Shown here: positions 1 through 64,000 of the stretch, piece by piece
Layout of the letters: every line of letters begins with the position of its first letter
Numbering within the stretch: the first letter of the stretch is position 1
Sequence record: MK308676.1
Direction: 5' to 3' (one strand)
Length of the DNA stretch: 64,000 nt
Notes under the pieces: model-generated
What the model saw: only the letters and a program-made list of their open reading frames with translations
Told to the model about the DNA's origin: nothing
Database searches by the model: none
Position numbers and translations under genes: made by a program

Positions 1-288
1 CATACGGCTTAGGATTCGAGTTAGTTCTTCTTCCTGAACTGACATGCGGATAACGCCGTGCAGAACATCGTGTGCTTCTTTGTAACATTGCCAGAGAATA
101 TCTAGCTTTTCTTCGGGTAGAGTCGCTAACAGTTCATTCGTCGGACCGAATACTTCTTCAGTCGGAACTGTATTTAGCTTGCCCCAGACACTATAGCCCC
201 AAGTCAACTCTTCGCCTTTGTACGATGTACCTAAGCGCTTAGCTGTCTTTAAGGTTGTTATCTTAAGGACCGGTTTGTTTCCAGACAT
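1..288 (-). CDS. nvRNAP promoter-specificity subunit (phiKZ gp68-like), N-terminal part, runs off the window
   Basis: Hand-translated open frame MSGNKPVLKIT...LSRM (96 codons), GGAGA RBS at 295-299; synteny after the gp65-67-like genes; motif GEELTW...EEVF..NELL..LPEEK. Confidence 0.65.
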   Translation of the reverse strand, partial: MSGNKPVLKITTLKTAKRLGTSYKGEELTWGYSVWGKLNTVPTEEVFGPTNELLATLPEEKLDILWQCYKEAHDVLHGVIRMSVQEEELTRILSRM

Positions 289-327
289 TGGGTTTCTCCA
301 TTTCAATTATGAGGTGGATGCCTATAG

Positions 328-338
328 GTAATATAGGT
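328..338 (-). promoter_or_regulatory. phiKZ-type early promoter ACCTATATTAC
   Basis: Contains the TATATTAC early consensus; recurrent motif upstream of minus-strand operons. Confidence 0.65.
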
Positions 339-407
339 GACAGATTATTTTGAATAGTCTTCCACTCCAGACTATACGGGCCCTCCGTAAATTTGAGCAA
401 TAAAGTT

Positions 408-432
408 AGATGCAGGAACAAGCCCTGCATCT
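408..432 (-). terminator. Intrinsic terminator-like hairpin
   Basis: AGATGCAGG/CCTGCATCT 9-bp stem just after the 440..1123 stop. Confidence 0.55.
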
Positions 433-439
433 TTATTTA

Positions 440-1123
440 TTACCAGCCAGTACTAGAGCCTGAAACTTCAGATTCGCTTTGCGGTTTAGACGCATACTTA
501 TCTTTGTTTCCGCCGTTACGTCCCTTAGGCTTAAAGTCAGGGTCGTAGTCGTGATAGAATACTTTCGAATATACATCCAGTACGCTATCTAAGAAGCCAC
601 GAGCAATTAAGTCAGATTGGTGAGCGATGTGTGTGGTCGTCTCGTCATCGTTAACTACGTTGTGCCAGCTATCGTCTTTAAATAGGAACGGTAATACCGG
701 ACGCTCTTTGTTTCGAATCTCGATAAACAAGTAACCTTCTGGGTTACGCCCATAGACAATGCGTGCCTGCTTGGCTCGCTTACCAGGGACCGTGTTTCCG
801 TCTTCATCTTTAAGGACGGTCAACGTCTCTAGGATGCGCGTGGTAGGCTCATGCTTACCTACTAAGCTCAACAGGTCATAGAAGATAGAACGCAGTCGAG
901 GATAACTCGTAGACGCTTTAATAGGCGTCTTATGTAAAGGTTTACCTGTAACCTTGTTTACCTTACCTTCTTCAGCTGGGTGCTCTGACCATACTACGAA
1001 CTGAGGATTACCAGCGTAGATGTCAAACTTCAGGGTAGGACCTTTCCAATCATCCGCAGTATATGGTTCACCGCGCAATACAAGTTTGTTGTGGTCCAGT
1101 GGGGTCTTTTTATATTCAGCCAT
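440..1123 (-). CDS. Conserved jumbo-phage protein (phiKZ gp67-like)
   Basis: 227-aa ORF with RBS, in the core-block position. Confidence 0.55.
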   Translation of the reverse strand: MAEYKKTPLDHNKLVLRGEPYTADDWKGPTLKFDIYAGNPQFVVWSEHPAEEGKVNKVTGKPLHKTPIKASTSYPRLRSIFYDLLSLVGKHEPTTRILETLTVLKDEDGNTVPGKRAKQARIVYGRNPEGYLFIEIRNKERPVLPFLFKDDSWHNVVNDDETTTHIAHQSDLIARGFLDSVLDVYSKVFYHDYDPDFKPKGRNGGNKDKYASKPQSESEVSGSSTGW

Positions 1124-1132
1124 TGTATTTTC

Positions 1133-1927
1133 CTACCATTGAGCCCGGGCCAGTTTAAGACAAAGTTCTCTGACATCTGCATCTACCAACTCACCTAGAT
1201 GCTCGCGCATTCGGGTTTGGGTAGTCGACGTATGCCACTTCTTCTCTAGTCCCAGGTCGATGACTCTGTTCTTCGCTTTCTGACTAGGGCACTTAAAGTG
1301 GTTAGACCCATCGCCGAAGAGCTGTAGTGTGAAGAGGTTAAACGGGAAGTGTTGTAAATCTTCTCGTTTGTTTAATTTACTAAACCATTTGGCCTGAGGT
1401 TTTATTTTGCCTGTGTGGCTTTCCAGTAACTCTAGTTTAGAGAACTTGAATCGGTTAAGTAAATCAAACGGAAACGACGTTATCATCCACGCAGTAGTCC
1501 CTACCGACGGCAGTTCTATATCTGACGTAATGAGCTTGTCGCCTAGCTGTTTAAAGACCACTTCCATCATTATCCGCTCTGCTGTTTCATATGCCTTAGC
1601 GTTCTCTGATTTGGCTTCGACTAGTGCAGCGTGAGGGTAGCGATTAGGTAGTGAGCGATAGGACAAATGGTAGAACTTAGGCGCGATGCCTTGGTTCGTA
1701 CATAGTCCCTCTATGTTCTCCAACTCTTCGAGGAAGTCTTTGAACATATGGACCACCGGAGGGCGGTCCGCGTTTTTCCAGCTGCCCCAGAAGTTTCGGA
1801 ATAACGTACGCACGTTCATCCAAAGGTCCTGGGGTTTGGGTCCGTCTCCAACAATGTGCATCTCGAAAGGTTGCGCTGTTGGTACTGAGAGCGGTAGCTG
1901 GTCGCCCAAGGAGCGCTTAACTATCAT
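1133..1927 (-). CDS. Conserved jumbo-phage protein (phiKZ gp66-like, possibly nuclease-fold)
   Basis: 264 aa, coupled to the SbcD-like gene; LWMNVRTLFRN motif. Confidence 0.55.
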   Translation of the reverse strand: MIVKRSLGDQLPLSVPTAQPFEMHIVGDGPKPQDLWMNVRTLFRNFWGSWKNADRPPVVHMFKDFLEELENIEGLCTNQGIAPKFYHLSYRSLPNRYPHAALVEAKSENAKAYETAERIMMEVVFKQLGDKLITSDIELPSVGTTAWMITSFPFDLLNRFKFSKLELLESHTGKIKPQAKWFSKLNKREDLQHFPFNLFTLQLFGDGSNHFKCPSQKAKNRVIDLGLEKKWHTSTTQTRMREHLGELVDADVRELCLKLARAQW

Positions 1928-3078
1928 TATGCTGCCTCCAAGATTTCGTCAAGATAGACTAGGGTTACTTCAATCTCTTCTTCCGATATCCCTTGCATTC
2001 TCATCTCTTCCGCCAAGAGCTCATCTGCGTTGTCCTTAGTCATGGTGACCTGGTTGGTGGACATTGCAAAAGACTCCATGACACTAGCACGAGGAACGTC
2101 ATCACGCTCTACTTGCTTGTCCCAGACGATGTTAGGATACTTGTCGGAGAAATATTGCATTACTCCTTCGGAATACAGAGACTCCGATATAAGAAGACGA
2201 ATGAATCGGCGTTCTTCAGGATGACAATGTTCTTCCACAACTTCCATTGTGCGTTCGAAGGTATGTTGGGTTACATCCAGTGTTACCATGTAAGTCGCTT
2301 CTTCGTTCTCGTAGAAATGAACCTTGTCATGTTCTATACCGAGCGGAGAGACTTCAATGACGAAAAGACCTTTCTGTTCTTCTTCGCCTTGCTTTAATCT
2401 ATCCCAAGAGCCGTTCGTTATGAAGCGCTTCTTATAAATAGACTTGGTATGGATGTGTCCGTTGTTTACATAACGGTCGACTATACTTAAGTACGCATCA
2501 GGGTCATGGGCAGTAATGTCTAGACCTTGCTTTACATGGTGCTTGTACATTCCATGAGTTACGGCAAAGTCTACAGACTCTAAGCCTTCCTGAGCGAGAC
2601 GTTCTCTCACCATTTCCCAAACAGAATCAGGGTCACTGATTTCATCCGGTACATAGAGCCATGTGGAGCCGTCTTCTTCAGTGATGATGTCGATAGTTTC
2701 TACATAGCGTAGGTCCGTACGTTTATCTGCAACCATGTGATTGTTTAGTGTAACGAACTGAGAGGACTGCTTACGGTCATGTGATGGCGTGCCCTCCAAT
2801 ACTCGCAATTTAACATTGTTTTCTTGGCAGAAAGTAAGTAACATGCTGATAAACAATTGGGCATCGCCTACGTCTGCTTCCGGCAGTAACTGCGCCGCAT
2901 CAAAGAGGTCACCCGCGATAACTAAGTAGTCAAGCTCATGTACCTTAATGAGTTTGAAAAGCTTACGCAGGAGACGGCTTGAGATGTCTGCGGTCTTTAC
3001 TCGACGATGTAACAAATGGATGTCGGATACAAAGAGTATCTTAAGGCCAGTCGTCGTCCACAAATGTTTCGTGCCCAT
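1927..3078 (-). CDS. sbcD: SbcD/Mre11-like metallophosphoesterase nuclease
   Basis: Motifs SDIH, AGDLFD, LEGTPSHD, THG, GHIH; likely start MGTKHL at 3078. Confidence 0.88.
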   Translation of the reverse strand: MGTKHLWTTTGLKILFVSDIHLLHRRVKTADISSRLLRKLFKLIKVHELDYLVIAGDLFDAAQLLPEADVGDAQLFISMLLTFCQENNVKLRVLEGTPSHDRKQSSQFVTLNNHMVADKRTDLRYVETIDIITEEDGSTWLYVPDEISDPDSVWEMVRERLAQEGLESVDFAVTHGMYKHHVKQGLDITAHDPDAYLSIVDRYVNNGHIHTKSIYKKRFITNGSWDRLKQGEEEQKGLFVIEVSPLGIEHDKVHFYENEEATYMVTLDVTQHTFERTMEVVEEHCHPEERRFIRLLISESLYSEGVMQYFSDKYPNIVWDKQVERDDVPRASVMESFAMSTNQVTMTKDNADELLAEEMRMQGISEEEIEVTLVYLDEILEAA

Positions 3079-3532
3079 TTTGTTGCCCTTGAGTTTCTTG
3101 TTTCTGTTCTTCACCGTCAACGCGGTCATAACCGTAACGCTGGGCAATCTCTGCCCACGCTTCTAAGTCTGCATCGCTCTCGTCCACCTGTTCAAAACGA
3201 CCACCCAGCTCTTGCTGAATGTAGTTCATGGTGGTCTTAGGCGGATAAGCCTTAGAGACTCGGTCAATGTTTGCGAAGACTGCGTTAAAGTTTCCACCTA
3301 CTTGGGTTTCGGCAGAACGACGTAAAGCCGGTACGCGGAACAACTCGATGGTCTCATCTTCATCGTCTACGACACGAACCTGACTAAAAGGGTTTACTGC
3401 GATTTGGTCTATCCATCTCTGGCAGACTGCTTCGTCTCCTTCCACAAACCCAGGAAGGAAGATATCACGGAATGCCGTTTCGCGAATCCAAGGGAGGGCT
3501 TCAGCAGGCACTCGAAAGACAGAATCTGTCAT
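3041..3532 (-). CDS. Conserved jumbo-phage hypothetical protein
   Basis: 163-aa ORF overlapping its neighbours in the core block. Confidence 0.6.
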   Translation of the reverse strand: MTDSVFRVPAEALPWIRETAFRDIFLPGFVEGDEAVCQRWIDQIAVNPFSQVRVVDDEDETIELFRVPALRRSAETQVGGNFNAVFANIDRVSKAYPPKTTMNYIQQELGGRFEQVDESDADLEAWAEIAQRYGYDRVDGEEQKQETQGQQNGHETFVDDDWP

Positions 3533-3927
3533 CGGTTAATCTCCTCTATAAGGGCAACAGCCGTTGAGGTCGGGTCTACTGAAAGAACGCGACCTAGGCT
3601 ATAGATGTTGTTACCTGACCAGGCACGGACATCTATATTGATGTTGTAAGTAGCGGCATCAACGTCTTCAGAAGTAATGCTAACTTCAGCACGGTCAAAG
3701 ACTCTCTCTATATAAGAGGTCAGTGCTTGAGCGAGTTCGGAGACGAGAACTGTAGGGTTCTTTTGATTTACCGCAACTATCTTTTGAATCGACACGATGT
3801 ATTCCGGGAACAGATTACTGTCGTTGTGGCGAATTTCAAAAGCATTAGCGAACATAAGAGAAAGCATCTCTTTTGGTTCAGTAACATATCCTCCGCCGCC
3901 GAGGTGAGGAATACACTTCTTGGTCAT
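3529..3927 (-). CDS. Conserved jumbo-phage protein (possible gp25-like wedge fold)
   Basis: 132 aa, GGAG RBS, IPHLGGGGYV N-terminus. Confidence 0.5.
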   Translation of the reverse strand: MTKKCIPHLGGGGYVTEPKEMLSLMFANAFEIRHNDSNLFPEYIVSIQKIVAVNQKNPTVLVSELAQALTSYIERVFDRAEVSITSEDVDAATYNINIDVRAWSGNNIYSLGRVLSVDPTSTAVALIEEINR

Positions 3928-4006
3928 CTTAGACTCCTAAAAAGAAAAAAGCGTTAAGTTTGATAAAAGGAACCCAGGCCAGGTTCCTTCTATCTGATTT
4001 CTCGCC

Positions 4007-4636
4007 TTAGCCGATTAGCTCATTATACTGCGACGTTGGGTCGAGTAGTGAATCTTTAAGGAAGTGAGTGACAGTGTTGTAGGTATGGGCTACCGCTATC
4101 TTGTCGTTAAACGTAGGAGCGTAATCCATTTCCGCTGCTTCTACTGTGGTACGAGAAACAAGAATTTCGTTATCATCCTCATCGTACTCTTCCATCAGAA
4201 TACCGTTGGTGATTGTACGGTACTCGAAGCTACGGCCGAATGCTAGCGTTGGGGATGGGTTCACGTAAGCACCATCATAACCGTCAATGCGACCTTCGCG
4301 ATAAAGCTTGTTCAGCGCAGGATGTGCCATTACATAATGACGCATGCCTTCCGGACAGTGCTGTAGGTCTTCCATTGTTTCTAAGCGACAGATATCTGCC
4401 TCTTGCTTAAAGTGTTGGTTAACCATACCGCGAACTTGGTTAATGCGACGAGCGAACTCACCTGTTGTGAATTCTTGGTAACGCTGCTGTACTCGCTCTG
4501 CGATAGAAGCAGCATAACCTTGCGTCGATTGCACGAAGTTATGTACGTTCTCACGGATTTTATTTTGGAGTGCTTGCGATGGTCTGCCGAACAGACTTTG
4601 CATAGCTACGTCAGTATCCGCATAAATAGTTTGCAT
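4007..4636 (-). CDS. Conserved jumbo-phage hypothetical protein
   Basis: 209 aa, GGGAG RBS, ends DPTSQYNELIG. Confidence 0.6.
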   Translation of the reverse strand: MQTIYADTDVAMQSLFGRPSQALQNKIRENVHNFVQSTQGYAASIAERVQQRYQEFTTGEFARRINQVRGMVNQHFKQEADICRLETMEDLQHCPEGMRHYVMAHPALNKLYREGRIDGYDGAYVNPSPTLAFGRSFEYRTITNGILMEEYDEDDNEILVSRTTVEAAEMDYAPTFNDKIAVAHTYNTVTHFLKDSLLDPTSQYNELIG

Positions 4637-4724
4637 TGTATTTTCTCCCGTCTTACTCAGACTATAAGGTGGTTCAGTTAAAAGCCACCCTTTAGTAAGG
4701 CGACGTATGTTAAAGTTCGCAAAG

Positions 4725-4755
4725 GTTATATAGGTCAGACTTTCGCCTGACCTAT
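4725..4755 (-). promoter_or_regulatory. GAAA-tetraloop hairpin overlapping an early-promoter-like ACCTATATAAC
   Basis: Minus strand AUAGGUCAGGC-GAAA-GUCUGACCUAU (11 bp). Confidence 0.55.
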
Positions 4756-4759
4756 GTGC

Positions 4760-5935
4760 TTACTTTTTCTTTTTCTTAGACTTTGGAGCAGGGTGGTAAC
4801 TATCGACTATCTTCCGGAACTGGCTTATCTGGGCGTCACTCACCACATAGACGGGATGAATGCCTTTTACAGGTACGCGCATTTTCTTGAGATAGTCTAA
4901 GTCTTCCAGGAGTTCATCTGCGACGCCAATGTCATTACTTAGCTCATAGATGGCCTGGGAGAAAGCAGGTAGGTCTAAGTCCACCTCCAATTCTTCCACT
5001 AGGTCATGAATGGATTCGCAGTATTCCGGCTTAAGCGGGCGACCGTCCTCATCTGTGGTCACATAATGGTAAGGTCCCGTGGCGAAGCCTCCGACAAAAG
5101 TCTCGCCGCGCCAGACACAGATGCGGCCATCCGAAATGGTTTCGGTAAGGTCATCGTTGCCTAAACTTAGTTCCAACAAAGGGGACTGTATTAGCTTCTT
5201 AGATGCAGGGGCACCTATACCTTCGAACATCTTATTGATGAGGCTTTCCATATGGTTAACCTTTTCTAAGATTGCCGAATTGTCGTAGACTGTCTGTAGC
5301 TTAGGCCGGTGTAAGTCAGGCCTCTCCACATCTTCGTCCTTTTTAAAGGCGAAGTCACAAAGATTCCAATCGCCTCTAGGAGCCGATAGTTCTAACCTAC
5401 GATAGTCGCGCTGTTCTTCATAAGGTTTAGAGCGAGCAATGAGTTCCTGCACATTTACCGTATGCAACTCATGTGTTGGCACATGATAGTGAACCCCTGC
5501 CAATTGCCCATCTTCACTGACGAAGATAAGTTCTCGAGACTGGACGTCATAAACTCGACCCGTGTTGGCGCTTACGGCTAGGTTAGGGTACCCTGCAACA
5601 GCAACCGACTGAATCTCTTTATTCTTGTCGAACGGGTCAGGGAAAGATAAACCAGGTAGCTCCACGAAGTCCCTGTAGATGAACGACACATTGCCGGCAT
5701 CCACCGGGACGAAGTCTAGCTGTTGTGGCCGGATAATGAAACGACCGTAGTTATCAAAGTAGAAAACCTTTAGCCACTCTGGCGTGATGGTAATCTTCAA
5801 TGGGGCCACAGTGTAGCCTTTGATTTCCAGTTCAAATGGTAACGGTACTGATTTACCATGGAGACAATCATAGAGCTCGTATTCGTCGGCCGAATAGCGA
5901 TTGTCCGTAAACGGAATAACTTTAGGCAGGCACAT
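4760..5935 (-). CDS. Hypothetical protein with a degenerate NUMOD4-like segment
   Basis: GYPNLAVSANTGRVYD resembles NUMOD4; no intact HNH seen. Confidence 0.45.
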   Translation of the reverse strand: MCLPKVIPFTDNRYSADEYELYDCLHGKSVPLPFELEIKGYTVAPLKITITPEWLKVFYFDNYGRFIIRPQQLDFVPVDAGNVSFIYRDFVELPGLSFPDPFDKNKEIQSVAVAGYPNLAVSANTGRVYDVQSRELIFVSEDGQLAGVHYHVPTHELHTVNVQELIARSKPYEEQRDYRRLELSAPRGDWNLCDFAFKKDEDVERPDLHRPKLQTVYDNSAILEKVNHMESLINKMFEGIGAPASKKLIQSPLLELSLGNDDLTETISDGRICVWRGETFVGGFATGPYHYVTTDEDGRPLKPEYCESIHDLVEELEVDLDLPAFSQAIYELSNDIGVADELLEDLDYLKKMRVPVKGIHPVYVVSDAQISQFRKIVDSYHPAPKSKKKKK

Positions 5936-6389
5936 CTTTATACCTCTTAAAACTGTTGTGAAAGTAAATGTTATCAGGGACCTCTATAAAAGAAGTAAAG
6001 CCCTTCCATAACTCCAAAGGGGAATAACCATTGAGTCCATGACCGTCCGCTTTCTGGACGACAATGAACATTTTATCCGGATGTTCTCTAGCGCACTCGT
6101 AGAGCTCGACTATGTTCTCGCGGATTTGGTCCAAGCCCACTGAGCAAGGACCTTCTGTGGGATAGCGTATCTCTCTACCATCCGGTAGCTTCTCTACGAA
6201 GCCAGCTTTGAGGTTCTTGGTTACCAAGGCGTAGGTCTGACCCATAAGTCCCCGGCCTACTCCGTACTTGGCTCCATACCTTAAGGCTAACTTCGCAGCT
6301 CCCAAGCCATGGCGCCCCTCGGGGTTTGAACCGTAGACGAAGACCATGTTCGGTTTCAGTTTGGTAATGGTACCGTTCCACCATTTCAT
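5922..6389 (-). CDS. Macro-like phage protein (FVxGSNxxGxHGxGAA family)
   Basis: VFVYGSNPEGRHGLGAAKLA...GLMGQTYALVTK. Confidence 0.7.
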   Translation of the reverse strand: MKWWNGTITKLKPNMVFVYGSNPEGRHGLGAAKLALRYGAKYGVGRGLMGQTYALVTKNLKAGFVEKLPDGREIRYPTEGPCSVGLDQIRENIVELYECAREHPDKMFIVVQKADGHGLNGYSPLELWKGFTSFIEVPDNIYFHNSFKRYKDVPA

Positions 6390-6398
6390 GGACCCTCC

Positions 6399-6932
6399 TT
6401 ATTTGCGCTTAATGAGACCTTTCTCTTCTAACACCTTAAAGAACTTCTTCTGGTTATCGTTGGCTTCGCGGTTAGGGGAAGTGCCGATATAGCTATAGTA
6501 AGGATGCGGACATACCGTGCGTCCTGTACTGAAGAAGCGGCGCATCTCTTTTTCAATCTCCTGGTGGTTATTGTTCTTGACATGCATCATTGTTCCGCGA
6601 TAACCGGCGAGTTTAAGATGGCGATTAAACAAAGTCCACGCTACGTAAGTCGGAGCTCCATTGGCCATTTGGTTAAGGGTTTTACGGTTGACCGGCGTCT
6701 TATAGTCAACCATGTTGCGCATGCGTACTTGAAGAGGCTTACCTGTGGTCATGTGTAAAATAAGGCCTTTCAAAATCTTATCTTGGAGTTCTTCACTATA
6801 ATGTTGGCGCTTGACTAGCTCAATCATTCGATGATAGTATGCGACGTCCTTATTGTAGATATAATCTGCATAAGGGGTTGGGTTTACTTTATCGTGGTTT
6901 GACTTAGGCATTGTTCTGTCCTCTATGTTCAA
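6399..6932 (-). CDS. Basic hypothetical protein
   Basis: 177-aa ORF, in-operon. Confidence 0.6.
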   Translation of the reverse strand: MNIEDRTMPKSNHDKVNPTPYADYIYNKDVAYYHRMIELVKRQHYSEELQDKILKGLILHMTTGKPLQVRMRNMVDYKTPVNRKTLNQMANGAPTYVAWTLFNRHLKLAGYRGTMMHVKNNNHQEIEKEMRRFFSTGRTVCPHPYYSYIGTSPNREANDNQKKFFKVLEEKGLIKRK

Positions 6933-6982
6933 AAAATAAAAAATATGGTTTAGTGGAGAGTAGCCCTCGAAAGGGCTAACTC

Positions 6983-7336
6983 TTATTTTGCAAAGTATTC
7001 AAATTCGATTGTCTTAACGCCAGAGTGGCCTTCAATGCCACGCTCGAACTTCCATGGTTGGCTGTGTTCCTCTTCAATATGAGGCTCAGAGATGCGGATA
7101 TAGAAGCGACCTTTGGCGTCACGCGCTTCAAGCATTGCTTCCATATAAGCGATTGCGGTACGCTTAGTCTCAGGCTCAATCAGAATGATTGGAGTACCAA
7201 TAGGTAGTTGACGATGTTCCATAGTTAAGCGGTACTTTTCAGCAACACGCAGGATGATTGTTTCGTCGAACGAACGCTTACCTACTTCGTCTGCTTGAAC
7301 TTGCGGAATGCGAATAACTAGACCTGTTACTTTCAT
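6983..7336 (-). CDS. Hypothetical protein
   Basis: 117 aa, GAGGA RBS. Confidence 0.6.
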   Translation of the reverse strand: MKVTGLVIRIPQVQADEVGKRSFDETIILRVAEKYRLTMEHRQLPIGTPIILIEPETKRTAIAYMEAMLEARDAKGRFYIRISEPHIEEEHSQPWKFERGIEGHSGVKTIEFEYFAK

Positions 7337-7385
7337 GGGTAAATCCTCATTTTAGTTGAGTACATTATTGTACAATTGCATTAAG

Positions 7386-7405
7386 ACAATATAGGTTTTA
7401 CTTTT
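7386..7405 (-). promoter_or_regulatory. Early-promoter-like AAAAGTAAAACCTATATTGT
   Basis: Matches the recurrent motif. Confidence 0.6.
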
Positions 7406-7411
7406 GACTGG

Positions 7412-8002
7412 TTATTCTTCTTCCACAATGTCCCAAAAGAACTTTCTGTCTAAGAACGGTGTAAGAAAAACACTTACGACCGGATAACGGTAGTTCTCAA
7501 TTAGTTTAGTTTCTGGATGCTCTAGGTCGTCAAAGTCATAGTTCATGACTCTAGACCGTACGTTTAGTCCTCGCCATATATGGAGGACAAAGAAGAAGAA
7601 GAACGCATAGGTGCCCCAGATGCTGTTGTCGGCATTTGGCGGTGCGGCCGTCCCAGCCGTGCCATAGAAGCCTAGTCCCATTAAGTACGGCGTAGTGAAA
7701 TCTCTCACTTCGCCTATTTGGTAATAGTGGTACCCGGTGCGACCTACCGATACTGATTGTACGCCGAATCGAGTCTCTACTATCACATAATAATGGCAGC
7801 TACGACGAGTACACTCCTGGCCCTTATATGTAATTTTGCCGTACGTAGGGACACGAGATACCTGATAGGCATCGACCTGGACGGAGACATAAAACGCAAA
7901 GAGACACCACGCAATAACCCAGGTAACCGGGCGGTGCCAAAGAAAGCGTTTCTCTTTATTATAGATTCTAGTCTTCATCTTCATCGTCCTCAAAGTAGTC
8001 AC
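7412..8002 (-). CDS. Membrane protein (2 predicted TM segments)
   Basis: Hydrophobic stretches VTWVIAWCLFAFYV and YAFFFFFVLHIW. Confidence 0.6.
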   Translation of the reverse strand: MTTLRTMKMKTRIYNKEKRFLWHRPVTWVIAWCLFAFYVSVQVDAYQVSRVPTYGKITYKGQECTRRSCHYYVIVETRFGVQSVSVGRTGYHYYQIGEVRDFTTPYLMGLGFYGTAGTAAPPNADNSIWGTYAFFFFFVLHIWRGLNVRSRVMNYDFDDLEHPETKLIENYRYPVVSVFLTPFLDRKFFWDIVEEE

Positions 8003-8162
8003 TATACGGAACGACGTCTAAAGAAAAGCCAGGGAGCGACTGAGGAACATGGACCTCTAGTCCTTTACACCATCCTTTCATGAGGTCGGTGACCGGAGTA
8101 GAGTTTACCGGCTCAGTAATCTGGATACTCATATGTAACCTCGGTAGGTAGTATGCCGTCAC
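7968..8162 (-). CDS. Small hypothetical protein with acidic tail
   Basis: 64-aa ORF overlapping both neighbours. Confidence 0.45.
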   Translation of the reverse strand: MTAYYLPRLHMSIQITEPVNSTPVTDLMKGWCKGLEVHVPQSLPGFSLDVVPYSDYFEDDEDED

Positions 8163-8379
8163 GCATGCGTGAGGCGGTTATTAAAAGAAGAGTCGTATTG
8201 AGACCAATCATGTCTCCGGAGATTTTAGCCCATAGTGGGTTGTTCGTTTGAACGTCCCACTTGAGCATGTTAAGATGCATCTCCCAAAGTTCCATTTCTT
8301 TCTCTGTGACTCTCGTTGTTAAAGCAGTGCGGCGAATCGACCGGTACTTTAAAGGCGGTACGTTAAAGAGATGCTTCAT
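8113..8379 (-). CDS. Hypothetical protein
   Basis: 88-aa ORF, in-operon. Confidence 0.55.
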   Translation of the reverse strand: MKHLFNVPPLKYRSIRRTALTTRVTEKEMELWEMHLNMLKWDVQTNNPLWAKISGDMIGLNTTLLLITASRMRDGILPTEVTYEYPDY

Positions 8380-8445
8380 AGTTTCGTCTCGCTAAAAATA
8401 CAATAAGGAAAGGCAAAGGACCGAGCGGTCCTTTGCTTATAACGT

Positions 8446-9000
8446 CTACGGGCGTTTGTTCGGGTCGTACATGTGGTAGTCTAGGTCGTACGCCTTAGGC
8501 ATAGTCTCGATTTGTTCACCGTCTAGCTTCACAACTAGGTCTTCCATGTGCACTACGATGTTGCCTTCAATCTCAGAGAAAACACCGCGGAGCTTAAAGC
8601 TTGCAGTGACAGCTTTACCTTCGACGATTGCTTCCGAAGATAGACTATGTTTCGCTTCCAGCGAATGGCAGCGCGGTGCCTCAGAGGAAGGGGAGAACTT
8701 GAAGTTTAACTCTTTTGGTAATTGAAAGCCGATTGAGTCGAACCCGGGCAGGTTCGCTTCAAAGTAAACGCCTGTCACAAAGATGTCAGGAGAAACATAG
8801 CCCATATCGAAACTTGGTTGGCCTCGGTCTGAAAGACTCAAAAGGTCTAAGCGTCGACCGAACAGGATGGGCGCCGTTTGGAACTGCTCTTCGTCGCTAA
8901 CCTTTACGGTTTTAAGGCAAGAGGCGAATAGGTGGTCTTTATTGCGGTCGTTTAAAACGGGATACAGTTGCATTTCTTTGTCCTCAAAGTCGATTAACAT
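8446..9000 (-). CDS. Stand-alone domain resembling the internal domain of the phiKZ-type major capsid protein
   Basis: TAPILFGRRLDLLSLS ... AYDLDYHMYDPNKR resembles recalled MCP motifs. Confidence 0.5.
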   Translation of the reverse strand: MLIDFEDKEMQLYPVLNDRNKDHLFASCLKTVKVSDEEQFQTAPILFGRRLDLLSLSDRGQPSFDMGYVSPDIFVTGVYFEANLPGFDSIGFQLPKELNFKFSPSSEAPRCHSLEAKHSLSSEAIVEGKAVTASFKLRGVFSEIEGNIVVHMEDLVVKLDGEQIETMPKAYDLDYHMYDPNKRP

Positions 9001-9191
9001 TAGATTGTGATGGGGGTTTATTTTTTACCAGCGGGAGGCAGGAGTTTCTTAGATGGACTGTAGGAGTCAGCTACAAAACTTACTTTCTCACGGGAACGCT
9101 TAGGGGCGAAAGTAAGATAAGGCTGTCCTTCGACGGTTTTAATCGAAAGAATGCCGTCCGGAGCGCCTTACAGTTATGGTAAAAACCTTTA
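9001..9191. ncRNA. Candidate structured RNA or leader
   Basis: Several nested helices (see findings); no ORF. Confidence 0.35.
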
Positions 9192-10079
9192 CTATTTATC
9201 TTCGTCCACCATCCGGTCATGGACACTCTGAAGCCAATCGATGAGCTCTTTAACTTCTTTCTTATCTAGGTCTTCAGAGAAGTGGTTATCGCAATCTTCC
9301 TGAATTTCCAATAGCTCCGGCTTAGCAGGGTCGAAAGAAAAGCTTACGATTGAAGAATAATCGCGATGGTTTCTACCGTATTCCTCTTCTCTCTTTTTGA
9401 TAAATCGGACCGTTTGATACGCAACGGTATAGCCGATTACTTCAGCTTCCAGCGGAGAGTCCAAATAGAACTCCGTAGTAAAGTAAGGCGTGAAGACGGA
9501 GCTCTTGGTTTCTAGAGTCGCCTGAATTCCGAGACGTATAGACATAGAAGCAGTCATGCCGTCTTCTGGTCGTATGCAGCCAAAGACGTCAGGTAGAGGC
9601 CTGCCGTCAGATGTGACATATCGGAACTTGAGAGGTAGACCAACCGACATTTCGAGGTGGTTTAAGTTCGATTCTTCTCTAATCGACACAGTGCGGCCGT
9701 TGGTGACCGAAACCGCTAAAAACGCTTCCGTTTGTTTGTTGGGGTCGCGTAGCTTAACAAGGTAAGACGTGATGTGGAATTGTTCTACATCCACTTCGTC
9801 GGTTTCCTCGAGGAGGTCTAGACTGCCCTTACCGTTTCTGCCTAAAGCGATGAGGTCCACAGGGGCGCCAGCCTTAATATAGTCGGTATCACTGACGAAC
9901 AGTTCTGCCATCTCTTCAGAGCGACGAACGATTACGTGGTCCGGGCGGAGCTGTTCAATGTGTGCTCTAAAAGCCGATTCGCTCTTAACGCCCAGAGGGT
10001 TGTTAATATGGAGATGATTTGACATTTCGTAATCCTCTTTTGAAAATGAGATAAAAAGTGGAGACCCGAAGGCCTCCAC
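9192..10079 (-). CDS. Second stand-alone MCP-domain-like protein
   Basis: KAGAPVDLIAL..LEETDEVD and AEVIGYTV resemble recalled MCP motifs; likely start at 10025. Confidence 0.5.
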   Translation of the reverse strand: MEAFGSPLFISFSKEDYEMSNHLHINNPLGVKSESAFRAHIEQLRPDHVIVRRSEEMAELFVSDTDYIKAGAPVDLIALGRNGKGSLDLLEETDEVDVEQFHITSYLVKLRDPNKQTEAFLAVSVTNGRTVSIREESNLNHLEMSVGLPLKFRYVTSDGRPLPDVFGCIRPEDGMTASMSIRLGIQATLETKSSVFTPYFTTEFYLDSPLEAEVIGYTVAYQTVRFIKKREEEYGRNHRDYSSIVSFSFDPAKPELLEIQEDCDNHFSEDLDKKEVKELIDWLQSVHDRMVDEDK

Positions 10080-10080
10080 T
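10053..10080 (-). terminator. Intrinsic terminator after beta' exon 2
   Basis: AGUGGAGGCC-UUCG-GGUCUCCACU followed by UUUUAU. Confidence 0.75.
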
Positions 10081-10085
10081 CGACT

Positions 10086-10274
10086 TTATTGCAGTGTAAC
10101 TTGCTCTGCCGCACACCAAGCATATTGGTTTGCAACTGTAACAGCAGGCATCTTGATGTTGTTCTTAATAGAACCAGGGTTTTGCGTAGAGTGAATATCG
10201 TACTGAGGCTCCAACATACTGAAGCGCTCTGCCATGTATTCGTCTAGTGCTAACGACCCCGTCATCATATCTCC
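10086..10274 (-). CDS. rpoC: nvRNAP beta' N-subunit, exon 2 (GDMMTG..., 62 aa)
   Basis: GGA GAT ATG ATG completes NADFD+GD in frame, directly after the terminal G of the intron. Confidence 0.85.
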   Translation of the reverse strand, partial: GDMMTGSLALDEYMAERFSMLEPQYDIHSTQNPGSIKNNIKMPAVTVANQYAWCAAEQVTLQ

Positions 10275-12096
10275 CGTACCTTCAGCCAGTTCGTTAGACT
10301 GACCCGCAGCATGACCTGCTAAGCTCTAGGGTTTCCCACTAGACGACTCACCTTCGTGAGAAGGGCATTTGACTGCCGTCGAGACTATATCATCGGTTCC
10401 TCTCAAGGACACCGCCTCATGCTTCGCCCGCACTTGCTGGGCTAGCGCTAACTTATTCCGCTATTAGGATAGCATCTGTTAGCATTAGTCGTTGAACCTG
10501 CCACAGTTTAAAGTAGCTCGGCTGCTGATTACCAATTCCATGTTCCCTTAGGAGTGTCATCGCGACAGGTCCATAGGACATCTCTTATGTTCTTTCTGTT
10601 TTCACAGCCTTTCCATCTGAACTTTCGTTCTCTGTTTCGGCCATAAGAGCTTTACGGATTTCCAGCAATTCAAAAGGTTTTACTTCGACTTAGATTTCCA
10701 GCTTCTCAATCTTTTTATGTTAATGTTAAAGCGCCCAAGCAAAGGGACGTTTTTCTTTTCAGCGTTTCTTATTGTAGACTCAGCTATGCCTATTTGCTTA
10801 GCAACTTGCTGTATGGAAGTGCCTACGTAGATTTCTTTAGTTAAGGGGTCCTCTACAGTAACGATGGCCGAAATGCGACTAGCGTCCTTCAGGATAGCGC
10901 CTTCCGCTTCTGTAAAGTCTGGCCATTCAGGTTTGTCCAAAACGGGACGAACCACGTAGCCTCGGCACGGGACATCGTCGAAGGTACTCTTCATCCTGGA
11001 AACATTCGACTCCACTGTCCCTATGTATCTGGCAGCTGCTCCGGAACTTTCAAAGATTTTTACTTCTCCGAAACTTTCCGGGCGATAGCTTTTTACCATA
11101 CAGGACGCGCACATACCAGAGCGACCAACCTGTTTTTCTAGCTCCGACGCCACCGGTACCGGCAATCCGCTGTCTTCATAGGAAAAAGCATATGTGCCCT
11201 TTTCATTTAGCTGATAGACGGCTTCTTCTGCGGCTCTTCTAGAAAGGCGGTCCACGCTATTGAAGTGCATGCCTGTGGCTTTAGCGGCCACCGTAGAGGA
11301 ACTATATATTTCCTGAGTGTTTTCTCTAACGTCAAAAACACAAACTCTTCTACCCTTCCCTTTTCTTGAGATGTTCTTTTCTTTCCCGGCGTTCTTGCTC
11401 TGAGTAAGCCATTGAAGGTTACTGAGCCCATCATTAAAGCCATCAGTATCCTTATGGTCACACTCTAAAACATCCACGTTAGCCGGATAGTCTTTAAAAG
11501 CCAGTAGTTTCGCTCTGCCTCTCCCAAGTAACAGATGTCGCCCCAAGTCGTCTAAAATACTGGCCTTCATATAACGACCATGTATGCTAAATGAATGGGT
11601 CTTTCCGGTTGCTCCATTCAGCAATAGACCTTCTTTAGACAGTCCGTATTTCGTACAGCCTGGAATCCTAAAGTAATTTGGATTTTTTCTAAGCGGCAGG
11701 GGTTTGGTAAACCCATACGTTAGATTACCTGGATGTAGATTATTACGGTCACCGTCTATGAACAATGGGCGTATTTTTCTTACTTCTTCCAGAGAAAAAG
11801 CGAAGAGTTTCTTCCATGCCCAGACCATAACTTTAGCGATGGCCACTTCCACACGGCCATTATCGCTTTTTAAGAATACGCTTTTGTTTCTTCCATTGAC
11901 TTTGCGGACACATTTTGCTTCCGTTCCGTCACTAGAATAAACATTACCCTTTTTGTCTAGCCAGAGACCATAGTTTGGAATCTCGACTCGACTAACATTA
12001 ACATAACCACTTAAACGTTCTCTTTTCATAGCTTATCTCCTCTATGATATCCGTTTTTATGGTTTATTTTGATTTAAAAAACTTACCCTTCTTTTA
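10275..12096 (-). mobile_element. Group I intron (1822 nt) with homing endonuclease
   Basis: Exon ends in U and intron ends in G; P AAUUGCUGGAAA (~10659-10670), Q AAUCAGCAG (~10522-10530), R UUCAACGACUA (~10486-10496), S GAUAUAGUC (~10383-10391); IGS GUCGAAGU 10682-10689. Confidence 0.9.
10680..12029 (-). CDS. Intron-encoded HNH homing endonuclease
   Basis: CDHKDTDGFNDGLSNLQW HNH motif; degenerate upstream copy FIDGDRNNLHPGNL; NUMOD4-like and NUMOD1-like HTH repeats; GAGGAG RBS. Confidence 0.85.
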   Translation of the reverse strand: MKRERLSGYVNVSRVEIPNYGLWLDKKGNVYSSDGTEAKCVRKVNGRNKSVFLKSDNGRVEVAIAKVMVWAWKKLFAFSLEEVRKIRPLFIDGDRNNLHPGNLTYGFTKPLPLRKNPNYFRIPGCTKYGLSKEGLLLNGATGKTHSFSIHGRYMKASILDDLGRHLLLGRGRAKLLAFKDYPANVDVLECDHKDTDGFNDGLSNLQWLTQSKNAGKEKNISRKGKGRRVCVFDVRENTQEIYSSSTVAAKATGMHFNSVDRLSRRAAEEAVYQLNEKGTYAFSYEDSGLPVPVASELEKQVGRSGMCASCMVKSYRPESFGEVKIFESSGAAARYIGTVESNVSRMKSTFDDVPCRGYVVRPVLDKPEWPDFTEAEGAILKDASRISAIVTVEDPLTKEIYVGTSIQQVAKQIGIAESTIRNAEKKNVPLLGRFNINIKRLRSWKSKSK

Positions 12097-13434
12097 ATCG
12101 AAATCTGCGTTAGGTCCCACCAGTGCAAGGACCGAGAGTGCTATCTCGCATTCGCTTAGGCCCACGATTCTTAATCCTTGCGTGCTAGACCTTGCAAGAC
12201 TAGGATAACGAGTCAGAGCACACTTAATGCCGCCGCCCTTACGCTTACGTGTACGCAACGTAGAAGGCAGTTCTTTAAGTGTAGGGTTACCAGCCGCATC
12301 TTTTACTACGATGGTCTGAGCAACGCTCTCAGGAGTCGGAGGAGTATCATCGATAAGTTCTTCCAGGACATCTACAAGTAGAGGGTCCCAATCCGTAGCA
12401 TGTTGTAGTACGTAGGCTTGGGCCTGAGCGTGACTAAACTTATGTTTCCGGATGAGCTTAGCGATGACTAATGGTTCCAGACAAGTTAACATCTGATGGT
12501 ACGGTACGAGAATAGTATCGTACTCATGAGGACGATGATAAGACGTGATGATGTTACGGAACGAGTAGTTCATGCGCGTACCGAAGTTCACACGGCGTAA
12601 CCAACCAGACTTAGACGATAAGTTGTTTTCGATAACGTCTTTATAGTAGTTGGTTAAGTCTACCATGATGTTAGTAAAGCGAGTCTCTAATCGCTTCACG
12701 TTTATCATGCCCATTGTGCCGGCTGCGGCAAAGATAGCTTCCATTGCAGAAGCCATTGTCTTATCGTAGTAGTTACCGTAAGCTGTTGACTCGATGGCAA
12801 ATGCTACTTTAGACGGGATTGGAATGTGCTTAACGAATAGATGCTCACGGTACTCTTCCACAAACTCTTTCAGTTCTTGGCGTTTCTGCACGGAGGCAGT
12901 CTGGCGTAAAGCAACTTCTAGAATCTTGTCGAACTCTTCTTTTACATTAGAGAGGCCACGTTTAAGACCTAGCTTCTTGAAGTGCTCTACAATAGAGGTA
13001 CCTTTCTTCTTAGACTCATCTGGGTCAGGCAGCTTAGGGTCCATTGCCCACTGCAAGCCATCGAAGCCACGGTTATCCTTTAAGCGTTCGCTTAGGAAAA
13101 TCCAAGGCAGTGGTGCTAAGAAGTAATCGATGCCGCGAGGAACAGAAATCCAGATTTCCGATTCGATTGCTTGGTTGTGGTGAGATACCACTTTGGTGTT
13201 ACAGTGTTCACAGATAACACCGAGGTTAACTGCTTCTTTTGTCTTACGACAACCACACTGAGGCACAGTAGCTAAAACATCCGAAGACTCATACTTAGTC
13301 ACCGTCAATGACTCAAGTAGCTTTCGGTCTTCTTCGGTTTCAAGTTTCAGTTCGTTTACGATGACCGGAGGGTTTTCCATTGAAGATAAACGCCAGTCCA
13401 AGTTACCGAATTTTAGAACCTGTGTTCCTAACAT
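12097..13434 (-). CDS. rpoC: nvRNAP beta' N-subunit (phiKZ gp55-like), exon 1
   Basis: Zn-finger CGC..CEHC, KSGWLRR..FGTR, TRYPSL, ends GPNADFD. Confidence 0.9.
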
Positions 13435-13462
13435 AGGGTCGTGCTCCTTTGTTATGTTTAAC

Positions 13463-14233
13463 TTACTGTTCGTACTTAGTGTTTTGGCTTACGTCGCCAA
13501 CTTCACTCTTAGGGGGAATATAGGACAAACCGTTCTTTGAAACGTACTCCGTAATCTCCTCAAGAGTGTCGAACTTCTTACCACCCAGGTGCTTAGGGAT
13601 AATCTCCATAAACTCCACTAGGGCTCTTTGGTCCGCTACGGCAGCACCTACGTCATCTAACGCGAAATGTGTTGACTGGGTGCGACTGAGGCGGTTAGGT
13701 AGGATTTTAGAAGGATACATCATCGTACGAGTAGACGAGGTATCCGCTACCTGGTGGCCTAGGATTAAACCTAAGCGAGGCATCTGCGCATTGATGAAAG
13801 ACTTATCGAAGTTCACGGACTTCCCGTGGACGATAATGACGTACTTCGCTTTGGCGTCATAAGCCGGTAGTTTACCGTCAACTAGGAACTCTCGATGGTT
13901 CGCAGTAAAGTAGCTAGTTAAGATAAAAATGATGCGGTCTTCTACTTCGTGAAGAGGTAGCCGCTCGCGTGTCTCCCATTCTACGTCAAAGCCGTTTTCA
14001 ATATGGAACTGCACAGTGCCTTCGTCAGAACGCGCCATTTCTTCAGCTGTAGGCTGAACCATATAGTCGAAGCTGACCTGTTCTTCTAAGTCTTCCGATA
14101 GAATTGTTCCTGCCACTTGGACTAGTGGGTAATGATTACAGCCAGCAACATAAGTGCCGTCCTCTAGCTTAACTGGGTAGTTGAAACCCATTGTCTCTGA
14201 ATCCAGGGACAGATATACGATGGTCTTTGCCAT
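13463..14233 (-). CDS. Oligoribonuclease-like DEDDh 3'-5' exonuclease
   Basis: LDSETMG, HGKSVNFDKSFI, DTSS, THFALDDV motifs. Confidence 0.75.
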   Translation of the reverse strand: MAKTIVYLSLDSETMGFNYPVKLEDGTYVAGCNHYPLVQVAGTILSEDLEEQVSFDYMVQPTAEEMARSDEGTVQFHIENGFDVEWETRERLPLHEVEDRIIFILTSYFTANHREFLVDGKLPAYDAKAKYVIIVHGKSVNFDKSFINAQMPRLGLILGHQVADTSSTRTMMYPSKILPNRLSRTQSTHFALDDVGAAVADQRALVEFMEIIPKHLGGKKFDTLEEITEYVSKNGLSYIPPKSEVGDVSQNTKYEQ

Positions 14234-14270
14234 ACTAACCTCTTATAAAGGAAAAAGAAAATATAAGTAA

Positions 14271-14302
14271 ACTGAGGCTACGGCGTGAACCGTAGCCTCA
14301 GC
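14271..14302 (-). terminator. Terminator after chimallin
   Basis: CTGAGGCTACGG/CCGTAGCCTCAG 12-bp stem followed by a U-rich tail on the minus strand. Confidence 0.75.
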
Positions 14303-14332
14303 TAATTACTTACTTACGTTTTTTAATGCAAC

Positions 14333-16237
14333 TTAAGAAGTCACACCGTAACGGTATTGAGAACGACCTGCTTGGTATGCACCTTCACCGTATACACCAC
14401 GTTGTGATGTTGCAGTTTGGAATGCTTGACCAGGCTGGAACGCTTGACCAGCGTTGAAGCCGTGTACGCCTTGAGTGTTGTCGTAGTCAGTGTCAACCAG
14501 ACCTTCAGTGTTTAGAACCATGCCGCTGTTGATAACTGCTTGCATGAACGCTGGAAGGAAATCTGGAGAGTAGAAGAAACGGTCGTAGATACCGTCAATG
14601 TCTGCATTAACTACTTGCTTAAGGATTTCACGACGAGTGTGGATGTTCACAAGACCTTGTGGACCATTACAGCCGCCAGGTACTAGAGACTGCTGGAACT
14701 CACGCATGCGAGTGCCTGCTTCTGCACCGAACAGTTGTAGCATCTGTAGCTGACCACATTCACGTAGGTCGTGAGTGTTACCTTCTTTATCTGTGTAAGT
14801 ACCAGCATGAACAGCAACAGCTTGAGGCTGTAGTACTGGACGTGCTTCGTTACCCCAGATTGGAAGGAAGTGTCCGCCTAGGAATTGGTCTACTAGAGCT
14901 ACGAATTCTGCGTTTGCTTGTAGACGGTCTTGGTCATCACCTAGAACCGATGCAACTAGAAGTTCGTAAATCCATGCAGTACGACCACCACGCAGTACGT
15001 CGAATGCCACAGTGATTGTGTCATGTACGTTACGTGCAATGTACTGGTCAAGTGATACGCGGCCAGTTGTGTCCATACCCATAGATACAGATTTGTCTAG
15101 CTCAATTTCACATGGTGCCCAATCTTCAGCGCCAGTCATACGACCGTCCCACTGATAGTTAAGAACGCCTAGTGAAGGTTTGCCACCAAAGTTACGACGG
15201 AAGACCTGCTTGTAGTTCTGGCCAGACGCTTGCTGTGCAAGTGCTAGTAGGCTGAACAGTACAGTTTCTTCAGACTCGTATGCTTTAGCAGTGTGTGGGT
15301 CAATACCTTGAGCCACTGATTGAACTAGTAGAGGGTGGTACGCACGACGTACGAATTCACCGTTTTCTAGACGCACTGCATCGTTAGATGGAGCGAATAC
15401 GAAATCTACGTAAGTTTCAGCTTGGGCTAGAGTGATACGACGCTCACGGTTGTTACGAGAACGTTTAGCGTTACCGCGACGAGTACGTGCTTCACCAACA
15501 GTTACTGTAGAAGTAATGTCAGTGTAAGTTGGGTTACCTTCTACGTCAGATGTAGTTGAACCTGGGTTCACTTCATGACCGATTTCGATAGTAAGACCAC
15601 GGCTCACGATGTCTGGTGCGCTTACGGTAATGTTGCTGTTTAGAGACATTAGGTTACGTTCAGCTGTTGCGTATAGACAGCCTAGGTAAGCTTCATTCGT
15701 TAGGTCCATTGATGCACGAGCAGTCATGAAGCCGTTTTGAATGTAGTCTACAGTAGCACCGGTACGACGTACAACTTCGTCTGTGATAGCGTTAACAAGA
15801 ACGGCATCCCAGAACTCTGAAGTATCTGCGTCAAGAAGGATTGGTTGGTTTTCAACGATGATTTCTTCGCCTTTAACCGCGCCTTCATATGCACCTTCTT
15901 CGATTAGGATGGTGTAGAAACCTTTAGTCTCACCTACAGTGTTGTAGGCTACGATTGCAGGTACACCTACCTTCATGTCATCGTCGATTGCGATGAACTG
16001 AAGACCTAGTGCGTTGCGAGAAGCTTTCTTCTCAGTAGCAGCACGCTCATTAAGGAACGCTATGCCAGCTGTGATAGCTTCGTTGGTGCGACCAGTGAAG
16101 TCAGAAGCAGAGCCTAGAACTTGGTCTAGGAAGTTGCCGCCCATCGGTGCAGACTGTTGTGCAGCTGCGCCTTGCTCAGGTGCGTTAGTTTCAGTTTGTG
16201 CTTCTTTCTTAGCTTTGTTACCTTTAGGGTCGAACAT
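14333..16237 (-). CDS. chmA: Chimallin, phage nuclear shell protein
   Basis: 634 aa, disordered N/C termini, strong codon bias, canonical position between DNA pol/gp52-like and beta'; ends RYG; early promoter upstream. Confidence 0.8.
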   Translation of the reverse strand: MFDPKGNKAKKEAQTETNAPEQGAAAQQSAPMGGNFLDQVLGSASDFTGRTNEAITAGIAFLNERAATEKKASRNALGLQFIAIDDDMKVGVPAIVAYNTVGETKGFYTILIEEGAYEGAVKGEEIIVENQPILLDADTSEFWDAVLVNAITDEVVRRTGATVDYIQNGFMTARASMDLTNEAYLGCLYATAERNLMSLNSNITVSAPDIVSRGLTIEIGHEVNPGSTTSDVEGNPTYTDITSTVTVGEARTRRGNAKRSRNNRERRITLAQAETYVDFVFAPSNDAVRLENGEFVRRAYHPLLVQSVAQGIDPHTAKAYESEETVLFSLLALAQQASGQNYKQVFRRNFGGKPSLGVLNYQWDGRMTGAEDWAPCEIELDKSVSMGMDTTGRVSLDQYIARNVHDTITVAFDVLRGGRTAWIYELLVASVLGDDQDRLQANAEFVALVDQFLGGHFLPIWGNEARPVLQPQAVAVHAGTYTDKEGNTHDLRECGQLQMLQLFGAEAGTRMREFQQSLVPGGCNGPQGLVNIHTRREILKQVVNADIDGIYDRFFYSPDFLPAFMQAVINSGMVLNTEGLVDTDYDNTQGVHGFNAGQAFQPGQAFQTATSQRGVYGEGAYQAGRSQYRYGVTS

Positions 16238-16341
16238 GGTTGTATCTCCTGGTTGGGATTATAGTCAAAATAGGCAAAGAAAAAACAATATTGTTCTTTC
16301 TAAGCTGTACTTGCAGCGTTAAGTTGCCCAAGTACACAATG

Positions 16342-16352
16342 ACAATATGGGT
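16342..16352 (-). promoter_or_regulatory. Early-promoter-like ACCCATATTGT upstream of chimallin
   Basis: Variant of the recurrent motif. Confidence 0.55.
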
Positions 16353-16569
16353 GATAGATTTTCTTCAAAATCACTTTTGCAATGTGAACTGCGGTACTAG
16401 GTGCTAGCAATGCACCTTACGGTACATTCACTAACATACTATTAGTAGTAAAACCGTTATGAATTTTACTAAAGGGTTTTATGACAGTTATGTCGAAAGC
16501 TCTAAATGGCTCTCGTCACATCTTATAGGGCAATGCTGTTTATTTTAAATTCGATACAGGTAACTTATT

Positions 16570-17649
16570 ATGCTAAAGCTATTTTCTACCTTTACTGGAC
16601 TAGATAGAGGAGAGACTATAGAGGCAGGTCTAAATCGAGTCTTGCAGCTACAGGCTAAGAATATAGCTGTAGCTGAGACCTACTATCAGAACCAATACGT
16701 TCCGACGGATATGACCAACCCACTCATACGTCTCTGCTATCGTTTCAATTGGGAGTTGACAACCGAACCTGTTAACTACTATAATAGAGCTAAAGAAGAA
16801 ATGCAAGAACTATGTCTTAACACAGGCATCACTTCTTCTGCTAATGAAGGCGATATCTTCGAAGGGCTCTTTTACGGCGAGAACGTAAAGACTGTGATGG
16901 TCGCGGAAGCAGACGCCGCTCGGCGTAACCGCATCCTGAGTCAACCTCGATGGAAAGACATCCGTCCTGTTAGGGTACTCACCCGACCAGGTGTAAAAGG
17001 CTCATATGTTCGCCCCGACCTAATTGAGTACAACGAAGGTCACTGCGTCATCTCGGTAGATATCCCCGCGTTAGCTTACATGTTCCGAGGATGGATTGAG
17101 GATAACCTCAAACTTCCTGTGGAGCAACAGAAGCAACCTTTCCACTTTGTTTGCCATTATGTCTTACCTTCAATGATGTGGTCTCAGCAAGACGCTACGC
17201 TTATCAATAGCCTAGTGATTGGTGCAGACGCATGGAAGGAAGACGCTGGTGAGTTCTCAACCTTCTTAGCTATTAACAACATGACCGACTCTTTACTACG
17301 GACTACCTATGGCCTAGTTAAAGAAGTCGGGACTCAAACTGCGACGTGGGAAAAGCTACTTAGCCACATACCTTCTTTTATAGGGGAAGACATGTCAACT
17401 GCCCTCCCTCAGTTCTTTGACCGTAAGACGATTAAGAACGAGTGGGTCGAGCTAATAGCCATGTTACCCATTGCGACGGTCTGTGCTAAATACGCTAAGA
17501 ACAATCCAGAGTCTACTATGGTGGACAACCTCTGGAAAGAGTATTCTCGCTATCTTAAGAACCAACGCATCATCTCTAAGATACCGGACAAGAAACTCAT
17601 TGCTCAGGTAGATGAAGCCTTTGCTCAATTCGTAATTGAATATAGTTAA
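16570..17649 (+). CDS. Conserved core protein (phiKZ gp52-like, probably virion)
   Basis: 359 aa, divergent from chimallin as in phiKZ-like synteny. Confidence 0.55.
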   Translation: MLKLFSTFTGLDRGETIEAGLNRVLQLQAKNIAVAETYYQNQYVPTDMTNPLIRLCYRFNWELTTEPVNYYNRAKEEMQELCLNTGITSSANEGDIFEGLFYGENVKTVMVAEADAARRNRILSQPRWKDIRPVRVLTRPGVKGSYVRPDLIEYNEGHCVISVDIPALAYMFRGWIEDNLKLPVEQQKQPFHFVCHYVLPSMMWSQQDATLINSLVIGADAWKEDAGEFSTFLAINNMTDSLLRTTYGLVKEVGTQTATWEKLLSHIPSFIGEDMSTALPQFFDRKTIKNEWVELIAMLPIATVCAKYAKNNPESTMVDNLWKEYSRYLKNQRIISKIPDKKLIAQVDEAFAQFVIEYS

Positions 17650-17658
17650 AAAAAAAAT

Positions 17659-17693
17659 AAGCTCCTTAGGCCATAAGGCCTAAGGAGTACTTA
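17659..17693. terminator. Bidirectional terminator
   Basis: CTCCTTAGGCC/GGCCTAAGGAG between convergent genes. Confidence 0.75.
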
Positions 17694-18815
17694 TTAACGC
17701 TTTATGACGGCGACCGGTTCTCTTTGCAATATAGAAGATACGTACTTAACATGTTCTTCTAACGTTGTTCCTTCCGGCATTATTCTGGTCTCCGTATAAC
17801 CGACACCAAAGCTTTCTTTAGAAAGAGTAGGATACGGCATAGAATCTAGAACTAGTTTCTCTTCACTGGGGTCTTTTGTCGACCACACGTATGCTTTGTT
17901 TAGGCCGAGATGGCCCATTCGGCTTTTTAATGAGGATGTAAATCCCAACTTGAATGCACCCGCACCATCGATTGGCATCAGGTAGACGACAGCGATACCT
18001 TCGGCCTTACAGCATTCCGGGATTACCCGCAAATAGAGGTCTCTTCCGCTATAAGTGTTTTCACCATGACACGAACACGTTAACTTGACCGTTCCTTTAT
18101 CTTTAACGAAGCTATAGGTGTGACCAGTAATGGCCGTCGATTGGGTCAGGCGAAACTTAAGGGCAGATTCTGTTATTTCTAGATGCAGTCCCCTATTCGC
18201 GTTACCGCACGTTTGACAACCAGTACCATGGTGGACTAGGTTACTGATTATCGGGTCCCATTCTCTACCGCAGGCCTTACACTTACAATGGATGGTATCC
18301 GTGTTCTTCTTGCCGTCTAGCGAAGAATGCTCGATGCCATCCTCTTTTAGTCTGGCCTTTAGGTCATCGTATTTACCGTCTTGGTAAAAGCGCTTCTCTG
18401 CCATCTTCTTGTAGCCACATTCAGGACAGCCTGTCTTGCGCATAACCGATTCAGCTTGAACCCACCACTCGTGCTTACATGTCTTACAGACGGCCCAACC
18501 GTGCTCCTTGAGACCTTTGTACTCGAACTTACTTAGGTCGATGTTAGGGTCTCGTTTCTTAGTCTCGGTAATGAACTGCTTTTCCGTAATCTTGCGGCTC
18601 TCGTTCTGGTTACGGTACTTACACTCCTTACAGCCTCGTCCCTGCATTAAGTTGCTAGGGCGAATTTCCCATTCGTAGCCACAGCCTTCTACACCGCAGT
18701 AAACTGTAGAGGCTACCTTGTCTCCGAGATACTCGAACTTGTCGAGCATAATAGTGGAGTCCGGATGTCGAGCTCGGAACTTCTCGACAAACTTCTCCGT
18801 TGACATTCTTGCCAT
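17694..18815 (-). CDS. Free-standing putative homing endonuclease (zinc-ribbon repeats plus GIY-YIG-like C-terminal domain)
   Basis: Repeated C..C-HEW-x-GC..C units; VVYLM...FKLGFT...RM; likely start MARMS at 18815. Confidence 0.7.
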   Translation of the reverse strand: MARMSTEKFVEKFRARHPDSTIMLDKFEYLGDKVASTVYCGVEGCGYEWEIRPSNLMQGRGCKECKYRNQNESRKITEKQFITETKKRDPNIDLSKFEYKGLKEHGWAVCKTCKHEWWVQAESVMRKTGCPECGYKKMAEKRFYQDGKYDDLKARLKEDGIEHSSLDGKKNTDTIHCKCKACGREWDPIISNLVHHGTGCQTCGNANRGLHLEITESALKFRLTQSTAITGHTYSFVKDKGTVKLTCSCHGENTYSGRDLYLRVIPECCKAEGIAVVYLMPIDGAGAFKLGFTSSLKSRMGHLGLNKAYVWSTKDPSEEKLVLDSMPYPTLSKESFGVGYTETRIMPEGTTLEEHVKYVSSILQREPVAVIKR

Positions 18816-18843
18816 TGTGTTTTCCTTATAAGGATAAAAGATT

Positions 18844-18900
18844 GTTAGAGACAGACTTTCGCCTGTCTCTAACGGTTGCATGCACAATGGCTATATAGGT
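18844..18900 (-). promoter_or_regulatory. Early-promoter-like ACCTATATAGC followed by a 13-bp GAAA hairpin
   Basis: GUUAGAGACAGGC-GAAA-GUCUGUCUCUAAC. Confidence 0.55.
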
Positions 18901-18911
18901 TTTACTTTAGT

Positions 18912-21080
18912 TTAAATGTCTACGGATAGAGTTGAATCCTCCAACCATCTGTCTGCTTCCTCCTCGGAAATGTCGTCACTGAAGAAATGAGTGAATTTAG
19001 TATTTGCAATGTTCATGTAAATGCCGTTACATGCCAGATAGAAAGGCTGCATTAGAGACATTAGGATTTTGCGCTCATCCATTACGGCGATGATTTCTTT
19101 CGGTATCTTTCCGCCTTGAAGCTGGTCAACCGGAGCCAGTAACTGAGTCATGGCTTTCTTATCGCGACTATACATGAATTCTTTCAATTCACTCGTAACG
19201 TTCCCATCAAGCGATTCCGCCCACTCATTAAAGTCTTTCTCTTTGCCTAACGTCACGTTGACCTTTAATGCGTCCGCTGGAGTTTGTTCAACTCTACCGT
19301 ACTTAGACCCCAAGACGATATTCCATAAGTCTTTACAGACTATCTGAGTTGCTCTGTCTTCAGCGGCGTACGTTTGAGGAGTCTTAATCTGTTCCGTTTT
19401 AAAGTACGTCGCATCACCGTCTCTCAAACGACCAAGAATACGGTGTTCTAATTTGGCCAAATAGGCGGCAGGCTCCATGGGACTAATCCCGCCCTCAATC
19501 GACGGAGCATTAAGAAGATACCAGTAGAACTTTTCTGTTTCTCTTCTCACTGGGCTCGGCAACTTGGAGCTCTTTAACTGCACTCCTTTCACTTCTAGTT
19601 CGGATTCAGGATATACATTCCCTTCACATGCCGATATATCCATGATGTAGTGTTTTGTGACCGTTGTATTAACCTGAGCCTTAGAGTAGAACTCTGACTT
19701 CATAGAAAGTCGGAACAGTTGGTCTTTATGAACGCCCATCTGACCGGACATGAGAGCTAAGGTATGTACGATAAGCTGAGACGTTAGGTATGATGTGATT
19801 GCGCCTGCTTGTACAGCACGGTGAGAGAAATCAATCTTACCAGTAAACCACTTAACCTGACGTTGAGTAGAGAAGATAGATGAGTCGGTATCTGAACCCA
19901 CAACCACACGACGTTTGATTGTAGGTAGAGAATGGATTGACCCTGGCATAATCTTAGTTGAGATGAACGCATCGATAAATACTTGGTACTGGTCGAACGT
20001 TTCCACAACTTGTTTGATGTAGCCAGTCCAGATAGCATACTCGTCTGGAGTTAAGTCCTTCGCTTTCTTACCTGCCATGAAGTCCGCAGATAACAGAGAC
20101 GCTAGTGCCACATCATCGTCTGACGCACCGCCTGCATATTTCTTTTGTTCTTCTGGGTCAGTAAGAGGAGTAGGGCGACGACAAAGGATATCGTACAGTT
20201 GACGAATAGCTTTATCGTTCGTTTCATGAAGTGCGTTTAAATCACCAATGAAACTAAATGCTGCACGCTCAATAGGTGTCATGTTCTCTACCATTCTGTG
20301 AATGAGAGTTTCAGCATGCTCATCTTTCCAATATAGGCGAGATGAACTTAGGATTTGTTCGTAGACATATTCAACCGATGGCGGAGTGATGTCGAACAAC
20401 ATTACGGCTTCTTCTACCTTAACAAGGTCTGCCTGCGACGTCACATAAACCATGTTCTCCATCGTCACCTCTGGGCTGAAGTAATGACGGTTAGAAGCCA
20501 TGAATTTCTCGTTACATGCGTTAGCGTATGAAGTGATAGCACGACATACAGAAGTTAATGACGTGTGAGATGAAGCGTAGTAAAGTGGGTTGTATGGCGA
20601 ACTCAGTGCACCTGAGATAGAGTTGTTACGGATTTTAAAGTTAGCCTGTAACAGGTTACAGAACGTAGCATGTTCATGGTTACCATCCATGAAAGCTGAC
20701 TGGCCTTCTTTCTTAACTGCTTTACGCATCGAAAGGTTATTTGAAATGAAGCCAGATAGGAATGAATCTTCTACGTCTGGGTTACAGTAAGCGATTAAGT
20801 TAGGCGCTAGGATATGGTTCTTAGCAATTACCCAATCTAGGTAAGAAAGTAAATCAACCTTACGCTTAGTACGGTCTCCGCGTGGGGCGCGCATGAGAGA
20901 GTGTAAGTCAGGTGATTTAGGACGCCAATCGGTTAGCATCTTTTCATCGACATAGCCTGTCGTCTTTTCTAGGTCGTCGCCTGTACCTAGGTGAAGTGCC
21001 ATAGACATGGACTTCTTATAATTACCAACGATATCGTAATCACGACCGTAGTAATCTAAATCTTTTACAAAAGCGGACAT
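18912..21080 (-). CDS. Family-B DNA polymerase, polymerase subunit (phiKZ gp50-like)
   Basis: KIRNNSISGA and VGSDTDS motifs, LEVKGVQLKSS; start MSAFV after AGGAG. Confidence 0.85.
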   Translation of the reverse strand: MSAFVKDLDYYGRDYDIVGNYKKSMSMALHLGTGDDLEKTTGYVDEKMLTDWRPKSPDLHSLMRAPRGDRTKRKVDLLSYLDWVIAKNHILAPNLIAYCNPDVEDSFLSGFISNNLSMRKAVKKEGQSAFMDGNHEHATFCNLLQANFKIRNNSISGALSSPYNPLYYASSHTSLTSVCRAITSYANACNEKFMASNRHYFSPEVTMENMVYVTSQADLVKVEEAVMLFDITPPSVEYVYEQILSSSRLYWKDEHAETLIHRMVENMTPIERAAFSFIGDLNALHETNDKAIRQLYDILCRRPTPLTDPEEQKKYAGGASDDDVALASLLSADFMAGKKAKDLTPDEYAIWTGYIKQVVETFDQYQVFIDAFISTKIMPGSIHSLPTIKRRVVVGSDTDSSIFSTQRQVKWFTGKIDFSHRAVQAGAITSYLTSQLIVHTLALMSGQMGVHKDQLFRLSMKSEFYSKAQVNTTVTKHYIMDISACEGNVYPESELEVKGVQLKSSKLPSPVRRETEKFYWYLLNAPSIEGGISPMEPAAYLAKLEHRILGRLRDGDATYFKTEQIKTPQTYAAEDRATQIVCKDLWNIVLGSKYGRVEQTPADALKVNVTLGKEKDFNEWAESLDGNVTSELKEFMYSRDKKAMTQLLAPVDQLQGGKIPKEIIAVMDERKILMSLMQPFYLACNGIYMNIANTKFTHFFSDDISEEEADRWLEDSTLSVDI

Positions 21081-21120
21081 TGTAGTTCTCCTTTTATCTA
21101 ACAGATTGACCGAGCCTGTA

Positions 21121-21160
21121 AAAAAGAAAAAACACTCCACTGACCCGAAGGCCAGTGGAG
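21121..21160 (-). terminator. Intrinsic terminator upstream of the DNA polymerase gene
   Basis: CUCCACUGGCC-UUCG-GGUCAGUGGAG followed by a U tract. Confidence 0.75.
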
Positions 21161-21290
21161 GTCATCGGACAGTTGTCCAGATAAGGATTGCCTATAAAGG
21201 CCTACAATGCCTGACTCGTTCCCACCGCGACCCGAACTGTTCCCCAACAATCCGACAGAGTCCTCGCTAGATAATAACTACTATCCGTTT

Positions 21291-21707
21291 TTAATTACGG
21301 ACGATAGCCATCGATGAGATTTCCCAACCACCTTGGTTAACCCATAGGCGGAACTTATCGTAGTCCCCTTCATCGAAGTTCTTTATCTGTACGTCTAGGC
21401 GGGTGTCACCTAAAGACTCGATAGTGTTATCGATAATCCAAGGCAGGCCAATGTAAACCATACTACCATCAGCTAGAGCCAACTGTACGTAGTCGTACGA
21501 AGCGTAGTCATCTAAGAAACGCGCTTTACGGTCTTCCGAAAGAGTTGGATAGATGTTGATATGGTTTGTATCAGCGTTAGAAGTCTGAGGTACAAACTGG
21601 CCACCGATGATAGCGGCAATCGTTCCTTCAAACTGTTTACGGCCACTGATAGAACCGTAGATAGTAAAGCGGTGTTGGCCGCCAGTTACTAAGTCATTGA
21701 TAGTCAT
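21291..21707 (-). CDS. Conserved small beta-barrel-like phage protein
   Basis: 138 aa, AGGAG RBS. Confidence 0.6.
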   Translation of the reverse strand: MTINDLVTGGQHRFTIYGSISGRKQFEGTIAAIIGGQFVPQTSNADTNHINIYPTLSEDRKARFLDDYASYDYVQLALADGSMVYIGLPWIIDNTIESLGDTRLDVQIKNFDEGDYDKFRLWVNQGGWEISSMAIVRN

Positions 21708-21734
21708 GACGGTCTCCTTATAGTCTATATGATT

Positions 21735-22094
21735 CTAGCGGTAAGTCACCGCTAGCTCATACGGACCACCTGCAAACTCAATGTTGCATGGGGCCAAATC
21801 TTTGTTCTGTAATTCGGGAACGGAATCTAAACTTTCGTAGAGCGAAGAATACAGCTCTCTAAAAGATAACAGAACGTCTTTACTTAAATGTCGATTGAAG
21901 ACATCGCACGTATATCCATAAGGCGCTAGATGGGCGAACATCTCTTCTGCTTTCTCATGGTACGCCATTAGGGCTTCGATGTCGTCATCGATTGGAGCAT
22001 CCATAAAGGAAGAGGCTTTAGCAACCTCCATGGCAAACTTATGCACCAGAGGAGTACGCACCATCACCACTACTGCTCGTATAGGACTGAACAT
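21735..22094 (-). CDS. Paralog-array member 9
   Basis: N-terminal VVVMVR strand and C-terminal hairpin. Confidence 0.55.
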   Translation of the reverse strand: MFSPIRAVVVMVRTPLVHKFAMEVAKASSFMDAPIDDDIEALMAYHEKAEEMFAHLAPYGYTCDVFNRHLSKDVLLSFRELYSSLYESLDSVPELQNKDLAPCNIEFAGGPYELAVTYR

Positions 22095-22533
22095 GTTGTT
22101 CCTCCGGTTGCACTAGAATTGAATCAGGGTCTATTACAATTACGCTAAAGTCTGAAAAAGAACAAGCCTCAGTCGAGTTTAGTAGAACGTTGCGTAAGTC
22201 TGAGTTGATGTTAAAAAGACGAACCATAGCTTCTATAAAGCCGCAGGCCATCGCATCTATCTGGATAGAATCCTCGCAGTCTCTACAGCCTGAGATTCTA
22301 CCACCACAATGACAATGGTCTATGAGTAATCCCTCGCAGGTATCTTCATAGAGTTGGTCTTTGATATCGCTAACGTCTGTTATGTCTTGCATCAGACATT
22401 TCAAAATGGGCTTAAGCATAATATCGAACCCGGGAGGGTAGCGATTAACTACCTCCCGAATTCCCGCAGTGCGCATTATTACAAAAGCCGGTTCGTTAAC
22501 GTACTGGACGTTGAACATGGGCGGCACCCTCAT
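22039..22533 (-). CDS. Paralog-array member 8 (Cys cluster)
   Basis: FVIMR ... VIVIDPDSILVQ; CHCGGRISGCRDC. Confidence 0.6.
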   Translation of the reverse strand: MRVPPMFNVQYVNEPAFVIMRTAGIREVVNRYPPGFDIMLKPILKCLMQDITDVSDIKDQLYEDTCEGLLIDHCHCGGRISGCRDCEDSIQIDAMACGFIEAMVRLFNINSDLRNVLLNSTEACSFSDFSVIVIDPDSILVQPEEQHVQSYTSSSGDGAYSSGA

Positions 22534-22861
22534 TGTAAGTAACCAAGAAAATTAAATCGCGAGCAGCAAGCTCTTCCCGATATACTACCTGCCAATCGTT
22601 TCCGTAAGGGAAGCTTTCCGCAATCTCAGATACAATGTTCCAGCGCAATTCATCTAAATGAGTGAGAGACTTACCTGAAGGTAGGAGTATCTCGTTCATC
22701 GTGAACTGGTTACCGTTATGTTTGTATCCAAAGGCTAATGCATTGCGGATTATCTCTTCTCGGTCCGATTCAGCAGAACTATCCATGATGACTTCGCGCA
22801 TTAACTTATCCACGAACTGATGTCCGCGAACAATTACAGTGTGCACAACATTACTCATCAA
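22496..22861 (-). CDS. Paralog-array member 7
   Basis: TVIVR ... EELAARDLIFL. Confidence 0.6.
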   Translation of the reverse strand: MMSNVVHTVIVRGHQFVDKLMREVIMDSSAESDREEIIRNALAFGYKHNGNQFTMNEILLPSGKSLTHLDELRWNIVSEIAESFPYGNDWQVVYREELAARDLIFLVTYNEGAAHVQRPVR

Positions 22862-23247
22862 TCTATCCCCGATACAGTTATCAATAACGTGTGGTCATCC
22901 AGAGAAGTTGCAAAGTAGAAGATACCTGTCATGAGACAGAGCTTATTCTCCACTTCGGTCAACTTCGCTTTCAGCTCAGCCAAATGTCTTTCATCTAATT
23001 CAGACATTAAATACGTTATATCTTCCGAGAACTTCTCGTACTCGTCATCCGTACCATGGAAGGCTTTGAGCACATCATCGAATGCATCGTCAGGGTCCAT
23101 GCCCATAATGCGGTGGCGTACCCACAGGCCAAACGCATGTCTGGCCTCATGGGTGGCCTCAGGCAATATCGTTCCCGCTAGTCTATGTCGGATAAGGATA
23201 TTGTAATCACTCATAATAAAGCACCATACTATCGTTATCGATAACAT
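22858..23247 (-). CDS. Paralog-array member 6
   Basis: NILIR ... TSLDDHTLLIT. Confidence 0.6.
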   Translation of the reverse strand: MLSITIVWCFIMSDYNILIRHRLAGTILPEATHEARHAFGLWVRHRIMGMDPDDAFDDVLKAFHGTDDEYEKFSEDITYLMSELDERHLAELKAKLTEVENKLCLMTGIFYFATSLDDHTLLITVSGID

Positions 23248-23593
23248 CTACTTTAAATTCGCAGTTACCATCCCCAGTAAAACGCTCCGTTAAAAGGCCG
23301 CGTTCCGATTCAGACTTAGGCAGTTGGTTGAAGACCGTGTTTAGAATCTCTTCTTTTATTTCCGTGAAGTACTGCTGCCAACCTTTAGAACCATCGTTAA
23401 AGGCTGGAGCATATTCTTCTAGGTCCGACGAGATTGTTTCACGGTCCACGCCCCACATGTGCATTTCAATTGCTGCCAGAGTCATTTCTCTCAGTTCATC
23501 TTGCGCCGACAAGATATGGGCGTTGGCCTGAGGAAACCGGACTATTACTTTGTCTTGCATTAGGGCCTCCTGATTGGTAACGAGAGAAGACAT
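23207..23593 (-). CDS. Paralog-array member 5
   Basis: KVIVR ... DVIDNDSMVLY. Confidence 0.6.
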   Translation of the reverse strand: MSSLVTNQEALMQDKVIVRFPQANAHILSAQDELREMTLAAIEMHMWGVDRETISSDLEEYAPAFNDGSKGWQQYFTEIKEEILNTVFNQLPKSESERGLLTERFTGDGNCEFKVDVIDNDSMVLYYE

Positions 23594-24086
23594 TAGTTAC
23601 AGGGCGAAGTCTAGGCGTAGGACGAACATCCATGATGCCCTGAGACGTATACGGCATGTTAGCGGCATAAACCACAACGGTTTCGCCATCAATGATAGCT
23701 GTGCCGAAGTGGTCAGTATTCATAACGACATTACACGCTTCAGGGTCATAGCGGAAGCCATCTAGCATATGAACCATCAAGTTTAAGAACTCGTCTTCCA
23801 GAGCTTCATTCTCTTGACAGCCGCCGCAAACGTTCTGCTGATTGTAACAAGTGCATGGTTGTTTTTCCAGACACAATAGTGTGTCCTGCTCAATCATCCA
23901 AAGTTCTAGGTTAGCACAAAGGACGTTATAAGCGTAGTTAAGGTCGATAGTTTGACCAGAAGCTAACGTGGCTTCTTTAAGTTTGGCATAAGCGAGATGA
24001 TAGAACTCTCTGACTGCAAGCGCAGTCAGAGAAGGGTTTGCTCTTGCGAAATCGCTTATCCCAGTATGACGTACTAGGATTTGCAT
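23496..24086 (-). CDS. Paralog-array member 4 (Cys cluster)
   Basis: QILVR ... AIIDGETVVVY; PCTC..VCGGC. Confidence 0.6.
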   Translation of the reverse strand: MQILVRHTGISDFARANPSLTALAVREFYHLAYAKLKEATLASGQTIDLNYAYNVLCANLELWMIEQDTLLCLEKQPCTCYNQQNVCGGCQENEALEDEFLNLMVHMLDGFRYDPEACNVVMNTDHFGTAIIDGETVVVYAANMPYTSQGIMDVRPTPRLRPVTNVFSRYQSGGPNARQSNSPVSSGQRPYLVGAR

Positions 24087-24496
24087 TACAGTATGTCTCC
24101 AAAGTTTAACGCAGGCGCCTCTTCTTGAACTGCCTGCTCTAGTCTATGTAGATAGAACGAGTTCATGTCGATACGCTCGCATTGAAAGTGGTAATACTCT
24201 CGGTCGTGTTCACTAGTGTGCGCATCGACAAGCTGTTGGACTCTTGTTCTTACAGCACCAAATATCGCATTCACGGTATTCGTAGGCACGAAGTTAGTTT
24301 CAAAGTATTCCTGTAAATCGGTCTTTACAAATGCTTGAAACTGAGGTCCCCAAAAGAACCACTGGAATTCACTCCAGGCCATTTCGTTAAAGTCTAAGTG
24401 CGGAGCATAGAACCCATACATCTCGAACTGGTATTCTATCTCAGCGGCGACTTTATCGAAACTAATTAATTCTGGGCTTCGCATTGTATACTCCAT
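24086..24496 (-). CDS. Paralog-array member 3
   Basis: ERIDMNSFYLH. Confidence 0.6.
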   Translation of the reverse strand: MEYTMRSPELISFDKVAAEIEYQFEMYGFYAPHLDFNEMAWSEFQWFFWGPQFQAFVKTDLQEYFETNFVPTNTVNAIFGAVRTRVQQLVDAHTSEHDREYYHFQCERIDMNSFYLHRLEQAVQEEAPALNFGDIL

Positions 24497-24965
24497 CTAC
24501 GAAATGTTCTTGTTCCCATTGCAGGATACGGAAGTCACCAATATAGTCAACGAAGAGTTCTCCAGCTTCAGAGAATCGAGGCGACCAGATATCGAATGAG
24601 TGTGTACCTAATAGCTGCGTGAGTTGATTATGTAAGGTTAGTCCTGAATTTTCCATATAGAAACGACGAAGGTCTTCCATTTGCTTCTTATCGAAAAACC
24701 CGATGGCTTTCATAATGTACGCATCTAAGGGATTGAGTTGTTCTTCGAAAACGAACTCATGGGGTTCGCGACAGAAGTCCAGCATGCTTAGGTTTAGGAC
24801 ATGTCGTGCGTGTGCTTCCACCATACCTCTGAAGAACTCAAAGGAATGCGGCGTATGGAATGGCCAAGGCTGGCTTTCCAGTTTGTTGTATTCAACTACG
24901 TTTACGAGGCGGTACACATATAGGTTACCGTCCAACACATAGCCTTTTAAATGCTCGTCTTGCAT
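24462..24965 (-). CDS. Paralog-array member 2 (conserved jumbo-phage protein)
   Basis: YVYR ... LFVDYIGDFRIL. Confidence 0.6.
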   Translation of the reverse strand: MQDEHLKGYVLDGNLYVYRLVNVVEYNKLESQPWPFHTPHSFEFFRGMVEAHARHVLNLSMLDFCREPHEFVFEEQLNPLDAYIMKAIGFFDKKQMEDLRRFYMENSGLTLHNQLTQLLGTHSFDIWSPRFSEAGELFVDYIGDFRILQWEQEHFVDGVYNAKPRIN

Positions 24966-25327
24966 CTGCGTCGTACTCCTTCCTCGTAGACTATAAAGCT
25001 CAGGTCGTCTATCATTTCTACTTGGAACGTGACTTGCCAGAGGTTTATCGGTTGTAGGGCCTCAGATATCTCATCCATTAAGAAAGGACGCCACTTATCT
25101 AAGAACCGCAATAAGCCTTCTGAGTCAATTGGGTTTACGGGACTGAACTTAGCTCCCCACTTTCGTTGCAATATTAAACCGACTATGGTCTCAACAGTTG
25201 CATCTCTAAGTCTTTTAGTTTCTTCTCGAGGGATTCTCTCAAAAAGAAAAGTCTCGACATCGTAAGCCACCAAACCTAGTTTAGAAACTAAGTCTGGGGC
25301 AAGCTGTCCTATATAACAAATGTCCAT
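24947..25327 (-). CDS. Paralog-array member 1
   Basis: EMIDDLSFIVY. Confidence 0.6.
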   Translation of the reverse strand: MDICYIGQLAPDLVSKLGLVAYDVETFLFERIPREETKRLRDATVETIVGLILQRKWGAKFSPVNPIDSEGLLRFLDKWRPFLMDEISEALQPINLWQVTFQVEMIDDLSFIVYEEGVRRRCKTSI

Positions 25328-25365
25328 AGCTGGAAACCTTTTTATTTATGATGATAACTATGGGA

Positions 25366-25376
25366 GTAATATAGGT
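25366..25376 (-). promoter_or_regulatory. Early promoter ACCTATATTAC heading the paralog array
   Basis: Exact TATATTAC. Confidence 0.65.
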
Positions 25377-25515
25377 ATAAAAATATCTAGAAATCAGGCT
25401 AAATCCAATAGGGTGACGAAGCCTTTATTTATAAGGGTCTTCAAAATCCTATTTTCGCTCAGGCCTTTATTCTATTGGATTCAGGCTGCATGTTAAAGAA
25501 TACAAAGGGACCGCT

Positions 25516-26298
25516 ATGAACAATCTCATTGATTTCTGTATTAAAGGTCATATCCGTAATCGTATTCCGCAAGTGATACTACAGCGTGCCTTTAAACCAG
25601 ACCCTCTGTTCGGACGCCACAATGTTCAGAACCTAGACTGGCTTATTGAGCAAGACGTGCTTATGAACAAGGTTCTACCCGACCTCAATACCATAGGCGG
25701 TGAGCAAATCACCATTGAGTTAACTGAGTTAAATCCTGTCCCTGTTGAAGGGGCATACATCTATGAAATCCCATTGTCTAAGACACAAGGCCGTAATATA
25801 AGCCGAGTGATGTCAGTAGACTATTCCATGGGCCGTCGTGGCGTAACAGACTCACGTGACCCTCTAATGGGAGCTGCTCGTAAGATGTTAATGGCATCTA
25901 CACCTTATGAGTCCACAGGCAATGCTCAGGTTCGTTTAGTCGGACCTAACACTATTGCCGTTCATGAGACTCTATCGGGCGTAGCTCACTTACGTTGTGT
26001 CTTAGGCTATGACGACGAACTCTCCACAGTAGACCAGTCTTACTGGCTAGACTACGCTAACCTGGCTGTCGTAGCAGCAGAGATGATTATCTATAATCGC
26101 ATCTCTATTGAGTTGGGTTCCGGTTCTAGTACAGGTGGTTCTCCGAACGACCGTCTAGTGCAACGTGTAGAAGAAATGTCAGACGCATGGGAACGATATC
26201 AGGAACTGCTTGATTCGACCATGGGTAAACTCTCTGTCCTTTCTAGCTACGATGCGAACTTAGAACACTTGCAGTTACAATTAGGTCCGCTGCCTTAA
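25516..26298 (+). CDS. Conserved core protein (phiKZ gp49-like)
   Basis: 260 aa, sole plus-strand gene here; VRLVGPNTI motif. Confidence 0.55.
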   Translation: MNNLIDFCIKGHIRNRIPQVILQRAFKPDPLFGRHNVQNLDWLIEQDVLMNKVLPDLNTIGGEQITIELTELNPVPVEGAYIYEIPLSKTQGRNISRVMSVDYSMGRRGVTDSRDPLMGAARKMLMASTPYESTGNAQVRLVGPNTIAVHETLSGVAHLRCVLGYDDELSTVDQSYWLDYANLAVVAAEMIIYNRISIELGSGSSTGGSPNDRLVQRVEEMSDAWERYQELLDSTMGKLSVLSSYDANLEHLQLQLGPLP

Positions 26299-26317
26299 AC
26301 AGCAAAAAAGAATAATA

Positions 26318-26347
26318 CCTAGGACTCCCGAATAGAGGAGTCCTAGG
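26318..26347. terminator. Bidirectional terminator
   Basis: CCTAGGACTCC/GGAGTCCTAGG. Confidence 0.7.
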
Positions 26348-26464
26348 ATTATCAGTATTTTATCGTCCGCTTCCAGACCTTTCAAGCGTCATCGCTAGCG
26401 TACCTATGGGCCGCCGTTCTCAAGTGCTTTTGATTGTTTGTGTTTTAAACTCGTCCTAGTTAAC

Positions 26465-26770
26465 CTAACCCGGTTCCCAAGGCACAGCAAAGTTACGAGT
26501 CTTCTCACTAGTCCTAATTGTCACTGCTGGGCCAGCCGTCCAATGATTCCTGCGTGCTTCGAAGAAGGCGCACTCAATAGACATAATCCCAGATAACAAT
26601 ATTCGCTCGGAGGCCGGTATCGCATGGTTAAACGAAATACAAGACTCGACCGAACTATCACATACTATTGGGGCTTCCAGTAGTAGATGATTCGGATGTG
26701 ACAATATGAACGGAGAGAAGAACAATGCTAGAATAAGGAGGATTCCGTATCTCAACATAGGACGTCTCAT
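26465..26770 (-). CDS. Small exported or membrane protein
   Basis: N-terminal hydrophobic LLILALFF; three Cys. Confidence 0.5.
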   Translation of the reverse strand: MRRPMLRYGILLILALFFSPFILSHPNHLLLEAPIVCDSSVESCISFNHAIPASERILLSGIMSIECAFFEARRNHWTAGPAVTIRTSEKTRNFAVPWEPG

Positions 26771-26823
26771 GCAGTTCTACACATATCATTATATAATGCG
26801 GTAAATAAAGAAGGGGTGAGGCG

Positions 26824-27192
26824 TTAAGCCTCTACCCCATTATTATAATCTTTACGAGCGTGTGATTTGACAGCTTTAAAAAAGCCTGGGAAAAGCTTAG
26901 GACTATGACCCAACAACTTGGCATTGTCAGTATAGAAGCGAGACGCTCTACGAACATGTTTCGCAGATACTCCCTTGCCCTCTTCTAGTGCGAACTCTCT
27001 AGCCAACTTTGCGCAATAGATGATAGTCTGTACTTTTTCTATCTTTTGTTTCTTTTTCTTAGACTTTACTAATAGCTCCATCTCCGCCTCTCTCTTCTTT
27101 CGACGAAAAGTGACGAAAGCAAAGATGATGCCGAGTATTGTTAGTAGTATGCCTAAAGCCTGGATTATTAATTCCGGCATAGTGCTCCCCAC
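26824..27192 (-). CDS. Single-pass membrane protein with basic cytoplasmic domain
   Basis: ALGILLTILGIIFAFVTF-RRKKR. Confidence 0.65.
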   Translation of the reverse strand: MGSTMPELIIQALGILLTILGIIFAFVTFRRKKREAEMELLVKSKKKKQKIEKVQTIIYCAKLAREFALEEGKGVSAKHVRRASRFYTDNAKLLGHSPKLFPGFFKAVKSHARKDYNNGVEA

Positions 27193-27235
27193 GGGTAATA
27201 ATGAAATCGCCCTCGTGGAGTGTCATAGAAGAAGA

Positions 27236-27622
27236 TTAAGCTCTAGTTATTTCTAACGCCTTGTCGACGACGTCTTGGAAATCACTCTCTTTTAACAAAT
27301 CTCCTGCAACACTGGAGCAGGCAGTTTTACGATAACGGGTTTTAATCCACCTGATAGGGTCAGGTAGGTTAGGACAGTATACTAATTTCGACTTCAAAAG
27401 AACGACGAGTTTAGCCTTTTCTCTTTTCCGAATACGGTCAATCTGCGCTTGTTCCACGGAGGACTTGGTCAACACGCTTCCAATAGCAAAAAATGCAAAC
27501 ATTGCGAAGGCGAAGGTAAGGCTATGTAGCCACGCTCCGTCTAGCACAAAATTACAATCCGCCATAAGAACTCCTAGGGCAGTGCCCTTCTTTTGGTTAA
27601 ACATACGGAGTGTGAACTCCAT
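27236..27622 (-). CDS. Membrane protein (1-2 TM segments)
   Basis: LTFAFAMFAFFAIGSVL. Confidence 0.6.
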   Translation of the reverse strand: MEFTLRMFNQKKGTALGVLMADCNFVLDGAWLHSLTFAFAMFAFFAIGSVLTKSSVEQAQIDRIRKREKAKLVVLLKSKLVYCPNLPDPIRWIKTRYRKTACSSVAGDLLKESDFQDVVDKALEITRA

Positions 27623-27881
27623 ACTATTCCGGGCAGAGGGAGTGAGTTACATCTCGGAGTACCTATCTTGTCTCTTAAGGATGATGAGTCTATAGTCTAT
27701 CTAATCATTATCTATGTACTAGACAGCATAAAGCCTTCCCTGGGGCCGTGGGGGCTGAGGGGCAGTTTACTCTACTACAAGTATAACACGAATGTGTTTA
27801 TTATGACCGACATAAAGAAAAAAGATAGAGAGAACCTCCCTCCTCCCCTTAGGGAGAAGAGAGATTATCTATCGACTTATC

Positions 27882-29087
27882 TTAGTCTCCTACAACTTCA
27901 CGTAGAGAAGTAGACGTTACTTCCAGTTCCTTCTCAGGCATCTTCCAACCACTGTACTCGCAAATCTCAGGGAGTAAGACTTGACTACCACAAAGAATGA
28001 CGTTACCACGACGCTTGATACGCGATAGCAGGCTATGGTTACCAGTCAGAGGGTTAGAGCTGACCTTGAAGACAACGGTACCCGGGAACTCTTCAACTTC
28101 TTTTAGAGTCTGAGACCAATCGTTCACATCTACTACCATAACGCCGCCCTTGAAGAACTTTTCATTCGCCTTAATCACTTCGGAGTTCTGAGCAACATAA
28201 TAAGCGCCTTCTAACTTCACCTTCTGTTCTTCTGGTACGTCCAAAGATAGCTCCACAATAGGGCGCGTGTGCTCTGACGGAATTGTACCGAAAACAGTTC
28301 GTCCAAAAGACCCGAAGAAAGAGTTAGATGCGAGCTTAGCCATGCAGAGCTGCATCGCATGTTCGTTAGATTGCATCAGTTCCGACTGTAGTAACTTGCG
28401 CACCCAGTAAGTAGGTAGCTGAGCGAAGAAGTCGCGGAGCATCTGTGCATCGGGGCCGACTTTCAAAATAGACCCATAGTGGTGGACTAAGGTAGTTAAG
28501 TCCTGCTTGTCGTATTTCCACTGAAGAAGTTCCTCTTTAAGTAGGAGGTTTTCTCGAGTCTGTTTGACGTCATCTAGTTGCTTCTCGGCATAACGCTGCG
28601 CGCGGTCGAATAAGTCATCTCGCGCTGGGCCTACTTCAAAGTAAGTTTCTACTAAGATACGCTGACGAGAGCGTACATGGTTTTGTAAGAAACCTACAAG
28701 GTTAGATGCGGTAGCGCCGTAGTTCACAGCCCCTTCTTTCATCTTCTCTCGCATCTGTGCTAAGAACTTAGGATTTTTAGAAAGAGCTAACAGTTGAGCC
28801 TGCTTTGTTTCAGATTCGATGACCTCGCACCAATCGATGCCTTGGTCAAGCCAGCGTAAGCGCTGTATCTCGCCTAGGAGCATATCTTTAACCTCAAAGG
28901 GCTTACCGCTTACTAGTTCAGAAACCCAGCATTTCTTCATGATGAGCTTAGCAGCGGACTTCAGAGTAATGCCTTTAGGCTTATCCTCGAAGACCTTTAG
29001 AACGGCTTCGTAGAAGTCAGAACATGCGCCACATGGTGGACCTGCTTGAAGTGCTTGCTCGCGAGTGATGTAAATTTTCTTAGCCAT
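27882..29087 (-). CDS. Hypothetical protein with a polB-finger-like KLASNSFFGSFG motif
   Basis: 401 aa, AGGAGG RBS. Confidence 0.6.
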   Translation of the reverse strand: MAKKIYITREQALQAGPPCGACSDFYEAVLKVFEDKPKGITLKSAAKLIMKKCWVSELVSGKPFEVKDMLLGEIQRLRWLDQGIDWCEVIESETKQAQLLALSKNPKFLAQMREKMKEGAVNYGATASNLVGFLQNHVRSRQRILVETYFEVGPARDDLFDRAQRYAEKQLDDVKQTRENLLLKEELLQWKYDKQDLTTLVHHYGSILKVGPDAQMLRDFFAQLPTYWVRKLLQSELMQSNEHAMQLCMAKLASNSFFGSFGRTVFGTIPSEHTRPIVELSLDVPEEQKVKLEGAYYVAQNSEVIKANEKFFKGGVMVVDVNDWSQTLKEVEEFPGTVVFKVSSNPLTGNHSLLSRIKRRGNVILCGSQVLLPEICEYSGWKMPEKELEVTSTSLREVVGD

Positions 29088-29113
29088 AATAGGCCTCCTT
29101 TATTAATGAGTGA

Positions 29114-29737
29114 TTAGTTTGTTGGTTTGAATTGAGAACCATCGTCAAGATGTTCTTGAAGGATTTCGATATATTCAGCAATTGCCTGGCGCGGATGGTC
29201 TTGCATATAAGAATCCATAATAGGGAGTAAGTCTTCTATCTTAAGACGCATACCTTCACGGTGCGCAATCATAGCGGTCCTACGAGGCTCTATAAAGGCC
29301 TTAGTTGAACCATTTGGCATATGTAGTACAATATTAACTACGGGACCGTTCTTGTTCTTAGCGACCCATAGAGGAAGGTCTTTGCCCTTTCTATTGGCAG
29401 GGAAAAGATTTCTATGTTCTGAACGGAATACTACAAAGTCAGATAGGCCGATTGAGCTTTTGCCGAAACGTAGAGCAGTGTTCATGATAACGGTATCGTG
29501 GCCATCTAGCATATGCTCCTGTGCGACGATATGGCGGCGGAAAGCTTTCAGCGATAGAATGTCATCATCTAACTCCCAACCGTTCTCCTGAGCATCAACA
29601 AGCAGCTTGCGCCACTTGTTGAAGTAAGGACAAGATTTTAGTTTACCGTCTTCTTTAAATGAAGTTGGCCAGTCTGCATCGTTAATGCCGATGCCTGCAA
29701 TAATTTTACTTCGCATGTTTGCCCCACTGAGGTTCAT
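29114..29737 (-). CDS. Degenerate phage HNH-family-like protein
   Basis: IAGIGINDADW...CPYFNKW. Confidence 0.55.
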   Translation of the reverse strand: MNLSGANMRSKIIAGIGINDADWPTSFKEDGKLKSCPYFNKWRKLLVDAQENGWELDDDILSLKAFRRHIVAQEHMLDGHDTVIMNTALRFGKSSIGLSDFVVFRSEHRNLFPANRKGKDLPLWVAKNKNGPVVNIVLHMPNGSTKAFIEPRRTAMIAHREGMRLKIEDLLPIMDSYMQDHPRQAIAEYIEILQEHLDDGSQFKPTN

Positions 29738-30359
29738 AACGTCTGTGGCTATGGATATGTTCTTCTAGATGAATCATGAAACGATGGAAAGCCATCTTAG
29801 CATGCCAATGGTGGTCAGAATAGAAATCGGACAACCACTGCGCATTATTGACTTTCGCTTGAGCGGCTGCTACGTGAGCATCTAAAGCATCCGCCATTAT
29901 CTGGCAGAACTTCTTACGAGGACGCTTGTTCTCTTCGGAAGGCATATATTTGACCTGAGCCTGGTAGCCTCCTGCGACGTAGTGCGATGTCCACAGAGGT
30001 AAGGTGCGGTCGTATCTGATTCTAGGGAAGAAGTTACGATGGTGACGATGTAGTACAACAATATTGTCCAAGGAGACATAGTCGAGATTTAGAATCTCAC
30101 TCATCATTACGATGGTTGTTGGTTGGTCACCGAATGCCTTTTCTTGCTGTTCGACGTGTTTCTTGAAGTTCTCGAACTGCGCGAAGTCAGGACGTACTTC
30201 AACCTTAGCAATCTTAGCACGGCGCAGAATACCTGCCCAAGAGGTGTAATAAGGGCAACGAATCTTCTTAACCTTACCGCCTACGTGTTCAGTCCAGGCT
30301 ACCTGAGTTTCTTTAAAGCGGCGGCCTGCGCCGTAGAGTAATTTAGTTTGCTGCATCAT
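29706..30359 (-). CDS. Degenerate HNH-family-like paralog
   Basis: LLYGAG...CPYYTSWAGILRR. Confidence 0.55.
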   Translation of the reverse strand: MMQQTKLLYGAGRRFKETQVAWTEHVGGKVKKIRCPYYTSWAGILRRAKIAKVEVRPDFAQFENFKKHVEQQEKAFGDQPTTIVMMSEILNLDYVSLDNIVVLHRHHRNFFPRIRYDRTLPLWTSHYVAGGYQAQVKYMPSEENKRPRKKFCQIMADALDAHVAAAQAKVNNAQWLSDFYSDHHWHAKMAFHRFMIHLEEHIHSHRRYEPQWGKHAK

Positions 30360-30837
30360 AGCGCTCCTTAGATACTTTGAATGAATGTTCAGAACGTTCA
30401 GTCAATAACCATTCTTCCGTAAGTTCTCTTAGGTAGTACAACTCATCGGAACGGTTAGTGATTTTAGGATGGTTCTCTTCTTTATAGAACTCGATTAGTA
30501 AAAGAAGCTCATCTGTAAGGAAGTTAGCTGAGTCCGCCACATGAATGCGAGAACTGAGCAGTTTAGGCTCCGGCTTCTTCTCGCCGCCGAAACGGAACAG
30601 GTTAGTCTTTATACTATCCAGTGTGGTTATCACCTCACCATTGACGTCCAGTAAGAACTCCTTACTAGGACATAGAGGCAGAGTGTTAAATAAAGGAGTG
30701 CCGGTATGTAGGATTGCTTTCACCTGACCTTTAAAGGACTTACCTATCCACTTCATACTAACAGTTTCCAGAGACACGTGTACATTTGAAGTAGAACAGA
30801 ATTTAGTGATGGCGCCAATAGTTTTTACGATTTCCAT
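30343..30837 (-). CDS. Hypothetical protein
   Basis: 164 aa, GAGGA RBS. Confidence 0.6.
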   Translation of the reverse strand: MEIVKTIGAITKFCSTSNVHVSLETVSMKWIGKSFKGQVKAILHTGTPLFNTLPLCPSKEFLLDVNGEVITTLDSIKTNLFRFGGEKKPEPKLLSSRIHVADSANFLTDELLLLIEFYKEENHPKITNRSDELYYLRELTEEWLLTERSEHSFKVSKERYDAAN

Positions 30838-30857
30838 TTGAATATCCTCGTTTATAA

Positions 30858-30905
30858 GTTAATATCATAAAGGCCTCTCTTAACGAGAAGCCTTGAGTTA
30901 TTAAC
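30858..30905 (-). promoter_or_regulatory. T7-like RNase III-style hairpin A
   Basis: 7-bp stem, ACUC/UAUGA loop, 10-bp stem. Confidence 0.55.
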
Positions 30906-31458
30906 TAAATGGTTTCTGGGTAGTTGTATGCTCTTCTAAGAGCTCGCAGAGTTTAAGCATTGAATCCTTCGTAGGAGAACCTTTAGGGTACTCTCCGGCA
31001 ATTCTACGCACGTTACGGTTAGTTAACTCTAGACAGGCGAAGTGAAGTTCTCGCTCGTCCCAATGAACTGCATAACGCGGCTTGACCTCACCGTAAACCT
31101 TAAAGGCACATGTAAAGCTTTCTTGAAACTCGTCCTTACCTGGGTGCGTCCATTTAAGAGTCGTTCCTTTCCTTTCATTTAAGAAACGGAAGTATCCTGC
31201 GTGGAGTTTATCCACAGATACCAAAGAGGCTAATGGGTTCTTAGGGTCGAAACTAACCTTAGAGAAGTCCAGTAACATCTGGGTAGCTGGGTTGTGACGG
31301 ATGTAGATTAAGTGGTCTAGGTATTCCTTAACGCCAGGATAGACCATACCTTCCACATTGGCCGACTTTAGTTTATTGCGTAGGACTTGCACGCGGTTAT
31401 AAACCGTATGCGCATCCATCTGAACCAAGTCGCCAGTTAAGCTAGTCCAATGGTACAT
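30901..31458 (-). CDS. Hypothetical protein
   Basis: 185 aa, GAGGAG RBS. Confidence 0.65.
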   Translation of the reverse strand: MYHWTSLTGDLVQMDAHTVYNRVQVLRNKLKSANVEGMVYPGVKEYLDHLIYIRHNPATQMLLDFSKVSFDPKNPLASLVSVDKLHAGYFRFLNERKGTTLKWTHPGKDEFQESFTCAFKVYGEVKPRYAVHWDERELHFACLELTNRNVRRIAGEYPKGSPTKDSMLKLCELLEEHTTTQKPFS

Positions 31459-31467
31459 GTTTACTCC

Positions 31468-32310
31468 TCAAAGTAGTTTGCCCGCGAACAGTCCAATCAT
31501 GAACGTAGCGAAACAGATAATGCTCCACTCACCATGGCCTAAGCGGAACATGCCAGGCTTAAAGTGTTCTGGTTCCTTAGTAGAAACAAAAGACTCGCCT
31601 AAGGCTTCGTCCATCATCGCTTTTTCTTGATACTCTGTAATGAAAGTAATGTGTGCGCCTAGGCTCACGTCGGCAGCGAAAGAGCGCAGAGGGAAAGACC
31701 CTACATATTCCGTGCCCGCATACATGTCTAGACCAACATAGTCCGTACCAAAACGAACTACGCGGAAGCCAAAGCCGCTTTCTAGGTTATGGAACCATTC
31801 CCCGTTATTATCCACAGTAAGCCCATCGAAGTATTCGCGAGACATTGCGCCAATAAGCTTTACGTCGTCTGCGAAAGGAGTCCCTTCGAATTCTTGATAC
31901 TTGCGACCCAGGTAGTAATCGGCCATATGTTTCGCGCGCGCTTGTTGCTCTTTACACAACTTCTCAAATTCTTCGATAGTCATAGCGCTACTATCAAACC
32001 ACTCACTAATTGCGGCATGTAATAGTGGGAACTCGGCGACGTGTACATATGAGGACGGCTCGCCGCTGTTCGCGCCGGAGATAAGAAATGCTTCGCCATC
32101 ACAGCTTATACAAAGACCTGCGCGGGTAATCCATTTGTTTTCGTCTACCATTTGGTTATCGGTAAAATATTCTTCTTTACCAATAAAGCCAGCCAGTAAA
32201 CCGCCGAGAACATTGAAGTCCTTGCAGAGAGGGCTACGTAAAAATAGACCCACTTCTTGTTCTAGGCCTGAAGGGGCAGCTGTAGTAGTTTGTTGTTTTT
32301 GATTTAACAT
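31468..32310 (-). CDS. Tail-anchored membrane protein
   Basis: C-terminal TM ending AGKLL. Confidence 0.65.
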   Translation of the reverse strand: MLNQKQQTTTAAPSGLEQEVGLFLRSPLCKDFNVLGGLLAGFIGKEEYFTDNQMVDENKWITRAGLCISCDGEAFLISGANSGEPSSYVHVAEFPLLHAAISEWFDSSAMTIEEFEKLCKEQQARAKHMADYYLGRKYQEFEGTPFADDVKLIGAMSREYFDGLTVDNNGEWFHNLESGFGFRVVRFGTDYVGLDMYAGTEYVGSFPLRSFAADVSLGAHITFITEYQEKAMMDEALGESFVSTKEPEHFKPGMFRLGHGEWSIICFATFMIGLFAGKLL

Positions 32311-32333
32311 GATGTTTTTCCTTATTTAAGGTT

Positions 32334-32384
32334 GAGTAAAAATCATAAAGGACCCTCGCTAGAAGGCCCTTGAGTTTATCACTC
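32334..32384 (-). promoter_or_regulatory. T7-like RNase III-style hairpin B
   Basis: Same ACUC/UAUGA loop with a different upper-stem sequence. Confidence 0.55.
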
Positions 32385-32765
32385 TGGTTCAGTGTAGACT
32401 TCGGTCTTGTCGTACCGGATGGTCTGGAAGTAGTTATCTTCGTACTCATCCCGTACTTTCTCAGCCAGCGGCTCCAAGACATGAATTAGATTACGCCAGC
32501 TAATGAACTTCATTCGAGCATTGCCGCAGAAACATAGGCCATCTTTACAGGACGTGTAGTAGATGCCAATGTAGTTGCCTTCCTTGGCCATGATGGCCAA
32601 GTTCTGTTTATCGATAATGTAAGCCGTGAAGTACTCGTTTGGATTGAAGTTATTCATCCAAAGCTTATCGAAGGTAATCTCAGTTTTGAAGGAACTGGCA
32701 CGCTCTAGATTATATTCCTCTAGCTTGCCTTCTTCAATGAGAGCTTTTATTTCATTTACGTTCAA
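32379..32765 (-). CDS. Hypothetical protein
   Basis: 128-aa ORF, in-operon. Confidence 0.6.
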   Translation of the reverse strand: MNVNEIKALIEEGKLEEYNLERASSFKTEITFDKLWMNNFNPNEYFTAYIIDKQNLAIMAKEGNYIGIYYTSCKDGLCFCGNARMKFISWRNLIHVLEPLAEKVRDEYEDNYFQTIRYDKTEVYTEPE

Positions 32766-32768
32766 GGT

Positions 32769-33386
32769 TTAATCCTCGCGACCAATGTGTGGATTTAATA
32801 CGGGCTTCCCGCAAGGCATCGGTTTGAGCACTGCCCTGTCAAGCATGGCGTCGTCGAACTTAGGAGGCTCAGTTCCATTGTACATTCCATCGCCGAAAGC
32901 GGCGTCTGCGTTACAGTCACAGTCGCGGAGGTGCTCCCCGCAATACATGCAGTCCGTTATCATCGAACGGTCCAGTGCAGCTAGGAACTCTTCACGATGT
33001 TGTAGGCGTAAAGCTAACTTCACGTGGTATTCCAGCTGACCACTCGAGATGGTTTCTTCGGCCTGTTTCTTCTTACGGAAAAGTAGGAGGAAAGGGCGGT
33101 CGCGGGCGAAAGGCTCTTCGCCATCCAAACCCATCGCTCTCGTGGTCGCACTATAAACGTGGTTCATGACGCGTGGTAATGCGGGAGTTATCGGTTCACC
33201 GCTCTTCTCACCTATCCACACGTTAGTCTTACCGATAGTTGCCACCATGGCACGGGTAGACCAGAATTCACACTTAACAGTTTCTGCTTTCAACTCGCCA
33301 TCGGTAGAAATTAAACCGAGAATGGCCCAGAGATGCTCATCGTTAGAGCTTACTTCAGAAAGCTTCTTAATGCGATGCTTTAACAT
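32769..33386 (-). CDS. Hypothetical protein with a CxxCx6CxC Zn motif
   Basis: DCMYCGEHLRDCDC. Confidence 0.6.
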   Translation of the reverse strand: MLKHRIKKLSEVSSNDEHLWAILGLISTDGELKAETVKCEFWSTRAMVATIGKTNVWIGEKSGEPITPALPRVMNHVYSATTRAMGLDGEEPFARDRPFLLLFRKKKQAEETISSGQLEYHVKLALRLQHREEFLAALDRSMITDCMYCGEHLRDCDCNADAAFGDGMYNGTEPPKFDDAMLDRAVLKPMPCGKPVLNPHIGRED

Positions 33387-33919
33387 TAGTACTCTCCTTT
33401 TTGGATGCGTTTAACGAAGTCCGCATATTCGCGCTTAGGCCACCAGAACATATCGTTCTCGTCGAAGTCTTCACAGGTGTCCACGAAATGCATGTCCATG
33501 TTCAATACATAGCCAGGCAGTTTGTTCTCGTTCTGTTCGCGAATATCTTTCCAAGTAACCGCTTCCAGCGCAGGGTCTAGAATCTCAGGAATGTCCTTAT
33601 GCTCTAGCCAACGACCTTCTTCAGTTACTTCGTTAGTGACCTGAGTCAAGCCACGCGCATTATAAAGACGGTCACCGATAATAGGAATTAAAACTCGGTC
33701 ATCGTCATTGGCCACGCTCAGGATGAGTCGGCCTTTACAATAGACGTAGATGTTATGGTCGCGGTCATACCCGTTCTCGCCAATAGTTGCTAGCACCCAC
33801 AGGGCCATGTGCAGGGTATTGTAGCTACCACGGAAGTCCTGAACGCCACCGCGAGGGTAGTACTCTCCGAATTCCTCGACCACAATCGGTTTAGAGAAGT
33901 CTGGTAATTTACGTTCCAT
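33386..33919 (-). CDS. Hypothetical protein (phage YYPxGGxxDF motif)
   Basis: YYPRGGVQDFRGSY; AGGAG RBS. Confidence 0.6.
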   Translation of the reverse strand: MERKLPDFSKPIVVEEFGEYYPRGGVQDFRGSYNTLHMALWVLATIGENGYDRDHNIYVYCKGRLILSVANDDDRVLIPIIGDRLYNARGLTQVTNEVTEEGRWLEHKDIPEILDPALEAVTWKDIREQNENKLPGYVLNMDMHFVDTCEDFDENDMFWWPKREYADFVKRIQKGEY

Positions 33920-33956
33920 TGGGAACTCCTTAGTTTAAGGGTTTAAAATCAATTAG

Positions 33957-33967
33957 GCTATATAGGT
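33957..33967 (-). promoter_or_regulatory. Early-promoter-like ACCTATATAGC
   Basis: Recurrent motif. Confidence 0.55.
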
Positions 33968-33977
33968 TATAGTTTAA

Positions 33978-35078
33978 TTAAAACCAGCCAAACAGTTTAC
34001 CTGCAAGTGCTAGCGTAGCAGCGGCAAAGAACGAATACTCCAACACTGTAACCCAAGTAGCTTGTTCGGTTGCCTTAGGGCGGCACTGTATTGGAGCAGG
34101 GATTGGAGCAATCTTGTCCTCTTCTTCTTTAACGGGGAACACGCGCTTGTTTAGACTGTCGCGTATGTCCATGGCAGCATTGATTCTGTGTTCGGGAACA
34201 GGACTCAATTCTTTAACTGCCTCCAAACGAGCAGGGACGTCGTCTTCCTTTTTAGCCATGAGTACGTCCCTTAGACCAGTTAAGGCCGCATCGTTATTGA
34301 GGCGCTCTATGTCCCGAGCTGTTCTTTCCTTGGGATAAGAAGCCAAGAAACGGTCTCTAGCTTTAATCGCAGAACAGTCGCTCTCTAAACCTACCTTAAA
34401 TAGGTAATTACAAAGCACGTTAGCGAATGCTTGTTGGGCGCGCGACCAGACAATGAAGCTGCTCACGATTTGGTCCTCTAGAGTAACGTGTGCGATAATG
34501 ACATCGGTAGGAGAAACCAGTTTAATACCTAGCCCTTTAAACGGGCCTTCTACGCAAAGGAAGCGCCCGTGGATTTTACCCCCGTTGTCAGGTTCTGCCT
34601 GACGAAGGTAGAAATCTGGACGAGTAAAGAAGTCACGGATGAATTCTCGTGTTTCTTCCTGAACGCGTTCCTTTTGTTGTGAACGATGACGTTCCTTTTC
34701 GCAAGCGGACATACCGAAGAACTCTTGAGTGTAGAACTGAACATAAGACTCACCAAAGTGATTAAGTCCCGCAGCCAGCAAAGAATAGATAACCGGATAG
34801 TGACTCTTGGAGACAACCGCTTCTACCTCGCGGTTCTGAACCGTGATGAAGTTTTCAGTTTGTATGACGTCTGTGCCCTCAAGCTTCCAGTGCCCCGAGG
34901 CAACAGATTCGAAGCGCTTTTGACAAAAAGAAGCAAATGCACAGAATATAAGTAAGCCAGCTTTTTCACCATAGCTTTCAGTAAAAGCATCTAGTTCTTT
35001 CCTAGCAGGTTTTTCTTCATTGTGAATTTCGCCCATAAGGTAAGATGCGATTTTTAAGGACTCTTCATAATGTGACAT
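33978..35078 (-). CDS. Tail-anchored membrane protein, paralog of 31468..32310
   Basis: C-terminal TM ending AGKLFGWF. Confidence 0.65.
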   Translation of the reverse strand: MSHYEESLKIASYLMGEIHNEEKPARKELDAFTESYGEKAGLLIFCAFASFCQKRFESVASGHWKLEGTDVIQTENFITVQNREVEAVVSKSHYPVIYSLLAAGLNHFGESYVQFYTQEFFGMSACEKERHRSQQKERVQEETREFIRDFFTRPDFYLRQAEPDNGGKIHGRFLCVEGPFKGLGIKLVSPTDVIIAHVTLEDQIVSSFIVWSRAQQAFANVLCNYLFKVGLESDCSAIKARDRFLASYPKERTARDIERLNNDAALTGLRDVLMAKKEDDVPARLEAVKELSPVPEHRINAAMDIRDSLNKRVFPVKEEEDKIAPIPAPIQCRPKATEQATWVTVLEYSFFAAATLALAGKLFGWF

Positions 35079-35095
35079 GTTTTTATTCTCCGAAA

Positions 35096-35317
35096 TTAAA
35101 AAGGGGTATAGAGGGAAGCCACTTTAGAGAGTGACCAACCGAGTACGCATAGGGCCATCCCTACTACGCTAATAATCATTAGTTCAGGCACCACGACGCC
35201 TATAGAGAACAGGAACGACCCAAACAGGGTCACTCCTAGGGAAAGTAAGGATAGGATAATAAACGCCATCCACGTCCATACAGTTACGTTTTTCTTAATC
35301 ATCCGAATATGTCCCAA
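35096..35317 (-). CDS. Small 2-TM membrane protein
   Basis: Two long hydrophobic stretches. Confidence 0.55.
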   Translation of the reverse strand: MGHIRMIKKNVTVWTWMAFIILSLLSLGVTLFGSFLFSIGVVVPELMIISVVGMALCVLGWSLSKVASLYTPF

Positions 35318-35964
35318 TCGTCGCTACTGTCCGTAGACCAATCCGTCATAAACAAGGCAAAGCCATAGACAAAGAAGCCAAATATCTGACACAGCAGCCA
35401 TATTTTAGGGCCCATGTCCATTGGTCCGCCTAGGGCGTGTATAAAGATACCTAACACAGGAGATAACAAGGCAGTAATGAATAACTGACCAATCCAGAAT
35501 ATCCATAGGTTAGCCGGCCTCTTAAAGATGAGACGGAACGGGTTATGACTAACTGACTCTGTAATGCCAGGTTCCACAAACTTCTCTACATCGCCTACCT
35601 TAGGACGAGGACTAAGAGGACTACTCTCTTCTAGAGTCTCTTCGATGCCTAGTCGTCCTTTCTCCACGATACCAGTACGCACCGTTAGCTTACGGATAAT
35701 GATAGGGTCAGGGTCAACGATGTTGAGAGTAATACCCAACCCTGCCGCATCTAACATAACGACTAAGTCCCCGTTATCGACATACATGCGGTTCCATCCG
35801 CATACAGAGGTAATCTCACACTTACCTTCAGTAACGACACTGTCTTCGCGTACCAACAAACGCTCAACCGCTTCTGAGAAAGATGTGAGCTGGTCATCAG
35901 TATAGGAGGCTTGGTAACCGTGCTTACAGAACCACACCTGCATCAAACTTTTAATTCTTAACAT
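35299..35964 (-). CDS. Membrane protein with 2 C-terminal TM segments
   Basis: 221 aa, AAGGA RBS. Confidence 0.6.
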   Translation of the reverse strand: MLRIKSLMQVWFCKHGYQASYTDDQLTSFSEAVERLLVREDSVVTEGKCEITSVCGWNRMYVDNGDLVVMLDAAGLGITLNIVDPDPIIIRKLTVRTGIVEKGRLGIEETLEESSPLSPRPKVGDVEKFVEPGITESVSHNPFRLIFKRPANLWIFWIGQLFITALLSPVLGIFIHALGGPMDMGPKIWLLCQIFGFFVYGFALFMTDWSTDSSDDWDIFG

Positions 35965-36272
35965 TTTTAATATCCTTTTCTAGAAATAGGGCAATAATGC
36001 ACGGCCAGGCCATAAAGGCCCGCCGCGCGCGATTCTTACGTAATTGACATAACAGCTGTTAGATAGACCTATTACCTCAGGGCAATGAGAACTATCTAAC
36101 CGCAGTCATGAACTATCTCGTCTCTATAGAGGGATAGATAAAGAAGACTATCTACTCCCTCTATATAGGCATAATACTAATAGACAGTATAAAGGCATGT
36201 CTCTGGGAGGATGACCCCCCTCCTGCTCCGCTAGGTTCCCCCCGTCAACATGCCTAAATGATTAGGTGAATA

Positions 36273-37403
36273 TCAGCCAGTACAAATAGCACTACCTACA
36301 GCAGCTAGACCTATCGTACCTACAGCCAAGAACCCTAGTGCAACGACACCTGGATTGAGAATACAGAATGCCTTAAACTTAGACCATAGAGACATCTTAC
36401 GTTCCTCTATTGTGAAGGAAGGCTTAACTAGTCTCTCTAGACTTTCCTTAGTTTCAGATAGACGACTAGCCTCTTCCTGAGCACGCTTTAGCCAAGGACG
36501 TTCAGGGTCATTAGGGTCAGAGCGCTCTATCTCTTCACGCACACGTCTAGCGGTCTCTACCTCTTCCATTATTCTTCCAAAGCGAGGAGTCATAGGTGGC
36601 TGAGGAGCGAAAGCTTTTTGTAGCCTTTCCAACTGAGCATACATACGCTCACTTTTAAGCATAGCATCTGTAGGTACCAAGCCGAAAGCGTTATAGGCTC
36701 GCAACCAGTGCTCTGATGGGTCTATCGGTTTAGTATGGATGCCGCCGCCTGTACAGCCCACGATAGCGTCTAGTGTATCGAAGAGCTCTTTATAAGCTTC
36801 AGTAAACTTCTCAAGTTTAATGACCTGTCGCGTCATAGAGAACTCTGTCTTGGTGACTACGACAGCCCACTTATGGACATCCGACTTAACGATGCGAATG
36901 TAAAAGTCTCGCTTCGTCTTCCCTGTTAATGCCATGGTAGTAGGTATGATTTGAAATAGGTCGCCTTCTCGCGTAACTCGGCAAGTCGCCGGTGCGTTAA
37001 AGATGGCATTAAAGAGATTACGAATGTCTCCGTCCAAACCTAGTCTGTCATGTCCGACGGACTTTAGCCACTCACTAGCGTAGTCGGGTAACTGCTTAGC
37101 TCCCTCCATAAACTTCTCGATGAAGTAAGAACGCCATTCGTGGGGCAGGTCGGTGATAAGAATAGAGCGGTCTTTGACGGGTTGGATTTTGTAGATGCCG
37201 CCCACTTCGATAAGCATGCCGCCTTTATGGTCGACGAGCATACGCTGGTCTTTACATTCAGCAACATCCATGACACCTTTAGTATAAAAGCGCATGAGTT
37301 GGAAGCATGCCTCATTGGTGAGAGATTCGTTATGACGTTTTTCGTCTTGTAGGGCTGCCCACATTTTTTTACGCGATAGCATAGTGCTTTCCTTCTTTAC
37401 CAA
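36273..37403 (-). CDS. Tail-anchored membrane protein
   Basis: Coiled region followed by a C-terminal TM. Confidence 0.65.
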   Translation of the reverse strand: MVKKESTMLSRKKMWAALQDEKRHNESLTNEACFQLMRFYTKGVMDVAECKDQRMLVDHKGGMLIEVGGIYKIQPVKDRSILITDLPHEWRSYFIEKFMEGAKQLPDYASEWLKSVGHDRLGLDGDIRNLFNAIFNAPATCRVTREGDLFQIIPTTMALTGKTKRDFYIRIVKSDVHKWAVVVTKTEFSMTRQVIKLEKFTEAYKELFDTLDAIVGCTGGGIHTKPIDPSEHWLRAYNAFGLVPTDAMLKSERMYAQLERLQKAFAPQPPMTPRFGRIMEEVETARRVREEIERSDPNDPERPWLKRAQEEASRLSETKESLERLVKPSFTIEERKMSLWSKFKAFCILNPGVVALGFLAVGTIGLAAVGSAICTG

Positions 37404-37453
37404 AAATGAAATAGTGAAATAGAGGTAGGTTGTAGCCTACCTCTTATTATGTT

Positions 37454-37774
37454 TTAAATGTCTTCGTTCCAGCGGTTTTCTAACCACAAGTCAAAAGAGT
37501 TAAAGCGATTGATGAAGCCAGACTTCTTGTAAGCTACGTCCTGTGACATATAAAGATACACGCGACTGCGAGCCTCTTTAAAGTCTAGGCCTTCCATCTT
37601 AGCTTTACGTAGAACGTCCAGAACGTCGCTGCGTAGTTCGTTGAGGGTTTTCTCAACTAGAAGTTTGTAACGGTCTCTGGCTTTCATAGCGCCAAGTCGT
37701 AGACGGTAAAGACCGATGGAGATAGCGCAAGCGGCTAGCACGAAGTACCAGTATTCGATAAAGTACTCAATCAT
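37454..37774 (-). CDS. Single-pass membrane protein
   Basis: N-terminal TM YWYFVLAACAISIGLY. Confidence 0.6.
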   Translation of the reverse strand: MIEYFIEYWYFVLAACAISIGLYRLRLGAMKARDRYKLLVEKTLNELRSDVLDVLRKAKMEGLDFKEARSRVYLYMSQDVAYKKSGFINRFNSFDLWLENRWNEDI

Positions 37775-37940
37775 TGTTTTTCTCCGCAGAGTGTTGTAGG
37801 TGGTAGATGGTAAACTCGGAATGACAGCGACCGCAAACGGCCATGCTTATGTCCCCTGAGTCAACTTGTTCAAGACAACCTGAGTTGTTACATTCAGGAC
37901 AGATGCCTTGTATTAGCTTTTCGTAGGTTTGATTGGACAT
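37767..37940 (-). CDS. 57-aa zinc-ribbon protein (not in ORF track)
   Basis: MSNQTYEKLIQGICPECNNSGCLEQVDSGDISMAVCGRCHSEF...; GGAG RBS; overlaps both neighbours. Confidence 0.7.
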   Translation of the reverse strand: MSNQTYEKLIQGICPECNNSGCLEQVDSGDISMAVCGRCHSEFTIYHLQHSAEKNND

Positions 37941-38758
37941 GCTTCTAAAACTCCAGCAAAGTCGATGTTACATTTCTTACAGATGCTGCCGTACACTTCG
38001 ACTAGGCTGATATTCATAACCGACGGGATACAGCTGACATCGCCGCTACGACTACCTAATACGTGCCAGGTCGTCCAAGGGAACCAATGTGACGATGGTA
38101 CGGTTGGTTCTTCCAAAGGGTCGATTAGCGAAACTACGCCGGAGTTTAACGTTTCTAGTTCGGACAGTAAGAAATCGCCATTGGCCACATGAAGAGCTTC
38201 GTATATTTCCTTAGCGGTGTGGGTTCCAACCGTACGGTAGTGATTCTGTGCCTCGACCGCAGTTACGTCAGAGTCAAGAACCCATTGAATGCGGTTCTTT
38301 TTCACATAAAGATGAACCGACTCTGCGCCAAACATTCCAGTCACATAATAGAAGTCTTCTTCTAGGTCTAGATGTACCGCCTCTAGGCCGATAGGCACTA
38401 GGTTGTTATCGTCAGACAATCGGTAGACCGGGTTACCTGTAAGGTACCAAACGCGAAGTAAGGCAAGGGCACCTAGTGTTTTGGGTACCTCTTCGTAATT
38501 AGAAAGAGGATTAGTATTTTCATCCTCATGAATCGTAATGGCGATTTTCAATTCATCCCAGTTATCGAGCAGTCCGATGTCAAATGGAATCCCTTCGATT
38601 CCGCAGTCACCTTTCTGCCAGATTTCATTAGCGCCTTTAGCGTAGATAAAAGGAACTTCTACGCCATACTTAGCAAAGCGAACAGTAATCACGGAACTTT
38701 CATCTACAATATCTAAGACGGCTTTGAAGTCGTCCTTAGTAAGTATTTCTTTTTGCAT
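37913..38758 (-). CDS. Hypothetical protein
   Basis: 281 aa, AAGGA RBS. Confidence 0.65.
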   Translation of the reverse strand: MQKEILTKDDFKAVLDIVDESSVITVRFAKYGVEVPFIYAKGANEIWQKGDCGIEGIPFDIGLLDNWDELKIAITIHEDENTNPLSNYEEVPKTLGALALLRVWYLTGNPVYRLSDDNNLVPIGLEAVHLDLEEDFYYVTGMFGAESVHLYVKKNRIQWVLDSDVTAVEAQNHYRTVGTHTAKEIYEALHVANGDFLLSELETLNSGVVSLIDPLEEPTVPSSHWFPWTTWHVLGSRSGDVSCIPSVMNISLVEVYGSICKKCNIDFAGVLEACPIKPTKS

Positions 38759-38767
38759 GTTATTTCC

Positions 38768-39103
38768 TTAGTGCTTTATAGTCGCACAGTCCAAGTCATT
38801 GATGCGAAATGCCAGGGCAGGCATGTCGTGTGTTTCTAGAACATAACTGCTATCGATTTCAGTAAGAATAGATAAAACAATATCCATCATCGTAGCTCTA
38901 ATAAGGTCCTGTACTTCAGGCTTTAGAGGAGACTGCTTTAGACCTTCTAAGTAGCCGACCATATATTCATGCACTCCGATGTTGCCATGTTGTCTCCAGA
39001 ACCCAACGATTCGACTGAGGGACAACTGTAAAGCTCTCTCGGCGAATTGACGGTCTTCCTTACTGAGTTCGCCGCGGCTATATTCTCCCACTAATGTTGT
39101 CAT
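38768..39103 (-). CDS. Hypothetical protein
   Basis: 111-aa ORF. Confidence 0.6.
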   Translation of the reverse strand: MTTLVGEYSRGELSKEDRQFAERALQLSLSRIVGFWRQHGNIGVHEYMVGYLEGLKQSPLKPEVQDLIRATMMDIVLSILTEIDSSYVLETHDMPALAFRINDLDCATIKH

Positions 39104-39159
39104 AATTTATCCAAATTTAAAGTTAGTGGAAAGGAGCCCCGCAGGACTCCTTTATAAGG

Positions 39160-39891
39160 TTAGCAAGTAATAGCTTTCTCAACGCTGTGCCAAACAGACT
39201 GACCGATATCTTGTACGGTCTTGCTGCTAGTCTTAAGAGGCTGAATCTGAGAACGAGGATAGTCCTCGTACGTTACGATACCGCCTTCAGTCAGTATACC
39301 TACTCGACACATCGCATATGCCTTAGACGTCGGTGCGTCAGCATGTACGAATACGCCAACTCGTGAGTTAGGATTACTCGGCGTAGGCAAGATGCGAACG
39401 CGACGTCCTTCGTTAATAGGCGGGAAGTCCTTCTTAACGATTTCCAGAATGCGTTCGGTTTCCGAGATAGCCTTATTGCCGTAGTAAGTCTTGCCGATGT
39501 GGCGTAACTCTTTAGCCGGGATAACTAGGAACTCGTTTTGCATCACGTACTTGTGACTCTCTAGGATTTTCTCCATGAGGCCTGGCTGTGATTGTAAGCG
39601 AGTCATCTCGATGGAGAGAAGCTTCACGTAACCACTAGCGCCTAATGTTAGTAGGGCATTAGTATAGTTCGTGAAAACATTCATCATCCATGCGGCTTGG
39701 ATAACTGCGTTACCGTCGTTATCTGAGGCAGGTGGAATTGCGGGAGCGAACTCCGACAACCCTTGAAGTGCATTTGATAACTCACGTGTGCGTTCAGAAA
39801 CGTATGAACCCGGGACTTCTGTAGATTCTTTAAAGATTGCTACGGTGCCGTCGAGTAGAGTGATTTCGTAATCCATGTGGTTAATCTCCAA
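39160..39891 (-). CDS. Hypothetical protein
   Basis: 243-aa ORF, GGAG RBS before MDYE. Confidence 0.6.
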   Translation of the reverse strand: MEINHMDYEITLLDGTVAIFKESTEVPGSYVSERTRELSNALQGLSEFAPAIPPASDNDGNAVIQAAWMMNVFTNYTNALLTLGASGYVKLLSIEMTRLQSQPGLMEKILESHKYVMQNEFLVIPAKELRHIGKTYYGNKAISETERILEIVKKDFPPINEGRRVRILPTPSNPNSRVGVFVHADAPTSKAYAMCRVGILTEGGIVTYEDYPRSQIQPLKTSSKTVQDIGQSVWHSVEKAITC

Positions 39892-40270
39892 TTACGGTTT
39901 GAATGTAAGCCTCCGCCACAATCTCACGAATCTTAAGTTCGATGTGTGCTGGGCAAGAGGCCGATACAGAGAGAACTGCTCCGTTCTCCCAACAGTTTGA
40001 CATATGGTAGATAGGTTCGATAATGTCAAGGCTAGCGTAGGTGCCGATACTAATTGCGGTTACAGAACCGCAAGGAGTACGACGCTCAACGTTAAGTTCG
40101 GCAACCAGAATAGGTTGCTCTAGAATAAGTTTAAGAAACAGATGAACAACTTCTTCGTTCTTTTTATAGCTGTTCGTAGAAAGAACGCGCTGATGCGGCC
40201 AACACTCTTTAGCGTGAGAGTTGTAGTTGCTAGGCAGGTTCTTAGTTAGTGCATTGATGCGTGCAGACAT
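39881..40270 (-). CDS. Hypothetical protein
   Basis: 129 aa, first gene after an early promoter. Confidence 0.6.
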   Translation of the reverse strand: MSARINALTKNLPSNYNSHAKECWPHQRVLSTNSYKKNEEVVHLFLKLILEQPILVAELNVERRTPCGSVTAISIGTYASLDIIEPIYHMSNCWENGAVLSVSASCPAHIELKIREIVAEAYIQTVIGD

Positions 40271-40310
40271 GATATGTTATCCTTTATTTTAATGATAGAA
40301 ATTCATAAGG

Positions 40311-40321
40311 GTAATATAGGT
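40311..40321 (-). promoter_or_regulatory. Early promoter ACCTATATTAC
   Basis: Exact TATATTAC. Confidence 0.65.
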
Positions 40322-40475
40322 TATACTTTTACTTGAATAATATTATAGAGGGAATCATGCCTCACGCGCGGGGCATCCAATCTTTAGCCTACCTGTCTCC
40401 GGACGGGTAGGTTCCTCTACCCTATAAACAAAAAAGAATATTAACCTGCCCTCCATAAAAGGAGAGCAGGCTATT

Positions 40476-40922
40476 TTAAAACTCTATAAAGAGTACTTCG
40501 GTATCGTCGGGGAAGATGTCGCAGATGGCTGCCTCTAAGACGCCTCTGTCTTCCGTCTTAGCGCAATACTCTCTCCATGGTACGATTACCCTCCTTCCTT
40601 GATGTAAAGCTTCAGCTGCCTTTAGAGAGCCGATTAGAGCCGATTCCCTTAGTGCGTCTCCGTCTCTCTTATTCTCTATAAAGCAGTAGAGATTATAGAC
40701 GTAGAATCCAGCAGACTCTTTAGCCCAAGTGAGCATACCTAGTTTGTCCGTACTTCCTCTATGGGTGCCCTTATCAGCGATATAGGCCTTAAAGAACTTG
40801 TTACGGAATGCGGACTGGAGTATGGTGTCCCAGTTACAACCGATGTTGCAGAAGTTCAGTAAGATATCGCCGGTCTTCAAAGAGCCCATAATGGACTCGT
40901 CGCTTTCTACTATTTTAGCCAT
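40476..40922 (-). CDS. Divergent macrodomain (Poa1p-like) protein
   Basis: LLNFCN...AFRNKF..AY...LG...VYNLY...VIVPW pattern; start MAKIV. Confidence 0.55.
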   Translation of the reverse strand: MAKIVESDESIMGSLKTGDILLNFCNIGCNWDTILQSAFRNKFFKAYIADKGTHRGSTDKLGMLTWAKESAGFYVYNLYCFIENKRDGDALRESALIGSLKAAEALHQGRRVIVPWREYCAKTEDRGVLEAAICDIFPDDTEVLFIEF

Positions 40923-41032
40923 GCGAAGAATTCCGTTACTAAAGTGTAGTGATAAGAAGTAACCCAGGATGCCCATCCGGCTAACCAGATAAGCAATAGA
41001 ACGGCTAGCGCTAAGCCTCGAATCTTATTCAT
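40910..41032 (-). CDS. 40-aa single-pass membrane peptide (not in ORF track)
   Basis: MNKIRGLALAVLLLIWLAGWASWVTSYHYTLVTEFFAWLK; AGGAGA RBS. Confidence 0.65.
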   Translation of the reverse strand: MNKIRGLALAVLLLIWLAGWASWVTSYHYTLVTEFFAWLK

Positions 41033-41464
41033 GTCGTGTCTCCTAATAATATAGTTAACAACTCGTCACTGTTAACTTACCGTCCACAGAAAGTCGTGCT
41101 TCTGTGTATGGGTTTCTCCAAAAATGGAATGCTCACCTTTCTTCGGGAAGGTGGGCAAACCTATTTATCCTTAACCCTTTTCTCTAATACTATAGTTTAG
41201 GGCTGTGCTTTTTCACGCCGCCCCTTGAGCGTGACCCAAACGAGCCTACAATCAATGCAATAATCCCGTGCATGACTGTAATCCTAAACTGTGTGGTTTT
41301 TCCGACTAAGTTGGTTGGAATATAGACTTGGGTCTCTTATAGATAGGATAATCTGTTCGAGACCATTTTTTCTATACCTCAAAATTATTGAGGTGTCGGT
41401 GGGCTTCTGGTTGGGTGCCGACATCTCTCCCTTCGGGGAACATTAATGACAGCCAATAAAGTAA

Positions 41465-41492
41465 ATCTCCTCAGGACGTGTCCTGAGGAGAT
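41465..41492 (-). terminator. Terminator-like hairpin
   Basis: ATCTCCTCAGGA/TCCTGAGGAGAT. Confidence 0.65.
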
Positions 41493-41509
41493 AAACTATT
41501 TACCGCTTA

Positions 41510-42460
41510 TTACCAGCTTTCGTCGAACGATACTTCTTCATCAGAAGATGCAGGTTCTTCGTAAGTAGGTTCAGCCGTTGGGTTTGGTGATTCACTCACT
41601 GCACCGCCAGCTTCAGGTAGTTCAGGCATGTCTGCTTCAGCAGCTGACTTAACTTGCCATGGACCTTCGCTCACCATATCTTCTAATGGTTTACGCTGAT
41701 GCTTAGCTAGACGTTTCTGTGTATCGTCGCCGAACTTGTACTCAACAGCACAGACTAGGAACTCAGGGAAGTTGTTGTATAACTTCTGCTGACCTGTTTC
41801 ACTGTTACGTACTTTAACTGCTTCACGTGGGACCCAAGTGATAGTACCAGTCTCTTTATCGAACTTAAGCTCATGTGAGAAGATGCCGCCACCGAAGTCA
41901 ATGAAGTTCTCAGGAAGAGGACCCCAAGCTAGTGCCTGTAGCATTTCTTTCTTAGCCCACCAAGGAGCGTTAGCAAACGCCGGACCGTCAGCTACAAGTT
42001 TGTACATTGTGTCGCTCTCAGGCGTTACAGGCATCTTGTTGTACGCATTAAGTACACGGCCATAGCGGTCGATAACGTAACGAGTATAACCAGGAATGTA
42101 GCGGAAGTTCTCGTCGTGTTCCCAAGGGATAGGGCTAGCGAATACGAAGTAGTAATCCGAAGCTTGATATTCAGAGTTGAACTTCTTAATCATTGGGTAG
42201 TGCGGATGCGATACCGGAATACCTGCCTGACGAAGAATCATAGAAGCTTTAGGAATGTCAATGCTCTTACGTTCAGTATCGCCATCGAAAAGAATCGTGT
42301 CGTTAGAAGGCTGTTCGCCTGGGTAACGGAAGTTCTTCGGAATGTTGCGGTCCATTTTTAGAATCGATTCAAAGCGCGGATTAAGTTCGTGCTCCGGGCC
42401 GTGATGTTCACGAGGTTTAGGTTGACGCTTTTGGCCACCCCAGCCACCACCATAATTCAT
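41510..42460 (-). CDS. Hypothetical protein with a NUMOD4-like segment and acidic tail
   Basis: FRYIPGYTRYVIDRYGRVLN; AGGAG RBS. Confidence 0.6.
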   Translation of the reverse strand: MNYGGGWGGQKRQPKPREHHGPEHELNPRFESILKMDRNIPKNFRYPGEQPSNDTILFDGDTERKSIDIPKASMILRQAGIPVSHPHYPMIKKFNSEYQASDYYFVFASPIPWEHDENFRYIPGYTRYVIDRYGRVLNAYNKMPVTPESDTMYKLVADGPAFANAPWWAKKEMLQALAWGPLPENFIDFGGGIFSHELKFDKETGTITWVPREAVKVRNSETGQQKLYNNFPEFLVCAVEYKFGDDTQKRLAKHQRKPLEDMVSEGPWQVKSAAEADMPELPEAGGAVSESPNPTAEPTYEEPASSDEEVSFDESW

Positions 42461-42545
42461 GGGGTTCTCCTTACAAAAGAAAAAAGATTTGTTGTTTGTT
42501 AATATAGGACGGCCATAAATCCCATCCTATATTATTAATATACGG

Positions 42546-42917
42546 CTAAGCTCTAGCCCAATTGTTCTCGCAGTCTCGTTCGATTGCAATTGGATTAGAG
42601 TCAGCTATAATGCCTTTAGTGAACTGTGCTCGACTTTTAACCGTAGGGTCATCATCGGAACTAAGCTCTTCTAGTTGCTCCATATTGCGAACAACTAATA
42701 GTCTTACGTTCGGGTCAGGATGTTTAGCTAGCTCAGCGAAGTCTTCTTGAGTATTCTCAGAGAAAGCTTCATCAAGCCATTGCTGGTTCTCCTGACCCGC
42801 ATATGCCGTTTTAAGGCGACAGCCTTGTGTATCGTTGAGAGCAAAGAATTGTCCCACGACAATAAGTTGGTCTCCGTTAATATTCGCCTGTTTCATATTC
42901 GAAATAACTTTGTACAT
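42546..42917 (-). CDS. Hypothetical protein with a HEAT/LRV-like repeat
   Basis: ELAKHPDPNVRLLV; SSDDDPTVKSRA. Confidence 0.55.
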   Translation of the reverse strand: MYKVISNMKQANINGDQLIVVGQFFALNDTQGCRLKTAYAGQENQQWLDEAFSENTQEDFAELAKHPDPNVRLLVVRNMEQLEELSSDDDPTVKSRAQFTKGIIADSNPIAIERDCENNWARA

Positions 42918-43662
42918 CGGGTACGCAATTACCTAACACAATGTTAGCCTGGTGTTCTTTAGTGAACCCATCGTTTACGATATCCAAATACAGAAGCTCC
43001 CCTTTTAATGTTAAACTTTCAGGTACGTTAAATTGATACGGACCATGAATGATGATTTTACCTTCTATGGTATACATCTCTGCATTTTTATTATACAAAG
43101 TTTGAACGTTAGGGGTTTTCTCACAATATGTTACAAGGTCTAATTTAGGGACCTGTTCAAATACCTCCATGAACATGCGTTCGAGAGTTTTAACTTTATC
43201 CGTGTTCTGGATAATCTTACACATTCCGTTTTCAGTCACACGAGAGTTTCTTCTATCTTCTAAGTAAGAGTTCCAGCTAGAAGGGTCGAAGACACGGATG
43301 CCTTTTACACGACCTGTGCGAGCTTTGTCTTGACTCTCAACAGAATCAGCACGTACGCGAGAACGTACTTCCGAGTTAACGAAATATAAGTCTTTCATGA
43401 ACGTCACGTTATGTGCGCCTGCTAACTTACAATCGGCTAACCAAACATCTTCGTGGAAGATTGTTCCTTTCGGAATAAGTAAAGCTTGTTTACGATTGAA
43501 ACCTAGAAAGATAATCTTTCTAAATGTTTCCCCAAGTTGATAGCCCATCTCCTTTAAAATCATGGGAGTGATTATCATGGGCGAATCTTTATCGACTCGA
43601 TACGCACGGCGTATCTCCTCGAACAAGGCCTCTTTGGCCCAAGTAAAATTTTCCTTTCTCAT
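42877..43662 (-). CDS. Hypothetical protein
   Basis: 261 aa, AGGAG RBS. Confidence 0.6.
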   Translation of the reverse strand: MRKENFTWAKEALFEEIRRAYRVDKDSPMIITPMILKEMGYQLGETFRKIIFLGFNRKQALLIPKGTIFHEDVWLADCKLAGAHNVTFMKDLYFVNSEVRSRVRADSVESQDKARTGRVKGIRVFDPSSWNSYLEDRRNSRVTENGMCKIIQNTDKVKTLERMFMEVFEQVPKLDLVTYCEKTPNVQTLYNKNAEMYTIEGKIIIHGPYQFNVPESLTLKGELLYLDIVNDGFTKEHQANIVLGNCVPDVQSYFEYETGEY

Positions 43663-43707
43663 TAAGAGCTCCTAAGATTGTAACAATCCGAATATAAAAT
43701 CATGAAG

Positions 43708-43718
43708 GTAATATAGGT
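43708..43718 (-). promoter_or_regulatory. Early promoter ACCTATATTAC
   Basis: Exact TATATTAC. Confidence 0.65.
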
Positions 43719-43789
43719 TTCAAGACTTGATGAAACGAATCATCTAGAACCCCTTCATTTTTAACCGTTTAATCTTAAAGGTTTAACTC

Positions 43790-44995
43790 ATGAGTTTTGC
43801 TAGTGTTAAGGACTTGATGGAGGAACATACTGACTTTAAAGTGGACCGAAAGTTCATTAACAAAGTCTTAATGTTTGTCCAAACATTCCAAAATAAAAAC
43901 GATGAACATACAAACTTCTTCGGCGGGCACCTCATGGGTGTTTACCGACCTGTGTGGGGCGACCAATACGAAAGCATGTATTGGCTCCAAGAAATCTGCG
44001 GTATCTTCGATATCGAGCAAGCACAGGATGACGTGTATGAATTAAAGGACGTTGACCGTAACTGGCGCGTTGCTTCTAACTTAACAAACATCTCGTTCTT
44101 GTACGTAGCCCACCGTATATACAATTCCGGACTGCCACAGAAAGAGAAAGAGATAGGTATCATTTATACTATCATCGCTGCGCACATGAAACACCTAACA
44201 TCAGGTATGCGCAAGCGTTTCCGTTTCCGCGCTAATGAATCGATTGCTATGGCACACTTCGAAAGCTTAGACTACCGCAGTGACTTAAAGAAAGCCGGCA
44301 GCTGGTTCGATTTACTGCGTATGCGCGGTGAGCAAGTGATTGGTCCTAAGTTCCTATGGCAAAAGCAACTAGCTACTTTCCAAGGCACGTACGACATTGT
44401 TAAATGGACGAACGACTTACAGGACCGTCTGACTGACGTACTCAATACTCTTACGGAATCATTCCACAAGATAAAAGACCAAGAAGCTAAGATTAGTTCT
44501 TTCTCTCGCATTGGTGAATACGAAGGCATTAAAGAGGTTGGTTCTTATCGCAACATGCAGCGAGAGATTATCGAAGACCTCAAGAACAAGATGACTCGAA
44601 GAGACGACTTCATTAAAGAAGCACTCATTGCGGATACGGACAGTGTTCTTAGTACTCTGGATGCGCGTTACCTAAGGCAGACGTTAGACTACTTAGTAGA
44701 GAACAACCGCGTACTCCGTACTGACTTAGATAAGCTAGCCGAGTCGATTACCGTACTCATCTTCGAGATTGCTAAGACTGAGAGCATTCCGCTCACACAA
44801 CCTTCTCTTTTATATGGGAAGCTGCGTGACTTGTTCCGTTCTGCTCGTACTAAGCGAGAAGACATCATCGGCATTAAATATCTCTGTAAGACCTTAGTGG
44901 AAGAAGCAATTCCTCGTGCTCGCATGCCCATCCAGACATCGACAGCTATCGGTCTATATACGTACATCATTTTACGCATCTTCACAATACGCTAA
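43790..44995 (+). CDS. Conserved virion structural protein (phiKZ-like core)
   Basis: NDEHTNFFGGHLMGV motif; convergent with terminase. Confidence 0.55.
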   Translation: MSFASVKDLMEEHTDFKVDRKFINKVLMFVQTFQNKNDEHTNFFGGHLMGVYRPVWGDQYESMYWLQEICGIFDIEQAQDDVYELKDVDRNWRVASNLTNISFLYVAHRIYNSGLPQKEKEIGIIYTIIAAHMKHLTSGMRKRFRFRANESIAMAHFESLDYRSDLKKAGSWFDLLRMRGEQVIGPKFLWQKQLATFQGTYDIVKWTNDLQDRLTDVLNTLTESFHKIKDQEAKISSFSRIGEYEGIKEVGSYRNMQREIIEDLKNKMTRRDDFIKEALIADTDSVLSTLDARYLRQTLDYLVENNRVLRTDLDKLAESITVLIFEIAKTESIPLTQPSLLYGKLRDLFRSARTKREDIIGIKYLCKTLVEEAIPRARMPIQTSTAIGLYTYIILRIFTIR

Positions 44996-45001
44996 TATAA
45001 G

Positions 45002-45027
45002 CTCTCCTATCCCGAGGGATAGGAGAG
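45002..45027. terminator. Bidirectional terminator
   Basis: CTCTCCTATCCC/GGGATAGGAGAG. Confidence 0.75.
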
Positions 45028-45033
45028 TACTTA

Positions 45034-47184
45034 TTATGCTGCTAAACCGTGTCGCTCGATAGCTTCAGAAAGACTACGCGCGCCCTTAACCTTCTCGACT
45101 GTAGATGCCTTAAGGTCTGCTAGTACGCGTGTCTCAAACTCCATGTCACCTAACTCTTTAGCCAGAACTTTTATCTGCTGAGTCATTGTGGCTGCCATGA
45201 GGTCGTCGTTACAGTTCATCAAACGTTCTTTTAGTTCCGTGATACGCTTAATCAAACGCTCGCGGTAGATGCGTTCTTGAATCTCTTCTTCACTTAGTTC
45301 CGCACCCATGTCATTTACTAGAGACTGAACAGTACCTGGCTTAATGCCGTACCAGCTCAAGTTAGTGGCGAACGTGGAGAACCAGTGAGCCAGCAACCAT
45401 GCGATAACCATATCGTCATGCTCACCTGCCGGGTGGTCAATGCGGCCGTTAGATTTACGCACAAGCCCGCGTATCTGTTCGGATAACATCTTATTATTGA
45501 TGAGATGAGCGGTGGACTGAGCTGCTTTCTGAAGAACCATGTTATATAGAACAGGGCGAGATTGTCCCGTTGTTTTAAAGCCAAAGTACTTCTTGTATTT
45601 CTCATACAAAGCAGGGTCTAACATATCGGAACCTTGCTGCACTTCTAGCCAAGCTGTAGACATCTGTTGAGGTTTATCAACGACCTGGTTAAAGATACGT
45701 CGGAACGGGTTCTCACCTGCCTGATACAGGTACTCGGCAACAATGTCAAGTAGTGCCTGTCCGGAGGCAGCGTTCTCTAATACCAAAGTCATGTTATGAA
45801 AGCTAGTCAATTGCTTAGCAATCCAACGACCTAGGACAGGGATAGAGGTTGTGGTAATGTTAGTGCCGGCTACGACTTCCATATTGCGAAGGTCCACAAT
45901 AAGAATGCCGTTACCATCTTCACCAACAGATTGAGAAGGGTCGACACAAAGCGCTAGTTCAGTAGAAGTAAGACGCTTCTGTATTTCGTGTGGCGGTATG
46001 TACCAATCCAGCACGTACTTCTCTTTGAACTTCTGACAGTAAGTAGGTTCTCTGACCGCCTGAGCCACTACTCGGTTGAGAGTAACAGATAGAGGAGAAC
46101 TTTCACTACCTGAGGTCCACATGTTTAGATAGTCGCGTTCAGCACCATCTTTATCCGCAGCAGATTCTGAAATCTTACGGCGTAGCCATTCATCGTCCTT
46201 ACCGATTTGACGGTGAGAGAATGTACCGTTAACTAGACGACGGTCTGGGTTAGCTGCATGGACTTTAATCATTTCCCATGCTTCTTCGCGTGAGCCTGCA
46301 TCTAAAAGGATTTCAGACCAGTACATGCCGGAGTGGATAAGCTCGTACATGAACTTACCTTCTTTAGTATCTTTCTTACCTGCCGTTGTAGTGAACAAGT
46401 TTCCGTAGAAGGTCTGGTTCTCTTCGGCGATATCACGTGCCGTACCCGCACCCGCTAGGGCTACTGGGAGAGAGATGTGTACGTTAACGCAGTAAGGGGC
46501 CTCATCGAGCTGGATGATAGGACAGGTTAATCCTCGGCCTACGTTATCCGCAGCACCCTTATCTTTTTGAGCAACCGCTGTAACGTATTCGTTACCCAGC
46601 AAGTTACAAGTAAGTTTCTCAGTGTTGTTCGCGTCTTTGCCTGGCTGATAGAAGCTGAGGTAGGGAGGGAGAAGGTCCCGTATCTCTTTAAGACGCTTGA
46701 TGTTCTTAACGCGTAGGTCATCACCGCGCGTTAGAAGCTGAATAGAAAGCTTTTTACCAGCTACGTGCATTAGCCAGTTGTTGAGAATATCGGCCCCTAC
46801 TGACTTACCACACTGACGCGGCATGATGTTAGCGAAATCGATATTGTTAAGGAAGCACCAGTTAAGTGCCATGTTTGCACGGTTAGCCAAATACTTAGAT
46901 GGCTCAGGTGTACCTGCTTGTGGTACTCTAGCTACTTCACGAAGGAAGTACCAATAGTTGTAGTTTGATTCGATAGCGATGGCTGCTACTTGCTCGGTAG
47001 TCAGGTCGGGACTGAATGGGTCGACACCTTGCAACGCCGGATTCATCAATGCCAAAGGCCATGCGTGGTTAGCACATCCTAACGACTTAAGAGTTTTTGC
47101 ATAATGAAGAAAACTTGCGTTTGTTGTCGAGGTGTCCGCTATTGCGTCTGGGTATCTGGCCCAGTCACTGGCATGTCTAATCAT
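45034..47184 (-). CDS. terL: Terminase large subunit (phiKZ gp25-like)
   Basis: Walker A MPRQCGKS, Walker B IIQLDE, nuclease VDPS and HDDMVIAW. Confidence 0.9.
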   Translation of the reverse strand: MIRHASDWARYPDAIADTSTTNASFLHYAKTLKSLGCANHAWPLALMNPALQGVDPFSPDLTTEQVAAIAIESNYNYWYFLREVARVPQAGTPEPSKYLANRANMALNWCFLNNIDFANIMPRQCGKSVGADILNNWLMHVAGKKLSIQLLTRGDDLRVKNIKRLKEIRDLLPPYLSFYQPGKDANNTEKLTCNLLGNEYVTAVAQKDKGAADNVGRGLTCPIIQLDEAPYCVNVHISLPVALAGAGTARDIAEENQTFYGNLFTTTAGKKDTKEGKFMYELIHSGMYWSEILLDAGSREEAWEMIKVHAANPDRRLVNGTFSHRQIGKDDEWLRRKISESAADKDGAERDYLNMWTSGSESSPLSVTLNRVVAQAVREPTYCQKFKEKYVLDWYIPPHEIQKRLTSTELALCVDPSQSVGEDGNGILIVDLRNMEVVAGTNITTTSIPVLGRWIAKQLTSFHNMTLVLENAASGQALLDIVAEYLYQAGENPFRRIFNQVVDKPQQMSTAWLEVQQGSDMLDPALYEKYKKYFGFKTTGQSRPVLYNMVLQKAAQSTAHLINNKMLSEQIRGLVRKSNGRIDHPAGEHDDMVIAWLLAHWFSTFATNLSWYGIKPGTVQSLVNDMGAELSEEEIQERIYRERLIKRITELKERLMNCNDDLMAATMTQQIKVLAKELGDMEFETRVLADLKASTVEKVKGARSLSEAIERHGLAA

Positions 47185-47251
47185 GAGTGTTTGCCTCGTT
47201 AGTTTTATAAATAGGGACCGCCTTACGGCGAGTCCCTCTATATAATTGCCT

Positions 47252-48910
47252 TTACGTCAAGTCTGGATTGATGTACAGCGGAGATAGAGCTAGCGTCTTA
47301 TCGCCTCCTGGAGTCTCCAGAATGAAGCGAACGAGTGCAGTCTTACCATCGGCCCAGTTGGTCATGCCGCCTGGGAGAGCGATGTTAGAGAAGTAATCGT
47401 TGACACTAATCTTAGCTGTCTCAGCACCATCATACATCACAGTGAAGTGTGTAGGAGTTGGTGCCTCAGTTAGTACCGCTGGGTCGTATAGTGGCTCAGC
47501 AGAACGGTAGAGCTTAGTCAACCATGTTGCTTGAACTGCTTCACCTAAACCTACGTTAAGTTCAGTACCGCCCAAGTTAGTTGAAGCCGCAAGGTCCTGA
47601 CCGTAGACGTTAGAACCATCGCCGACGTAGTCGAGTAACCATTTCTGTCCACTGATTGCGCCAGGCTGGTCAACTGTAATCTTGAAGGTCTGGGTATGAA
47701 CATAGCCTGCATAAACAGAAGGCGAAACCGTTTCCATATCCAACGATAGAGAAATCTCTTGTTCGTTAGTGAAGTCGGTACCAGCAATAGGCTGGCCATC
47801 TGAGTTACGTACAGCTGTAACATCCGAGGTCACTTCAGTTAACAAGTCGCCATCTAGATTGATAACCCAGTAGCGGAAGTTGTAACGAGTATTCGCAGAA
47901 TCCCACTCAGGAACAATGAAGACTTTAAGTGCGAAGCTGTCACCGCGTACGACGTTAGCCAAGCGATAGATAGCGGACACTACTGGGGTCACACCAATCG
48001 AACCATTGATGAACGGTTCGTTTGCGCCAGGGTAGTATTTCAACACAACGTTACGTGGGCGACCCGCATAAGAAGTATCGAAACCTACAACGCCGTCTAG
48101 TACCATCTTAGTACCATCGATGTTCATCTCTACGGAGTCACCATTGTTGTAATGGAGAACACCTTTGAATAGAGCCGAACTAATCGGAGTACCGATGGTG
48201 TTAAGAATGAGGTCAGTCTCGGAAGAAGAAATCAAATCACTCTTAAGCGATACGCGGTCGATGTACTTAGTGGTTGCATCTTGAGGACGGAAGCCTGCTG
48301 ATTCAAATGCAAGGAAAGTTTGCTCAGAGTAACGTTGTCCAGTACCAGTAAAACTAACGCCCGTGATTACCTCACCAGCATCTAGTTCTTTCGTGGTCTT
48401 GAACTGTACAGGTCGCTTCTGTGTACCCGCAGCGTTCAGGTCGGTAAGAGGAATCTCGATGCCTGTTAGAACACCGCTGCCGTTGTAGACTTCGGAGATA
48501 ACTTCGCCATCAGCTGATGTGTCAGTACCACGGAAGAATACCATCTTAACCGGACCACTACCAAACAGAGTATATTTACCGTCCACTTCAACAGTGTAAG
48601 GTGCTCCGTTTGACTTGTCGATAAAGATTTTGTTTGCAGCGTTTGGCTGGTAGCTAGAAACGCCAGTGATAAGAGAAGTCGAGTCGATGTTAAAGCGACT
48701 GTCTTGAGAGAACGGCGAAACGAACTCTAGCGTAGGTCGGTTATCCGTTACGCTAACAACGCGATACATGCCGCGACTCCAGTCAACAACCATGTCGTCG
48801 ACGTTAGGTACCCAATAGGCGCGGTCATCCGGTGAGCCTTCTAGGTACATCTGCGAGATGAGCCACTGGTTAAAAGTGTCTGCATCTGGATGAAGAAATT
48901 TTAATGACAT
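47252..48910 (-). CDS. Virion structural protein (phiKZ gp26-like)
   Basis: 552 aa, beta-rich; synteny. Confidence 0.65.
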   Translation of the reverse strand: MSLKFLHPDADTFNQWLISQMYLEGSPDDRAYWVPNVDDMVVDWSRGMYRVVSVTDNRPTLEFVSPFSQDSRFNIDSTSLITGVSSYQPNAANKIFIDKSNGAPYTVEVDGKYTLFGSGPVKMVFFRGTDTSADGEVISEVYNGSGVLTGIEIPLTDLNAAGTQKRPVQFKTTKELDAGEVITGVSFTGTGQRYSEQTFLAFESAGFRPQDATTKYIDRVSLKSDLISSSETDLILNTIGTPISSALFKGVLHYNNGDSVEMNIDGTKMVLDGVVGFDTSYAGRPRNVVLKYYPGANEPFINGSIGVTPVVSAIYRLANVVRGDSFALKVFIVPEWDSANTRYNFRYWVINLDGDLLTEVTSDVTAVRNSDGQPIAGTDFTNEQEISLSLDMETVSPSVYAGYVHTQTFKITVDQPGAISGQKWLLDYVGDGSNVYGQDLAASTNLGGTELNVGLGEAVQATWLTKLYRSAEPLYDPAVLTEAPTPTHFTVMYDGAETAKISVNDYFSNIALPGGMTNWADGKTALVRFILETPGGDKTLALSPLYINPDLT

Positions 48911-48922
48911 TTCTAATCACCT

Positions 48923-51766
48923 TTAGTTGATGAAGAAGTCACGAGCGACATTCACTCGGCTTGCAAAGAAATATTCGTTTAGTCTACGAATAAGCGAGTA
49001 CTGTTCCGAACTTAGACCGATAGGGTCTTTCTCAGCATGACCATAACAAGCAATGAAGTCATAGTCATAAGACGGCTGTCCGCAAGGGTCACCATCCAAC
49101 AGGTATTGGTAGTCACGCGTCAAGAAGTCGATTGCTGCATCGCTCAGGTCTGTCCCGTTAGGGATGATAATATTAGCTTTAAGTGCGCGAGTCACTTCAG
49201 ACAAGAACGAGCTAACCACCTGAATCTGGCGAGGGATGTTAATTACGCCGACTTCCACTTGAGGTAGAACGGTATTCAGGTAAGCTGCTAATGTAGCAGT
49301 CTTAGTGGCAGCTTCTTCACGGCTATCGGAGAACTTCTCAATCGTGAAACGACTTACGGAGTTACTCTTACCAGAGAAGTGATAAAGCTTAGCATTGTCC
49401 GGCGTAACCAGAGGTAAGCCTTTCTTCGCTACGTACTTCGTACTTAGGTCGACATCGGAGGTAACGTCAGTGTTAACTTCAGCGCCGTCTTTATATACGA
49501 CCTTCTGCATTAGCTTATTGCCGTAGACAAAGAGAACAACGTGAGTATCTGTAGTACCATCCAAGAAGTAAGGAATGCTAGTCCAGATTCTTCCCCAGTC
49601 GGCTTCTTCAAATACCGCAGACGCTTTTACCTCTACTGAAGTAAAGTAGGCAACTTCTCCATAGCGAACCATGGAACCGGCAGGATAAGTGGTGCCCTCT
49701 AGCCACTGTGGTAGTTCCAGAACAGTCGGAGTGAACTCATACTCACCGCGATACGCTTCAGCTAAGTAAACGTCTTCTAGTGACTTCAGCTGACCTTCTA
49801 TAAAAAGACGGAAGTTGCGGTTACGAACCAAATCGACATCAGTGTCGTGGTTAACCATTCCATCTACCATAAAGCCGAACTGGCCATCTTCAACATCGTT
49901 AGGCAAAGCGTGCGCAATAAGAACCACTTCCACTTCCTGAGCAGGGTCGACGTAATCGAGATGTTCTAAGGTATGCAGATAGAGTTTAAAGTCTTTATGT
50001 GTGTACTCCATGCCCGCTGCGAGTTTACGGCCGTTAAACCAAACGTCAACGCGACCGAAGTCAAACTTCGTAGCAGGTATACTGCCGCCACTGAAGATGT
50101 TGATGGGTTTAGTTAAGTCACTGAAAGGAACAGTAACAGTTCTCAGCGAGAGATACTTAGACGAACGTTTCATCTTGTCAGCAGAGAAGAGCGGAGCTGA
50201 CCACTCTACGCGGCCTGATAGGGCATTGTAGGTATAGTCGGTACCATATGTCGCCTTTACCCAAGTCAAAGCGCCGGAGAGCTTATAGAAGCGTTCCTCG
50301 TCCATTTCTCCTGGGATGTCATTGTCGCCGTTAACCGTAGTGTCCATAGCCGATGCGTCAGCAATGTCCTCACCGCAATAAACGATAATGTCTTTAACGT
50401 CTGTCGGTACTGCGTGAGTATTGCCTGGGTTAGCACCATTAGCATAATGCTGATAGCTATGTAAAGAACCATCGGCATCTAAGTTAATAACTACGCAACC
50501 TTCTCGAGCAGCTTCTGGTAATGTCCAGAGAGTGTCCGATTGCTTGACTGGATAATGAAGTGCTTTAACAACACCGTAGTAGTTGTAGACATTCTTCATG
50601 CCCGCTTCATTAAGTTCATGTCCTGGGGTATTAAGCCACTTCATGAAAGCACTAGCTTCTAGATTGGAAGCGCGCCAAGGTTCAAAGGTACCGGCACCAC
50701 CACTTAGGATAGCGTGGCGGATACCATAATCCAGAGAATAAAAGTCGTCCAGATACTGACCATCTCCCACATTTACATCACCGTTAGTTGTCTTACGCAA
50801 GAATACACGAACGAAAGCACCACCTAAAGGAATCTCTCCGCCATGTTGAATGACGAGTTCATTTAGGCGCTGAGTGTTAAATGCCCAGTCTCGGTGTGTA
50901 ATCTGCGTTAACTGCGTGTTCTCTTGTCGGTCGTGATAACAGCCAATGGTGCGGCCGTTTAAATCGGTGCCGCAAACGAAGAACTCAACGTCGTCGTAGA
51001 AGAGGAAGTCCTCGTCCACAAACCCAGGTGTGATAACAGTACCTTTGGCCATGTTATCGCGCGCACTCATAAATGAAACGAAATCCGTAAAAGGAATGTC
51101 GAACATCTCAGTGCCGGATGGGTCATGTACCCACTGAAGAGTATCGCCCACATCTATTTCCACAACCGTCGGCCTTTCGATAAAGTAACCGTTACGGAAC
51201 CAGAACGTGTGGCCTTCAGTGAAACCACGCGCTAAGTAATCCGCGATGGTATCAGCAATATCCTGCTCGACTTCACAGAGTTTAGAAACAGCACTGATTG
51301 GAGCGGGTGCCCCAGGTTGGTTAAACCAGCTGTTACTATAAAAGCGGATATAAAGGTCGTCGGTAATATCGAACAGGGCTTTGTTCTTGTCGATAGAGAC
51401 AGCAAACAAAACATTGTTATCGTTGATGCGCATTACTTTCACACTGTCGAACTGACACATGCGTTGGTTAAGCATAGGGAACATGACTAGGTTCTCACCT
51501 TCCATGATTTCCACAGCATCACGCCAGACTAGGTTTGTCTTCTCTAGACCGATGAGTTTAGGGTTAAGGCTACCATACTCATAGATAGCCCAGCGCTCCG
51601 TTACGTTCGGAGCAGGGTACGTCTGGAAAGGAGTACGGTGTGAGCCACGTACGCCGTATGACGGTGTAACCAACATAGGCTTGATGAGTAGCTGACGGTC
51701 CTGTTCTGGATTCGCCCAAGCATTCTCGATGGCGTGTCTCAGAAGAGCACCTGAAAAATCAAACAT
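48923..51766 (-). CDS. Virion structural protein (phiKZ gp27-like)
   Basis: 947 aa; synteny; N-terminal AWANPEQD. Confidence 0.65.
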   Translation of the reverse strand: MFDFSGALLRHAIENAWANPEQDRQLLIKPMLVTPSYGVRGSHRTPFQTYPAPNVTERWAIYEYGSLNPKLIGLEKTNLVWRDAVEIMEGENLVMFPMLNQRMCQFDSVKVMRINDNNVLFAVSIDKNKALFDITDDLYIRFYSNSWFNQPGAPAPISAVSKLCEVEQDIADTIADYLARGFTEGHTFWFRNGYFIERPTVVEIDVGDTLQWVHDPSGTEMFDIPFTDFVSFMSARDNMAKGTVITPGFVDEDFLFYDDVEFFVCGTDLNGRTIGCYHDRQENTQLTQITHRDWAFNTQRLNELVIQHGGEIPLGGAFVRVFLRKTTNGDVNVGDGQYLDDFYSLDYGIRHAILSGGAGTFEPWRASNLEASAFMKWLNTPGHELNEAGMKNVYNYYGVVKALHYPVKQSDTLWTLPEAAREGCVVINLDADGSLHSYQHYANGANPGNTHAVPTDVKDIIVYCGEDIADASAMDTTVNGDNDIPGEMDEERFYKLSGALTWVKATYGTDYTYNALSGRVEWSAPLFSADKMKRSSKYLSLRTVTVPFSDLTKPINIFSGGSIPATKFDFGRVDVWFNGRKLAAGMEYTHKDFKLYLHTLEHLDYVDPAQEVEVVLIAHALPNDVEDGQFGFMVDGMVNHDTDVDLVRNRNFRLFIEGQLKSLEDVYLAEAYRGEYEFTPTVLELPQWLEGTTYPAGSMVRYGEVAYFTSVEVKASAVFEEADWGRIWTSIPYFLDGTTDTHVVLFVYGNKLMQKVVYKDGAEVNTDVTSDVDLSTKYVAKKGLPLVTPDNAKLYHFSGKSNSVSRFTIEKFSDSREEAATKTATLAAYLNTVLPQVEVGVINIPRQIQVVSSFLSEVTRALKANIIIPNGTDLSDAAIDFLTRDYQYLLDGDPCGQPSYDYDFIACYGHAEKDPIGLSSEQYSLIRRLNEYFFASRVNVARDFFIN

Positions 51767-51775
51767 GGTAACTCC

Positions 51776-52720
51776 TTATGCGCTAGTTGTCGCTAGGCTC
51801 CAGTCGCGTAAGTGGTCCGATACTTGCTCTACACGGACACGTGAGCGCTTCATTGCCGCAACTGCCTGACCTACTTTAGTACGGCTAAAGGTACCGATAG
51901 ATAACGACATGTCAATCATGTACGCCAACATAGGTGGGTGCTCAGTAGCAACACCGACGATGTCTTGTGCAGCAGCGCCCATCCAGCTAGAGCGAATAAC
52001 TAACTGTAGTAGAGCACCAGCATCTAGACGAATAGCCGGAGTATCCAAATAAAGGTTAAGCTGGGTCAACCAAGTATTCAAATCGTTTTTACCGTTAGCT
52101 GCAACTTCAGAGATAGCTTGTTTGAACTGAGGGCTGCCCATAATAGAGCGCAATAGTTCAGACTGTAGGTTGAATGTGCGAGTAACGAAACGGTAAAGAA
52201 CCTCTTCGATATCTTTCTCGTCCAAGCGCTCAGTCAGGTCACTACCTGAGTAAAGAGTCAGTCGGTAATAAGCACCTAAGAAGATGCGGATGATTTCTTG
52301 CTGTAGTACAGTTGTAGAGAAACGTAGGCGGATTGCTTGAACCATCCATTCCGCATACACTGAACAAAGCTCACCAGCAATTCCTTCATAGCCGCCTTCA
52401 GTCAACCAGTTGTATTCAATGCTGGCACGGCGGATAGCATTGTTCATTTCAGGAGCCTGACGGATTTTACCTAGAGAGTCTTCGAATTGGCGTAAGTCTA
52501 CGATAACGTAAACTTCATCGCGATACTCAACGCCTACAGGTAGACGGAAAGGTTTTACTTCACTAGTGGAAATCTCAGGGTTGATTTTATACACCCCTTC
52601 GCGAATCTTGACTACACCGTCGTCACGACGAAGAATAGACTTGATTGCGAACTCACGCACTTCATTGATAACGTTAGCAGATAGACGGCCAAACGTTGTT
52701 TCGTAAGCACTCTGTTCCAT
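51776..52720 (-). CDS. Conserved structural-module protein (phiKZ gp28-like)
   Basis: 314 aa, divergent from the sheath gene. Confidence 0.55.
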   Translation of the reverse strand: MEQSAYETTFGRLSANVINEVREFAIKSILRRDDGVVKIREGVYKINPEISTSEVKPFRLPVGVEYRDEVYVIVDLRQFEDSLGKIRQAPEMNNAIRRASIEYNWLTEGGYEGIAGELCSVYAEWMVQAIRLRFSTTVLQQEIIRIFLGAYYRLTLYSGSDLTERLDEKDIEEVLYRFVTRTFNLQSELLRSIMGSPQFKQAISEVAANGKNDLNTWLTQLNLYLDTPAIRLDAGALLQLVIRSSWMGAAAQDIVGVATEHPPMLAYMIDMSLSIGTFSRTKVGQAVAAMKRSRVRVEQVSDHLRDWSLATTSA

Positions 52721-52948
52721 AATACTAATTCCAGTTTTGTTGAAAAGTTAAAGTTATTAAGCAAGCCTGTTAATTAAAAAGCACAAATCAAATAGAGTTT
52801 ACCTCACGTTTTGAGGAAACACTATTCGGTCTGATAAAAAGGCAATGCTTTGGCGACATTGCGCCTAACGGAGATTTGTCTCCTATGGGATTTAGCCTAC
52901 CTAACGTTAGAGAAAATAAGTTTATAAACTGTCTTGAGGAAAATGTAG

Positions 52949-54985
52949 ATGTCTATTAACAAACCTACACCAAGAGCGGTATTCCGAGGCTGGCAAGATT
53001 TGTCTACTCGTGCGTTGCCTGTAGTGCGCGACGAGTTGCCTATCCACCTTCCTCGTTTCTTCCTTCGTACACAGAAAGGTCCTCTAGAGGACATGTTTGT
53101 TAGTGGAAGCGAATTCCTTAACATGTACGGAGCAGATTCAGCTGACGAGCTGAAGCAATACTTCTCGCACCAAACGGTTGCCGCAGTTACTGCCATCGGC
53201 AATGCAAACGCAGTCTACATCAAGCGTATCACGGGCACAGGCGCAGCTAAGTCTCGCTTAGTCCTAACGGCTGAAGTAGTCACTGCTGAGTTTGAAGAAT
53301 ATCAACGTAGCGGTGACGGTAGCCTAGTTACCGACTTGAATGGCGACCCGCTAACCAACTCAGGTGTTACGTTTGATGGTACTCTTATCCGTTGGGCTGT
53401 ACGTCCAGTAACGGAACTGGAAGCTGGTGCAATCGCGAACCAAACTCCAGGTACTCTAGTTGGTAAAGTTGGCGAGCAATCAACAATTTACCCAATCCTA
53501 GAGTTTGAAGCTTCTCACATCGGTGAGTATGGTAACAACATCGGTTTCCGTATGTCTGTGCCGCACTCTAAGTCTGCTGAACCAGCAGATGCGTTTGTGG
53601 TAGAAGACCAGAAAACAATGATGTACCGTTTCGAACTTCTACAACGTGCTGCGGCTGACCGCACTGCTGTAGTTGTTCCGTCTCAGCTAGCTGAACGTTC
53701 TATCGACGTAAGCTTTAAGTCTGGTGTTACTAATACTAACACAGCGGTAACATTTGAAATTGACCGTCTAGTTGAAAACTGGAACTTGGATGAAGTAGGT
53801 AGCGTACCTCGCTTTGGTCCTCTAGGTCAAATCTATGTCTACGAAGACAACATCGAAGCTATCCTTACTCAAGCTAAGGCAGCTGAAGACGCAGAGTCTG
53901 GTGTTACTATCGAAGACATCCATCAAGTCAACATCTTTACAGCTATCGGCTGGGATGGTAACAACCATGAGACCGTTCGTATTTCGGACGACTCTATTGA
54001 CTTGAACAGCGTTACTACGCACTACCTACAAGGTGGTAGCGATGGTTCTATGACCGACGCTGACTACGACGAGAAAGTACGTACTGAACTTGAAACAGGC
54101 TGGGAAAATCCAGACAACCCTGTACAAGACGCACTACGTTTCCCATTCTCTTGTATGTACGATACTGGCTTCTCTCTTGATACCAAGAAAGCAATGCTTA
54201 ACTGCCTAGGTGTACGTCCAGACATCCACGTTGGTGTTTGTACACACATTGAGGGTACTAACCCTAATGACCTAGCAGCAGAAAGTTCTGTTGGCCAAGT
54301 TCTACTACAAGCAGCTCGTCTAACTCCTGAGTCTTCTGTATATGGCACCGGCGTATGTCGTGCTACTATTACCCGCTCAGTGGGTACGTGGTCTGACTCT
54401 GTACGTAAGCGCACAGTTCCTCTACTTATCGACCTTATCGATAAACGTTCTAAGTACCTAGGTGCTGGTAACGGTGTAGCGAACGCAACTTACTCGTACG
54501 ACGAGTACCCAGCTAAGCTTGTAGCTAAAGTACTTAACCCTACTAACACTTACACTCCATCGGCTGTTAAAGACAACTTCTGGGACCTAGGTGTGAACGG
54601 CGTTGAATACCTAGGCCGTCAAGAAATCGGCTGGCCAGCAATCCAAACGGTTTACGAGAACAGTACTTCGGTTCTGAACTCTGACATCGTTATGCAGCTA
54701 ATGGTTGACGTGACTAAGCAGGCTCACCTGACTTGGGCACAGACTTCTGGCGGCTCTAAGGATACAGATGCGCAGTACTTCCAGAAAGTACAGGATAGCT
54801 TCAATGCGAAAGTAGAAGGTCGTTACGACAGCCGACTAACTATCCGTGCGACAGCTTACAAGACTCCGGAAGATAAAATCCGTGGGTACAGCTCGTCTAT
54901 GGACATCGAAGTCTACGCCGATGTAATGCGTACAGTTCAACAGTTCAACATCATTGCGCGTCGTCGCTCTGACTTGACAGCATAA
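52949..54985 (+). CDS. Tail sheath protein (phiKZ gp29-like)
   Basis: P.HLP.F, YDTGFSLDTK motifs; 678 aa; precedes the tube gene. Confidence 0.85.
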   Translation: MSINKPTPRAVFRGWQDLSTRALPVVRDELPIHLPRFFLRTQKGPLEDMFVSGSEFLNMYGADSADELKQYFSHQTVAAVTAIGNANAVYIKRITGTGAAKSRLVLTAEVVTAEFEEYQRSGDGSLVTDLNGDPLTNSGVTFDGTLIRWAVRPVTELEAGAIANQTPGTLVGKVGEQSTIYPILEFEASHIGEYGNNIGFRMSVPHSKSAEPADAFVVEDQKTMMYRFELLQRAAADRTAVVVPSQLAERSIDVSFKSGVTNTNTAVTFEIDRLVENWNLDEVGSVPRFGPLGQIYVYEDNIEAILTQAKAAEDAESGVTIEDIHQVNIFTAIGWDGNNHETVRISDDSIDLNSVTTHYLQGGSDGSMTDADYDEKVRTELETGWENPDNPVQDALRFPFSCMYDTGFSLDTKKAMLNCLGVRPDIHVGVCTHIEGTNPNDLAAESSVGQVLLQAARLTPESSVYGTGVCRATITRSVGTWSDSVRKRTVPLLIDLIDKRSKYLGAGNGVANATYSYDEYPAKLVAKVLNPTNTYTPSAVKDNFWDLGVNGVEYLGRQEIGWPAIQTVYENSTSVLNSDIVMQLMVDVTKQAHLTWAQTSGGSKDTDAQYFQKVQDSFNAKVEGRYDSRLTIRATAYKTPEDKIRGYSSSMDIEVYADVMRTVQQFNIIARRRSDLTA

Positions 54986-54996
54986 GGAGGCTGATA

Positions 54997-55857
54997 ATGT
55001 CACAGGTCCTTTTAGGCGCTGACCACAGCCTTAACCGTGGTGCAAACACTGGGGTCGCTGACCCTCGTGTTGGTGCACAGAACGGCTTGGTTCCTGACTT
55101 TGCTAACTGGGCAAACTCAGGCAAGATGGTTAAGCAGCGTTTGATTCCGGTTCTTATCCAAGAACCTTCAGGCATGCAGCTAATGGACGATGGTCCTAGC
55201 CGTATCGAATTCCTGAAAGCAATGGTAGAGCTACTGCCTAAATCTATTACGGGTCTAAACCGTTCTAAAGAAGGTGCGTTCCTAGAAACTGTTGCAACGA
55301 ACTCGGGCGAAGTAATGGAGACGGTTACTCGTGTATCTCGTCAACGTTCTACTCCGACGTACGTTTGGGATGAGCTAGATGGTAAACCAATCACTCGTTC
55401 AATCGAGGACTGGATGGATGAGCTTATGCAAGATAGTATCACTGGTCACCCGGGTATTATCTCTAAGCCAGCCTATGAAGAAGCAGGTTCTCCTGCTATC
55501 TCTCCTGACTTCCAGTCAATGGTAGTGCTATTCATCGAGCCTAACCGCCAGATGAACGGTGTAACATCTGCTTACCTTTGTGCTAACATGATGCCTAAGT
55601 CGTTCACTGACGAGTCTTCTCGTGTTGTAGGTGAAGACCTTGAAGGTATGGAACAAACTGTAGAGTTTACTGCATTCACCATGACTGGTACTGCGGTTAA
55701 CGCTATGGCGCTTGAATACTTGAACTCTGTTCAGAAGACTGGTCTAGCTCCTCGCGGTCTAGCTCCATTCCAAGCGGGCCGTTCAGTTAACGTCGCATCT
55801 GACGCTGCTCCTCTGGGTAACGTTGAAGCGGTTAACGCTGTAGCTGCTACTCTGTAA
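54997..55857 (+). CDS. Tail tube protein (phiKZ gp30-like)
   Basis: 286 aa after sheath; LFIEPN..AYLCANMMPK..EFTA. Confidence 0.8.
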   Translation: MSQVLLGADHSLNRGANTGVADPRVGAQNGLVPDFANWANSGKMVKQRLIPVLIQEPSGMQLMDDGPSRIEFLKAMVELLPKSITGLNRSKEGAFLETVATNSGEVMETVTRVSRQRSTPTYVWDELDGKPITRSIEDWMDELMQDSITGHPGIISKPAYEEAGSPAISPDFQSMVVLFIEPNRQMNGVTSAYLCANMMPKSFTDESSRVVGEDLEGMEQTVEFTAFTMTGTAVNAMALEYLNSVQKTGLAPRGLAPFQAGRSVNVASDAAPLGNVEAVNAVAATL

Positions 55858-55874
55858 GCAAAAAAAATAATGAT

Positions 55875-55905
55875 ATACTCCCCGAGCGAAATGCTCGGGG
55901 AGTAT
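55875..55905. terminator. Bidirectional terminator
   Basis: ATACTCCCCGAGC/GCTCGGGGAGTAT. Confidence 0.75.
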
Positions 55906-55908
55906 TTG

Positions 55909-56046
55909 TTATTCTTCCTCTTCCTCGTCGTCAAGGAAGTCATCGATGTCGGAAGCCACATCCTCAGGATTTACTGGCTCTTCATCTAGGTCCAAATGGA
56001 GACCGAACTCGTCTGCCCAGTCTCCTGAAATAGAGTCTCTAATCAT
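55909..56046 (-). CDS. 45-aa highly acidic peptide (not in ORF track)
   Basis: MIRDSISGDWADEFGLHLDLDEEPVNPEDVASDIDDFLDDEEEEE; start overlaps the upstream stop. Confidence 0.6.
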   Translation of the reverse strand: MIRDSISGDWADEFGLHLDLDEEPVNPEDVASDIDDFLDDEEEEE

Positions 56047-56296
56047 CTTTTAACTCTTCGGTGATTTCTTTACGGAACGCGATAAGTTCCGCTTGGATTT
56101 TCTTAGCTTCGGAGATTTGAAGCGTTAGGGTGGTGTCGGTAGCACGACCTGAGTTAGGCGTAATAGTAGAAAGCTTAGGGCGCTTTTTAGTAAGCTTACT
56201 GATAGCGTCTTTAATTTCCAGGTTAGTAGACGTAATGCGCTGTAGTTCGAGAAGAAGGGAAAGGTTAAAACCTTTTAGGCTTAGAGTGTTTGACAT
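56039..56296 (-). CDS. Hypothetical coiled-coil protein
   Basis: 85 aa, GAGGA RBS. Confidence 0.6.
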   Translation of the reverse strand: MSNTLSLKGFNLSLLLELQRITSTNLEIKDAISKLTKKRPKLSTITPNSGRATDTTLTLQISEAKKIQAELIAFRKEITEELKDD

Positions 56297-56321
56297 GTAG
56301 AGTCCTCTTTATAAGAATGAG

Positions 56322-56627
56322 TTAAACGCCGAAACGCTGTTCAACGTAACGGATGATGTATGGTGCCAAGATTACTTCGTACAGGCTATCGCACTTCTCG
56401 GTGCTGCCGTCGTTGGGTAGGACGCCATCGCGAATTAGCACGTAGTGGCGCTTGATGTCTCGGGGGTCCGTATCGTGTTTTTCCATGACCGCATCGATGA
56501 ACGTCTTAAGTTCATGTACGGTAGGCTGACGCTTTATGAACGCTCGACTTTCGGCAGGCTCTTTATTAGGTGCCTGACCGAACAGGTCCTGAAATACGTG
56601 CGCTTGTGAGCGGAAGTGCTGATGCAT
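56322..56627 (-). CDS. Hypothetical protein
   Basis: 101 aa, GGAGA RBS. Confidence 0.65.
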   Translation of the reverse strand: MHQHFRSQAHVFQDLFGQAPNKEPAESRAFIKRQPTVHELKTFIDAVMEKHDTDPRDIKRHYVLIRDGVLPNDGSTEKCDSLYEVILAPYIIRYVEQRFGV

Positions 56628-56713
56628 GTTTTGTTCTCCAAAAAATAAAATGTGATAGGTGGTTAAAAAGCCAGCACGGATGCTGGCTTTTTATTTCGGT
56701 ATTGCTTTATGCG

Positions 56714-57139
56714 TTACTCTTCTTCAGCTACTGCTTCTTCAGATGTAACTAGTGCAGCTACTTGAGCGTGCACTTGCTTGATTACGCTTTCCGGACCGAA
56801 CGTGTGAGTGATTGCAGAAGTCATGTAGTTATGACGCTCTTCATCTTTAATCGTTGCAGTCTTGTGGTAAGAGTGCTCAATCGCCATGTTTAGTTTAGGT
56901 GCAGTAAATGTACCTTGAACTTCTTCATAGCCAGACTCAATAGCCATTTCGCCAAGAGCAAGTGCAGAACCCGCTGTGAAGTCTTCAACATGCTGCATAG
57001 ACGCGCGGAAGTTTTCTTCAGTCAAACCTTCTGGTAGAGTTTCGATGATTGCTTCGTTATCAGTAACTAGGCCATCTTCAACTTTAGTCGTAGCTTTAAG
57101 AAGGTCACAGATGTTTTGCATTGCAGTTGTATTAGACAT
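56714..57139 (-). CDS. Abundant acidic jumbo-phage protein
   Basis: 141 aa, strong codon bias, AGGAG RBS, own terminator. Confidence 0.65.
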   Translation of the reverse strand: MSNTTAMQNICDLLKATTKVEDGLVTDNEAIIETLPEGLTEENFRASMQHVEDFTAGSALALGEMAIESGYEEVQGTFTAPKLNMAIEHSYHKTATIKDEERHNYMTSAITHTFGPESVIKQVHAQVAALVTSEEAVAEEE

Positions 57140-57188
57140 GATAGTCTCCTGGTTGTTGTATGGGAATTACCCGTTTAAATGCATAAAG

Positions 57189-57199
57189 ACAATATAGGT
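57189..57199 (-). promoter_or_regulatory. Early-promoter-like ACCTATATTGT
   Basis: Recurrent motif. Confidence 0.6.
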
Positions 57200-57205
57200 G
57201 ATAGA

Positions 57206-57646
57206 TTACTTTGAACGATACAAGTATGTAAACTCTCGTGGCGTGAATGTCAATACTCTACGTGATAAGAACGCATTGTAAATATCGACACCAACATCGT
57301 GCTGTTCAAAGTTAACTACTTGACGCACGGCCTCAGGGCGGTTGCGTTGTAGTGGTCGCTCAAAGGAGAAGCCGATGATGTCACCGCGAGGGATTGAAAC
57401 CGTATGGCCTTCGATTGGCTGGAACGTGATAAGGTCGCCGTCTTCTTCAAAGTCATAAGACAGGAAGATGTCCATAGCTTGACGAGGAGAGGATTTTAAC
57501 TCCTTCCCGAATTCGCCATAGGTATTGCAACTTTCTTCACGCACCCATTCTAAGTTCGCAGTATCGAACATCATCGATACGGCCTGATATTGCTTCATGG
57601 TGTTATCCATGCAGCGCAATAGCTCTGCTGTATTACCTAACCACAT
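57206..57646 (-). CDS. Hypothetical protein
   Basis: 146-aa ORF, AGGAG RBS. Confidence 0.55.
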   Translation of the reverse strand: MWLGNTAELLRCMDNTMKQYQAVSMMFDTANLEWVREESCNTYGEFGKELKSSPRQAMDIFLSYDFEEDGDLITFQPIEGHTVSIPRGDIIGFSFERPLQRNRPEAVRQVVNFEQHDVGVDIYNAFLSRRVLTFTPREFTYLYRSK

Positions 57647-57657
57647 AGGGTTACTCC

Positions 57658-57957
57658 TTATAAGTCAAGAATCCAACCAGTATCGTTCTGAAGAGCGACT
57701 TGCTCATCTGCCTTCTTGATTTCGTTTTCGCGATTTCGACATTCTTCCAAGAACTCGATAACTAGTTGTGGTTTACGCTCATGTTTAGCTTGAGCAAGTG
57801 CATCCTCAATGCGTTCTACATTGAGAGAGATATCGTTACGGCGGAGAATGTTCTCCATAGTAAGAGCTAGGGATTTCTCTGTACGGAAGCGTTTTAGAAA
57901 TTCACGGATTTCAGAACGTACAGTAAGAGAACCTGAGATAGTTACGATTGCTTTCAT
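57658..57957 (-). CDS. Hypothetical protein
   Basis: 99 aa, AGGA RBS. Confidence 0.6.
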   Translation of the reverse strand: MKAIVTISGSLTVRSEIREFLKRFRTEKSLALTMENILRRNDISLNVERIEDALAQAKHERKPQLVIEFLEECRNRENEIKKADEQVALQNDTGWILDL

Positions 57958-58066
57958 TTTCTTTTCCTAATGGATTTTAAGAGGTAGTTAATAAAGTTTA
58001 AGTAGATTGTATCAAGATACATCGATAAAAGGCTCTGTGTGCGTTACAGAGCCTTTAGGCAAGTAT

Positions 58067-58861
58067 CTAAGCTAACTTGTTCACGTCGATATTCCATTTG
58101 CGGAAACGCTCAGGGTTATCGGTGTTCCAAGGAATCTCTCCACCTAGTATGCCCCAGATGACTCCGTTGGGTAGTCCGAAGAACGGATGGTCTCTCGGTA
58201 AGTCACAGCGTTTAGCGTCCGGATGGTTGATTGGGCTAGCTTGTTCGTCTTCGTTCGCAACACCGAACAGGAAGTAGCTATCTACCGACCCTTCGAAGTG
58301 ACCGTCTGGATTCTTACCTATTGCTGAAGCTCGAGGTATGTATGCGGACGGTTGAATGTTTACGATGATGGTTGCGTCATCTAAGTGAGTAACCAATAAG
58401 CCGCGTCCGACTTCTAGGTTCTGTCCTTTAGGGATAACGCTGTCCAAATCCCAACGAGTGAACTCTTGGTATGTAGGGTGGCACATCGCTTCTTCTACAC
58501 GGTTACGTGCAGCCATCTTGCGAGCTTGACGCTCAGAACGAGGACGCAGTTGGATAACTGGCGACTCGGATGCTCTCTGAGGTTTAACCTCTCGAACATA
58601 AGGTTTCGTATTAAGGTTAGGGTTAGCGTCGACTTTAGGTTGGTCGTAGCGAGGACGGCTAGGTACTTCTACAACTTTCTCTTGGACAACAACTTTCTCT
58701 ACCTCTACGATTTTAGGTTCTACTGGGTCAACCGCTATTTGTAGCGTCTCGACACGAGCCCACGCAGACGGCTCAAAGAAACCTAAGGAAAGGATTACTA
58801 ACAGTGCAGTTGCAAAGTTAGCAATAGCCTTGCCCAAGCGCGTAAAGATATTACTTAACAT
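58067..58861 (-). CDS. Exported or membrane-anchored protein
   Basis: Signal-like N-terminus, Pro/Val-rich linker. Confidence 0.65.
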   Translation of the reverse strand: MLSNIFTRLGKAIANFATALLVILSLGFFEPSAWARVETLQIAVDPVEPKIVEVEKVVVQEKVVEVPSRPRYDQPKVDANPNLNTKPYVREVKPQRASESPVIQLRPRSERQARKMAARNRVEEAMCHPTYQEFTRWDLDSVIPKGQNLEVGRGLLVTHLDDATIIVNIQPSAYIPRASAIGKNPDGHFEGSVDSYFLFGVANEDEQASPINHPDAKRCDLPRDHPFFGLPNGVIWGILGGEIPWNTDNPERFRKWNIDVNKLA

Positions 58862-58882
58862 AAAAGTATTCCTTATAAGTGG

Positions 58883-58932
58883 GCTAACGCCAGAGGAGTG
58901 CCCTCGTTAGAAGACACTCGAGTTGCGTTAGC
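58883..58932 (-). repeat. 50-nt structured repeat, copy 1 (RNase III-style hairpin C)
   Basis: 49/50 identical to 60237..60286. Confidence 0.8.
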
Positions 58933-59513
58933 TAGGTATGAAGAACGGCGTCTATGTACATTCTGTGTTCTTGGAAATAGGTAAAACCTTGCGTTTCCAG
59001 ACACAGTAGGCCGTCACGTAGGCCGTCAGCGATGAACTTTACAAGCTCGCTATCGCTGTCGCTTACTGAGAAAGTTTCACGTGCAAGAATGTCTTCGGTA
59101 GACTTTAGTAAGTCCTCCGCGGACAGCCGTACTCGGTCAATGGCATCGTTCAGGCGGACCATGTCCTTACGCGACAGTCTTTTAGAAACCCATTCGGTAA
59201 AAGCCAAACGGCCACCTAGATAGCAAAGGCCAAGACCGATGCCGACCACCGCCAGCCATGCGTTCGCGCCGAACGCAGCGCCTTTAAGGAAGGCAGTTAG
59301 CTTGGCAAAACCCGATGCCTTGGCAGCGGATGCGGCGAGACCGCCACTAACGGCACTAGCGCCGGCAAAGCCAGCCAGAAAGGTATCTACAAAGACAATG
59401 TTGTTCTTAAAGCGACATCTCTCAGAGAAGAACTCCATTACGCTGGATTTGGTTTCGGCGGTCTTGATGGCGTACGCTATTTTGTTAAGCGTCAGTATGT
59501 CTTTCTTGTTCAT
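58932..59513 (-). CDS. Hypothetical protein with Gly/Ala-rich hydrophobic (glycine-zipper-like) segments
   Basis: FLAGFAGASAVSGGLAASAA. Confidence 0.6.
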   Translation of the reverse strand: MNKKDILTLNKIAYAIKTAETKSSVMEFFSERCRFKNNIVFVDTFLAGFAGASAVSGGLAASAAKASGFAKLTAFLKGAAFGANAWLAVVGIGLGLCYLGGRLAFTEWVSKRLSRKDMVRLNDAIDRVRLSAEDLLKSTEDILARETFSVSDSDSELVKFIADGLRDGLLCLETQGFTYFQEHRMYIDAVLHT

Positions 59514-59763
59514 TTTTTCTTTCCTTTATAAAGTCAATAATGGTAGATTCTTCGGGCTTGTTCTTATACACCCAAAGTAAGAGCATGTCTAGTTCTTTCC
59601 AAGGTTGGCCGTGTGGCTCCAGCCGACTCACCCCATGTGTTTTATGCCCGCTGATGGTAAGTAAGGTCTCTGCGAGTTTTTGGAAGTTTCTTTTATTTTC
59701 GACCACCACTCCGGCAAGCTTCCCGCCGCCATAGAGCGCTACGAGTATCAGAATCGCTGGCAT
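59485..59763 (-). CDS. Small hypothetical membrane protein
   Basis: 92 aa, hydrophobic N-terminus. Confidence 0.5.
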   Translation of the reverse strand: MPAILILVALYGGGKLAGVVVENKRNFQKLAETLLTISGHKTHGVSRLEPHGQPWKELDMLLLWVYKNKPEESTIIDFIKERKNEQERHTDA

Positions 59764-60215
59764 GGTTTACCTCCGGCACGGACCATATACTCGTGAGCCA
59801 AAGGACTACCTTGGTTCTCTTTAAAAGTAAACGGAACAAAATCGGGCTGAGTAAGCTCTATTTCGCCCGAGTGCTCCTCGATGGTTACCGTGAGCCCATT
59901 CATGGCGGCACGGACAACGCCCATCTCCCACGCGTACCATGCGAAGATAGAAGCATGCTCTAAATTTCTCTTAGTTCCTTCTTTGCCCCAAAGTTCAAAA
60001 TAGCGCTTTAGGTCGTAAGGCTTAGAAAAATCAAACATGAAGTCGATGTCTCGGCGGGTATATCCTTCCTCCAAGGCCTCTAACATGAAAGGACTAATGT
60101 CAAACGAGATAATCGCTTGACGTTCGTATGGTGGAATTCCAAACAGGAAAGAAACGACATAAGCGTAAAGCGTAAAGAACACTTTAACTGCGAAAGATTT
60201 AATATTAGAAAACAT
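59748..60215 (-). CDS. Early membrane-associated protein (MFSNIK)
   Basis: Strong RBS, hydrophobic N-terminus. Confidence 0.6.
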   Translation of the reverse strand: MFSNIKSFAVKVFFTLYAYVVSFLFGIPPYERQAIISFDISPFMLEALEEGYTRRDIDFMFDFSKPYDLKRYFELWGKEGTKRNLEHASIFAWYAWEMGVVRAAMNGLTVTIEEHSGEIELTQPDFVPFTFKENQGSPLAHEYMVRAGGKPCQRF

Positions 60216-60236
60216 AATAGTATTCCTTATTCTGAG

Positions 60237-60286
60237 GCTAACGCCAGAGGAGTGCCCTCGCTAGAAGACACTCGAGTTGCGTTAGC
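60237..60286 (-). repeat. 50-nt structured repeat, copy 2 (hairpin D)
   Basis: Single difference falls in the tetraloop (UAAC vs UAGC). Confidence 0.8.
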
Positions 60287-60333
60287 TAACAATAGAGAAC
60301 TCATCCTAGGCGTCCCCAGGATGAGTTAATGTG

Positions 60334-60633
60334 TTAGGCTTGTGCTTCGTCGCTAGCTTCTACTTGAGCGTTAACGTCGTCAGCTAGGTCGTGTTTCTCA
60401 GCTACAACAGGAGCTTCTACTGTAGACATGTCGTTAGTAGACTCAGTAGCAGGAACAGACTCTTCAATCTGCTCCATGACTTCTTCAGCTTCAGCCGAAC
60501 CGATTTCAGTGAATGTTGCACAAACGAAAGTAACAAGAGCGAATGCCGCAGCAGCCCAAGTCTTAGGTGAAGTTAGGAAAGCCCAAGTTGCTTTAGCAGC
60601 ATTAACGATAGCGTTTTTGATAGTAGTAAACAT
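60334..60633 (-). CDS. Early single-pass protein with acidic tail (MFTTIK)
   Basis: Strong RBS and codon bias. Confidence 0.65.
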   Translation of the reverse strand: MFTTIKNAIVNAAKATWAFLTSPKTWAAAAFALVTFVCATFTEIGSAEAEEVMEQIEESVPATESTNDMSTVEAPVVAEKHDLADDVNAQVEASDEAQA

Positions 60634-60690
60634 AACGATGTTTCCTTATTTAAATGATTTCGAATTAGGTTTTAAGAATAGCGACTTAGA

Positions 60691-60888
60691 TTAAGCTGCC
60701 GCTGAAGCTTCGTCAGACTTACCGAATGGGTTAAGGCCAGACAGTTTCGCACCTAGTGCAGAGAACTTCTCTTTAGCAGAAGCTTTAACAGTTTGGAACT
60801 TAGCTTTAGCTTTAGTAGCTAGAGAAGATACAGCTGTTTTGATTGAAGCGAAACGAGTAGAGATTGAAGTTTTTACATTAGCGAACAT
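60691..60888 (-). CDS. Early Lys/Ala-rich amphipathic protein (MFANVK)
   Basis: AGGAG RBS, codon bias. Confidence 0.65.
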   Translation of the reverse strand: MFANVKTSISTRFASIKTAVSSLATKAKAKFQTVKASAKEKFSALGAKLSGLNPFGKSDEASAAA

Positions 60889-60957
60889 AATAGTTCTCCT
60901 GATTTGATTTAGTTAAATGAAAGATGCAGGAAGAGAGTCCTGCGGCTCGTAATTGAG

Positions 60958-61257
60958 TTAAGCTTTTGGAGTGCCGTCTTCGTTGTACTTGTCGAAGATA
61001 GCTTCTACGAAAGCAATGATGAACCCGTATGCCGCAAGTGTAGAGAATAGCACTACGAAGAATGCAATAGTCGGTAGACCGCCTAGTTCAATAGCAGTTG
61101 CTAGAGCAAGAGCAGCAACCCAGCCAAGCATGGTCAGCAATACGCCAGCGATGAATTTACCGAAGCGTGTTAGATGTGCCCAGAAACCTTCACCTTCAAC
61201 GTCGTTGAAAAGGTGGCCAGAGATATTTGCGAAAGTAAGTTGAATAGTTGCGAACAT
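60958..61257 (-). CDS. Early 2-TM protein (MFATIQ)
   Basis: AGGAG RBS. Confidence 0.65.
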   Translation of the reverse strand: MFATIQLTFANISGHLFNDVEGEGFWAHLTRFGKFIAGVLLTMLGWVAALALATAIELGGLPTIAFFVVLFSTLAAYGFIIAFVEAIFDKYNEDGTPKA

Positions 61258-61336
61258 GATAGTTCTCCTTATGAGATAGAAAGTTATTTTGTGTTAAAAG
61301 CGGATTGACTATGTAGTACTAAGAATTTCTTGAAAG

Positions 61337-61705
61337 TTAAGCAAACGTTTTAGTTGCTACAACTCCAACCTTCTTAGCCTTACGAGCTTCCTCAGCTTTG
61401 TTACCGCCAGCATAGATGCACATGCTGTAGTGCTTAGGATTTTGTGGGTTAGCCGCTGCTTTACACTCGATAACGAATAGAGAGTAAAACACGATAGCTG
61501 ACATTTCAGGTACGCCGACTACTAGACCCAGGATGATAAGACCAACTGCAAGTAGTTCGCAGAGGCCAGCAAAGATAACAAGAATTTGACGACCAGTCTC
61601 AGATTCAGTGAACCATTCGATGATGTCAAGTACAAGAGTAAAGATACCCATTACTTTAGAGCGCACAGAAATGAACGCATTTGAAATTAGTGCTAACATA
61701 GTCAA
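61337..61705 (-). CDS. Early 2-TM protein
   Basis: AAGGA RBS. Confidence 0.65.
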   Translation of the reverse strand: MTMLALISNAFISVRSKVMGIFTLVLDIIEWFTESETGRQILVIFAGLCELLAVGLIILGLVVGVPEMSAIVFYSLFVIECKAAANPQNPKHYSMCIYAGGNKAEEARKAKKVGVVATKTFA

Positions 61706-61738
61706 TGTCCTTAATGATAGAAAGTTAATTACACGAGG

Positions 61739-61749
61739 GCAATATAGGT
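61739..61749 (-). promoter_or_regulatory. Early-promoter-like ACCTATATTGC
   Basis: Recurrent motif. Confidence 0.6.
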
Positions 61750-61757
61750 TTTAATAA

Positions 61758-62027
61758 TTATGCAGCTTTTGCACAATCGTCAAAGAAGTAAATCGGTTTA
61801 GCCATAATGCGTGCTTTAGCGTGAGCTGAAGTGTAAACATCTTTAAGGCGAGCTGGTGCAAAGAAAACTTCTTCCCATAGACGTGGATTGAAGTAAAGCA
61901 CAAGTAAAGCGATTGGTGAAACGACAGAAAGGATTGCCGATAGGAAAGCAAGCACTTCTAGTACAAAGCTGCCAACGTAGTAAAGTGGACGGTTAGCAAG
62001 TACAATGTTTTTAGTTTTAGCGAACAT
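61758..62027 (-). CDS. Early membrane protein (MFAKTK)
   Basis: AGGAG RBS. Confidence 0.65.
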   Translation of the reverse strand: MFAKTKNIVLANRPLYYVGSFVLEVLAFLSAILSVVSPIALLVLYFNPRLWEEVFFAPARLKDVYTSAHAKARIMAKPIYFFDDCAKAA

Positions 62028-62060
62028 AGCAGTTCTCCTTTATGCCAAAAGAAAATTATA

Positions 62061-62098
62061 CATACCCCTATCTGCTCGAGCAGATAGGAGGGGGTATG
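62061..62098. terminator. Long hairpin with a perfect 22-bp palindromic core
   Basis: CCTATCTGCTCGAGCAGATAGG at 62067-62088. Confidence 0.5.
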
Positions 62099-62132
62099 TT
62101 TAAAGGATTAATATAAGAGTGAGAGCATAAAG

Positions 62133-62150
62133 ATAATATGGGTTTTACTT
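62133..62150 (-). promoter_or_regulatory. Early-promoter-like AAGTAAAACCCATATTAT
   Basis: Variant of the recurrent motif. Confidence 0.5.
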
Positions 62151-62209
62151 TTTCTTGAAAACGTGAAATAGGTAAGGATACGAGCCGAAGCCCGTATCCC
62201 TTTTATGCG

Positions 62210-62560
62210 CTAGGCCACAAAGTAGGCAAATACAACAGCCACTATCCCGAGGAATAACTGAAGACCTACAAATGTTGTCTTAACTTCTTCTTTCACCAGA
62301 GCATGTTTCAGGAAACTACCCCGAGGTCGCTTGAAGGTAACTGAGTTACCATTGGCACCGTAGTAGTGTTCGATGTTACATGCGTCGCACATAACCTTAC
62401 GGATAAATGCAACAGGCTTAGGCGCCTTAACGTTAGTGAAGTCAGAAAAAGCTTTTTGTAGTCCCCAGATAAGAAGAGCCGCAAAAGCTAGGATAAGAAT
62501 AGAGTACATGGTAATTGCCTCCGTAGTGTGATTACCAGAATGTTGAACTACGTGGGTCAA
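62210..62560 (-). CDS. Small membrane protein (TM segments at both ends)
   Basis: Likely start MYSIL after GGAGG. Confidence 0.6.
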   Translation of the reverse strand: MTHVVQHSGNHTTEAITMYSILILAFAALLIWGLQKAFSDFTNVKAPKPVAFIRKVMCDACNIEHYYGANGNSVTFKRPRGSFLKHALVKEEVKTTFVGLQLFLGIVAVVFAYFVA

Positions 62561-63338
62561 TCAATTGAACTTTCTCCCAGCCCATGGCAGAGCGAATCAT
62601 AGTTGAAGTAACTAAGTCATCTCCTTCCATGCCGATGCCGTCGAGTAGTTTGGCTTCCTGCTCAGATTTAAATAGAGCAGCCTCACTGATAGCGATAGGT
62701 TCATCTTTGTCAGGTGTCCAGATGCCTTCGTTAGAAGCATCGATACCTTCCATAGATGGCGTATCCCATTTGTTTGCTACAGCAATACCGCCATGGTTCA
62801 CTTGGTCCCACGTAACGATTAGTTTGATACGTTTATTTGGAACGCCGCCTTCATAAGTAGTAGGGTGCGTTAGAGTACGTATCGAGAAGTCGACATTCTC
62901 TTCTGGATTGTCAAACTTCTTCTCTAGTTGAGGACCATATAAGCCAGAGCCCTTAACCCAACCGAACACTTTAATAATGCGATTGCCTTTATCGTCTTTA
63001 CCTTCTTCTAGTCGTACTGACTTGATGTGGTGACCAACGAGTTCATTTGCAACGCGACCTACACGACTAACGAACATGCCGAAAGTCATACCAGGAACAG
63101 GATAAGGGTGTTCAACCTCACCGTGTAGTTTACCGTTAGCGATTTGTTGCATTAGTCGAGAGCTAGGAGAGAACATAGCTTCAAGTTCTTTAGTGAAGCG
63201 GTAGAACTCGCCTTTCTCAGACATGCAGTTAAATGCACCTAAACAGATTTCACGATAACCATTGGCATCAATGGCCATCTTGCCAACTTTGTTGCGTGTC
63301 TGCAACACAGTGCTTTCATATAGAGCGATAGTAGACAT
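62532..63338 (-). CDS. Prohead (head maturation) serine protease, phiKZ gp175-like
   Basis: HGEVEHP (His), DFSIRT (Ser), TWDQVNHGG (Asp); 268 aa. Confidence 0.8.
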   Translation of the reverse strand: MSTIALYESTVLQTRNKVGKMAIDANGYREICLGAFNCMSEKGEFYRFTKELEAMFSPSSRLMQQIANGKLHGEVEHPYPVPGMTFGMFVSRVGRVANELVGHHIKSVRLEEGKDDKGNRIIKVFGWVKGSGLYGPQLEKKFDNPEENVDFSIRTLTHPTTYEGGVPNKRIKLIVTWDQVNHGGIAVANKWDTPSMEGIDASNEGIWTPDKDEPIAISEAALFKSEQEAKLLDGIGMEGDDLVTSTMIRSAMGWEKVQLIDPRSSTFW

Positions 63339-63341
63339 TGT

Positions 63342-63995
63342 TTACAACCTCAACAGCGATTCTATTTCTTCTGTGGTCTCACTTGGGTTCACTAGGGAAG
63401 ATGCGATACCTGTTTTAAGGTACGAGCCCAATAAGCGAGACGCTGTATTATCAGCACCGAACGCGACACTTCGCAGTGGGATAATGTCAACTTCGGCGTT
63501 GTCGTAATCTTCTTGTGTAGCGAAACCTTCGCGTGCCGGAATAGAGCGGTCTGCCGGGTCACGAATACAAGAAGAGGCAAAGATAGATTGTAGGGACTGA
63601 CCACCACCCAAGTCTACACCTGCAAACTTAGGAGCAGAATAAAACAGTTCAGCGCGAGCACGGTGACCGATATACCAAGGCTGTTTGCCTTTAGCAACGA
63701 TTTCATCGTATACTTCGAACACTAATGTCTTCTTCTGTGCCAAACGATAGTTAGGACAGATAACGCTACCTTTAGTCCAGCTAAGAACATAGTAGCTACC
63801 TTCCTTGACTTTCACGACGCCTACTTCTTCAGGAGTAAAAGGCATGATAGCGTGCACGCGACTTAATGCGTAAGAGCCACCAACAATCCAACCTACGAAA
63901 CAGGCGGCATTGTAACGGCCGTCAATAGTGCCTAACTTACCGTTGAAGTAGTGCTCTGGAATGTGAAGTGAGATATCTTCTTTAGCAATCAGCAT
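63342..63995 (-). CDS. Conserved virion or head-module protein adjacent to the protease
   Basis: 217 aa, synteny. Confidence 0.5.
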   Translation of the reverse strand: MLIAKEDISLHIPEHYFNGKLGTIDGRYNAACFVGWIVGGSYALSRVHAIMPFTPEEVGVVKVKEGSYYVLSWTKGSVICPNYRLAQKKTLVFEVYDEIVAKGKQPWYIGHRARAELFYSAPKFAGVDLGGGQSLQSIFASSCIRDPADRSIPAREGFATQEDYDNAEVDIIPLRSVAFGADNTASRLLGSYLKTGIASSLVNPSETTEEIESLLRL

Positions 63996-64000
63996 GTGGT

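Follow-up and report, generated by a model that had tools for sequence, protein, structure and literature searches.

Two adjacent genes of Vibrio phage vB_VmeM-Yong, here called A and B, each resemble one domain of the phiKZ-type major capsid protein (MCP), and the reading that we favor, at a probability of roughly 0.6, is that they encode anciently diverged, free-standing paralogs of the insertion (I) domain of that protein which act as accessory proteins off the capsid. Yong is a nucleus-forming, phiKZ-like jumbo phage with a 290-kb genome, and both genes lie in a 64,000-nucleotide stretch of record MK308676.1 that was analyzed as a whole (the window; Table 1). A first-pass annotation of the window had noted a likeness of the two open reading frames (ORFs) to an "internal domain" of the MCP. 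Profile searches and a shuffle control bear out that likeness, and sequence comparison supports the identification of the internal domain as, specifically, the I domain. Support for the free-standing I-domain reading comes from the profile statistics, from the collinear motifs, and from a separate precedent, gp274 of the Pseudomonas phage Phabio.

The I domain spans residues 248 to 472 of phiKZ gp120 and, on the capsid, lies farther out than any other part of the MCP (PMC11297242). It is an elaborated HK97 E-loop that rests on the neighboring subunit, and I:I dimers join capsomers; in phiKZ and Goslar, it is a built-in cement between subunits and between capsomers (PMC11297242, PMC13742148).

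Table 1. Positions in the window of genes A and B and of the features around them.
Feature	Coordinates	Strand	Details
Accessory island	4700..10085	minus	5.4 kb, Yong lineage specific; holds B, A, and ~7 ORFan genes
Terminator-like hairpin	8413..8436	minus	Directly after A
Gene A	8446..8973 (175 aa) or 8446..9000 (184 aa, longest ORF)	minus	GenBank QAX96055.1
Decayed small-gene remnant	9042..9199	minus	Between B and A
Gene B	9192..10025	minus	277 aa; GenBank QAX96056.1
I-domain-like core of B	9417..9944	minus	Profile match
Terminator-like hairpin	10056..10081	minus	11-bp stem and T-run; separates B from beta-prime exon 2
RNAP beta-prime piece	12094-13434		Adjoins A/B region
Chimallin	14333-16237		Adjoins A/B region

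A and B are real genes. Both ORFs were found, on the minus strand, at the positions given by the first-pass annotation and with the peptides that it quoted, but their starts probably move inward. For B, ATG 10025 is the probable start, because a Shine-Dalgarno (SD) sequence, the homolog P0003, and the GenBank annotation concur and because the GTG-initiated extension runs into a terminator-like hairpin; the SD sequence and ATG follow this hairpin within 30 nt. For A, the start is probably ATG 8973, which is preceded by a GAGGA SD sequence. The A/B pair is bracketed by the two terminator-like hairpins. A has a coding score of +0.32 bits/codon, in this frame alone, and has no relatives beyond four near-identical Yong isolates, making it an ORFan. 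The only relative of B is P0003, which is 52% identical and lies on a contig from SRR31214396; B is under purifying selection (dN/dS, ~0.15), and its C-terminal extension is its most conserved part (66% identity). Judged by this pattern of substitution, B is a selected, functional gene.

When a phiKZ-type MCP profile was run against the 744 six-frame ORFs of the whole genome, the MCP came out on top, followed by A (E = 3.5e-5) and then B (E = 0.03), and the fourth match reached only an E value of 0.9. A and B matched overlapping columns of the model, all within columns 237 to 338, which cover the I-domain linker and I domain. None of 2,000 shuffles attained the real score for A (21.7 bits versus a shuffle maximum of 7.7), for B (12.0 versus 5.8), or for P0003 (15.3 versus 8.2), and the score of A was 24.1 bits once Phabio sequences joined the profile. 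Profile-profile alignment (hhalign) gave P values of 1.3e-4 for A and 7.4e-4 for the B family against the full MCP profile and of 1.5e-5 (149 columns) and 2.1e-4, respectively, against an I-domain-only profile; the HH probability of the I-domain match of A was 79.7%. The Pfam family PhiKZ_MCP (PF25620) matched A at 20.6 bits (E = 1.4e-4; profile positions 141 to 198), which is under its gathering cutoff of 27 bits, and did not match B at an E value of ≤1; for comparison, Yong's MCP scored 592.5 bits. On these statistics, the match of A and B to the MCP I domain is beyond chance.

The significant similarity comes mostly from the end of the linker and the first third of the I domain, where ~55 to 70 residues align significantly; in B, the statistically supported stretch is residues 45 to 112 of 277, and the remainder is weak yet collinear. 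Scored separately, the C-terminal two-thirds aligned collinearly in every case, with P values of ~0.002 for A, 0.024 for B, and 0.037 for P0003. The landmarks of the I domain are, in order, Pro, TxPLKxGxxxDL, TDxxD, GxxxxExGN, GYxL, and NxNxR, the same order as in the I domain of phiKZ gp120 (PDB 8Y6V) and its Goslar and PhiKp24 counterparts. A carries all of them in order, and the whole protein matches a single I domain (gp120 residues ~246 to 468), stopping at the NxNxR boundary motif. B covers the same region with its core (residues ~28 to 203), in which the invariant Pro, T-D-Y-I-K-A-G-x-x-V-D-L-I, E-T-D-E-V-D, G-x-x-x-x-E-D-G, and V-I-G-Y-T-V can be recognized and the last motifs are weak. 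The core of B is preceded by a short N-terminal lead and followed by a C-terminal extension of 70 aa that is acidic and helical.

Unlike the chimallivirus MCPs (gp120 and those of Goslar and PhiKp24), to which they are 15 to 20% identical, A and B have no N-arm, P domain, A domain, or C-arm, and they measure 175 to 277 aa versus ~707 to 760 aa for an MCP. A is ~40 residues shorter than an MCP I domain, whereas B adds the conserved acidic C-terminal helix. In scans with Pfam and the MCP profile, neither protein matched the P or the A domain of HK97; the matches stay within I-domain columns, in agreement with the earlier statement that both lack the HK97 core. We rejected the idea that a single broken MCP gene gave A and B as its exons or fragments: both cover the same MCP region rather than consecutive parts, and there is no P- or A-domain remnant nearby.

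The first-pass annotation had described the genes as two tandem copies. They are indeed neighbors and are both I-domain-like, but while each matches the MCP profile, a match between the two is absent: direct comparison revealed no significant likeness (BLASTP E = 0.45; hhalign P = 0.1), and in a tree A and B do not pair, each standing on a long branch. "Copies" also overstates the case for B, which has N- and C-terminal parts beyond the domain, and a decayed small gene lies between the two. This remnant has lost its start codon (ATG to ATA) and carries a 13-nt deletion; in a contig (L012) of a relative, the gene has 59 aa.

Phabio gp274 (YP_010348243.1; 315 aa) is an unambiguous stand-alone I domain, scoring 111 bits. 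Like A and B, it is an I domain without an HK97 core, encoded apart from the MCP gene, among small accessory genes away from the head genes, and lineage restricted. Its match to Pfam PhiKZ_MCP (profile positions 145 to 364; 104.9 bits) starts where that of A does, and it finishes at a G-Y-x-L...T-N boundary, the same as A. It differs from A and B in being a single copy, in having a 108-aa N-terminal extension, and in being much less diverged, with 29% identity to Phabio's MCP and a clear derivation within the phiKZ/201phi2-1 clade. By BLASTP, gp274 has no direct similarity to A and B (E, ~1), and in the tree it groups with phiKZ-clade MCPs, with A and B elsewhere on long branches. Given this unambiguous example, the stand-alone I domain appears to have arisen more than once, and the placement in the tree makes independent origins in Yong and Phabio likely. 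Many other Phabio genes carry a "virion structural protein" note, but gp274 does not.

A and B directly follow the nvRNAP beta-prime gene, which is itself split by an intron, and belong to an island inserted between that gene and a conserved phrog_3254 gene (4007-4636). The first-pass annotation had placed the pair outside the head module and beside beta-prime and chimallin, and both statements hold: the MCP gene (record coordinates 13118-15241) is ~55 kb away, and the beta-prime piece and chimallin are close by. No evidence beyond proximity links A and B to chimallin, and in syntenic relatives chimallin and beta-prime are arranged alike but the A and B genes are missing. A homing endonuclease borne by an intron adjoins the island. 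Because the pair follows early/middle genes and belongs to an ORFan island specific to its lineage, and because gp274 carries no virion note, the context favors an accessory, probably nonvirion role, although it does not tell apart the functions suggested in the first-pass annotation (decoy, adaptor for docking at the phage nucleus, and assembly modulator).

Wider searches added few sequences. When 5.8 billion proteins were searched by word seeding, the queries being A, B, or an I-domain-plus-A/B profile, only the proteins themselves and one B relative, P0003, came back. An exhaustive phmmer search of 1.84 billion representatives with A returned only A itself and a repetitive Ig/cadherin-like protein (P0004), which we consider spurious as a relative, its score being one 54-residue match summed across repeats. 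Scans of IMG/VR and JGI metagenomes turned up no related locus, whether the query was the DNA polymerase, the beta-prime piece, A, B, or the B alignment; metagenome scans with the MCP found three relatives only, at 62% identity, and the 215-kb contig probably does not include the region. PHROGs, PADLOC, and Pfam gave no match for B or the island genes. ESM Atlas searches, whether feature or structure based, were uninformative, and the ESM Atlas models were poor. An AlphaFold2 model of A from its single sequence, with a pLDDT of 43, was beta rich over residues 73 to 167, and its Foldseek matches in the PDB were meaningless.

As to function, the likeliest interpretation is that A and B work off the capsid, mimicking or binding the MCP. 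We propose that partial duplication, or capture, of the MCP's I-domain segment gave rise to A and B, which may serve as protein-binding modules that retain the beta-rich fold of the I domain. As soluble accessory proteins, they could fill I-domain docking surfaces on the MCP or on capsomers; alternatively, they might imitate the exposed capsid surface towards factors of the host or of rival phages. The acidic C-terminal helix of B would provide an added interaction site. Conserved docking on Yong's own capsid is uncertain, because A and B are only 15 to 19% identical to Yong's own I domain. A broader proposal, which we find doubtful, holds that stand-alone I domains are a class of accessory proteins that chimalliviruses have evolved repeatedly and independently, acting as soluble mimics of the capsid exterior. 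Such proteins might block capsomer-capsomer (I:I) joining in coinfecting rival jumbo phages in a dominant-negative manner or serve as decoys for host factors that recognize assembling capsids, and they would share a mobile, competition-related type of neighborhood with the adjacent homing endonuclease.

It is unlikely that A and B are instead minor capsid (decoration or cement) proteins, that is, virion components attached to the outside of the capsid by contacts of the I-domain type. The I domain of phiKZ and Goslar is already a cement, and insertion domains and separate decoration proteins can replace each other in other phages, such as P22-like phages and T4; however, A and B come behind nvRNAP/chimallin-type genes, in an accessory island of ORFans, rather than near the head genes, are absent from the closest relatives, and are extremely divergent from Yong's MCP, and gp274 has no virion annotation. 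The decoy role suggested in the first-pass annotation, in which soluble I-domain look-alikes titrate a host sensor of the exposed MCP surface, is a slim prospect. Although the I domain is outermost on the capsid, lineage-specific accessory islands are a typical home of host-interaction genes, and the gene context makes expression before the late genes plausible, PADLOC found no defense or antidefense family, this pair of host and phage has no known capsid-sensing system, and at 15 to 19% identity to Yong's I domain, a sequence-specific epitope would not survive.

We think it very unlikely that the genes, chiefly A, are decaying, functionless relics of a partial MCP duplication. The ORFan status of A and of the rest of the island and the visible decay of the small gene between B and A would fit such a history, but the frame of B is intact at 52% identity under purifying selection, and A keeps a frame of 175 to 184 codons, the only frame in which its codon usage is typical of the phage, along with an SD sequence and terminator, despite a divergence that would have wrecked an unselected frame. 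That A and B are unrelated beta-rich proteins sharing a short motif with the MCP by chance or convergence is highly improbable: every score is below curated thresholds over a short significant alignment, the model of A is of low confidence, and reverse phmmer and hmmsearch searches of PDB sequences with A and the B-family profile were empty at an E value of ≤10, yet the two ORFs of the genome that rank highest after the MCP are neighboring genes that match the same region of the model, no shuffle matched the score of any of three proteins, including the independent P0003, the C-terminal parts add a separate collinear signal, and A stops at the domain boundary, as gp274 does.

The I domain, surface exposed and tying together subunits and capsomers, sets phiKZ-type capsids apart from HK97. 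Capsid-gene offshoots of this stand-alone I-domain kind are rare, and their occurrence twice in one Vibrio phage and once, likely independently, in a Pseudomonas phage suggests that capsid genes shed single domains that are later kept by selection. They offer a handle on how the assembly of a giant capsid is controlled in the cytoplasm while the DNA stays in the phage nucleus, on host sensing of jumbo-phage capsids, and on interference between coinfecting jumbo phages. They are also an annotation trap, gp274 being a "major head protein" in RefSeq and a "hypothetical protein" in GenBank. In T4, the vertex protein gp24 and gp23 are full-length MCP paralogs, a capsid gene having been duplicated and then specialized; these keep the whole HK97 fold as capsid building blocks, whereas A and B keep the insertion domain only. 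Phabio gp192 (139 aa) is another lone MCP domain with a small gene of its own in a chimallivirus; unlike A and B, it resembles the A domain (gp120 residues 547 to 683, E = 2e-7; Pfam PhiKZ_MCP profile positions 482 to 583, E = 2.8e-4) and sits among head-module genes.

Genes A and B, two adjacent minus-strand genes of Vibrio phage vB_VmeM-Yong, lie in a 4-kb stretch that is 100% identical in the four Yong isolates (MK308674-7; 278 to 290 kb; host, Vibrio mediterranei), and the GenBank record labels all genes around them "hypothetical protein." The neighboring genes for chimallin, a piece of RNA polymerase beta/beta-prime (nvRNAP beta-prime), and a DNA polymerase, together with the terminase, tail sheath, and other genes located further along, confirmed that Yong is a nucleus-forming, phiKZ-like phage. 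The first-pass annotation had described A and B as two tandem, free-standing copies of an internal domain of the phiKZ-type major capsid protein (MCP), outside the head module and beside beta-prime and chimallin. The location is as described, with the Yong MCP gene far from A and B and the other two genes close by (see table).

Features in the A/B region and related genes elsewhere (window coordinates unless stated; record coordinate = window coordinate + 62000)
Feature	Coordinates	Strand	Details
phrog_3254 homologue	4007-4636		
Island ORFans	8113-8379, 7968-8162, 7412-8002, 6983-7336, 6399-6932, 4760-5935		No match in Pfam, PHROGs, or PADLOC
Island gene	5922-6389	minus	phrog_2072, function unknown, E 1e-27
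Hairpin with T-run	8436-8413		Directly after A
A, longest ORF	8446-9000	minus	GAGGA Shine-Dalgarno at ATG 8973 (GenBank start)
B, longest ORF	9192-10079	minus	Start ATG 10025
Terminator-like hairpin	10081-10056		Strong; overlapped by GTG extension of B
60-aa ORF	10086-10268	minus	Exon 2 spans about 10274-10086
Group I intron	10362-10756	minus	Rfam RF00028, 53.8 bits, E 4.6e-12
HNH/NUMOD1 homing-endonuclease ORF	10680-12029	minus	Between beta-prime pieces, carried by intron
RNA polymerase beta/beta-prime piece (nvRNAP beta-prime)	12094-13434	minus	phrog_2987, E 2e-91
Chimallin	14333-16237		phrog_4795, E 1e-31
Second HNH-type endonuclease ORF	17694-18887	minus	phrog_681/559; DUF4379 zinc finger
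Divergent family B DNA polymerase	18912-21140		
Yong MCP	record 13118-15241		Outside window, ~55 kb from A/B; 707 aa; Pfam PhiKZ_MCP, 592 bits
Phabio gp274	NC_062582.1 210664-211611 (L034:10482-11429)		315 aa
Phabio gp192	L031:27665-28084		139 aa

In the phiKZ capsid structure (PDB 8Y6V), the insertion (I) domain of the MCP, gp120, comprises residues 248 to 472, elaborates the HK97 E-loop, and is flanked by linkers (residues 205 to 247 and 473 to 484), and I:I dimers at the (quasi) twofold axes link capsomers (PMC11297242). The Goslar structure assigns the I domain the same roles (PMC13742148). In pairwise BLAST comparisons, A residues 5 to 58 matched gp120 residues 246 to 304 (E, 0.05) and B residues 68 to 97 matched gp120 residues 291 to 321 and the equivalent stretch of the Yong MCP; these matches were consistent, though individually short of significance. 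Library scores were all subthreshold for both proteins, with A residues 6 to 58 aligning to positions 141 to 198 of Pfam PhiKZ_MCP at an E value of 1.4e-4 and 20.6 bits (cutoff, 27 bits). An HMM of 15 diverse phiKZ-type MCPs (alignment A2) was also run, with filters off, against a six-frame translation of the complete Yong genome, which yielded 744 ORFs of 60 aa or more. The MCP itself ranked first, A second (E, 3.5e-5; HMM columns 237 to 292), and B third (E, 0.03; columns 274 to 338), after which noise began at an E value of 0.9. That the top two non-self ORFs are adjacent and cover overlapping columns makes chance hard to credit.

Using an HMM of the I-domain slice, we obtained scores of 21.7 bits for A, 12.0 for B, and 15.3 for P0003, the sole homologue of B; the maxima from 2000 composition-matched shuffles were 7.7, 5.8, and 8.2 bits, respectively, and reversed sequences scored about -2 bits. 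The score of A rose to 24.1 bits once two sequences from Pseudomonas phage Phabio joined the HMM. With hhalign, A matched the full MCP profile at a P value of 1.3e-4 (149 columns) and the I-domain-only profile at 1.5e-5 (probability, 79.7%), and the corresponding values for the B family were 7.4e-4 and 2.1e-4 (46%). Since the linker end and first third of the I domain drove these scores, the last two-thirds were scored separately and alone still beat most shuffles (P, about 0.002 for A, 0.024 for B, and 0.037 for P0003), with collinear alignments. When 15 I domains were aligned with A, B, and P0003 in MAFFT, the landmarks appeared in order, starting with an invariant Pro and followed by T-x-P-L-K-x-G-x-x-x-D-L, (E)TDxxD (ETDEVD in B and ETDTVD in the Yong MCP), G-x-F-S-x-x-x-G-N (GVFSEIEGN in A and GLFSYVQGN in the Yong MCP), and G-Y-x-L; A terminates at an N-x-N-x-R motif. 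Reverse searches of billions of proteins and of PDB sequences with A or the B-family profile returned no MCP. A single-sequence AF2 model of A was poor (pLDDT, 43; beta strands at residues 73 to 167) and gave meaningless Foldseek matches, and the ESM Atlas was uninformative. Given the limits of the gp120 I domain, A would correspond almost exactly to one I domain (gp120 residues ~246 to 468), an identity to which we assign a probability of roughly 0.8. B appears to be an I-domain-like core preceded by a short lead and extended by a helical tail that is acidic and conserved, and its assignment is reasonably likely. On sequence grounds, then, support for the domain identity is good for A and moderate for B, and the MCP likeness noticed in the first-pass annotation is borne out by the profile statistics, shuffles, hhalign, and collinear landmarks. 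Profile comparison found no trace of an N-arm, P domain, or A domain in either protein, in agreement with the proposed absence of the HK97 core.

The initial observation was essentially right once the gene starts are corrected, with the reservation that A and B cannot be shown to be mutual copies. Each protein matches the I domain, but direct similarity between A and B was not significant by BLASTP or hhalign, and in a tree both lay on very long, poorly placed branches, pairing neither with each other nor with the Yong MCP; tandem duplication is therefore not demonstrated. The genes may have arisen by ancient intragenomic duplication or by capture. Both ORFs are present on the minus strand. 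The ATG of B has an AGAGGA Shine-Dalgarno sequence 8 nt upstream and agrees with the GenBank start and with P0003, and the longer GTG extension runs into a hairpin; we therefore take the ATG as the start. A probably begins at ATG 8973. The two terminator-like hairpins bracket B and A as one unit. The 190-bp spacer between the genes is, at window 9042-9199 (minus strand), the decayed counterpart of an intact 59-aa ORF located 3' of P0003 (L012:848-1027); the Yong copy has lost its start (ATG to ATA), a 13-nt deletion shifts its frame, and the codon score detected no coding signal in any frame of the spacer. The frame of A had a phage-typical score of +0.32 bits/codon, with the other five frames negative, and B showed the same pattern (+0.29 bits/codon).

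P0003 (278 aa, from a 1.1-kb Logan contig) was the one relative of B among 5.8 billion proteins and is 52% identical to it end to end. Their comparison (Nei-Gojobori) gave a pS of 0.73, which is near saturation, a dN of 0.39, and a dN/dS of about 0.15, indicating that B is under purifying selection. The best-conserved part is the C-terminal 60 residues (66% identity). The C-terminal 70 residues of B (window 9195-9416) form an acidic amphipathic helix, and the tail has a faint, subthreshold likeness to the T4 y05I-like C-terminal domain (Pfam PF24448 E, 0.13; also ESM Atlas rows). For A, protein database searches, including the 5.8 billion proteins, found no relatives outside the four Yong isolates.

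Among isolated phages, the closest relatives are pir03, sm033, and BONAISHI, in which PolB is followed by a reverse gene, chimallin, beta-prime, a phrog_3254 gene, and an SbcD-like nuclease, in that order. Compared with these phages, the ~5.4 kb between the phrog_3254 homologue and beta-prime is present in the Yong lineage only. Besides B and A, this island contains about seven ORFs, among which a PHROG of unknown function is the sole family match; PADLOC gave no match. The equivalent stretch of the three relatives contained no I-domain-like ORF (best E, 0.8). A near-genome-length Yong relative, JGI metagenome contig Ga0194138_10000001 (L027; 215 kb; MCP 62% identical), probably ends before the A/B region by synteny arithmetic.

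A tblastn search of 50,697 phage records with the gp120 I-domain slice located a second I domain besides the MCP in one phage only, Phabio (two records). Phabio gp274 has a 108-aa N-terminal extension followed by an unambiguous I domain (residues 109 to 315; 111.5 bits with our HMM; Pfam PhiKZ_MCP, 104.9 bits, profile 145 to 364; 29% identity to Phabio MCP residues 230 to 458) and ends in "...IVGYELDATFTN". Like A and B, it is a free I domain with no HK97 core, with small hypothetical genes around it and the head module far away. It is named "major head protein" in RefSeq, which is misleading, and "hypothetical protein" in GenBank, without the "virion structural protein" note that many Phabio genes have. 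No gp274-like gene was found in any other phage among the 50,697 records. In the tree, gp274 falls beside the phiKZ/201phi2-1/Phabio MCP clade (support, 0.95), a placement indicating an origin by duplication inside that lineage. Phabio gp192, encoded near the head genes, aligns with the gp120 A domain (residues 547 to 683; tblastn E, 2e-7; Pfam PhiKZ_MCP profile 482 to 583, E, 2.8e-4) and is a stand-alone A-domain-like gene. Together with A and B, these genes make stand-alone MCP domains a recurrent, if sporadic, feature of chimalliviruses. Neither the structure papers on phiKZ and Goslar nor full-text literature searches yielded a description of such domains, and I-domain slices matched only the full-length MCP family in PHROGs, plus one marginal match (E, 0.01).

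Beyond the demonstrated domain identity, selection on B, and accessory-island context, A and B would fold as I-domain-like beta modules and may act off the capsid. Their role is probably accessory and nonvirion rather than core structural: they lie past a terminator that closes the nvRNAP/chimallin block rather than among late head genes, are absent from close relatives, and occupy an ORFan neighborhood adjoining a mobile intron; moreover, the analogue gp274 carries no virion note, and B is best conserved in its tail, outside the I domain. The known function of the I domain is to dock on adjacent MCP surfaces and to form pairs with a second I domain, so binding to or mimicry of those surfaces would be the most economical mechanism. 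A and B could cap or modulate capsomer contacts of their own phage or of a co-infecting rival or, alternatively, could offer a host factor a surface resembling that of the capsid. We give this specific idea of an MCP-surface binder or mimic a fairly low probability; the 15 to 19% identity of A and B to Yong's own I domain weakens models of precise self-docking or of a sequence-specific epitope. A known capsid domain that is free-standing, selected, and accessory here, with an independent parallel in Phabio, is worth modest experimental follow-up.

The beta-prime N-piece gene directly upstream of B is itself interrupted. Its larger piece ends "...NADFD," and the 60-aa ORF, which resumes "(GD)MMTG...," is homologous to the C terminus of the uninterrupted beta-prime in sm033 and BONAISHI; the mobile intron thus divides the catalytic NADFDGD motif (NADFD/GD). 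GenBank annotates the pieces (window 10086-13434, minus strand) as separate hypothetical proteins. In pir03, beta-prime (L028:6968-9817) likewise appears in the annotation as two pieces, of 451 aa and 125 aa, separated by small ORFs, which points to an insertion at or close to the position seen in Yong. The second HNH-type ORF adjoins the DNA polymerase gene and is probably another mobile element of the replication/transcription block.

Follow-up and report, generated by a model that had tools for sequence, protein, structure and literature searches.

A very probable mobile group I intron within the NADFDGD motif of the nvRNAP beta'-N gene of phage Yong

In the jumbo Vibrio phage vB_VmeM-Yong (Yong), the gene for the beta'-N subunit of the non-virion RNA polymerase (nvRNAP) is very likely interrupted by a mobile group I intron of the phage type that splices itself out. 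This intron would occupy positions 12096 to 10275 (minus strand) of the stretch analysed and split the magnesium-binding NADFDGD motif, with the codon of the second Asp on one side and that of Gly on the other. We infer splicing, nuclease activity and homing of this intron from a 64,000-nucleotide stretch of sequence record MK308676.1 (the window) and from its comparison with related phages. Three proteins of the GenBank record, QAX96059, QAX96058 and QAX96057, would then be exon 1, the homing endonuclease of the intron and exon 2 of Yong's RNA polymerase catalytic subunit, and the same misannotation is to be expected from gene callers in related genomes.

The interrupted polymerase gene and its relatives

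An overview of the gene, its intron and the elements within them is given in Table 1. Exon 1 closes with GCA GAT TTC GAT and runs directly into an in-frame TAA at 12096-12094, while the first codons of exon 2, from 10274, are GGA GAT ATG ATG; GenBank represents exon 2 only as a 60-aa ORF starting at the first ATG. Joining the exons in silico gives a protein of 508 aa with GPNADFDGDMMTG, in which the residues across the junction read ...VGPNADFDGDMMTGSLALDEY. The coordinates in the preliminary description are all correct to the base, as judged from the ORF list, the sequence and the in silico joining. Its placement of the insertion between NADFD and GD, with a 508-aa product, is likewise borne out, as the joining restores an NADFDGD that aligns with uninterrupted homologues, and its claim that a product of exon 1 alone lacks the third Asp agrees with an exon that ends in NADFD and is followed by TAA.

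Table 1. Positions of the Yong host gene, intron and intron elements in the window.
Feature	Position	Strand	Remarks
nvRNAP beta'-N exon 1 (phiKZ gp55 homologue)	12097..13434	-	446 codons, terminal N-A-D-F-D; GenBank QAX96059 'hypothetical protein'
Exon 2	10089..10274	-	62 codons, opens G-D-M-M-T-G; stop 10088-10086; GenBank QAX96057 'hypothetical protein'
Terminator-like hairpin	10056..10081	-	11 pairs then T-run, 5 nt past exon 2 stop; consensus match only
Group I intron	10275..12096	-	1822 nt; opens with in-frame TAA, closes with omega-G at 10275
P1 5' strand	12097..12104	-	last 8 exon bases, AUUUCGAU; 5' splice site after U12097
Shine-Dalgarno-like GAGGAG	12037..12042	-	7 nt before endonuclease ATG; read from sequence
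HNH homing-endonuclease ORF (predicted)	10680..12029	-	449 aa + stop, in P1 loop; GenBank QAX96058 'hypothetical protein'
HNH core; NUMOD1; weak HTH-like stretch	residues ~189-214; 322-344; ~403-425		within the 449-aa ORF
RF00028-matched stretch	10362..10756	-	Rfam alignment; true ribozyme core ~10689-10275
Internal guide sequence (P1 3' strand)	10682..10689	-	GUCGAAGU; 8 bp with exon 1
P3/P4 5' strands	10679-10662	-	
P4 3' strand and P6	10530-10516	-	
J6/7 and P7 5' strand	10498-10486	-	
Candidate P7.1	10483-10447	-	by hand, provisional
Candidate P7.2	10446-10421	-	by hand, provisional
P3 3' strand, GAGG	10418-10415	-	by hand, provisional
P8	10413-10395	-	
J8/7 and P7 3' strand	10394-10383	-	
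P9	10377-10364	-	
Further 3' hairpins beyond P9	to 10284	-	

Exon 1 matches PHROG 2987, 'RNA polymerase beta subunit' (E 1.6e-91, profile positions 5-420 of 478), as well as PDB chain 7ogp_A (PHIKZ055 and PHIKZ056.1, the fused phiKZ gp55+gp56.1 chain; E 4.7e-44). Homologues without an interruption are found in phages sm033, BONAISHI and 201phi2-1, with ...PNADFDGD... unbroken and with C-termini that align with Yong exon 2 (e.g. residues 438-502 of the sm033 protein, alignment E 1e-7). Chimallin is encoded one gene upstream (PHROG 4795, E 1e-31; 16237-14336, minus strand), and the same order of chimallin and nvRNAP beta'-N genes is seen in phiKZ, 201phi2-1, sm033 and Goslar. By sequence comparison, then, the interrupted gene corresponds to phiKZ gp55 and encodes the chimallivirus nvRNAP beta'-N subunit.

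The Yong insertion point (site d) is common to four uncultivated relatives, namely L022, L036/L037, L035 (its intron 2) and the contigs of run X2, and in these chimalliviruses the introns lie at a point identical to Yong's, between TTCGAT and GGN. The X2 contigs are DNA contigs of an independent run, are ~90% identical to Yong, and bridge both splice sites; a search for RNA runs containing the stretch found none. The intron of L036 and intron 2 of L035 have the layout of the Yong intron, with the ORF in the loop of P1; L022 differs in having its ORF near the 3' end of the intron, and L035 in carrying an additional intron 6 nt upstream of site d. Introns at this upstream position (site b, between NAD and FDGD) are present in Vibrio phage vB_pir03, L007/L008, L034 and L035 (intron 1), in the same gene and motif and in the same Vibrio-phage clade as Yong. 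However, they belong to a different ribozyme lineage, with cores that are 84-89% identical among themselves and with GUCCGC as guide sequence; in four of them the base preceding the splice site is C instead of U. L034 is the nearest relative of Yong (exon 1 identity of 99.1% at the amino acid and 93.4% at the nucleotide level), yet it lacks Yong's intron and has a different one at site b.

Ribozyme core, guide sequence and endonuclease

The preliminary description had proposed a group I intron, and this is supported by a match to Rfam RF00028 of 53.8 bits, a small margin above the gathering score of 50 (E 4.2e-12 when calculated for the region, 7.1e-11 over all 64 kb of the window); it is the sole Rfam hit within the window. 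The group I hallmark segments GGUUCAACGACUA and GAUAUAGUC are found in the intron, a U is at position -1 and G is the final intron base, and ligation of GAT to GGA restores both DFDGD and the reading frame. The occurrence of an intron together with exact restoration of the motif is far beyond chance. The Rfam placements of P1/P2 and of the 3' strand of P3 look wrong, because they lie inside the ORF and in a stem for which P7.1 is the better assignment.

The Yong ribozyme core and that of L035 intron 2 share 84% identity over 423 nt, and among the pairs of the Yong minimum-energy fold that differ between the two, 22 are kept (13 through double and nine through single changes) and seven are broken. 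When the 3' partners were slid by 1-3 columns as controls, 0-4 pairs were kept via double changes and 21-29 were broken. These counts are supportive rather than conclusive of selection maintaining the secondary structure of the intron, since the comparison involves two sequences only. P10 is weak in Yong, with 4 bp, an offset of 2 and no conservation.

In the predicted P1 helix U12097 is opposite G10689, forming the G.U pair at the splice site. The guide sequence overlaps the final three codons and the first stop-codon base of the HNH ORF, and the closing of P1 over a loop of ~1.4 kb is unusual. In the site-d introns of L035 (intron 2), L036 and L022, too, P3 is immediately preceded by the string GUCGAA(G/A)U and then AAAAC; in L022 the guide sequence is just 12 nt past the 5' splice site. 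The exon side of the splice site is UUCGAU in all four of these site-d carriers (4/4), and position -7 is a G.U pair in Yong compared to G-C in L036 and L022.

The 449-aa ORF is predicted to encode an HNH endonuclease. Its Pfam matches are NUMOD1, at 26.4 bits (cut-off 22.8), and HNH_3, at 19.3 bits and so under the cut-off of 24.8, and PHROG HNH families match with an E of 8e-8; a sequence search of the PDB with the Yong HNH protein matched no chain. Residues H192, N204, W207 and N213 are invariant among 12 intron ORFs of the locus, nine of which match HNH_3, seven NUMOD1 and four I-HmuI_NUMOD-like. The Yong protein is about 20% identical to the HNH proteins of the other site-d introns, whereas its closest relative is that of L035 intron 1 at site b (39% identity over the full length, E 2e-105), which suggests that ribozyme and ORF were acquired in separate events. 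Yong pairs a site-d ribozyme with the HNH type of a site-b intron, and on these sequence similarities the two have different nearest relatives.

Intron positions within NADFDGD and evidence for mobility

Across the chimallivirus nvRNAP beta'-N genes sampled, group I introns occupy seven distinct positions within the 21 bases (seven codons) of NADFDGD. They are found after N (site a; phiKZ, U5 and L039), after NAD (pir03, L007, L034, L009, L010 and L035), after the first base of the Phe codon (site c; L013) or its second base (Goslar), after NADFD (Yong, L022, L036 and L035), after NADFDG (L010 and L039), and after NADFDGD (site e; PA7 and L041, with a candidate in Goslar). In three genomes the motif is host to two introns simultaneously, with intervening micro-exons of 6, 9 and 15 nt, and Goslar is probably a fourth, with a candidate micro-exon of 10 nt. 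No description of an intron hot spot in NADFDGD was found in the literature searched.

Intron presence varies among close relatives independently of the host-gene phylogeny. Sister pairs on the host-gene tree almost always differ in intron state, as seen for Yong (d) and L034 (b), with 99% amino acid identity, for L035 (b and d) and L007 (b), and for L013 (c) and L022 (d); PA7 (e) groups with phiKZ (a). Within 180 nt spanning the motif the exons of Yong and L034 diverge by 17%, compared with 5.4% elsewhere (Fisher p 2e-7, for a single pair and an interval chosen post hoc), a pattern that fits co-conversion of the flanking exon. Homing of the intron is thus supported indirectly, by its patchy presence in near-identical phages and by an increase in exon divergence toward the insertion sites.

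We think it somewhat probable that the Yong intron is one occupant of a previously undescribed hot spot, in which ribozyme cores and HNH genes recombine as modules and which reflects an ongoing contest among co-infecting jumbo phages; an intron at one position would destroy the target of its neighbours' nucleases. The motif would then be a densely used and rapidly changing target for different introns and nucleases, including tandem introns with micro-exons of 6-15 nt, and would provide a natural system for studying competition among homing elements and the exchange of nuclease modules between introns. It would also be suited to studies of intron-mediated interference among co-infecting nucleus-forming phages, which has been experimentally shown only for PhiPA3 gp210.

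Proposed mechanism, alternatives and known systems

We propose that one pre-mRNA is transcribed, and that AUUUCGAU at the end of exon 1 would pair with GUCGAAGU ~1.4 kb downstream to form P1, with the whole endonuclease ORF looped out of the helix. A guanosine-initiated cut after U12097 and ligation after omega-G10275 would join GAT to GGA and yield the 508-aa subunit with an intact NADFDGD. On unspliced RNA, translation would end at the TAA that opens the intron, giving a protein without the third catalytic Asp, so that splicing should be needed for active nvRNAP and, through it, for middle and late transcription. The ribozyme would accordingly be obligatory in the infection cycle, in that the middle- and late-gene polymerase would need an RNA-catalysed splice to restore its magnesium-binding motif. 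The 449-aa ORF, with its own putative ribosome-binding site, would give an HNH/NUMOD endonuclease resembling I-HmuI and predicted to nick alleles that lack the intron, close to the motif; recombinational repair would then carry the intron into relatives infecting the same cell. P1 and a ribosome terminating at the end of the ORF would be mutually exclusive on one RNA, since the stop codon there overlaps the guide sequence.

The GenBank annotation of three independent coding sequences, all for hypothetical proteins, would be taken at face value if there were no splicing and the gene were permanently split, with the 446-aa and 60-aa products assembling in trans. A GGAG is located 2-5 nt upstream of the exon 2 ATG codons, and RNAP subunits of jumbo phages are naturally split elsewhere (PMC7598289). 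We nonetheless consider this highly improbable, as the Gly and third Asp codons precede the annotated 60-aa ORF and would never be translated, leaving an enzyme without its Mg-binding Asp. Moreover, the gap is filled exactly by an Rfam-scoring ribozyme with compensatory evolution, flanked by U(-1) and omega-G, uninterrupted homologues exist, and in the solved phiKZ enzyme the corresponding subunit is one fused chain. It is less far-fetched, though still unlikely, that this is a true group I intron that is not self-sufficient, and that in vivo it splices efficiently only with the aid of a protein cofactor or within a certain compartment; this follows from a P1 that closes over a 1.4-kb loop and a guide sequence that overlaps a translated stop codon. 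Consistent with such a need, the guide sequence at 10689-10682 is within the last ORF codons and the first stop base, a competing 9-bp exon complement is present inside the ORF at intron position 110, and RNAalifold alternatively pairs the guide sequence with UCGAC immediately 3' of P7. Chimallivirus transcription takes place in a ribosome-free phage nucleus (PMC12908238), a compartment in which ribosomes would no longer interfere with P1. However, L036 and L035 intron 2 have the same layout, which evidently works. Self-splicing in vitro is well established for T4 group I introns whose long ORFs are looped out, which also counts against a requirement for a cofactor.

The alternative to which we give the most weight, while still regarding it as the less likely account, accepts that the intron splices and supposes that the HNH protein is not, or not mainly, for homing; it could be inactive, a maturase, or a weapon against competing jumbo phages in the same cell, whose polymerase gene it would nick. 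There is a precedent for the last of these, in that the HNH protein encoded by the PhiPA3 intron in a vRNAP gene nicks the homologous gene of phiKZ and confers a competitive advantage (PMC11620839). The separate acquisition of the Yong ORF and the sub-threshold HNH_3 score are also consistent with a role other than homing. Against this, the catalytic H/N/N residues and NUMOD1 are intact, intron presence differs in near-identical phages, and exon divergence climbs toward the site as predicted for co-conversion during homing. The roles of weapon and homing enzyme are mutually compatible, and a mobile, self-splicing intron remains the reading that we prefer.

The kind of element described here is already known from phiKZ gp55/gp56/gp56.1, and the earlier suggestion that introns occur in the nvRNAP genes of phiKZ-like phages is correct; in phiKZ the intron (Rfam 75.6 bits) separates gp55 from gp56.1, with gp56 as the HNH protein. 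Like that of Yong it is in the NADFDGD motif of the same gene, beside chimallin, and the fused product is the subunit in PDB 7ogp. Whether phiKZ shares Yong's exact site had been left for checking, and the insertion-site comparison shows that it does not, the phiKZ intron being between N and ADFDGD, 12 nt upstream of the Yong position. The residue numbering 417-DFDGD-421 agrees with this site (PMC8287921), and 7ogp_A, which reads ...APNADFD... unbroken, is consistent with it. The phiKZ guide sequence also differs (candidate GUUGGGU), the cores of the two introns have in common only motifs general to phage group I introns, and the HNH proteins share 27% identity over 148 aa. According to the citations of the phiKZ genome paper in PMC11512511 and PMC10914365, the phiKZ intron has been predicted since that paper. 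Native phiKZ gp55 is 56 kDa, matching the size of the spliced product (PMC4666361), and in a long-read transcriptome study of phiKZ splicing of the predicted introns was not observed (PMC10914365).

PhiPA3 gp210 is a further likeness, with a group I intron and an HNH nicking endonuclease beside catalytic Asp residues of a chimallivirus RNAP gene (PMC11620839), although the gene is that of the virion RNAP beta subunit (gp211/209), and is thus of another polymerase and another subunit than Yong's. The function of gp210 has been experimentally tested. I-HmuI-type HNH/NUMOD enzymes nick one strand (PMC12908238). The introns of I-HmuI and I-HmuII (Bacillus phages SPO1 and SP82) and of T4 td, nrdB and sunY resemble that of Yong as phage group I introns within conserved active-site codons of essential genes of nucleic-acid metabolism, although their host genes are those for DNA polymerase, thymidylate synthase and ribonucleotide reductase. 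The ORFs of the T4 introns are looped out of P6 or P9, unlike the Yong ORF, which is looped out of P1.

The split polymerase gene and its predicted splice junctions

The segment 10000-13500 of the window is 100% identical to four isolates of vB_VmeM-Yong (MK308674-MK308677; ~290 kb, host Vibrio mediterranei), in whose GenBank records all genes of the region carry the name 'hypothetical protein'. An ORF upstream of the split gene has a PHROG match (E 1e-31) to the 'nuclear shell protein' (chimallin) family, which places Yong among the phiKZ-like jumbo phages that form a nucleus; a chimallin gene just upstream of the polymerase gene is the order common to phiKZ, 201phi2-1, sm033 and Goslar. Of the 478 positions of the PHROG 2987 profile, exon 1 covers 5-420 (E 1.6e-91), which leaves a tail the size of exon 2. 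Among solved structures, its best match is chain A of PDB 7ogp (E 4.7e-44), which the depositors named 'PHIKZ055 | PHIKZ056.1' and which reads ...LKAPNADFD... unbroken. By sequence similarity, the split gene is that of the N-terminal beta'-like subunit of the non-virion RNA polymerase (nvRNAP), the subunit that bears the catalytic DFDGD (PMC8287921).

Features of the split nvRNAP gene of phage Yong and its surroundings (positions in the window)
Feature	Position	Strand	Remarks
Chimallin family ORF	16237-14336	-	
ORF	13466-14233	-	256 aa, between chimallin and polymerase genes; no Pfam or PHROG match
Exon 1	13434-12097	-	446 codons
Group I intron	12096-10275	-	U before, last base G
Shine-Dalgarno-like GAGGAG	12042-12037	-	precedes the 449-aa ORF
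HNH endonuclease ORF	12029-10680	-	449 aa
Rfam group I intron match	10756-10362	-	
Rfam P1/P2 hairpin	10756-10730		within the HNH ORF
Guide sequence GUCGAAGU	10689-10682	-	8 bp with the terminal eight bases of exon 1; splice-site pair G.U
Preferred P3 3' strand, GAGG	10418-10415		
UCGAC	10377-10381	-	just 3' of the P7 3' strand
Exon 2	10274-10089	-	62 codons
Stop codon	10088-10086	-	
Hairpin with T-run	10056-10081	-	candidate intrinsic terminator

Exon 1 ends ...GCA GAT TTC GAT, encoding N-A-D-F-D, with a TAA directly after, and 1822 bases further on the 3' junction reads ...GGTACG|GGA GAT ATG ATG, from which the frame is open to the end of exon 2. Joining the exons in silico gives a protein of 508 aa with GPNADFDGDMMTG, the predicted ligated junction having ...GATTTCGAT on the exon 1 side and GGAGATATG... 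on the exon 2 side. The uninterrupted genes of sm033 and 201phi2-1 read PNADFDGD and that of BONAISHI PNCDFDGD, and the last ~60 residues of all three proteins align to exon 2. Shifting the splice junctions by one base either way loses an Asp codon or removes U(-1) or the omega-G. Rereading of the ORFs and junctions found the coordinates and exon ends of the preliminary description, which had placed the interruption at NADFD|GD, to be exact on the minus strand, and the 508-aa product with NADFDGD that it had claimed is the one obtained here. Its assignment to the group I introns is borne out by the Rfam model, which scores 53.8 bits (gathering score 50; E 4e-12 when the region is considered and 7e-11 over the whole window) and is the sole RNA family match in the 64 kb. 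The pattern is not a chance one. Past the exon 2 stop by 5 nt there is an 11-bp GC-rich hairpin with a T-run, scored by a terminator scan whose assumptions do not extend to chimallivirus RNAP terminators.

Guide sequence and ribozyme core

The guide immediately precedes P3 and overlaps both the final three codons of the HNH ORF and the first base of its stop codon, and as a consequence the whole ORF forms the loop of P1. Two other placements were considered. One is a rival guide within the ORF, at intron position 110, where a stretch is complementary to the exon over 9 bp; in the other, the Rfam alignment puts P1/P2 in a hairpin that is also within the ORF. The guides of the other introns at NADFD|GD lie directly 5' of P3, and the guide at 10689-10682 is trusted over the position-110 complement because GUCGAA(G/A)U-AAAAC is found at the same place in three other introns of this exact site; the same conserved guide is preferred to the Rfam hairpin. 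In one of these introns, that of the metagenomic locus L022, the guide is only 12 nt past the splice site, giving a compact P1. The candidate P10 consists only of AUCU/AGAU with a two-base offset and is conserved in neither L022 nor L035. The guide begins with GUCGA (10685-10689), which is complementary to UCGAC, and RNAalifold pairs the two; these bases are invariant across the four introns at NADFD|GD and hence uninformative for covariation, and the pairing may represent an alternative fold that could sequester the guide.

To the 3' side of the guide the usual P3-P4, P6, P7, P8 and P9 elements are present. The order P7, two extra hairpins, P3' and P8 resembles the IA layout of T4 introns, the assignments of P3' and P7.1/P7.2 having been made by hand and being provisional. 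For the 3' strand of P3 we prefer GAGG to the AACAGAUGC chosen by Rfam; in an alignment reading the GAGG pairing is preserved in L022 by changes on both sides, and the stem taken by Rfam as P3' shows three compensatory changes as a separate hairpin, a candidate P7.1. The core (intron positions 1407-1822) shares 84% identity over 423 nt with intron 2 of L035, and exon 1 of L035 only 69% nucleotide identity with that of Yong. When the Yong core was folded alone and the L035 substitutions were mapped onto its pairs, 13 pairs were kept by changes on both sides, nine were kept with a change on one side, and seven were broken; in a control with the 3' partners slid by 1-3 columns the corresponding counts were 0-4, 4-12 and 21-29. 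The substitution pattern is as a working RNA fold predicts, and this comparison, of only two sequences, supports such a fold without proving it.

Clustering of introns within the NADFDGD codons

Introns are present at seven positions within the seven codons of NADFDGD in the genomes read, which are a sample and not a census. The call of a junction required restoration of the motif, a U (rarely C) before the intron and a G as its last base, all three together; most inferred junctions are backed by Rfam matches, and all outside Yong are in silico.

Intron positions within NADFDGD (L-numbers are comparison loci, either phage genomes or metagenomic contigs; X2 is an independent sequencing run)
Site	Position	Carriers
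a	after N	phiKZ, U5, L039 intron 1
b	after NAD	pir03, L007/L008, L034, L009, L010 intron 1, L035 intron 1
c	after Phe codon base 1	L013/L014
	after Phe codon base 2	Goslar (Intron_gpI feature already in RefSeq)
d	after NADFD	Yong, L022, L036/L037, L035 intron 2, X2 contigs
d2	after NADFDG	L010 intron 2, L039 intron 2
e	after NADFDGD	PA7, L041; candidate second Goslar intron, not detected by Rfam

A tblastn search with a motif-spanning fragment finds a homologue in 239 GenBank phage records, only some of whose junctions were read, and the same sweep divides members of the genus Phikzvirus among at least two intron states. A literature search of incomplete coverage found no paper on intron clustering in NADFDGD or linking NADFDGD to phage introns, and reviews treat the introns of jumbo-phage RNAP genes in general terms only.

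The carriers at Yong's own site range from ~30% amino acid identity to Yong (L022, from IMG/VR) through 60% (L036/L037, Logan assemblies) and 72% (L035) to the X2 contigs, with ~90% identity and both junctions bridged; the last exon base is T, never C, in every one. A metagenome scan gave 4 loci only, and in blastn searches of GenBank phages the Yong intron and the site-d sequences of L022 and L036 gave no match beyond the four Yong isolates except short core motifs in Staphylococcus, Lactococcus, Aeromonas and Pseudomonas phages. We also note introns of unrelated genes in IMG/VR (L027:14271, L028:1224, L033:1088) with the same guide and P3 start (GTCGAAGTAAAAC......AATTGC), where the preceding exons also end ...TTCGAT, with the translations ...KARFD| and ...GSDFD|.

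Three genomes have two introns in the motif, separated by micro-exons. In L035:5333-8669 (Logan SRR22535648) intron 1 (5333-7269; 458-aa HNH, Rfam 28 bits) is followed by the 6-nt TTCGAT (7270-7275) and intron 2 (7276-8669; 348-aa HNH, Rfam 55 bits); as long as the upstream intron has not been removed, exon sequence within the P1 target of intron 2 is limited to the 6 bases of the micro-exon, and the intron 2 guide pairs with exactly those six. L010:5692-7073 and L039:1674-2484 each have an ORF-less first intron, then a micro-exon (TTTGACGGT, 9 nt, and GCCGACTTTGACGGT, 15 nt, respectively), then a NADFDG| intron, these last having similar starts (AGAGCATTGCCGTCG, AGAATGATTGCCGTCG) and a compact P1. 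A further case may be Escherichia phage Goslar (L042; NC_048170, 167154-172282 rc; 2633-4421), where the gene is interrupted after GACTT by the RefSeq Intron_gpI ncRNA and the HNH gene gp186. The DGD codons are in an isolated CGACGGTGAC at 4069-4078, followed by ~343 nt before exon 2 (gp185) that contain motifs like those of a group I core, with GAAUAC/GUAUUC as a complementary P7 pair; there is no Rfam detection at E<=0.01, and this arrangement may represent a second intron with a 10-nt micro-exon.

A U before the 5' splice site is near-universal in group I introns. The base is C (GAC) in four site-b introns (pir03 [L003], L007, L034 and L035 intron 1), which have a common candidate guide, GUCCGC, that would pair with GCNGAC as 3+2 bp and skip the variable third position of the Ala codon; pir03 is cultivated and viable, and the C-type splice site must therefore work. 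L009 and L010 have U. The 201phi2-1-like metagenomic contig L041 has, besides its NADFDGD| intron, an extra group I intron (5623-6854, Rfam 83 bits) in a further conserved motif of the gene, at HRN|PTLQRGSTQ, ~40 codons upstream of NADFDGD; 201phi2-1 has neither.

Module exchange, signs of mobility and relation to the phiKZ intron

The HNH ORF matches NUMOD1 above and HNH_3 below the Pfam cut-off, and its residues H192, N204, W207 and N213, which are HNH catalytic and structural residues, are invariant in an alignment of twelve intron ORFs of this locus from different phages (HNH_3 is matched in nine of the twelve, NUMOD1 in seven and I-HmuI_NUMOD-like in four). Over its full length it is 39% identical to the HNH of L035 intron 1 at site b (E 2e-105), and only ~20% identical to the site-d HNHs of L035 intron 2 and L036. 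The ribozyme, in contrast, belongs from its guide onward to the site-d lineage, and so ribozyme and endonuclease gene have separate histories; judged by these similarities, the Yong intron joins modules of different origin. Overall, two ribozyme lineages are paired with at least three endonuclease types. Apparent decay of the ORF is seen in Pseudomonas phage U5 (L043 1636-2119), a phiKZ-site intron (Rfam 80 bits) whose HNH is a 37-aa annotated remnant, and in pir03 (L003 4333-5232), where the intron ORF is in three short annotated CDS.

The nearest relative of Yong, L034, is known from a Logan contig of 4974 nt in an algae metagenome (exon 1 99.1% amino acid and 93.4% nucleotide identity). Yong's intron is absent there; at NAD|FDGD, six bases further upstream, L034 carries instead a group I intron of 1735 nt (Rfam 52.5 bits), of a distinct ribozyme lineage with 84-89% identity to those of pir03, L007 and L035 intron 1. 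Divergence between the two spliced coding sequences rises towards the motif from either side, with 31 differences in the 180 nt around it (17%) against 5.4% elsewhere (Fisher p 2e-7, for a window picked post hoc); nearly all differences examined are synonymous, a pattern that would be expected of co-conversion during homing from diverged donors. In a maximum-likelihood tree of the host protein (29 rows, with the duplicate loci L008, L014, L017, L037 and L038 omitted) the intron state differs in almost every well-supported sister pair: Yong (d) and L034 (b), L035 (b+d) and L007 (b), pir03 (b) and sm033 (none), L039 (a+d2) and L024 (none), L013 (c) and L022 (d), PA7 (e) and phiKZ with U5 (a), and L041 (e) and 201phi2-1 (none).

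We envisage that the pre-mRNA is presumably an early transcript of the virion RNAP, as in phiKZ, and that P1 would close over the looped-out ORF for the intron to excise itself. The ligated mRNA would encode the full catalytic subunit and unspliced RNA a protein ending after NADFD; translation of the HNH ORF would begin separately, at a start codon of its own. If the HNH protein acts like I-HmuI and PhiPA3 gp210 (PMC11620839), it would nick, close to the motif, those alleles of co-infecting relatives that lack the intron, which would then be copied into them during repair. A ribosome that terminates at the end of the HNH ORF would cover the guide, such that translation of the ORF and splicing of one molecule should be mutually exclusive. 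In chimalliviruses transcription takes place in a ribosome-free phage nucleus (PMC12908238), and we speculate that this compartment may resolve the conflict.

The intron is real and its earlier interpretation correct. On its own it is of moderate interest; specialists would find more to follow up in the hot spot, in the tandem introns and their micro-exons, and in the exchange of modules. Introns in nvRNAP genes are known from phiKZ-like phages, and the phiKZ gp55/gp56-type intron interrupts the same motif. Comparison of the insertion points, which the preliminary description had proposed, shows that the exact site is not common to both: the phiKZ exon 1 has CCT AAT as its last codons and exon 2 opens with GCT GAT TTT GAC GGC GAT, placing the intron at N|ADFDGD, 12 nt upstream of NADFD|GD. 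Both the phiKZ numbering 417-DFDGD-421 (PMC8287921) and the 56 kDa size of the native subunit (PMC4666361) agree with this junction. As judged from sequence, the Yong element is an unannotated intron of the phiKZ gp55/gp56 type, a type already known, at a different insertion point.

Follow-up and report, generated by a model that had tools for sequence, protein, structure and literature searches.

The nine small, overlapping genes that precede the DNA polymerase gene of vB_VmeM-Yong, a jumbo Vibrio phage that encodes chimallin, are the positional counterpart of phiKZ gp042.x–gp048, and lie on the polymerase strand between a DUF7484 gene and the genes for SH3DP and the polymerase. The earlier note on this window (the whole 64,000-nt stretch of record MK308676.1 that was analysed) had put the array forward as its strongest candidate for an undescribed system, which is not quite so, as it is syntenic with the phiKZ block that holds Imp2 and Imp4. 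Because of this synteny, the suggestion that the products are specificity adaptors for nucleus import became the best supported of the functional guesses, although comparisons with Imp2 and Imp4 gave no sign of homology. We give a probability of about 40% to the reading that a single early operon, made up of the nine genes and the SH3DP gene, encodes adaptor or accessory proteins associated with the nucleus.

The gene array and its likely transcription unit

All nine ORFs, here o1 to o9, were confirmed on the minus strand at 21735–25327, with starts supported by ribosome-binding sites. Their description as consecutive, overlapping genes was borne out at all eight junctions, which overlap by 19, 23, 1, 65, 8, 1, 23 and 56 nt from o1 to o9, and the first six of these overlaps are kept in relatives. 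Each of the nine genes has a collinear positional ortholog in two metagenomic relatives, L006 and L020, such that the three clade members share a one-to-one array with no gain or loss, at 22–41% identity compared with 65% for the polymerase. Against a variant contig that is 90% identical, the five testable genes (o5–o9) gave pN/pS values of 0.06–0.15, or about 0.09 overall, a sign of strong purifying selection. Every one of the nine proteins is strongly acidic (pI 4.3–5.5); they fall in no known family, resemble no replication protein in Pfam, NCBIfam, PHROGs or the PDB, and matched no defence or anti-defence family among PADLOC, Pfam and NCBIfam models.

The first gene, o1 (24947–25327), encodes 126 aa and has orthologs with 38% (L006) and 36% (L020) identity, while those of o3 (24086–24484; 132 aa) and o6 (22858–23214; 118 aa) show 30–32% and 31–32% identity, respectively; o6 also clusters with genes of pir03 and sm033 in phmmer searches. 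Orthologs of o5 (23207–23560) were likewise present in pir03 and sm033. GenBank annotates this gene as 92 aa; the start codon at 23560, which is preceded by the ribosome-binding site AGGAGG, gives 117 aa, as does the call on a Logan contig. The positional orthologs are weak for o7 (22496–22858; 120 aa; 22% identity, E = 4e-4; pN/pS 0.07) and for o9 (21735–22094; 119 aa; 23% identity, E = 0.005–0.01; pN/pS 0.15), which is the last gene before that for SH3DP.

The neighbourhood differs from the one first described, in which the array lay between a gp49-like gene and the polymerase gene. Its upstream neighbour is instead a divergently oriented gene for a DUF7484 protein of the phiKZ gp042 family (25516–26298, plus strand; E = 1e-74), which forms the upstream boundary of the small-gene block in every chimallivirus that we examined. 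The gene homologous to phiKZ gp049 is that for SH3DP (21291–21707, minus strand; PF20287, E = 5e-30), which starts 27 nt past o9 and sits between the array and the gene for a divergent, phiKZ-type family-B DNA polymerase (18912–21080, minus strand), a homolog of phiKZ gp050 that is matched by PF20286 in the relative L020. SH3DP, an SH3-fold protein associated with the polymerase, resembles the array products in being small (138 aa) and adjacent, and its gene is likely the tenth of their transcription unit, but it has a different fold and family, and 0 of the 9 array proteins matched PF20287. A terminator-like hairpin with an 11-bp stem (7 G-C pairs) and a T run lies at 21135–21160 on the minus strand, between the SH3DP and polymerase genes. 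Further along, a 634-aa ORF (14333–16237) matches the sm033 nuclear shell protein (E = 3e-35) and, weakly and under the cutoff, the Pfam Chimallin model; by this chimallin homolog the phage belongs to the Chimalliviridae.

An early-promoter-like 11-mer, ACCTATATTAC, is found at 25366–25376 on the minus strand, some 39 nt ahead of the o1 start codon, and the window has three more minus-strand ORFs with a copy 34–46 nt upstream. The 8-nt core of the 11-mer is identical to the motif that Table 2 of PMC7058600 gives as a predicted phiKZ promoter, and no copy of the 11-mer occurs within the array. The proposal of one early promoter for all nine genes stands as far as this motif carries it, and the array is probably transcribed early.

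Shared layout and partial paralogy

We found that the layout attributed to the array, an N-terminal hydrophobic strand and a C-terminal hairpin, is shared among its proteins well beyond what chance would give. A motif of three hydrophobic residues followed by R ([ILVMF]3-R) in the first 25 residues was present in 6 of 9 array proteins and in 1 of 37 small background ORFs searched in the same window (Fisher p = 6e-5), and the C-terminal [ILVMF]-D-x-x-[ST]-hydrophobic motif in 6 of 9 against 0 of 68 (p = 9e-6), both p-values being optimistic, since the expressions were written post hoc. Among 5000 shuffles, the highest counts reached were 4 for the N-terminal and 3 for the C-terminal motif. Both motifs occur in o6, only the C-terminal one in o3 and only the N-terminal one in o9. 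AlphaFold2 models of two of the nine proteins, at moderate confidence, have strand, helices and hairpin in the same order: o1 (pLDDT 70.3) with a strand at residues 4–8, three helices, and strands at 100–105 and 110–115, and o8 (pLDDT 70.4) with a strand at 13–16, five helices with a Cys-bearing loop between them, and strands at 124–130 and 133–138. The claim of one common fold is therefore upheld for the topology of these two models, but the lists of BFVD neighbours that they retrieve largely differ, with weak, low-confidence overlap, and a single superfamily for all nine is not proven. The o8 model also matched two BFVD entries from the Yong accession block, one of 196 aa, the length of o4 (E = 6e-4), and one of 118 aa, the length of o6 (TMt 0.53).

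The idea that all nine are paralogs held in part. The pair o4 (23496–24086; 196 aa) and o8 (22039–22518; 159 aa, absent from the GenBank annotation) is linked by hhalign (84–89%), by jackhmmer, which merges their ortholog groups at 1e-15 to 1e-23, and by Smith-Waterman comparison (z = 6.0); the o5 group, which lacks the Cys motif, aligns with the o8 group over its full length (hhalign 77%). A second pair, o1 and o7, shares 40% identity over 48 aa in BLAST (Smith-Waterman z = 9.8; jackhmmer 3e-19). Links of o6 to the o5 group (hhalign 32%) and of o3 to the o8 group (12%) are weak, o2 is unlinked, and o9 gave no profile link to other members in hhalign or jackhmmer, having the N-terminal motif alone in common with them. 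Jointly with the preferred reading, and with the same tentativeness, we would see at least three lineages in the array, namely o1/o7, o2 and o4/o8/o5, to the last of which o6 and o3 probably belong.

As had been noticed, two of the ORFs carry Cys clusters. These are o4, which combines the N-terminal strand and C-terminal hairpin with a long C-terminal tail, and o8, and in both the cluster reads CxC-x6-CxxC, invariant in all orthologs (six clade sequences and seven further relatives). With four invariant putative metal-ligand cysteines, the two proteins have the sequence signature of zinc knuckles or zinc ribbons and probably bind zinc.

Could the resemblance be due to chance or composition among unrelated small ORFs? 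In most of the 36 pairings the Smith-Waterman z stays under 2, and hhalign probabilities are mostly under 5%, as such an account would predict, but within-array pairwise similarity is in general excess (Mann-Whitney p = 0.01), two paralog pairs are strong and the o1 and o8 models agree in topology. The outcome fixed beforehand as a refuter, motif agreement no better than in random small ORFs, came out otherwise in the comparisons with background and shuffles, and the motifs are conserved among orthologs as well as in 12 remote relatives found among 1.8 billion representative proteins. We consider this account largely refuted and very improbable.

The pre-polymerase block of chimalliviruses

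The order gp042-like gene, small genes, SH3DP, polymerase, gp052-like gene, chimallin and nvRNAP was observed in 18 phages and contigs, and the number of small genes is also nine in BONAISHI and pVp-JHP1101. The genomic block of Imp2, Imp4 and Imp5 was present in every family member examined, and the proteins that it encodes are small and acidic and share a general architecture. In phiKZ, as in PhiPA3 (gp038–gp045) and 201phi2-1 (gp74–gp80), it comprises 7–9 tightly packed small genes on the same strand and in the same position as those of Yong, and N-terminal hydrophobic strands are common among its products too. The Zn-knuckle pair, in contrast, is a feature of the Yong clade, with none seen in the phiKZ clade.

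Assignment of the Yong array to this block by its first two genes, whose conservation between Vibrio and Pseudomonas phages can still be recognised, draws on a model for o1 and on sequence for o2. When compared with BFVD, the o1 model retrieved PhiPA3 gp038 (prob 1.0, TM 0.59/0.51) and a 141-aa protein of 201phi2-1, and each of the three is encoded by the first gene of its own array; profile comparison of o1 with the PhiPA3 gp038-type gene was negative, so this match is by fold only. The second gene, o2 (24462–24965; 167 aa), belongs by its sequence to the family of phiKZ gp043, PhiPA3 gp039 and 201phi2-1 gp75, and is the phiKZ gp043 ortholog. It falls in a phmmer cluster of 12, and in jackhmmer the family, which is pan-chimalliviral, grows to 15 members drawn from every clade. 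The members share an invariant D-x-R-I in the C-terminal hairpin (G-D-x-R-I-x-E-W). The whole of o2 aligns with the N-terminal domain of the family, with which it also has a conserved W-containing helix end in common, and o2 is a short, core-only form that lacks the additional C-terminal half (about 190 aa) of phiKZ gp043. The family has no Pfam model and no described function.

In phiKZ, Imp2 (orf47, gp47) and Imp4 (orf48, gp48) are both encoded in the pre-polymerase block and have been described as cargo-specific import adaptors, and Imp2 is itself imported into the nucleus. Imp2, Imp4 and Imp5 were reported to be conserved only in Pseudomonas phages. No Yong protein could be linked by sequence or profile to Imp2, Imp4, gp045 or gp046, and o3–o9 showed no similarity to phiKZ gp044–gp048 in jackhmmer or hhalign. 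Searches with gp47, whose family includes PhiPA3 gp44 and 201phi2-1 gp79, recruited only PhiPA3, 201phi2-1 and Noxifer proteins in jackhmmer, and hhalign gave at most 1.2% against the nine array groups (g1–g9); for gp48 the best value against these groups was 0.6%, again with no jackhmmer link. The o8 model matched two Imp2 homologs weakly (TM 0.19–0.31, prob 0.2): a 178-aa SL2 protein and the 276-aa 201phi2-1 protein B3FK54 (TM 0.27/0.19, prob 0.20), which would be gp79, judged by its length.

Possible roles of the array proteins

According to the reading that we prefer, the operon would be the Yong-clade version of a block present in every chimallivirus examined, encoding small acidic proteins in which a beta-strand at the N terminus is followed by a helical body and, at the C terminus, a beta-hairpin. 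Their lineages would stem from old duplications that predate the clade, followed by fast divergence under purifying selection. Judged by position, each Yong protein would most likely bind one cargo or partner and pass it on, at the nuclear shell, to the machinery of import or replication, with o4 and o8 perhaps binding theirs through a Zn-stabilised loop. Such adaptors would resemble Imp2, Imp4 and Imp5, the cargo-specific partners in the Imp1/PicA import system. Import function has been shown for block proteins of phiKZ and PhiPA3 only, a role in import is known for just two of the phiKZ array genes, and position alone assigns no function; moreover, linkage to SH3DP and the polymerase fits a role in replication equally well.

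A set of replisome accessory proteins, which would bind the polymerase or replication proteins in the nucleus for processivity, primer handling or assembly, is on the whole rather unlikely. The array lies directly ahead of the SH3DP gene, with which it shares a strand and probably a transcript, phiKZ049 (SH3DP) has been described as interacting with the polymerase and as giving a strong phenotype when knocked down, the linkage of block and polymerase is family-wide, and the entry of Imp2 into the nucleus also fits; the Zn-knuckle pair would here contact nucleic acid or the polymerase. Yet the acidity of the proteins argues against direct DNA binding, they bear no likeness to replication proteins in the databases searched, the terminator-like hairpin stands between the operon and the polymerase gene, and both characterised phiKZ block members act in import. 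Acidic composition, together with low identity relative to the polymerase, the early-promoter-like motif and the lack of a known family, would instead suit a role in host takeover or counter-defence, in which fast-evolving proteins, some of them DNA or protein mimics, each neutralise a host factor and the common layout is a versatile binding scaffold. We regard this as improbable: collinear one-to-one orthologs and the recurrence of nine genes in BONAISHI and pVp-JHP1101 are not what accessory anti-defence islands typically show, the genes are under strong purifying selection, the block is fixed within a conserved core region in all chimalliviruses, phiKZ imp2 and imp4 have no disruptive transposon insertions, and no PADLOC-related or anti-defence family was matched.

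It is similarly doubtful that the nine products assemble into a single hetero-oligomer, with ratios fixed by translational coupling and contacts made by strand or hairpin augmentation, an arrangement that could coexist with an adaptor role. The conserved overlaps and the edge-strand elements at both termini point that way, but gene overlaps are common across the genomes of Yong and other jumbo phages, and the genetic roles of phiKZ Imp2 and Imp4 differ and are specific to their cargo.

Returning to the adaptor reading, if the remaining members of the block are adaptors as well, it would be a family-wide cargo-specificity module and a ready candidate list for any chimallivirus. A bolder version, which we think unlikely, is that all small pre-polymerase genes of chimalliviruses, imp2 and imp4 included, belong to one ancient, fast-evolving strand-helices-hairpin superfamily of cargo-specific licensing adaptors for PicA/Imp1. 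Each nucleus-forming phage would then carry about 7–11 adaptors (nine in Yong, including the Zn-knuckle pair), and this panel would define nuclear entry. The CxC-x6-CxxC family of o4 and o8 had no name before, and has about a dozen relatives in the 1.8 billion representatives.

The nine array genes and their conservation

Nine minus-strand ORFs, from o1 (24947–25327) to o9 (21735–22094), are present at 21735–25327 as the earlier note had claimed, and the overlap it described holds at all eight junctions (1–65 nt each). Five start codons were refined from ribosome-binding sites together with gene calls made independently on a Logan contig (o3, 24484; o5, 23560; o6, 23214; o7, 22858; o8, 22518). 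GenBank carries a CDS for eight of the nine genes. The ninth, o8 (22039–22518, minus strand), is absent from the record and has no CDS in MK308674; it is conserved, is under purifying selection and was called as a 159-aa protein in the Logan contig. The gene o5 (23207–23560, minus strand) is annotated at 92 aa, and starting at the ATG at 23560, which follows an AGGAGG, lengthens it to 117 aa, a form that agrees with an independent gene call and recovers the N-terminal strand.

Nine collinear genes of similar lengths were found in one metagenomic relative (L006/L007/L012), in which the polymerase is 65% identical, and in a second, L020, from Logan; nine genes also lie at the equivalent place in BONAISHI and pVp-JHP1101. 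Seven ortholog pairs between the array and its relatives were clear (25–41% identity), and those of o7 and o9 were weak (22–23% identity, E 4e-4 to 0.01). Comparison of o5–o9 with L021, a variant contig of 90% identity, gave a pS of 0.34 and a pN of 0.03 (ratio 0.09; 0.06–0.15 per gene). The array ORFs are genuine genes.

Shared layout and paralogy within the array

The structural description in the earlier note, with a strand at the N terminus, a body of helices and a hairpin at the C terminus, was accurate, as judged by motifs and by two models. Three hydrophobic residues followed by R make up the N-terminal motif, which o4–o9 carry; the C-terminal one (a hydrophobic residue, D, x, x, S/T and a run of hydrophobic residues) is found in o1, o3, o4, o5, o6 and o8. 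Both are enriched in the array: the N-terminal motif occurred in 6/9 array proteins versus 1/37 other ORFs of the window and the C-terminal motif in 6/9 versus 0/68, with counts in shuffled sequences never above 4 and 3, respectively, the motif p-values being optimistic because the patterns were picked after the data had been seen. The same motifs reappear in orthologs and in independently retrieved remote relatives. The AlphaFold2 models of o8 (nine-sequence alignment, pLDDT 70.4, pTM 0.65) and o1 (six-sequence alignment, pLDDT 70.3, pTM 0.63) agree in topology: a first strand, then helices, then a two-strand hairpin at the C-terminal end. The nine proteins all have an acidic pI (4.3–5.5).

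The proposal that the nine are diverged paralogs held for part of the array. The link between o4 and o8 is strong (hhalign 84–89%, Smith-Waterman z 6.0, ortholog groups merged by jackhmmer), as is that between o1 and o7 (40% identity across 48 residues, z 9.8, jackhmmer 3e-19). Also, o5 falls with the o8 group, with a 77% full-length alignment and recruitment of its ortholog in the o8 jackhmmer search at 2e-4. Links of o6 to the o5 group (32%) and of o3 to the o8 group (12%) were marginal, and neither o9 nor o2 showed a profile link to other array members. Overall, z-scores of array pairs averaged 0.77 versus 0.0 for background pairs (Mann-Whitney p 0.01). The Cys clusters noticed in two members belong to o4 and o8, which share an invariant CxC-x6-CxxC. 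An exhaustive HMMER search with the o8/o4/o5 profile over 1.84 billion representatives returned only 14 matches, two of them apparently spurious, and strand, hairpin and all four Cys are retained in each of the seven new small relatives. Since relatives contain a separate ortholog of each array member, the duplications are old, and a recent lineage-specific burst was rejected as an explanation. Two paralog groups are proven, and one member falls in a pan-family lineage; all nine may yet form a single superfamily.

No significant match to any of the nine proteins was found in Pfam, PHROGs, NCBIfam or PADLOC, three family profiles matched nothing in the PDB by sequence, and the o8 model had no neighbor there by fold (best E 0.9, TM 0.15). 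Word-indexed protein searches returned solely near-identical or previously known clade members. In BFVD, the o8 model matched a 137-aa entry, probably the pir03 o5 ortholog (E 6e-4, TM 0.52/0.59), and an entry of 196 aa from the Yong block of accessions, o4 by block and length (E 6.4e-4), and then dozens of small uncharacterised proteins, nearly all from chimalliviruses. A 118-aa Yong entry, o6 by block and length, matched at TMt 0.53, and the o2 and o1 entries at TM ~0.2 only. The Yong block is fixed by the o1 model, which matches itself at 100% identity; o1 alone was verified in this way, the identities of o4, o6, o2 and the pir03 ortholog being inferred from accession block and length.

The C-terminal ~50 residues of o4 (23496–23650, minus strand) form a long low-complexity tail, which is also found in orthologs and contains a small conserved patch near its end; its final 65 nt overlap the o5 start.

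A family-wide block and its candidate promoters

Vibrio phages vB_VmeM-Yong XC31, XC32, MS31 and MS32, jumbo phages of Vibrio mediterranei with genomes of 278–290 kb, are 100% identical to the region. The Yong phage is a chimallivirus: its polymerase has matches in 291 phiKZ-like phage records, and a 634-aa ORF (14333–16237) is homologous to an sm033 protein annotated as nuclear shell protein (E 3e-35), with a weak Pfam Chimallin match under the cutoff. The closest isolates by polymerase, pir03, C-ZP2022, sm033 and BONAISHI, reach just 40–44% identity, and polymerase scans of IMG/VR and JGI metagenomes yielded a single relative lineage.

Every chimallivirus that we fetched has the same gene order, namely an oppositely oriented DUF7484 (gp042-like) gene, in some phages PhuZ, 7–11 small genes, and then SH3DP/gp049, polymerase/gp050, a gp052-like gene, chimallin and nvRNAP. 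The divergent neighbor of the array, previously taken for a gp49-like gene, is actually DUF7484 (E 1e-74); the SH3DP gene (21291–21707) is the one homologous to gp049. By sequence, o2 groups with phiKZ gp043, PhiPA3 gp039 and 201phi2-1 gp75. The o1 model matches PhiPA3 gp038 (prob 1.0, TM 0.59/0.51) and a 141-aa 201phi2-1 protein (gp74, by length; TM 0.59/0.54), each of which opens its array, and also proteins of Goslar, RP12 and PhiEaH1. Because the o1 fold matches and the o2 family occupy the same places, positions 1 and 2 are conserved from Vibrio to Pseudomonas phages. The observation of the array stands, and its reading as an undescribed system is not quite right: rather than an isolated system, the array is best described as the Yong-clade version of a family-wide, fast-evolving early operon.

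Members of the gp043 family range from ~150 to 357 aa (5003–5962 in L002, 4680–5579 in L003, and 16342–17415 in L011, which is phiKZ); those of the Yong clade and BONAISHI consist of the core domain only, and those of pir03/sm033 and the phiKZ clade bear differing C-terminal extensions. An unannotated 142-aa ORF between phiKZ gp042 and gp043 (L011 15900–16328, NC_004629 35899–36327) is a PhiPA3 gp038 homolog (E 2e-8) whose ends show the same strand and hairpin. In the closest relatives and BONAISHI, a PhuZ-like tubulin gene lies between DUF7484 and the first array gene (L006 4592–5593; L020 5734–6738; L004 3550–4539). PhuZ is absent from this gap in Yong (25328–25515), pir03, sm033 and C-ZP2022, and none was detectable within the 64-kb window.

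The 11-mer ACCTATATTAC occurs at 25366–25376 (minus strand), ~39 nt upstream of the o1 start codon, and there is no copy inside the array. Further exact copies, all on the minus strand, lie at 328–338, 40311–40321 and 43708–43718, the latter two 41–46 nt upstream of a minus-strand ORF, and a one-mismatch copy lies 34 nt upstream of another ORF. The 8-nt core of the 11-mer appears in PMC7058600 (Table 2) as a predicted promoter motif of phiKZ, and reviews describe AT-rich motifs of this kind as virion-RNAP early promoters. The core also stands ~40 nt ahead of the first array gene in pir03 and sm033; enrichment of the bare 8-mer across the window is modest (5 found versus 2.1 expected). The ACCTATATTAC copies are candidate early promoters of this phage. 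A strong terminator-like hairpin (21135–21160) lies between the SH3DP and polymerase genes. In phiKZ, PhiPA3 and 201phi2-1, ATCTATATCATG is the sequence in common ahead of the first array gene, in place of ACCTATATTAC. A sigma-70 promoter scan was discarded, its 12 hits versus 13.6 expected being at chance level.

Possible roles and neighboring genes

In phiKZ, orf47 and orf48 of the corresponding block encode Imp2 and Imp4, which are required for phage-nucleus import of particular cargos (Nlp1; TopA); Imp2 itself enters the nucleus, and both are reported as conserved in Pseudomonas phages only (Kokontis et al., bioRxiv 10.1101/2024.03.27.586873). A later preprint terms them cargo-specific adaptors, and in a transposon study neither gene carried a disruptive insertion. 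From this precedent and from the position of the array beside the SH3DP gene, we infer that the array proteins may act as import adaptors. Profile comparisons of the Yong groups with phiKZ-clade Imp2, Imp4, gp045, gp046 and gp042.x were all negative, which is uninformative because the method also missed the o1–PhiPA3 gp038 relation found by fold. The main rival reading is that the array proteins are replisome accessories; phiKZ049, a protein with an SH3 domain, is described as a polymerase interactor. Under either reading, the array proteins would sit inside the phage nucleus or at it.

A 397-aa ORF with a DUF4379 treble-clef zinc-finger domain (17694–18887, minus strand) separates the polymerase and gp052-like genes, and an HNH/NUMOD1 ORF lies farther along (10680–12029, minus strand); each may represent a homing-endonuclease insertion within the core region. 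Elsewhere in the window, two adjacent, overlapping minus-strand ORFs (29114–29737 and 29706–30359) form a clear paralog pair (Smith-Waterman z 33), and 26824–27192 and 27236–27622 form a weaker one (z 5.3).
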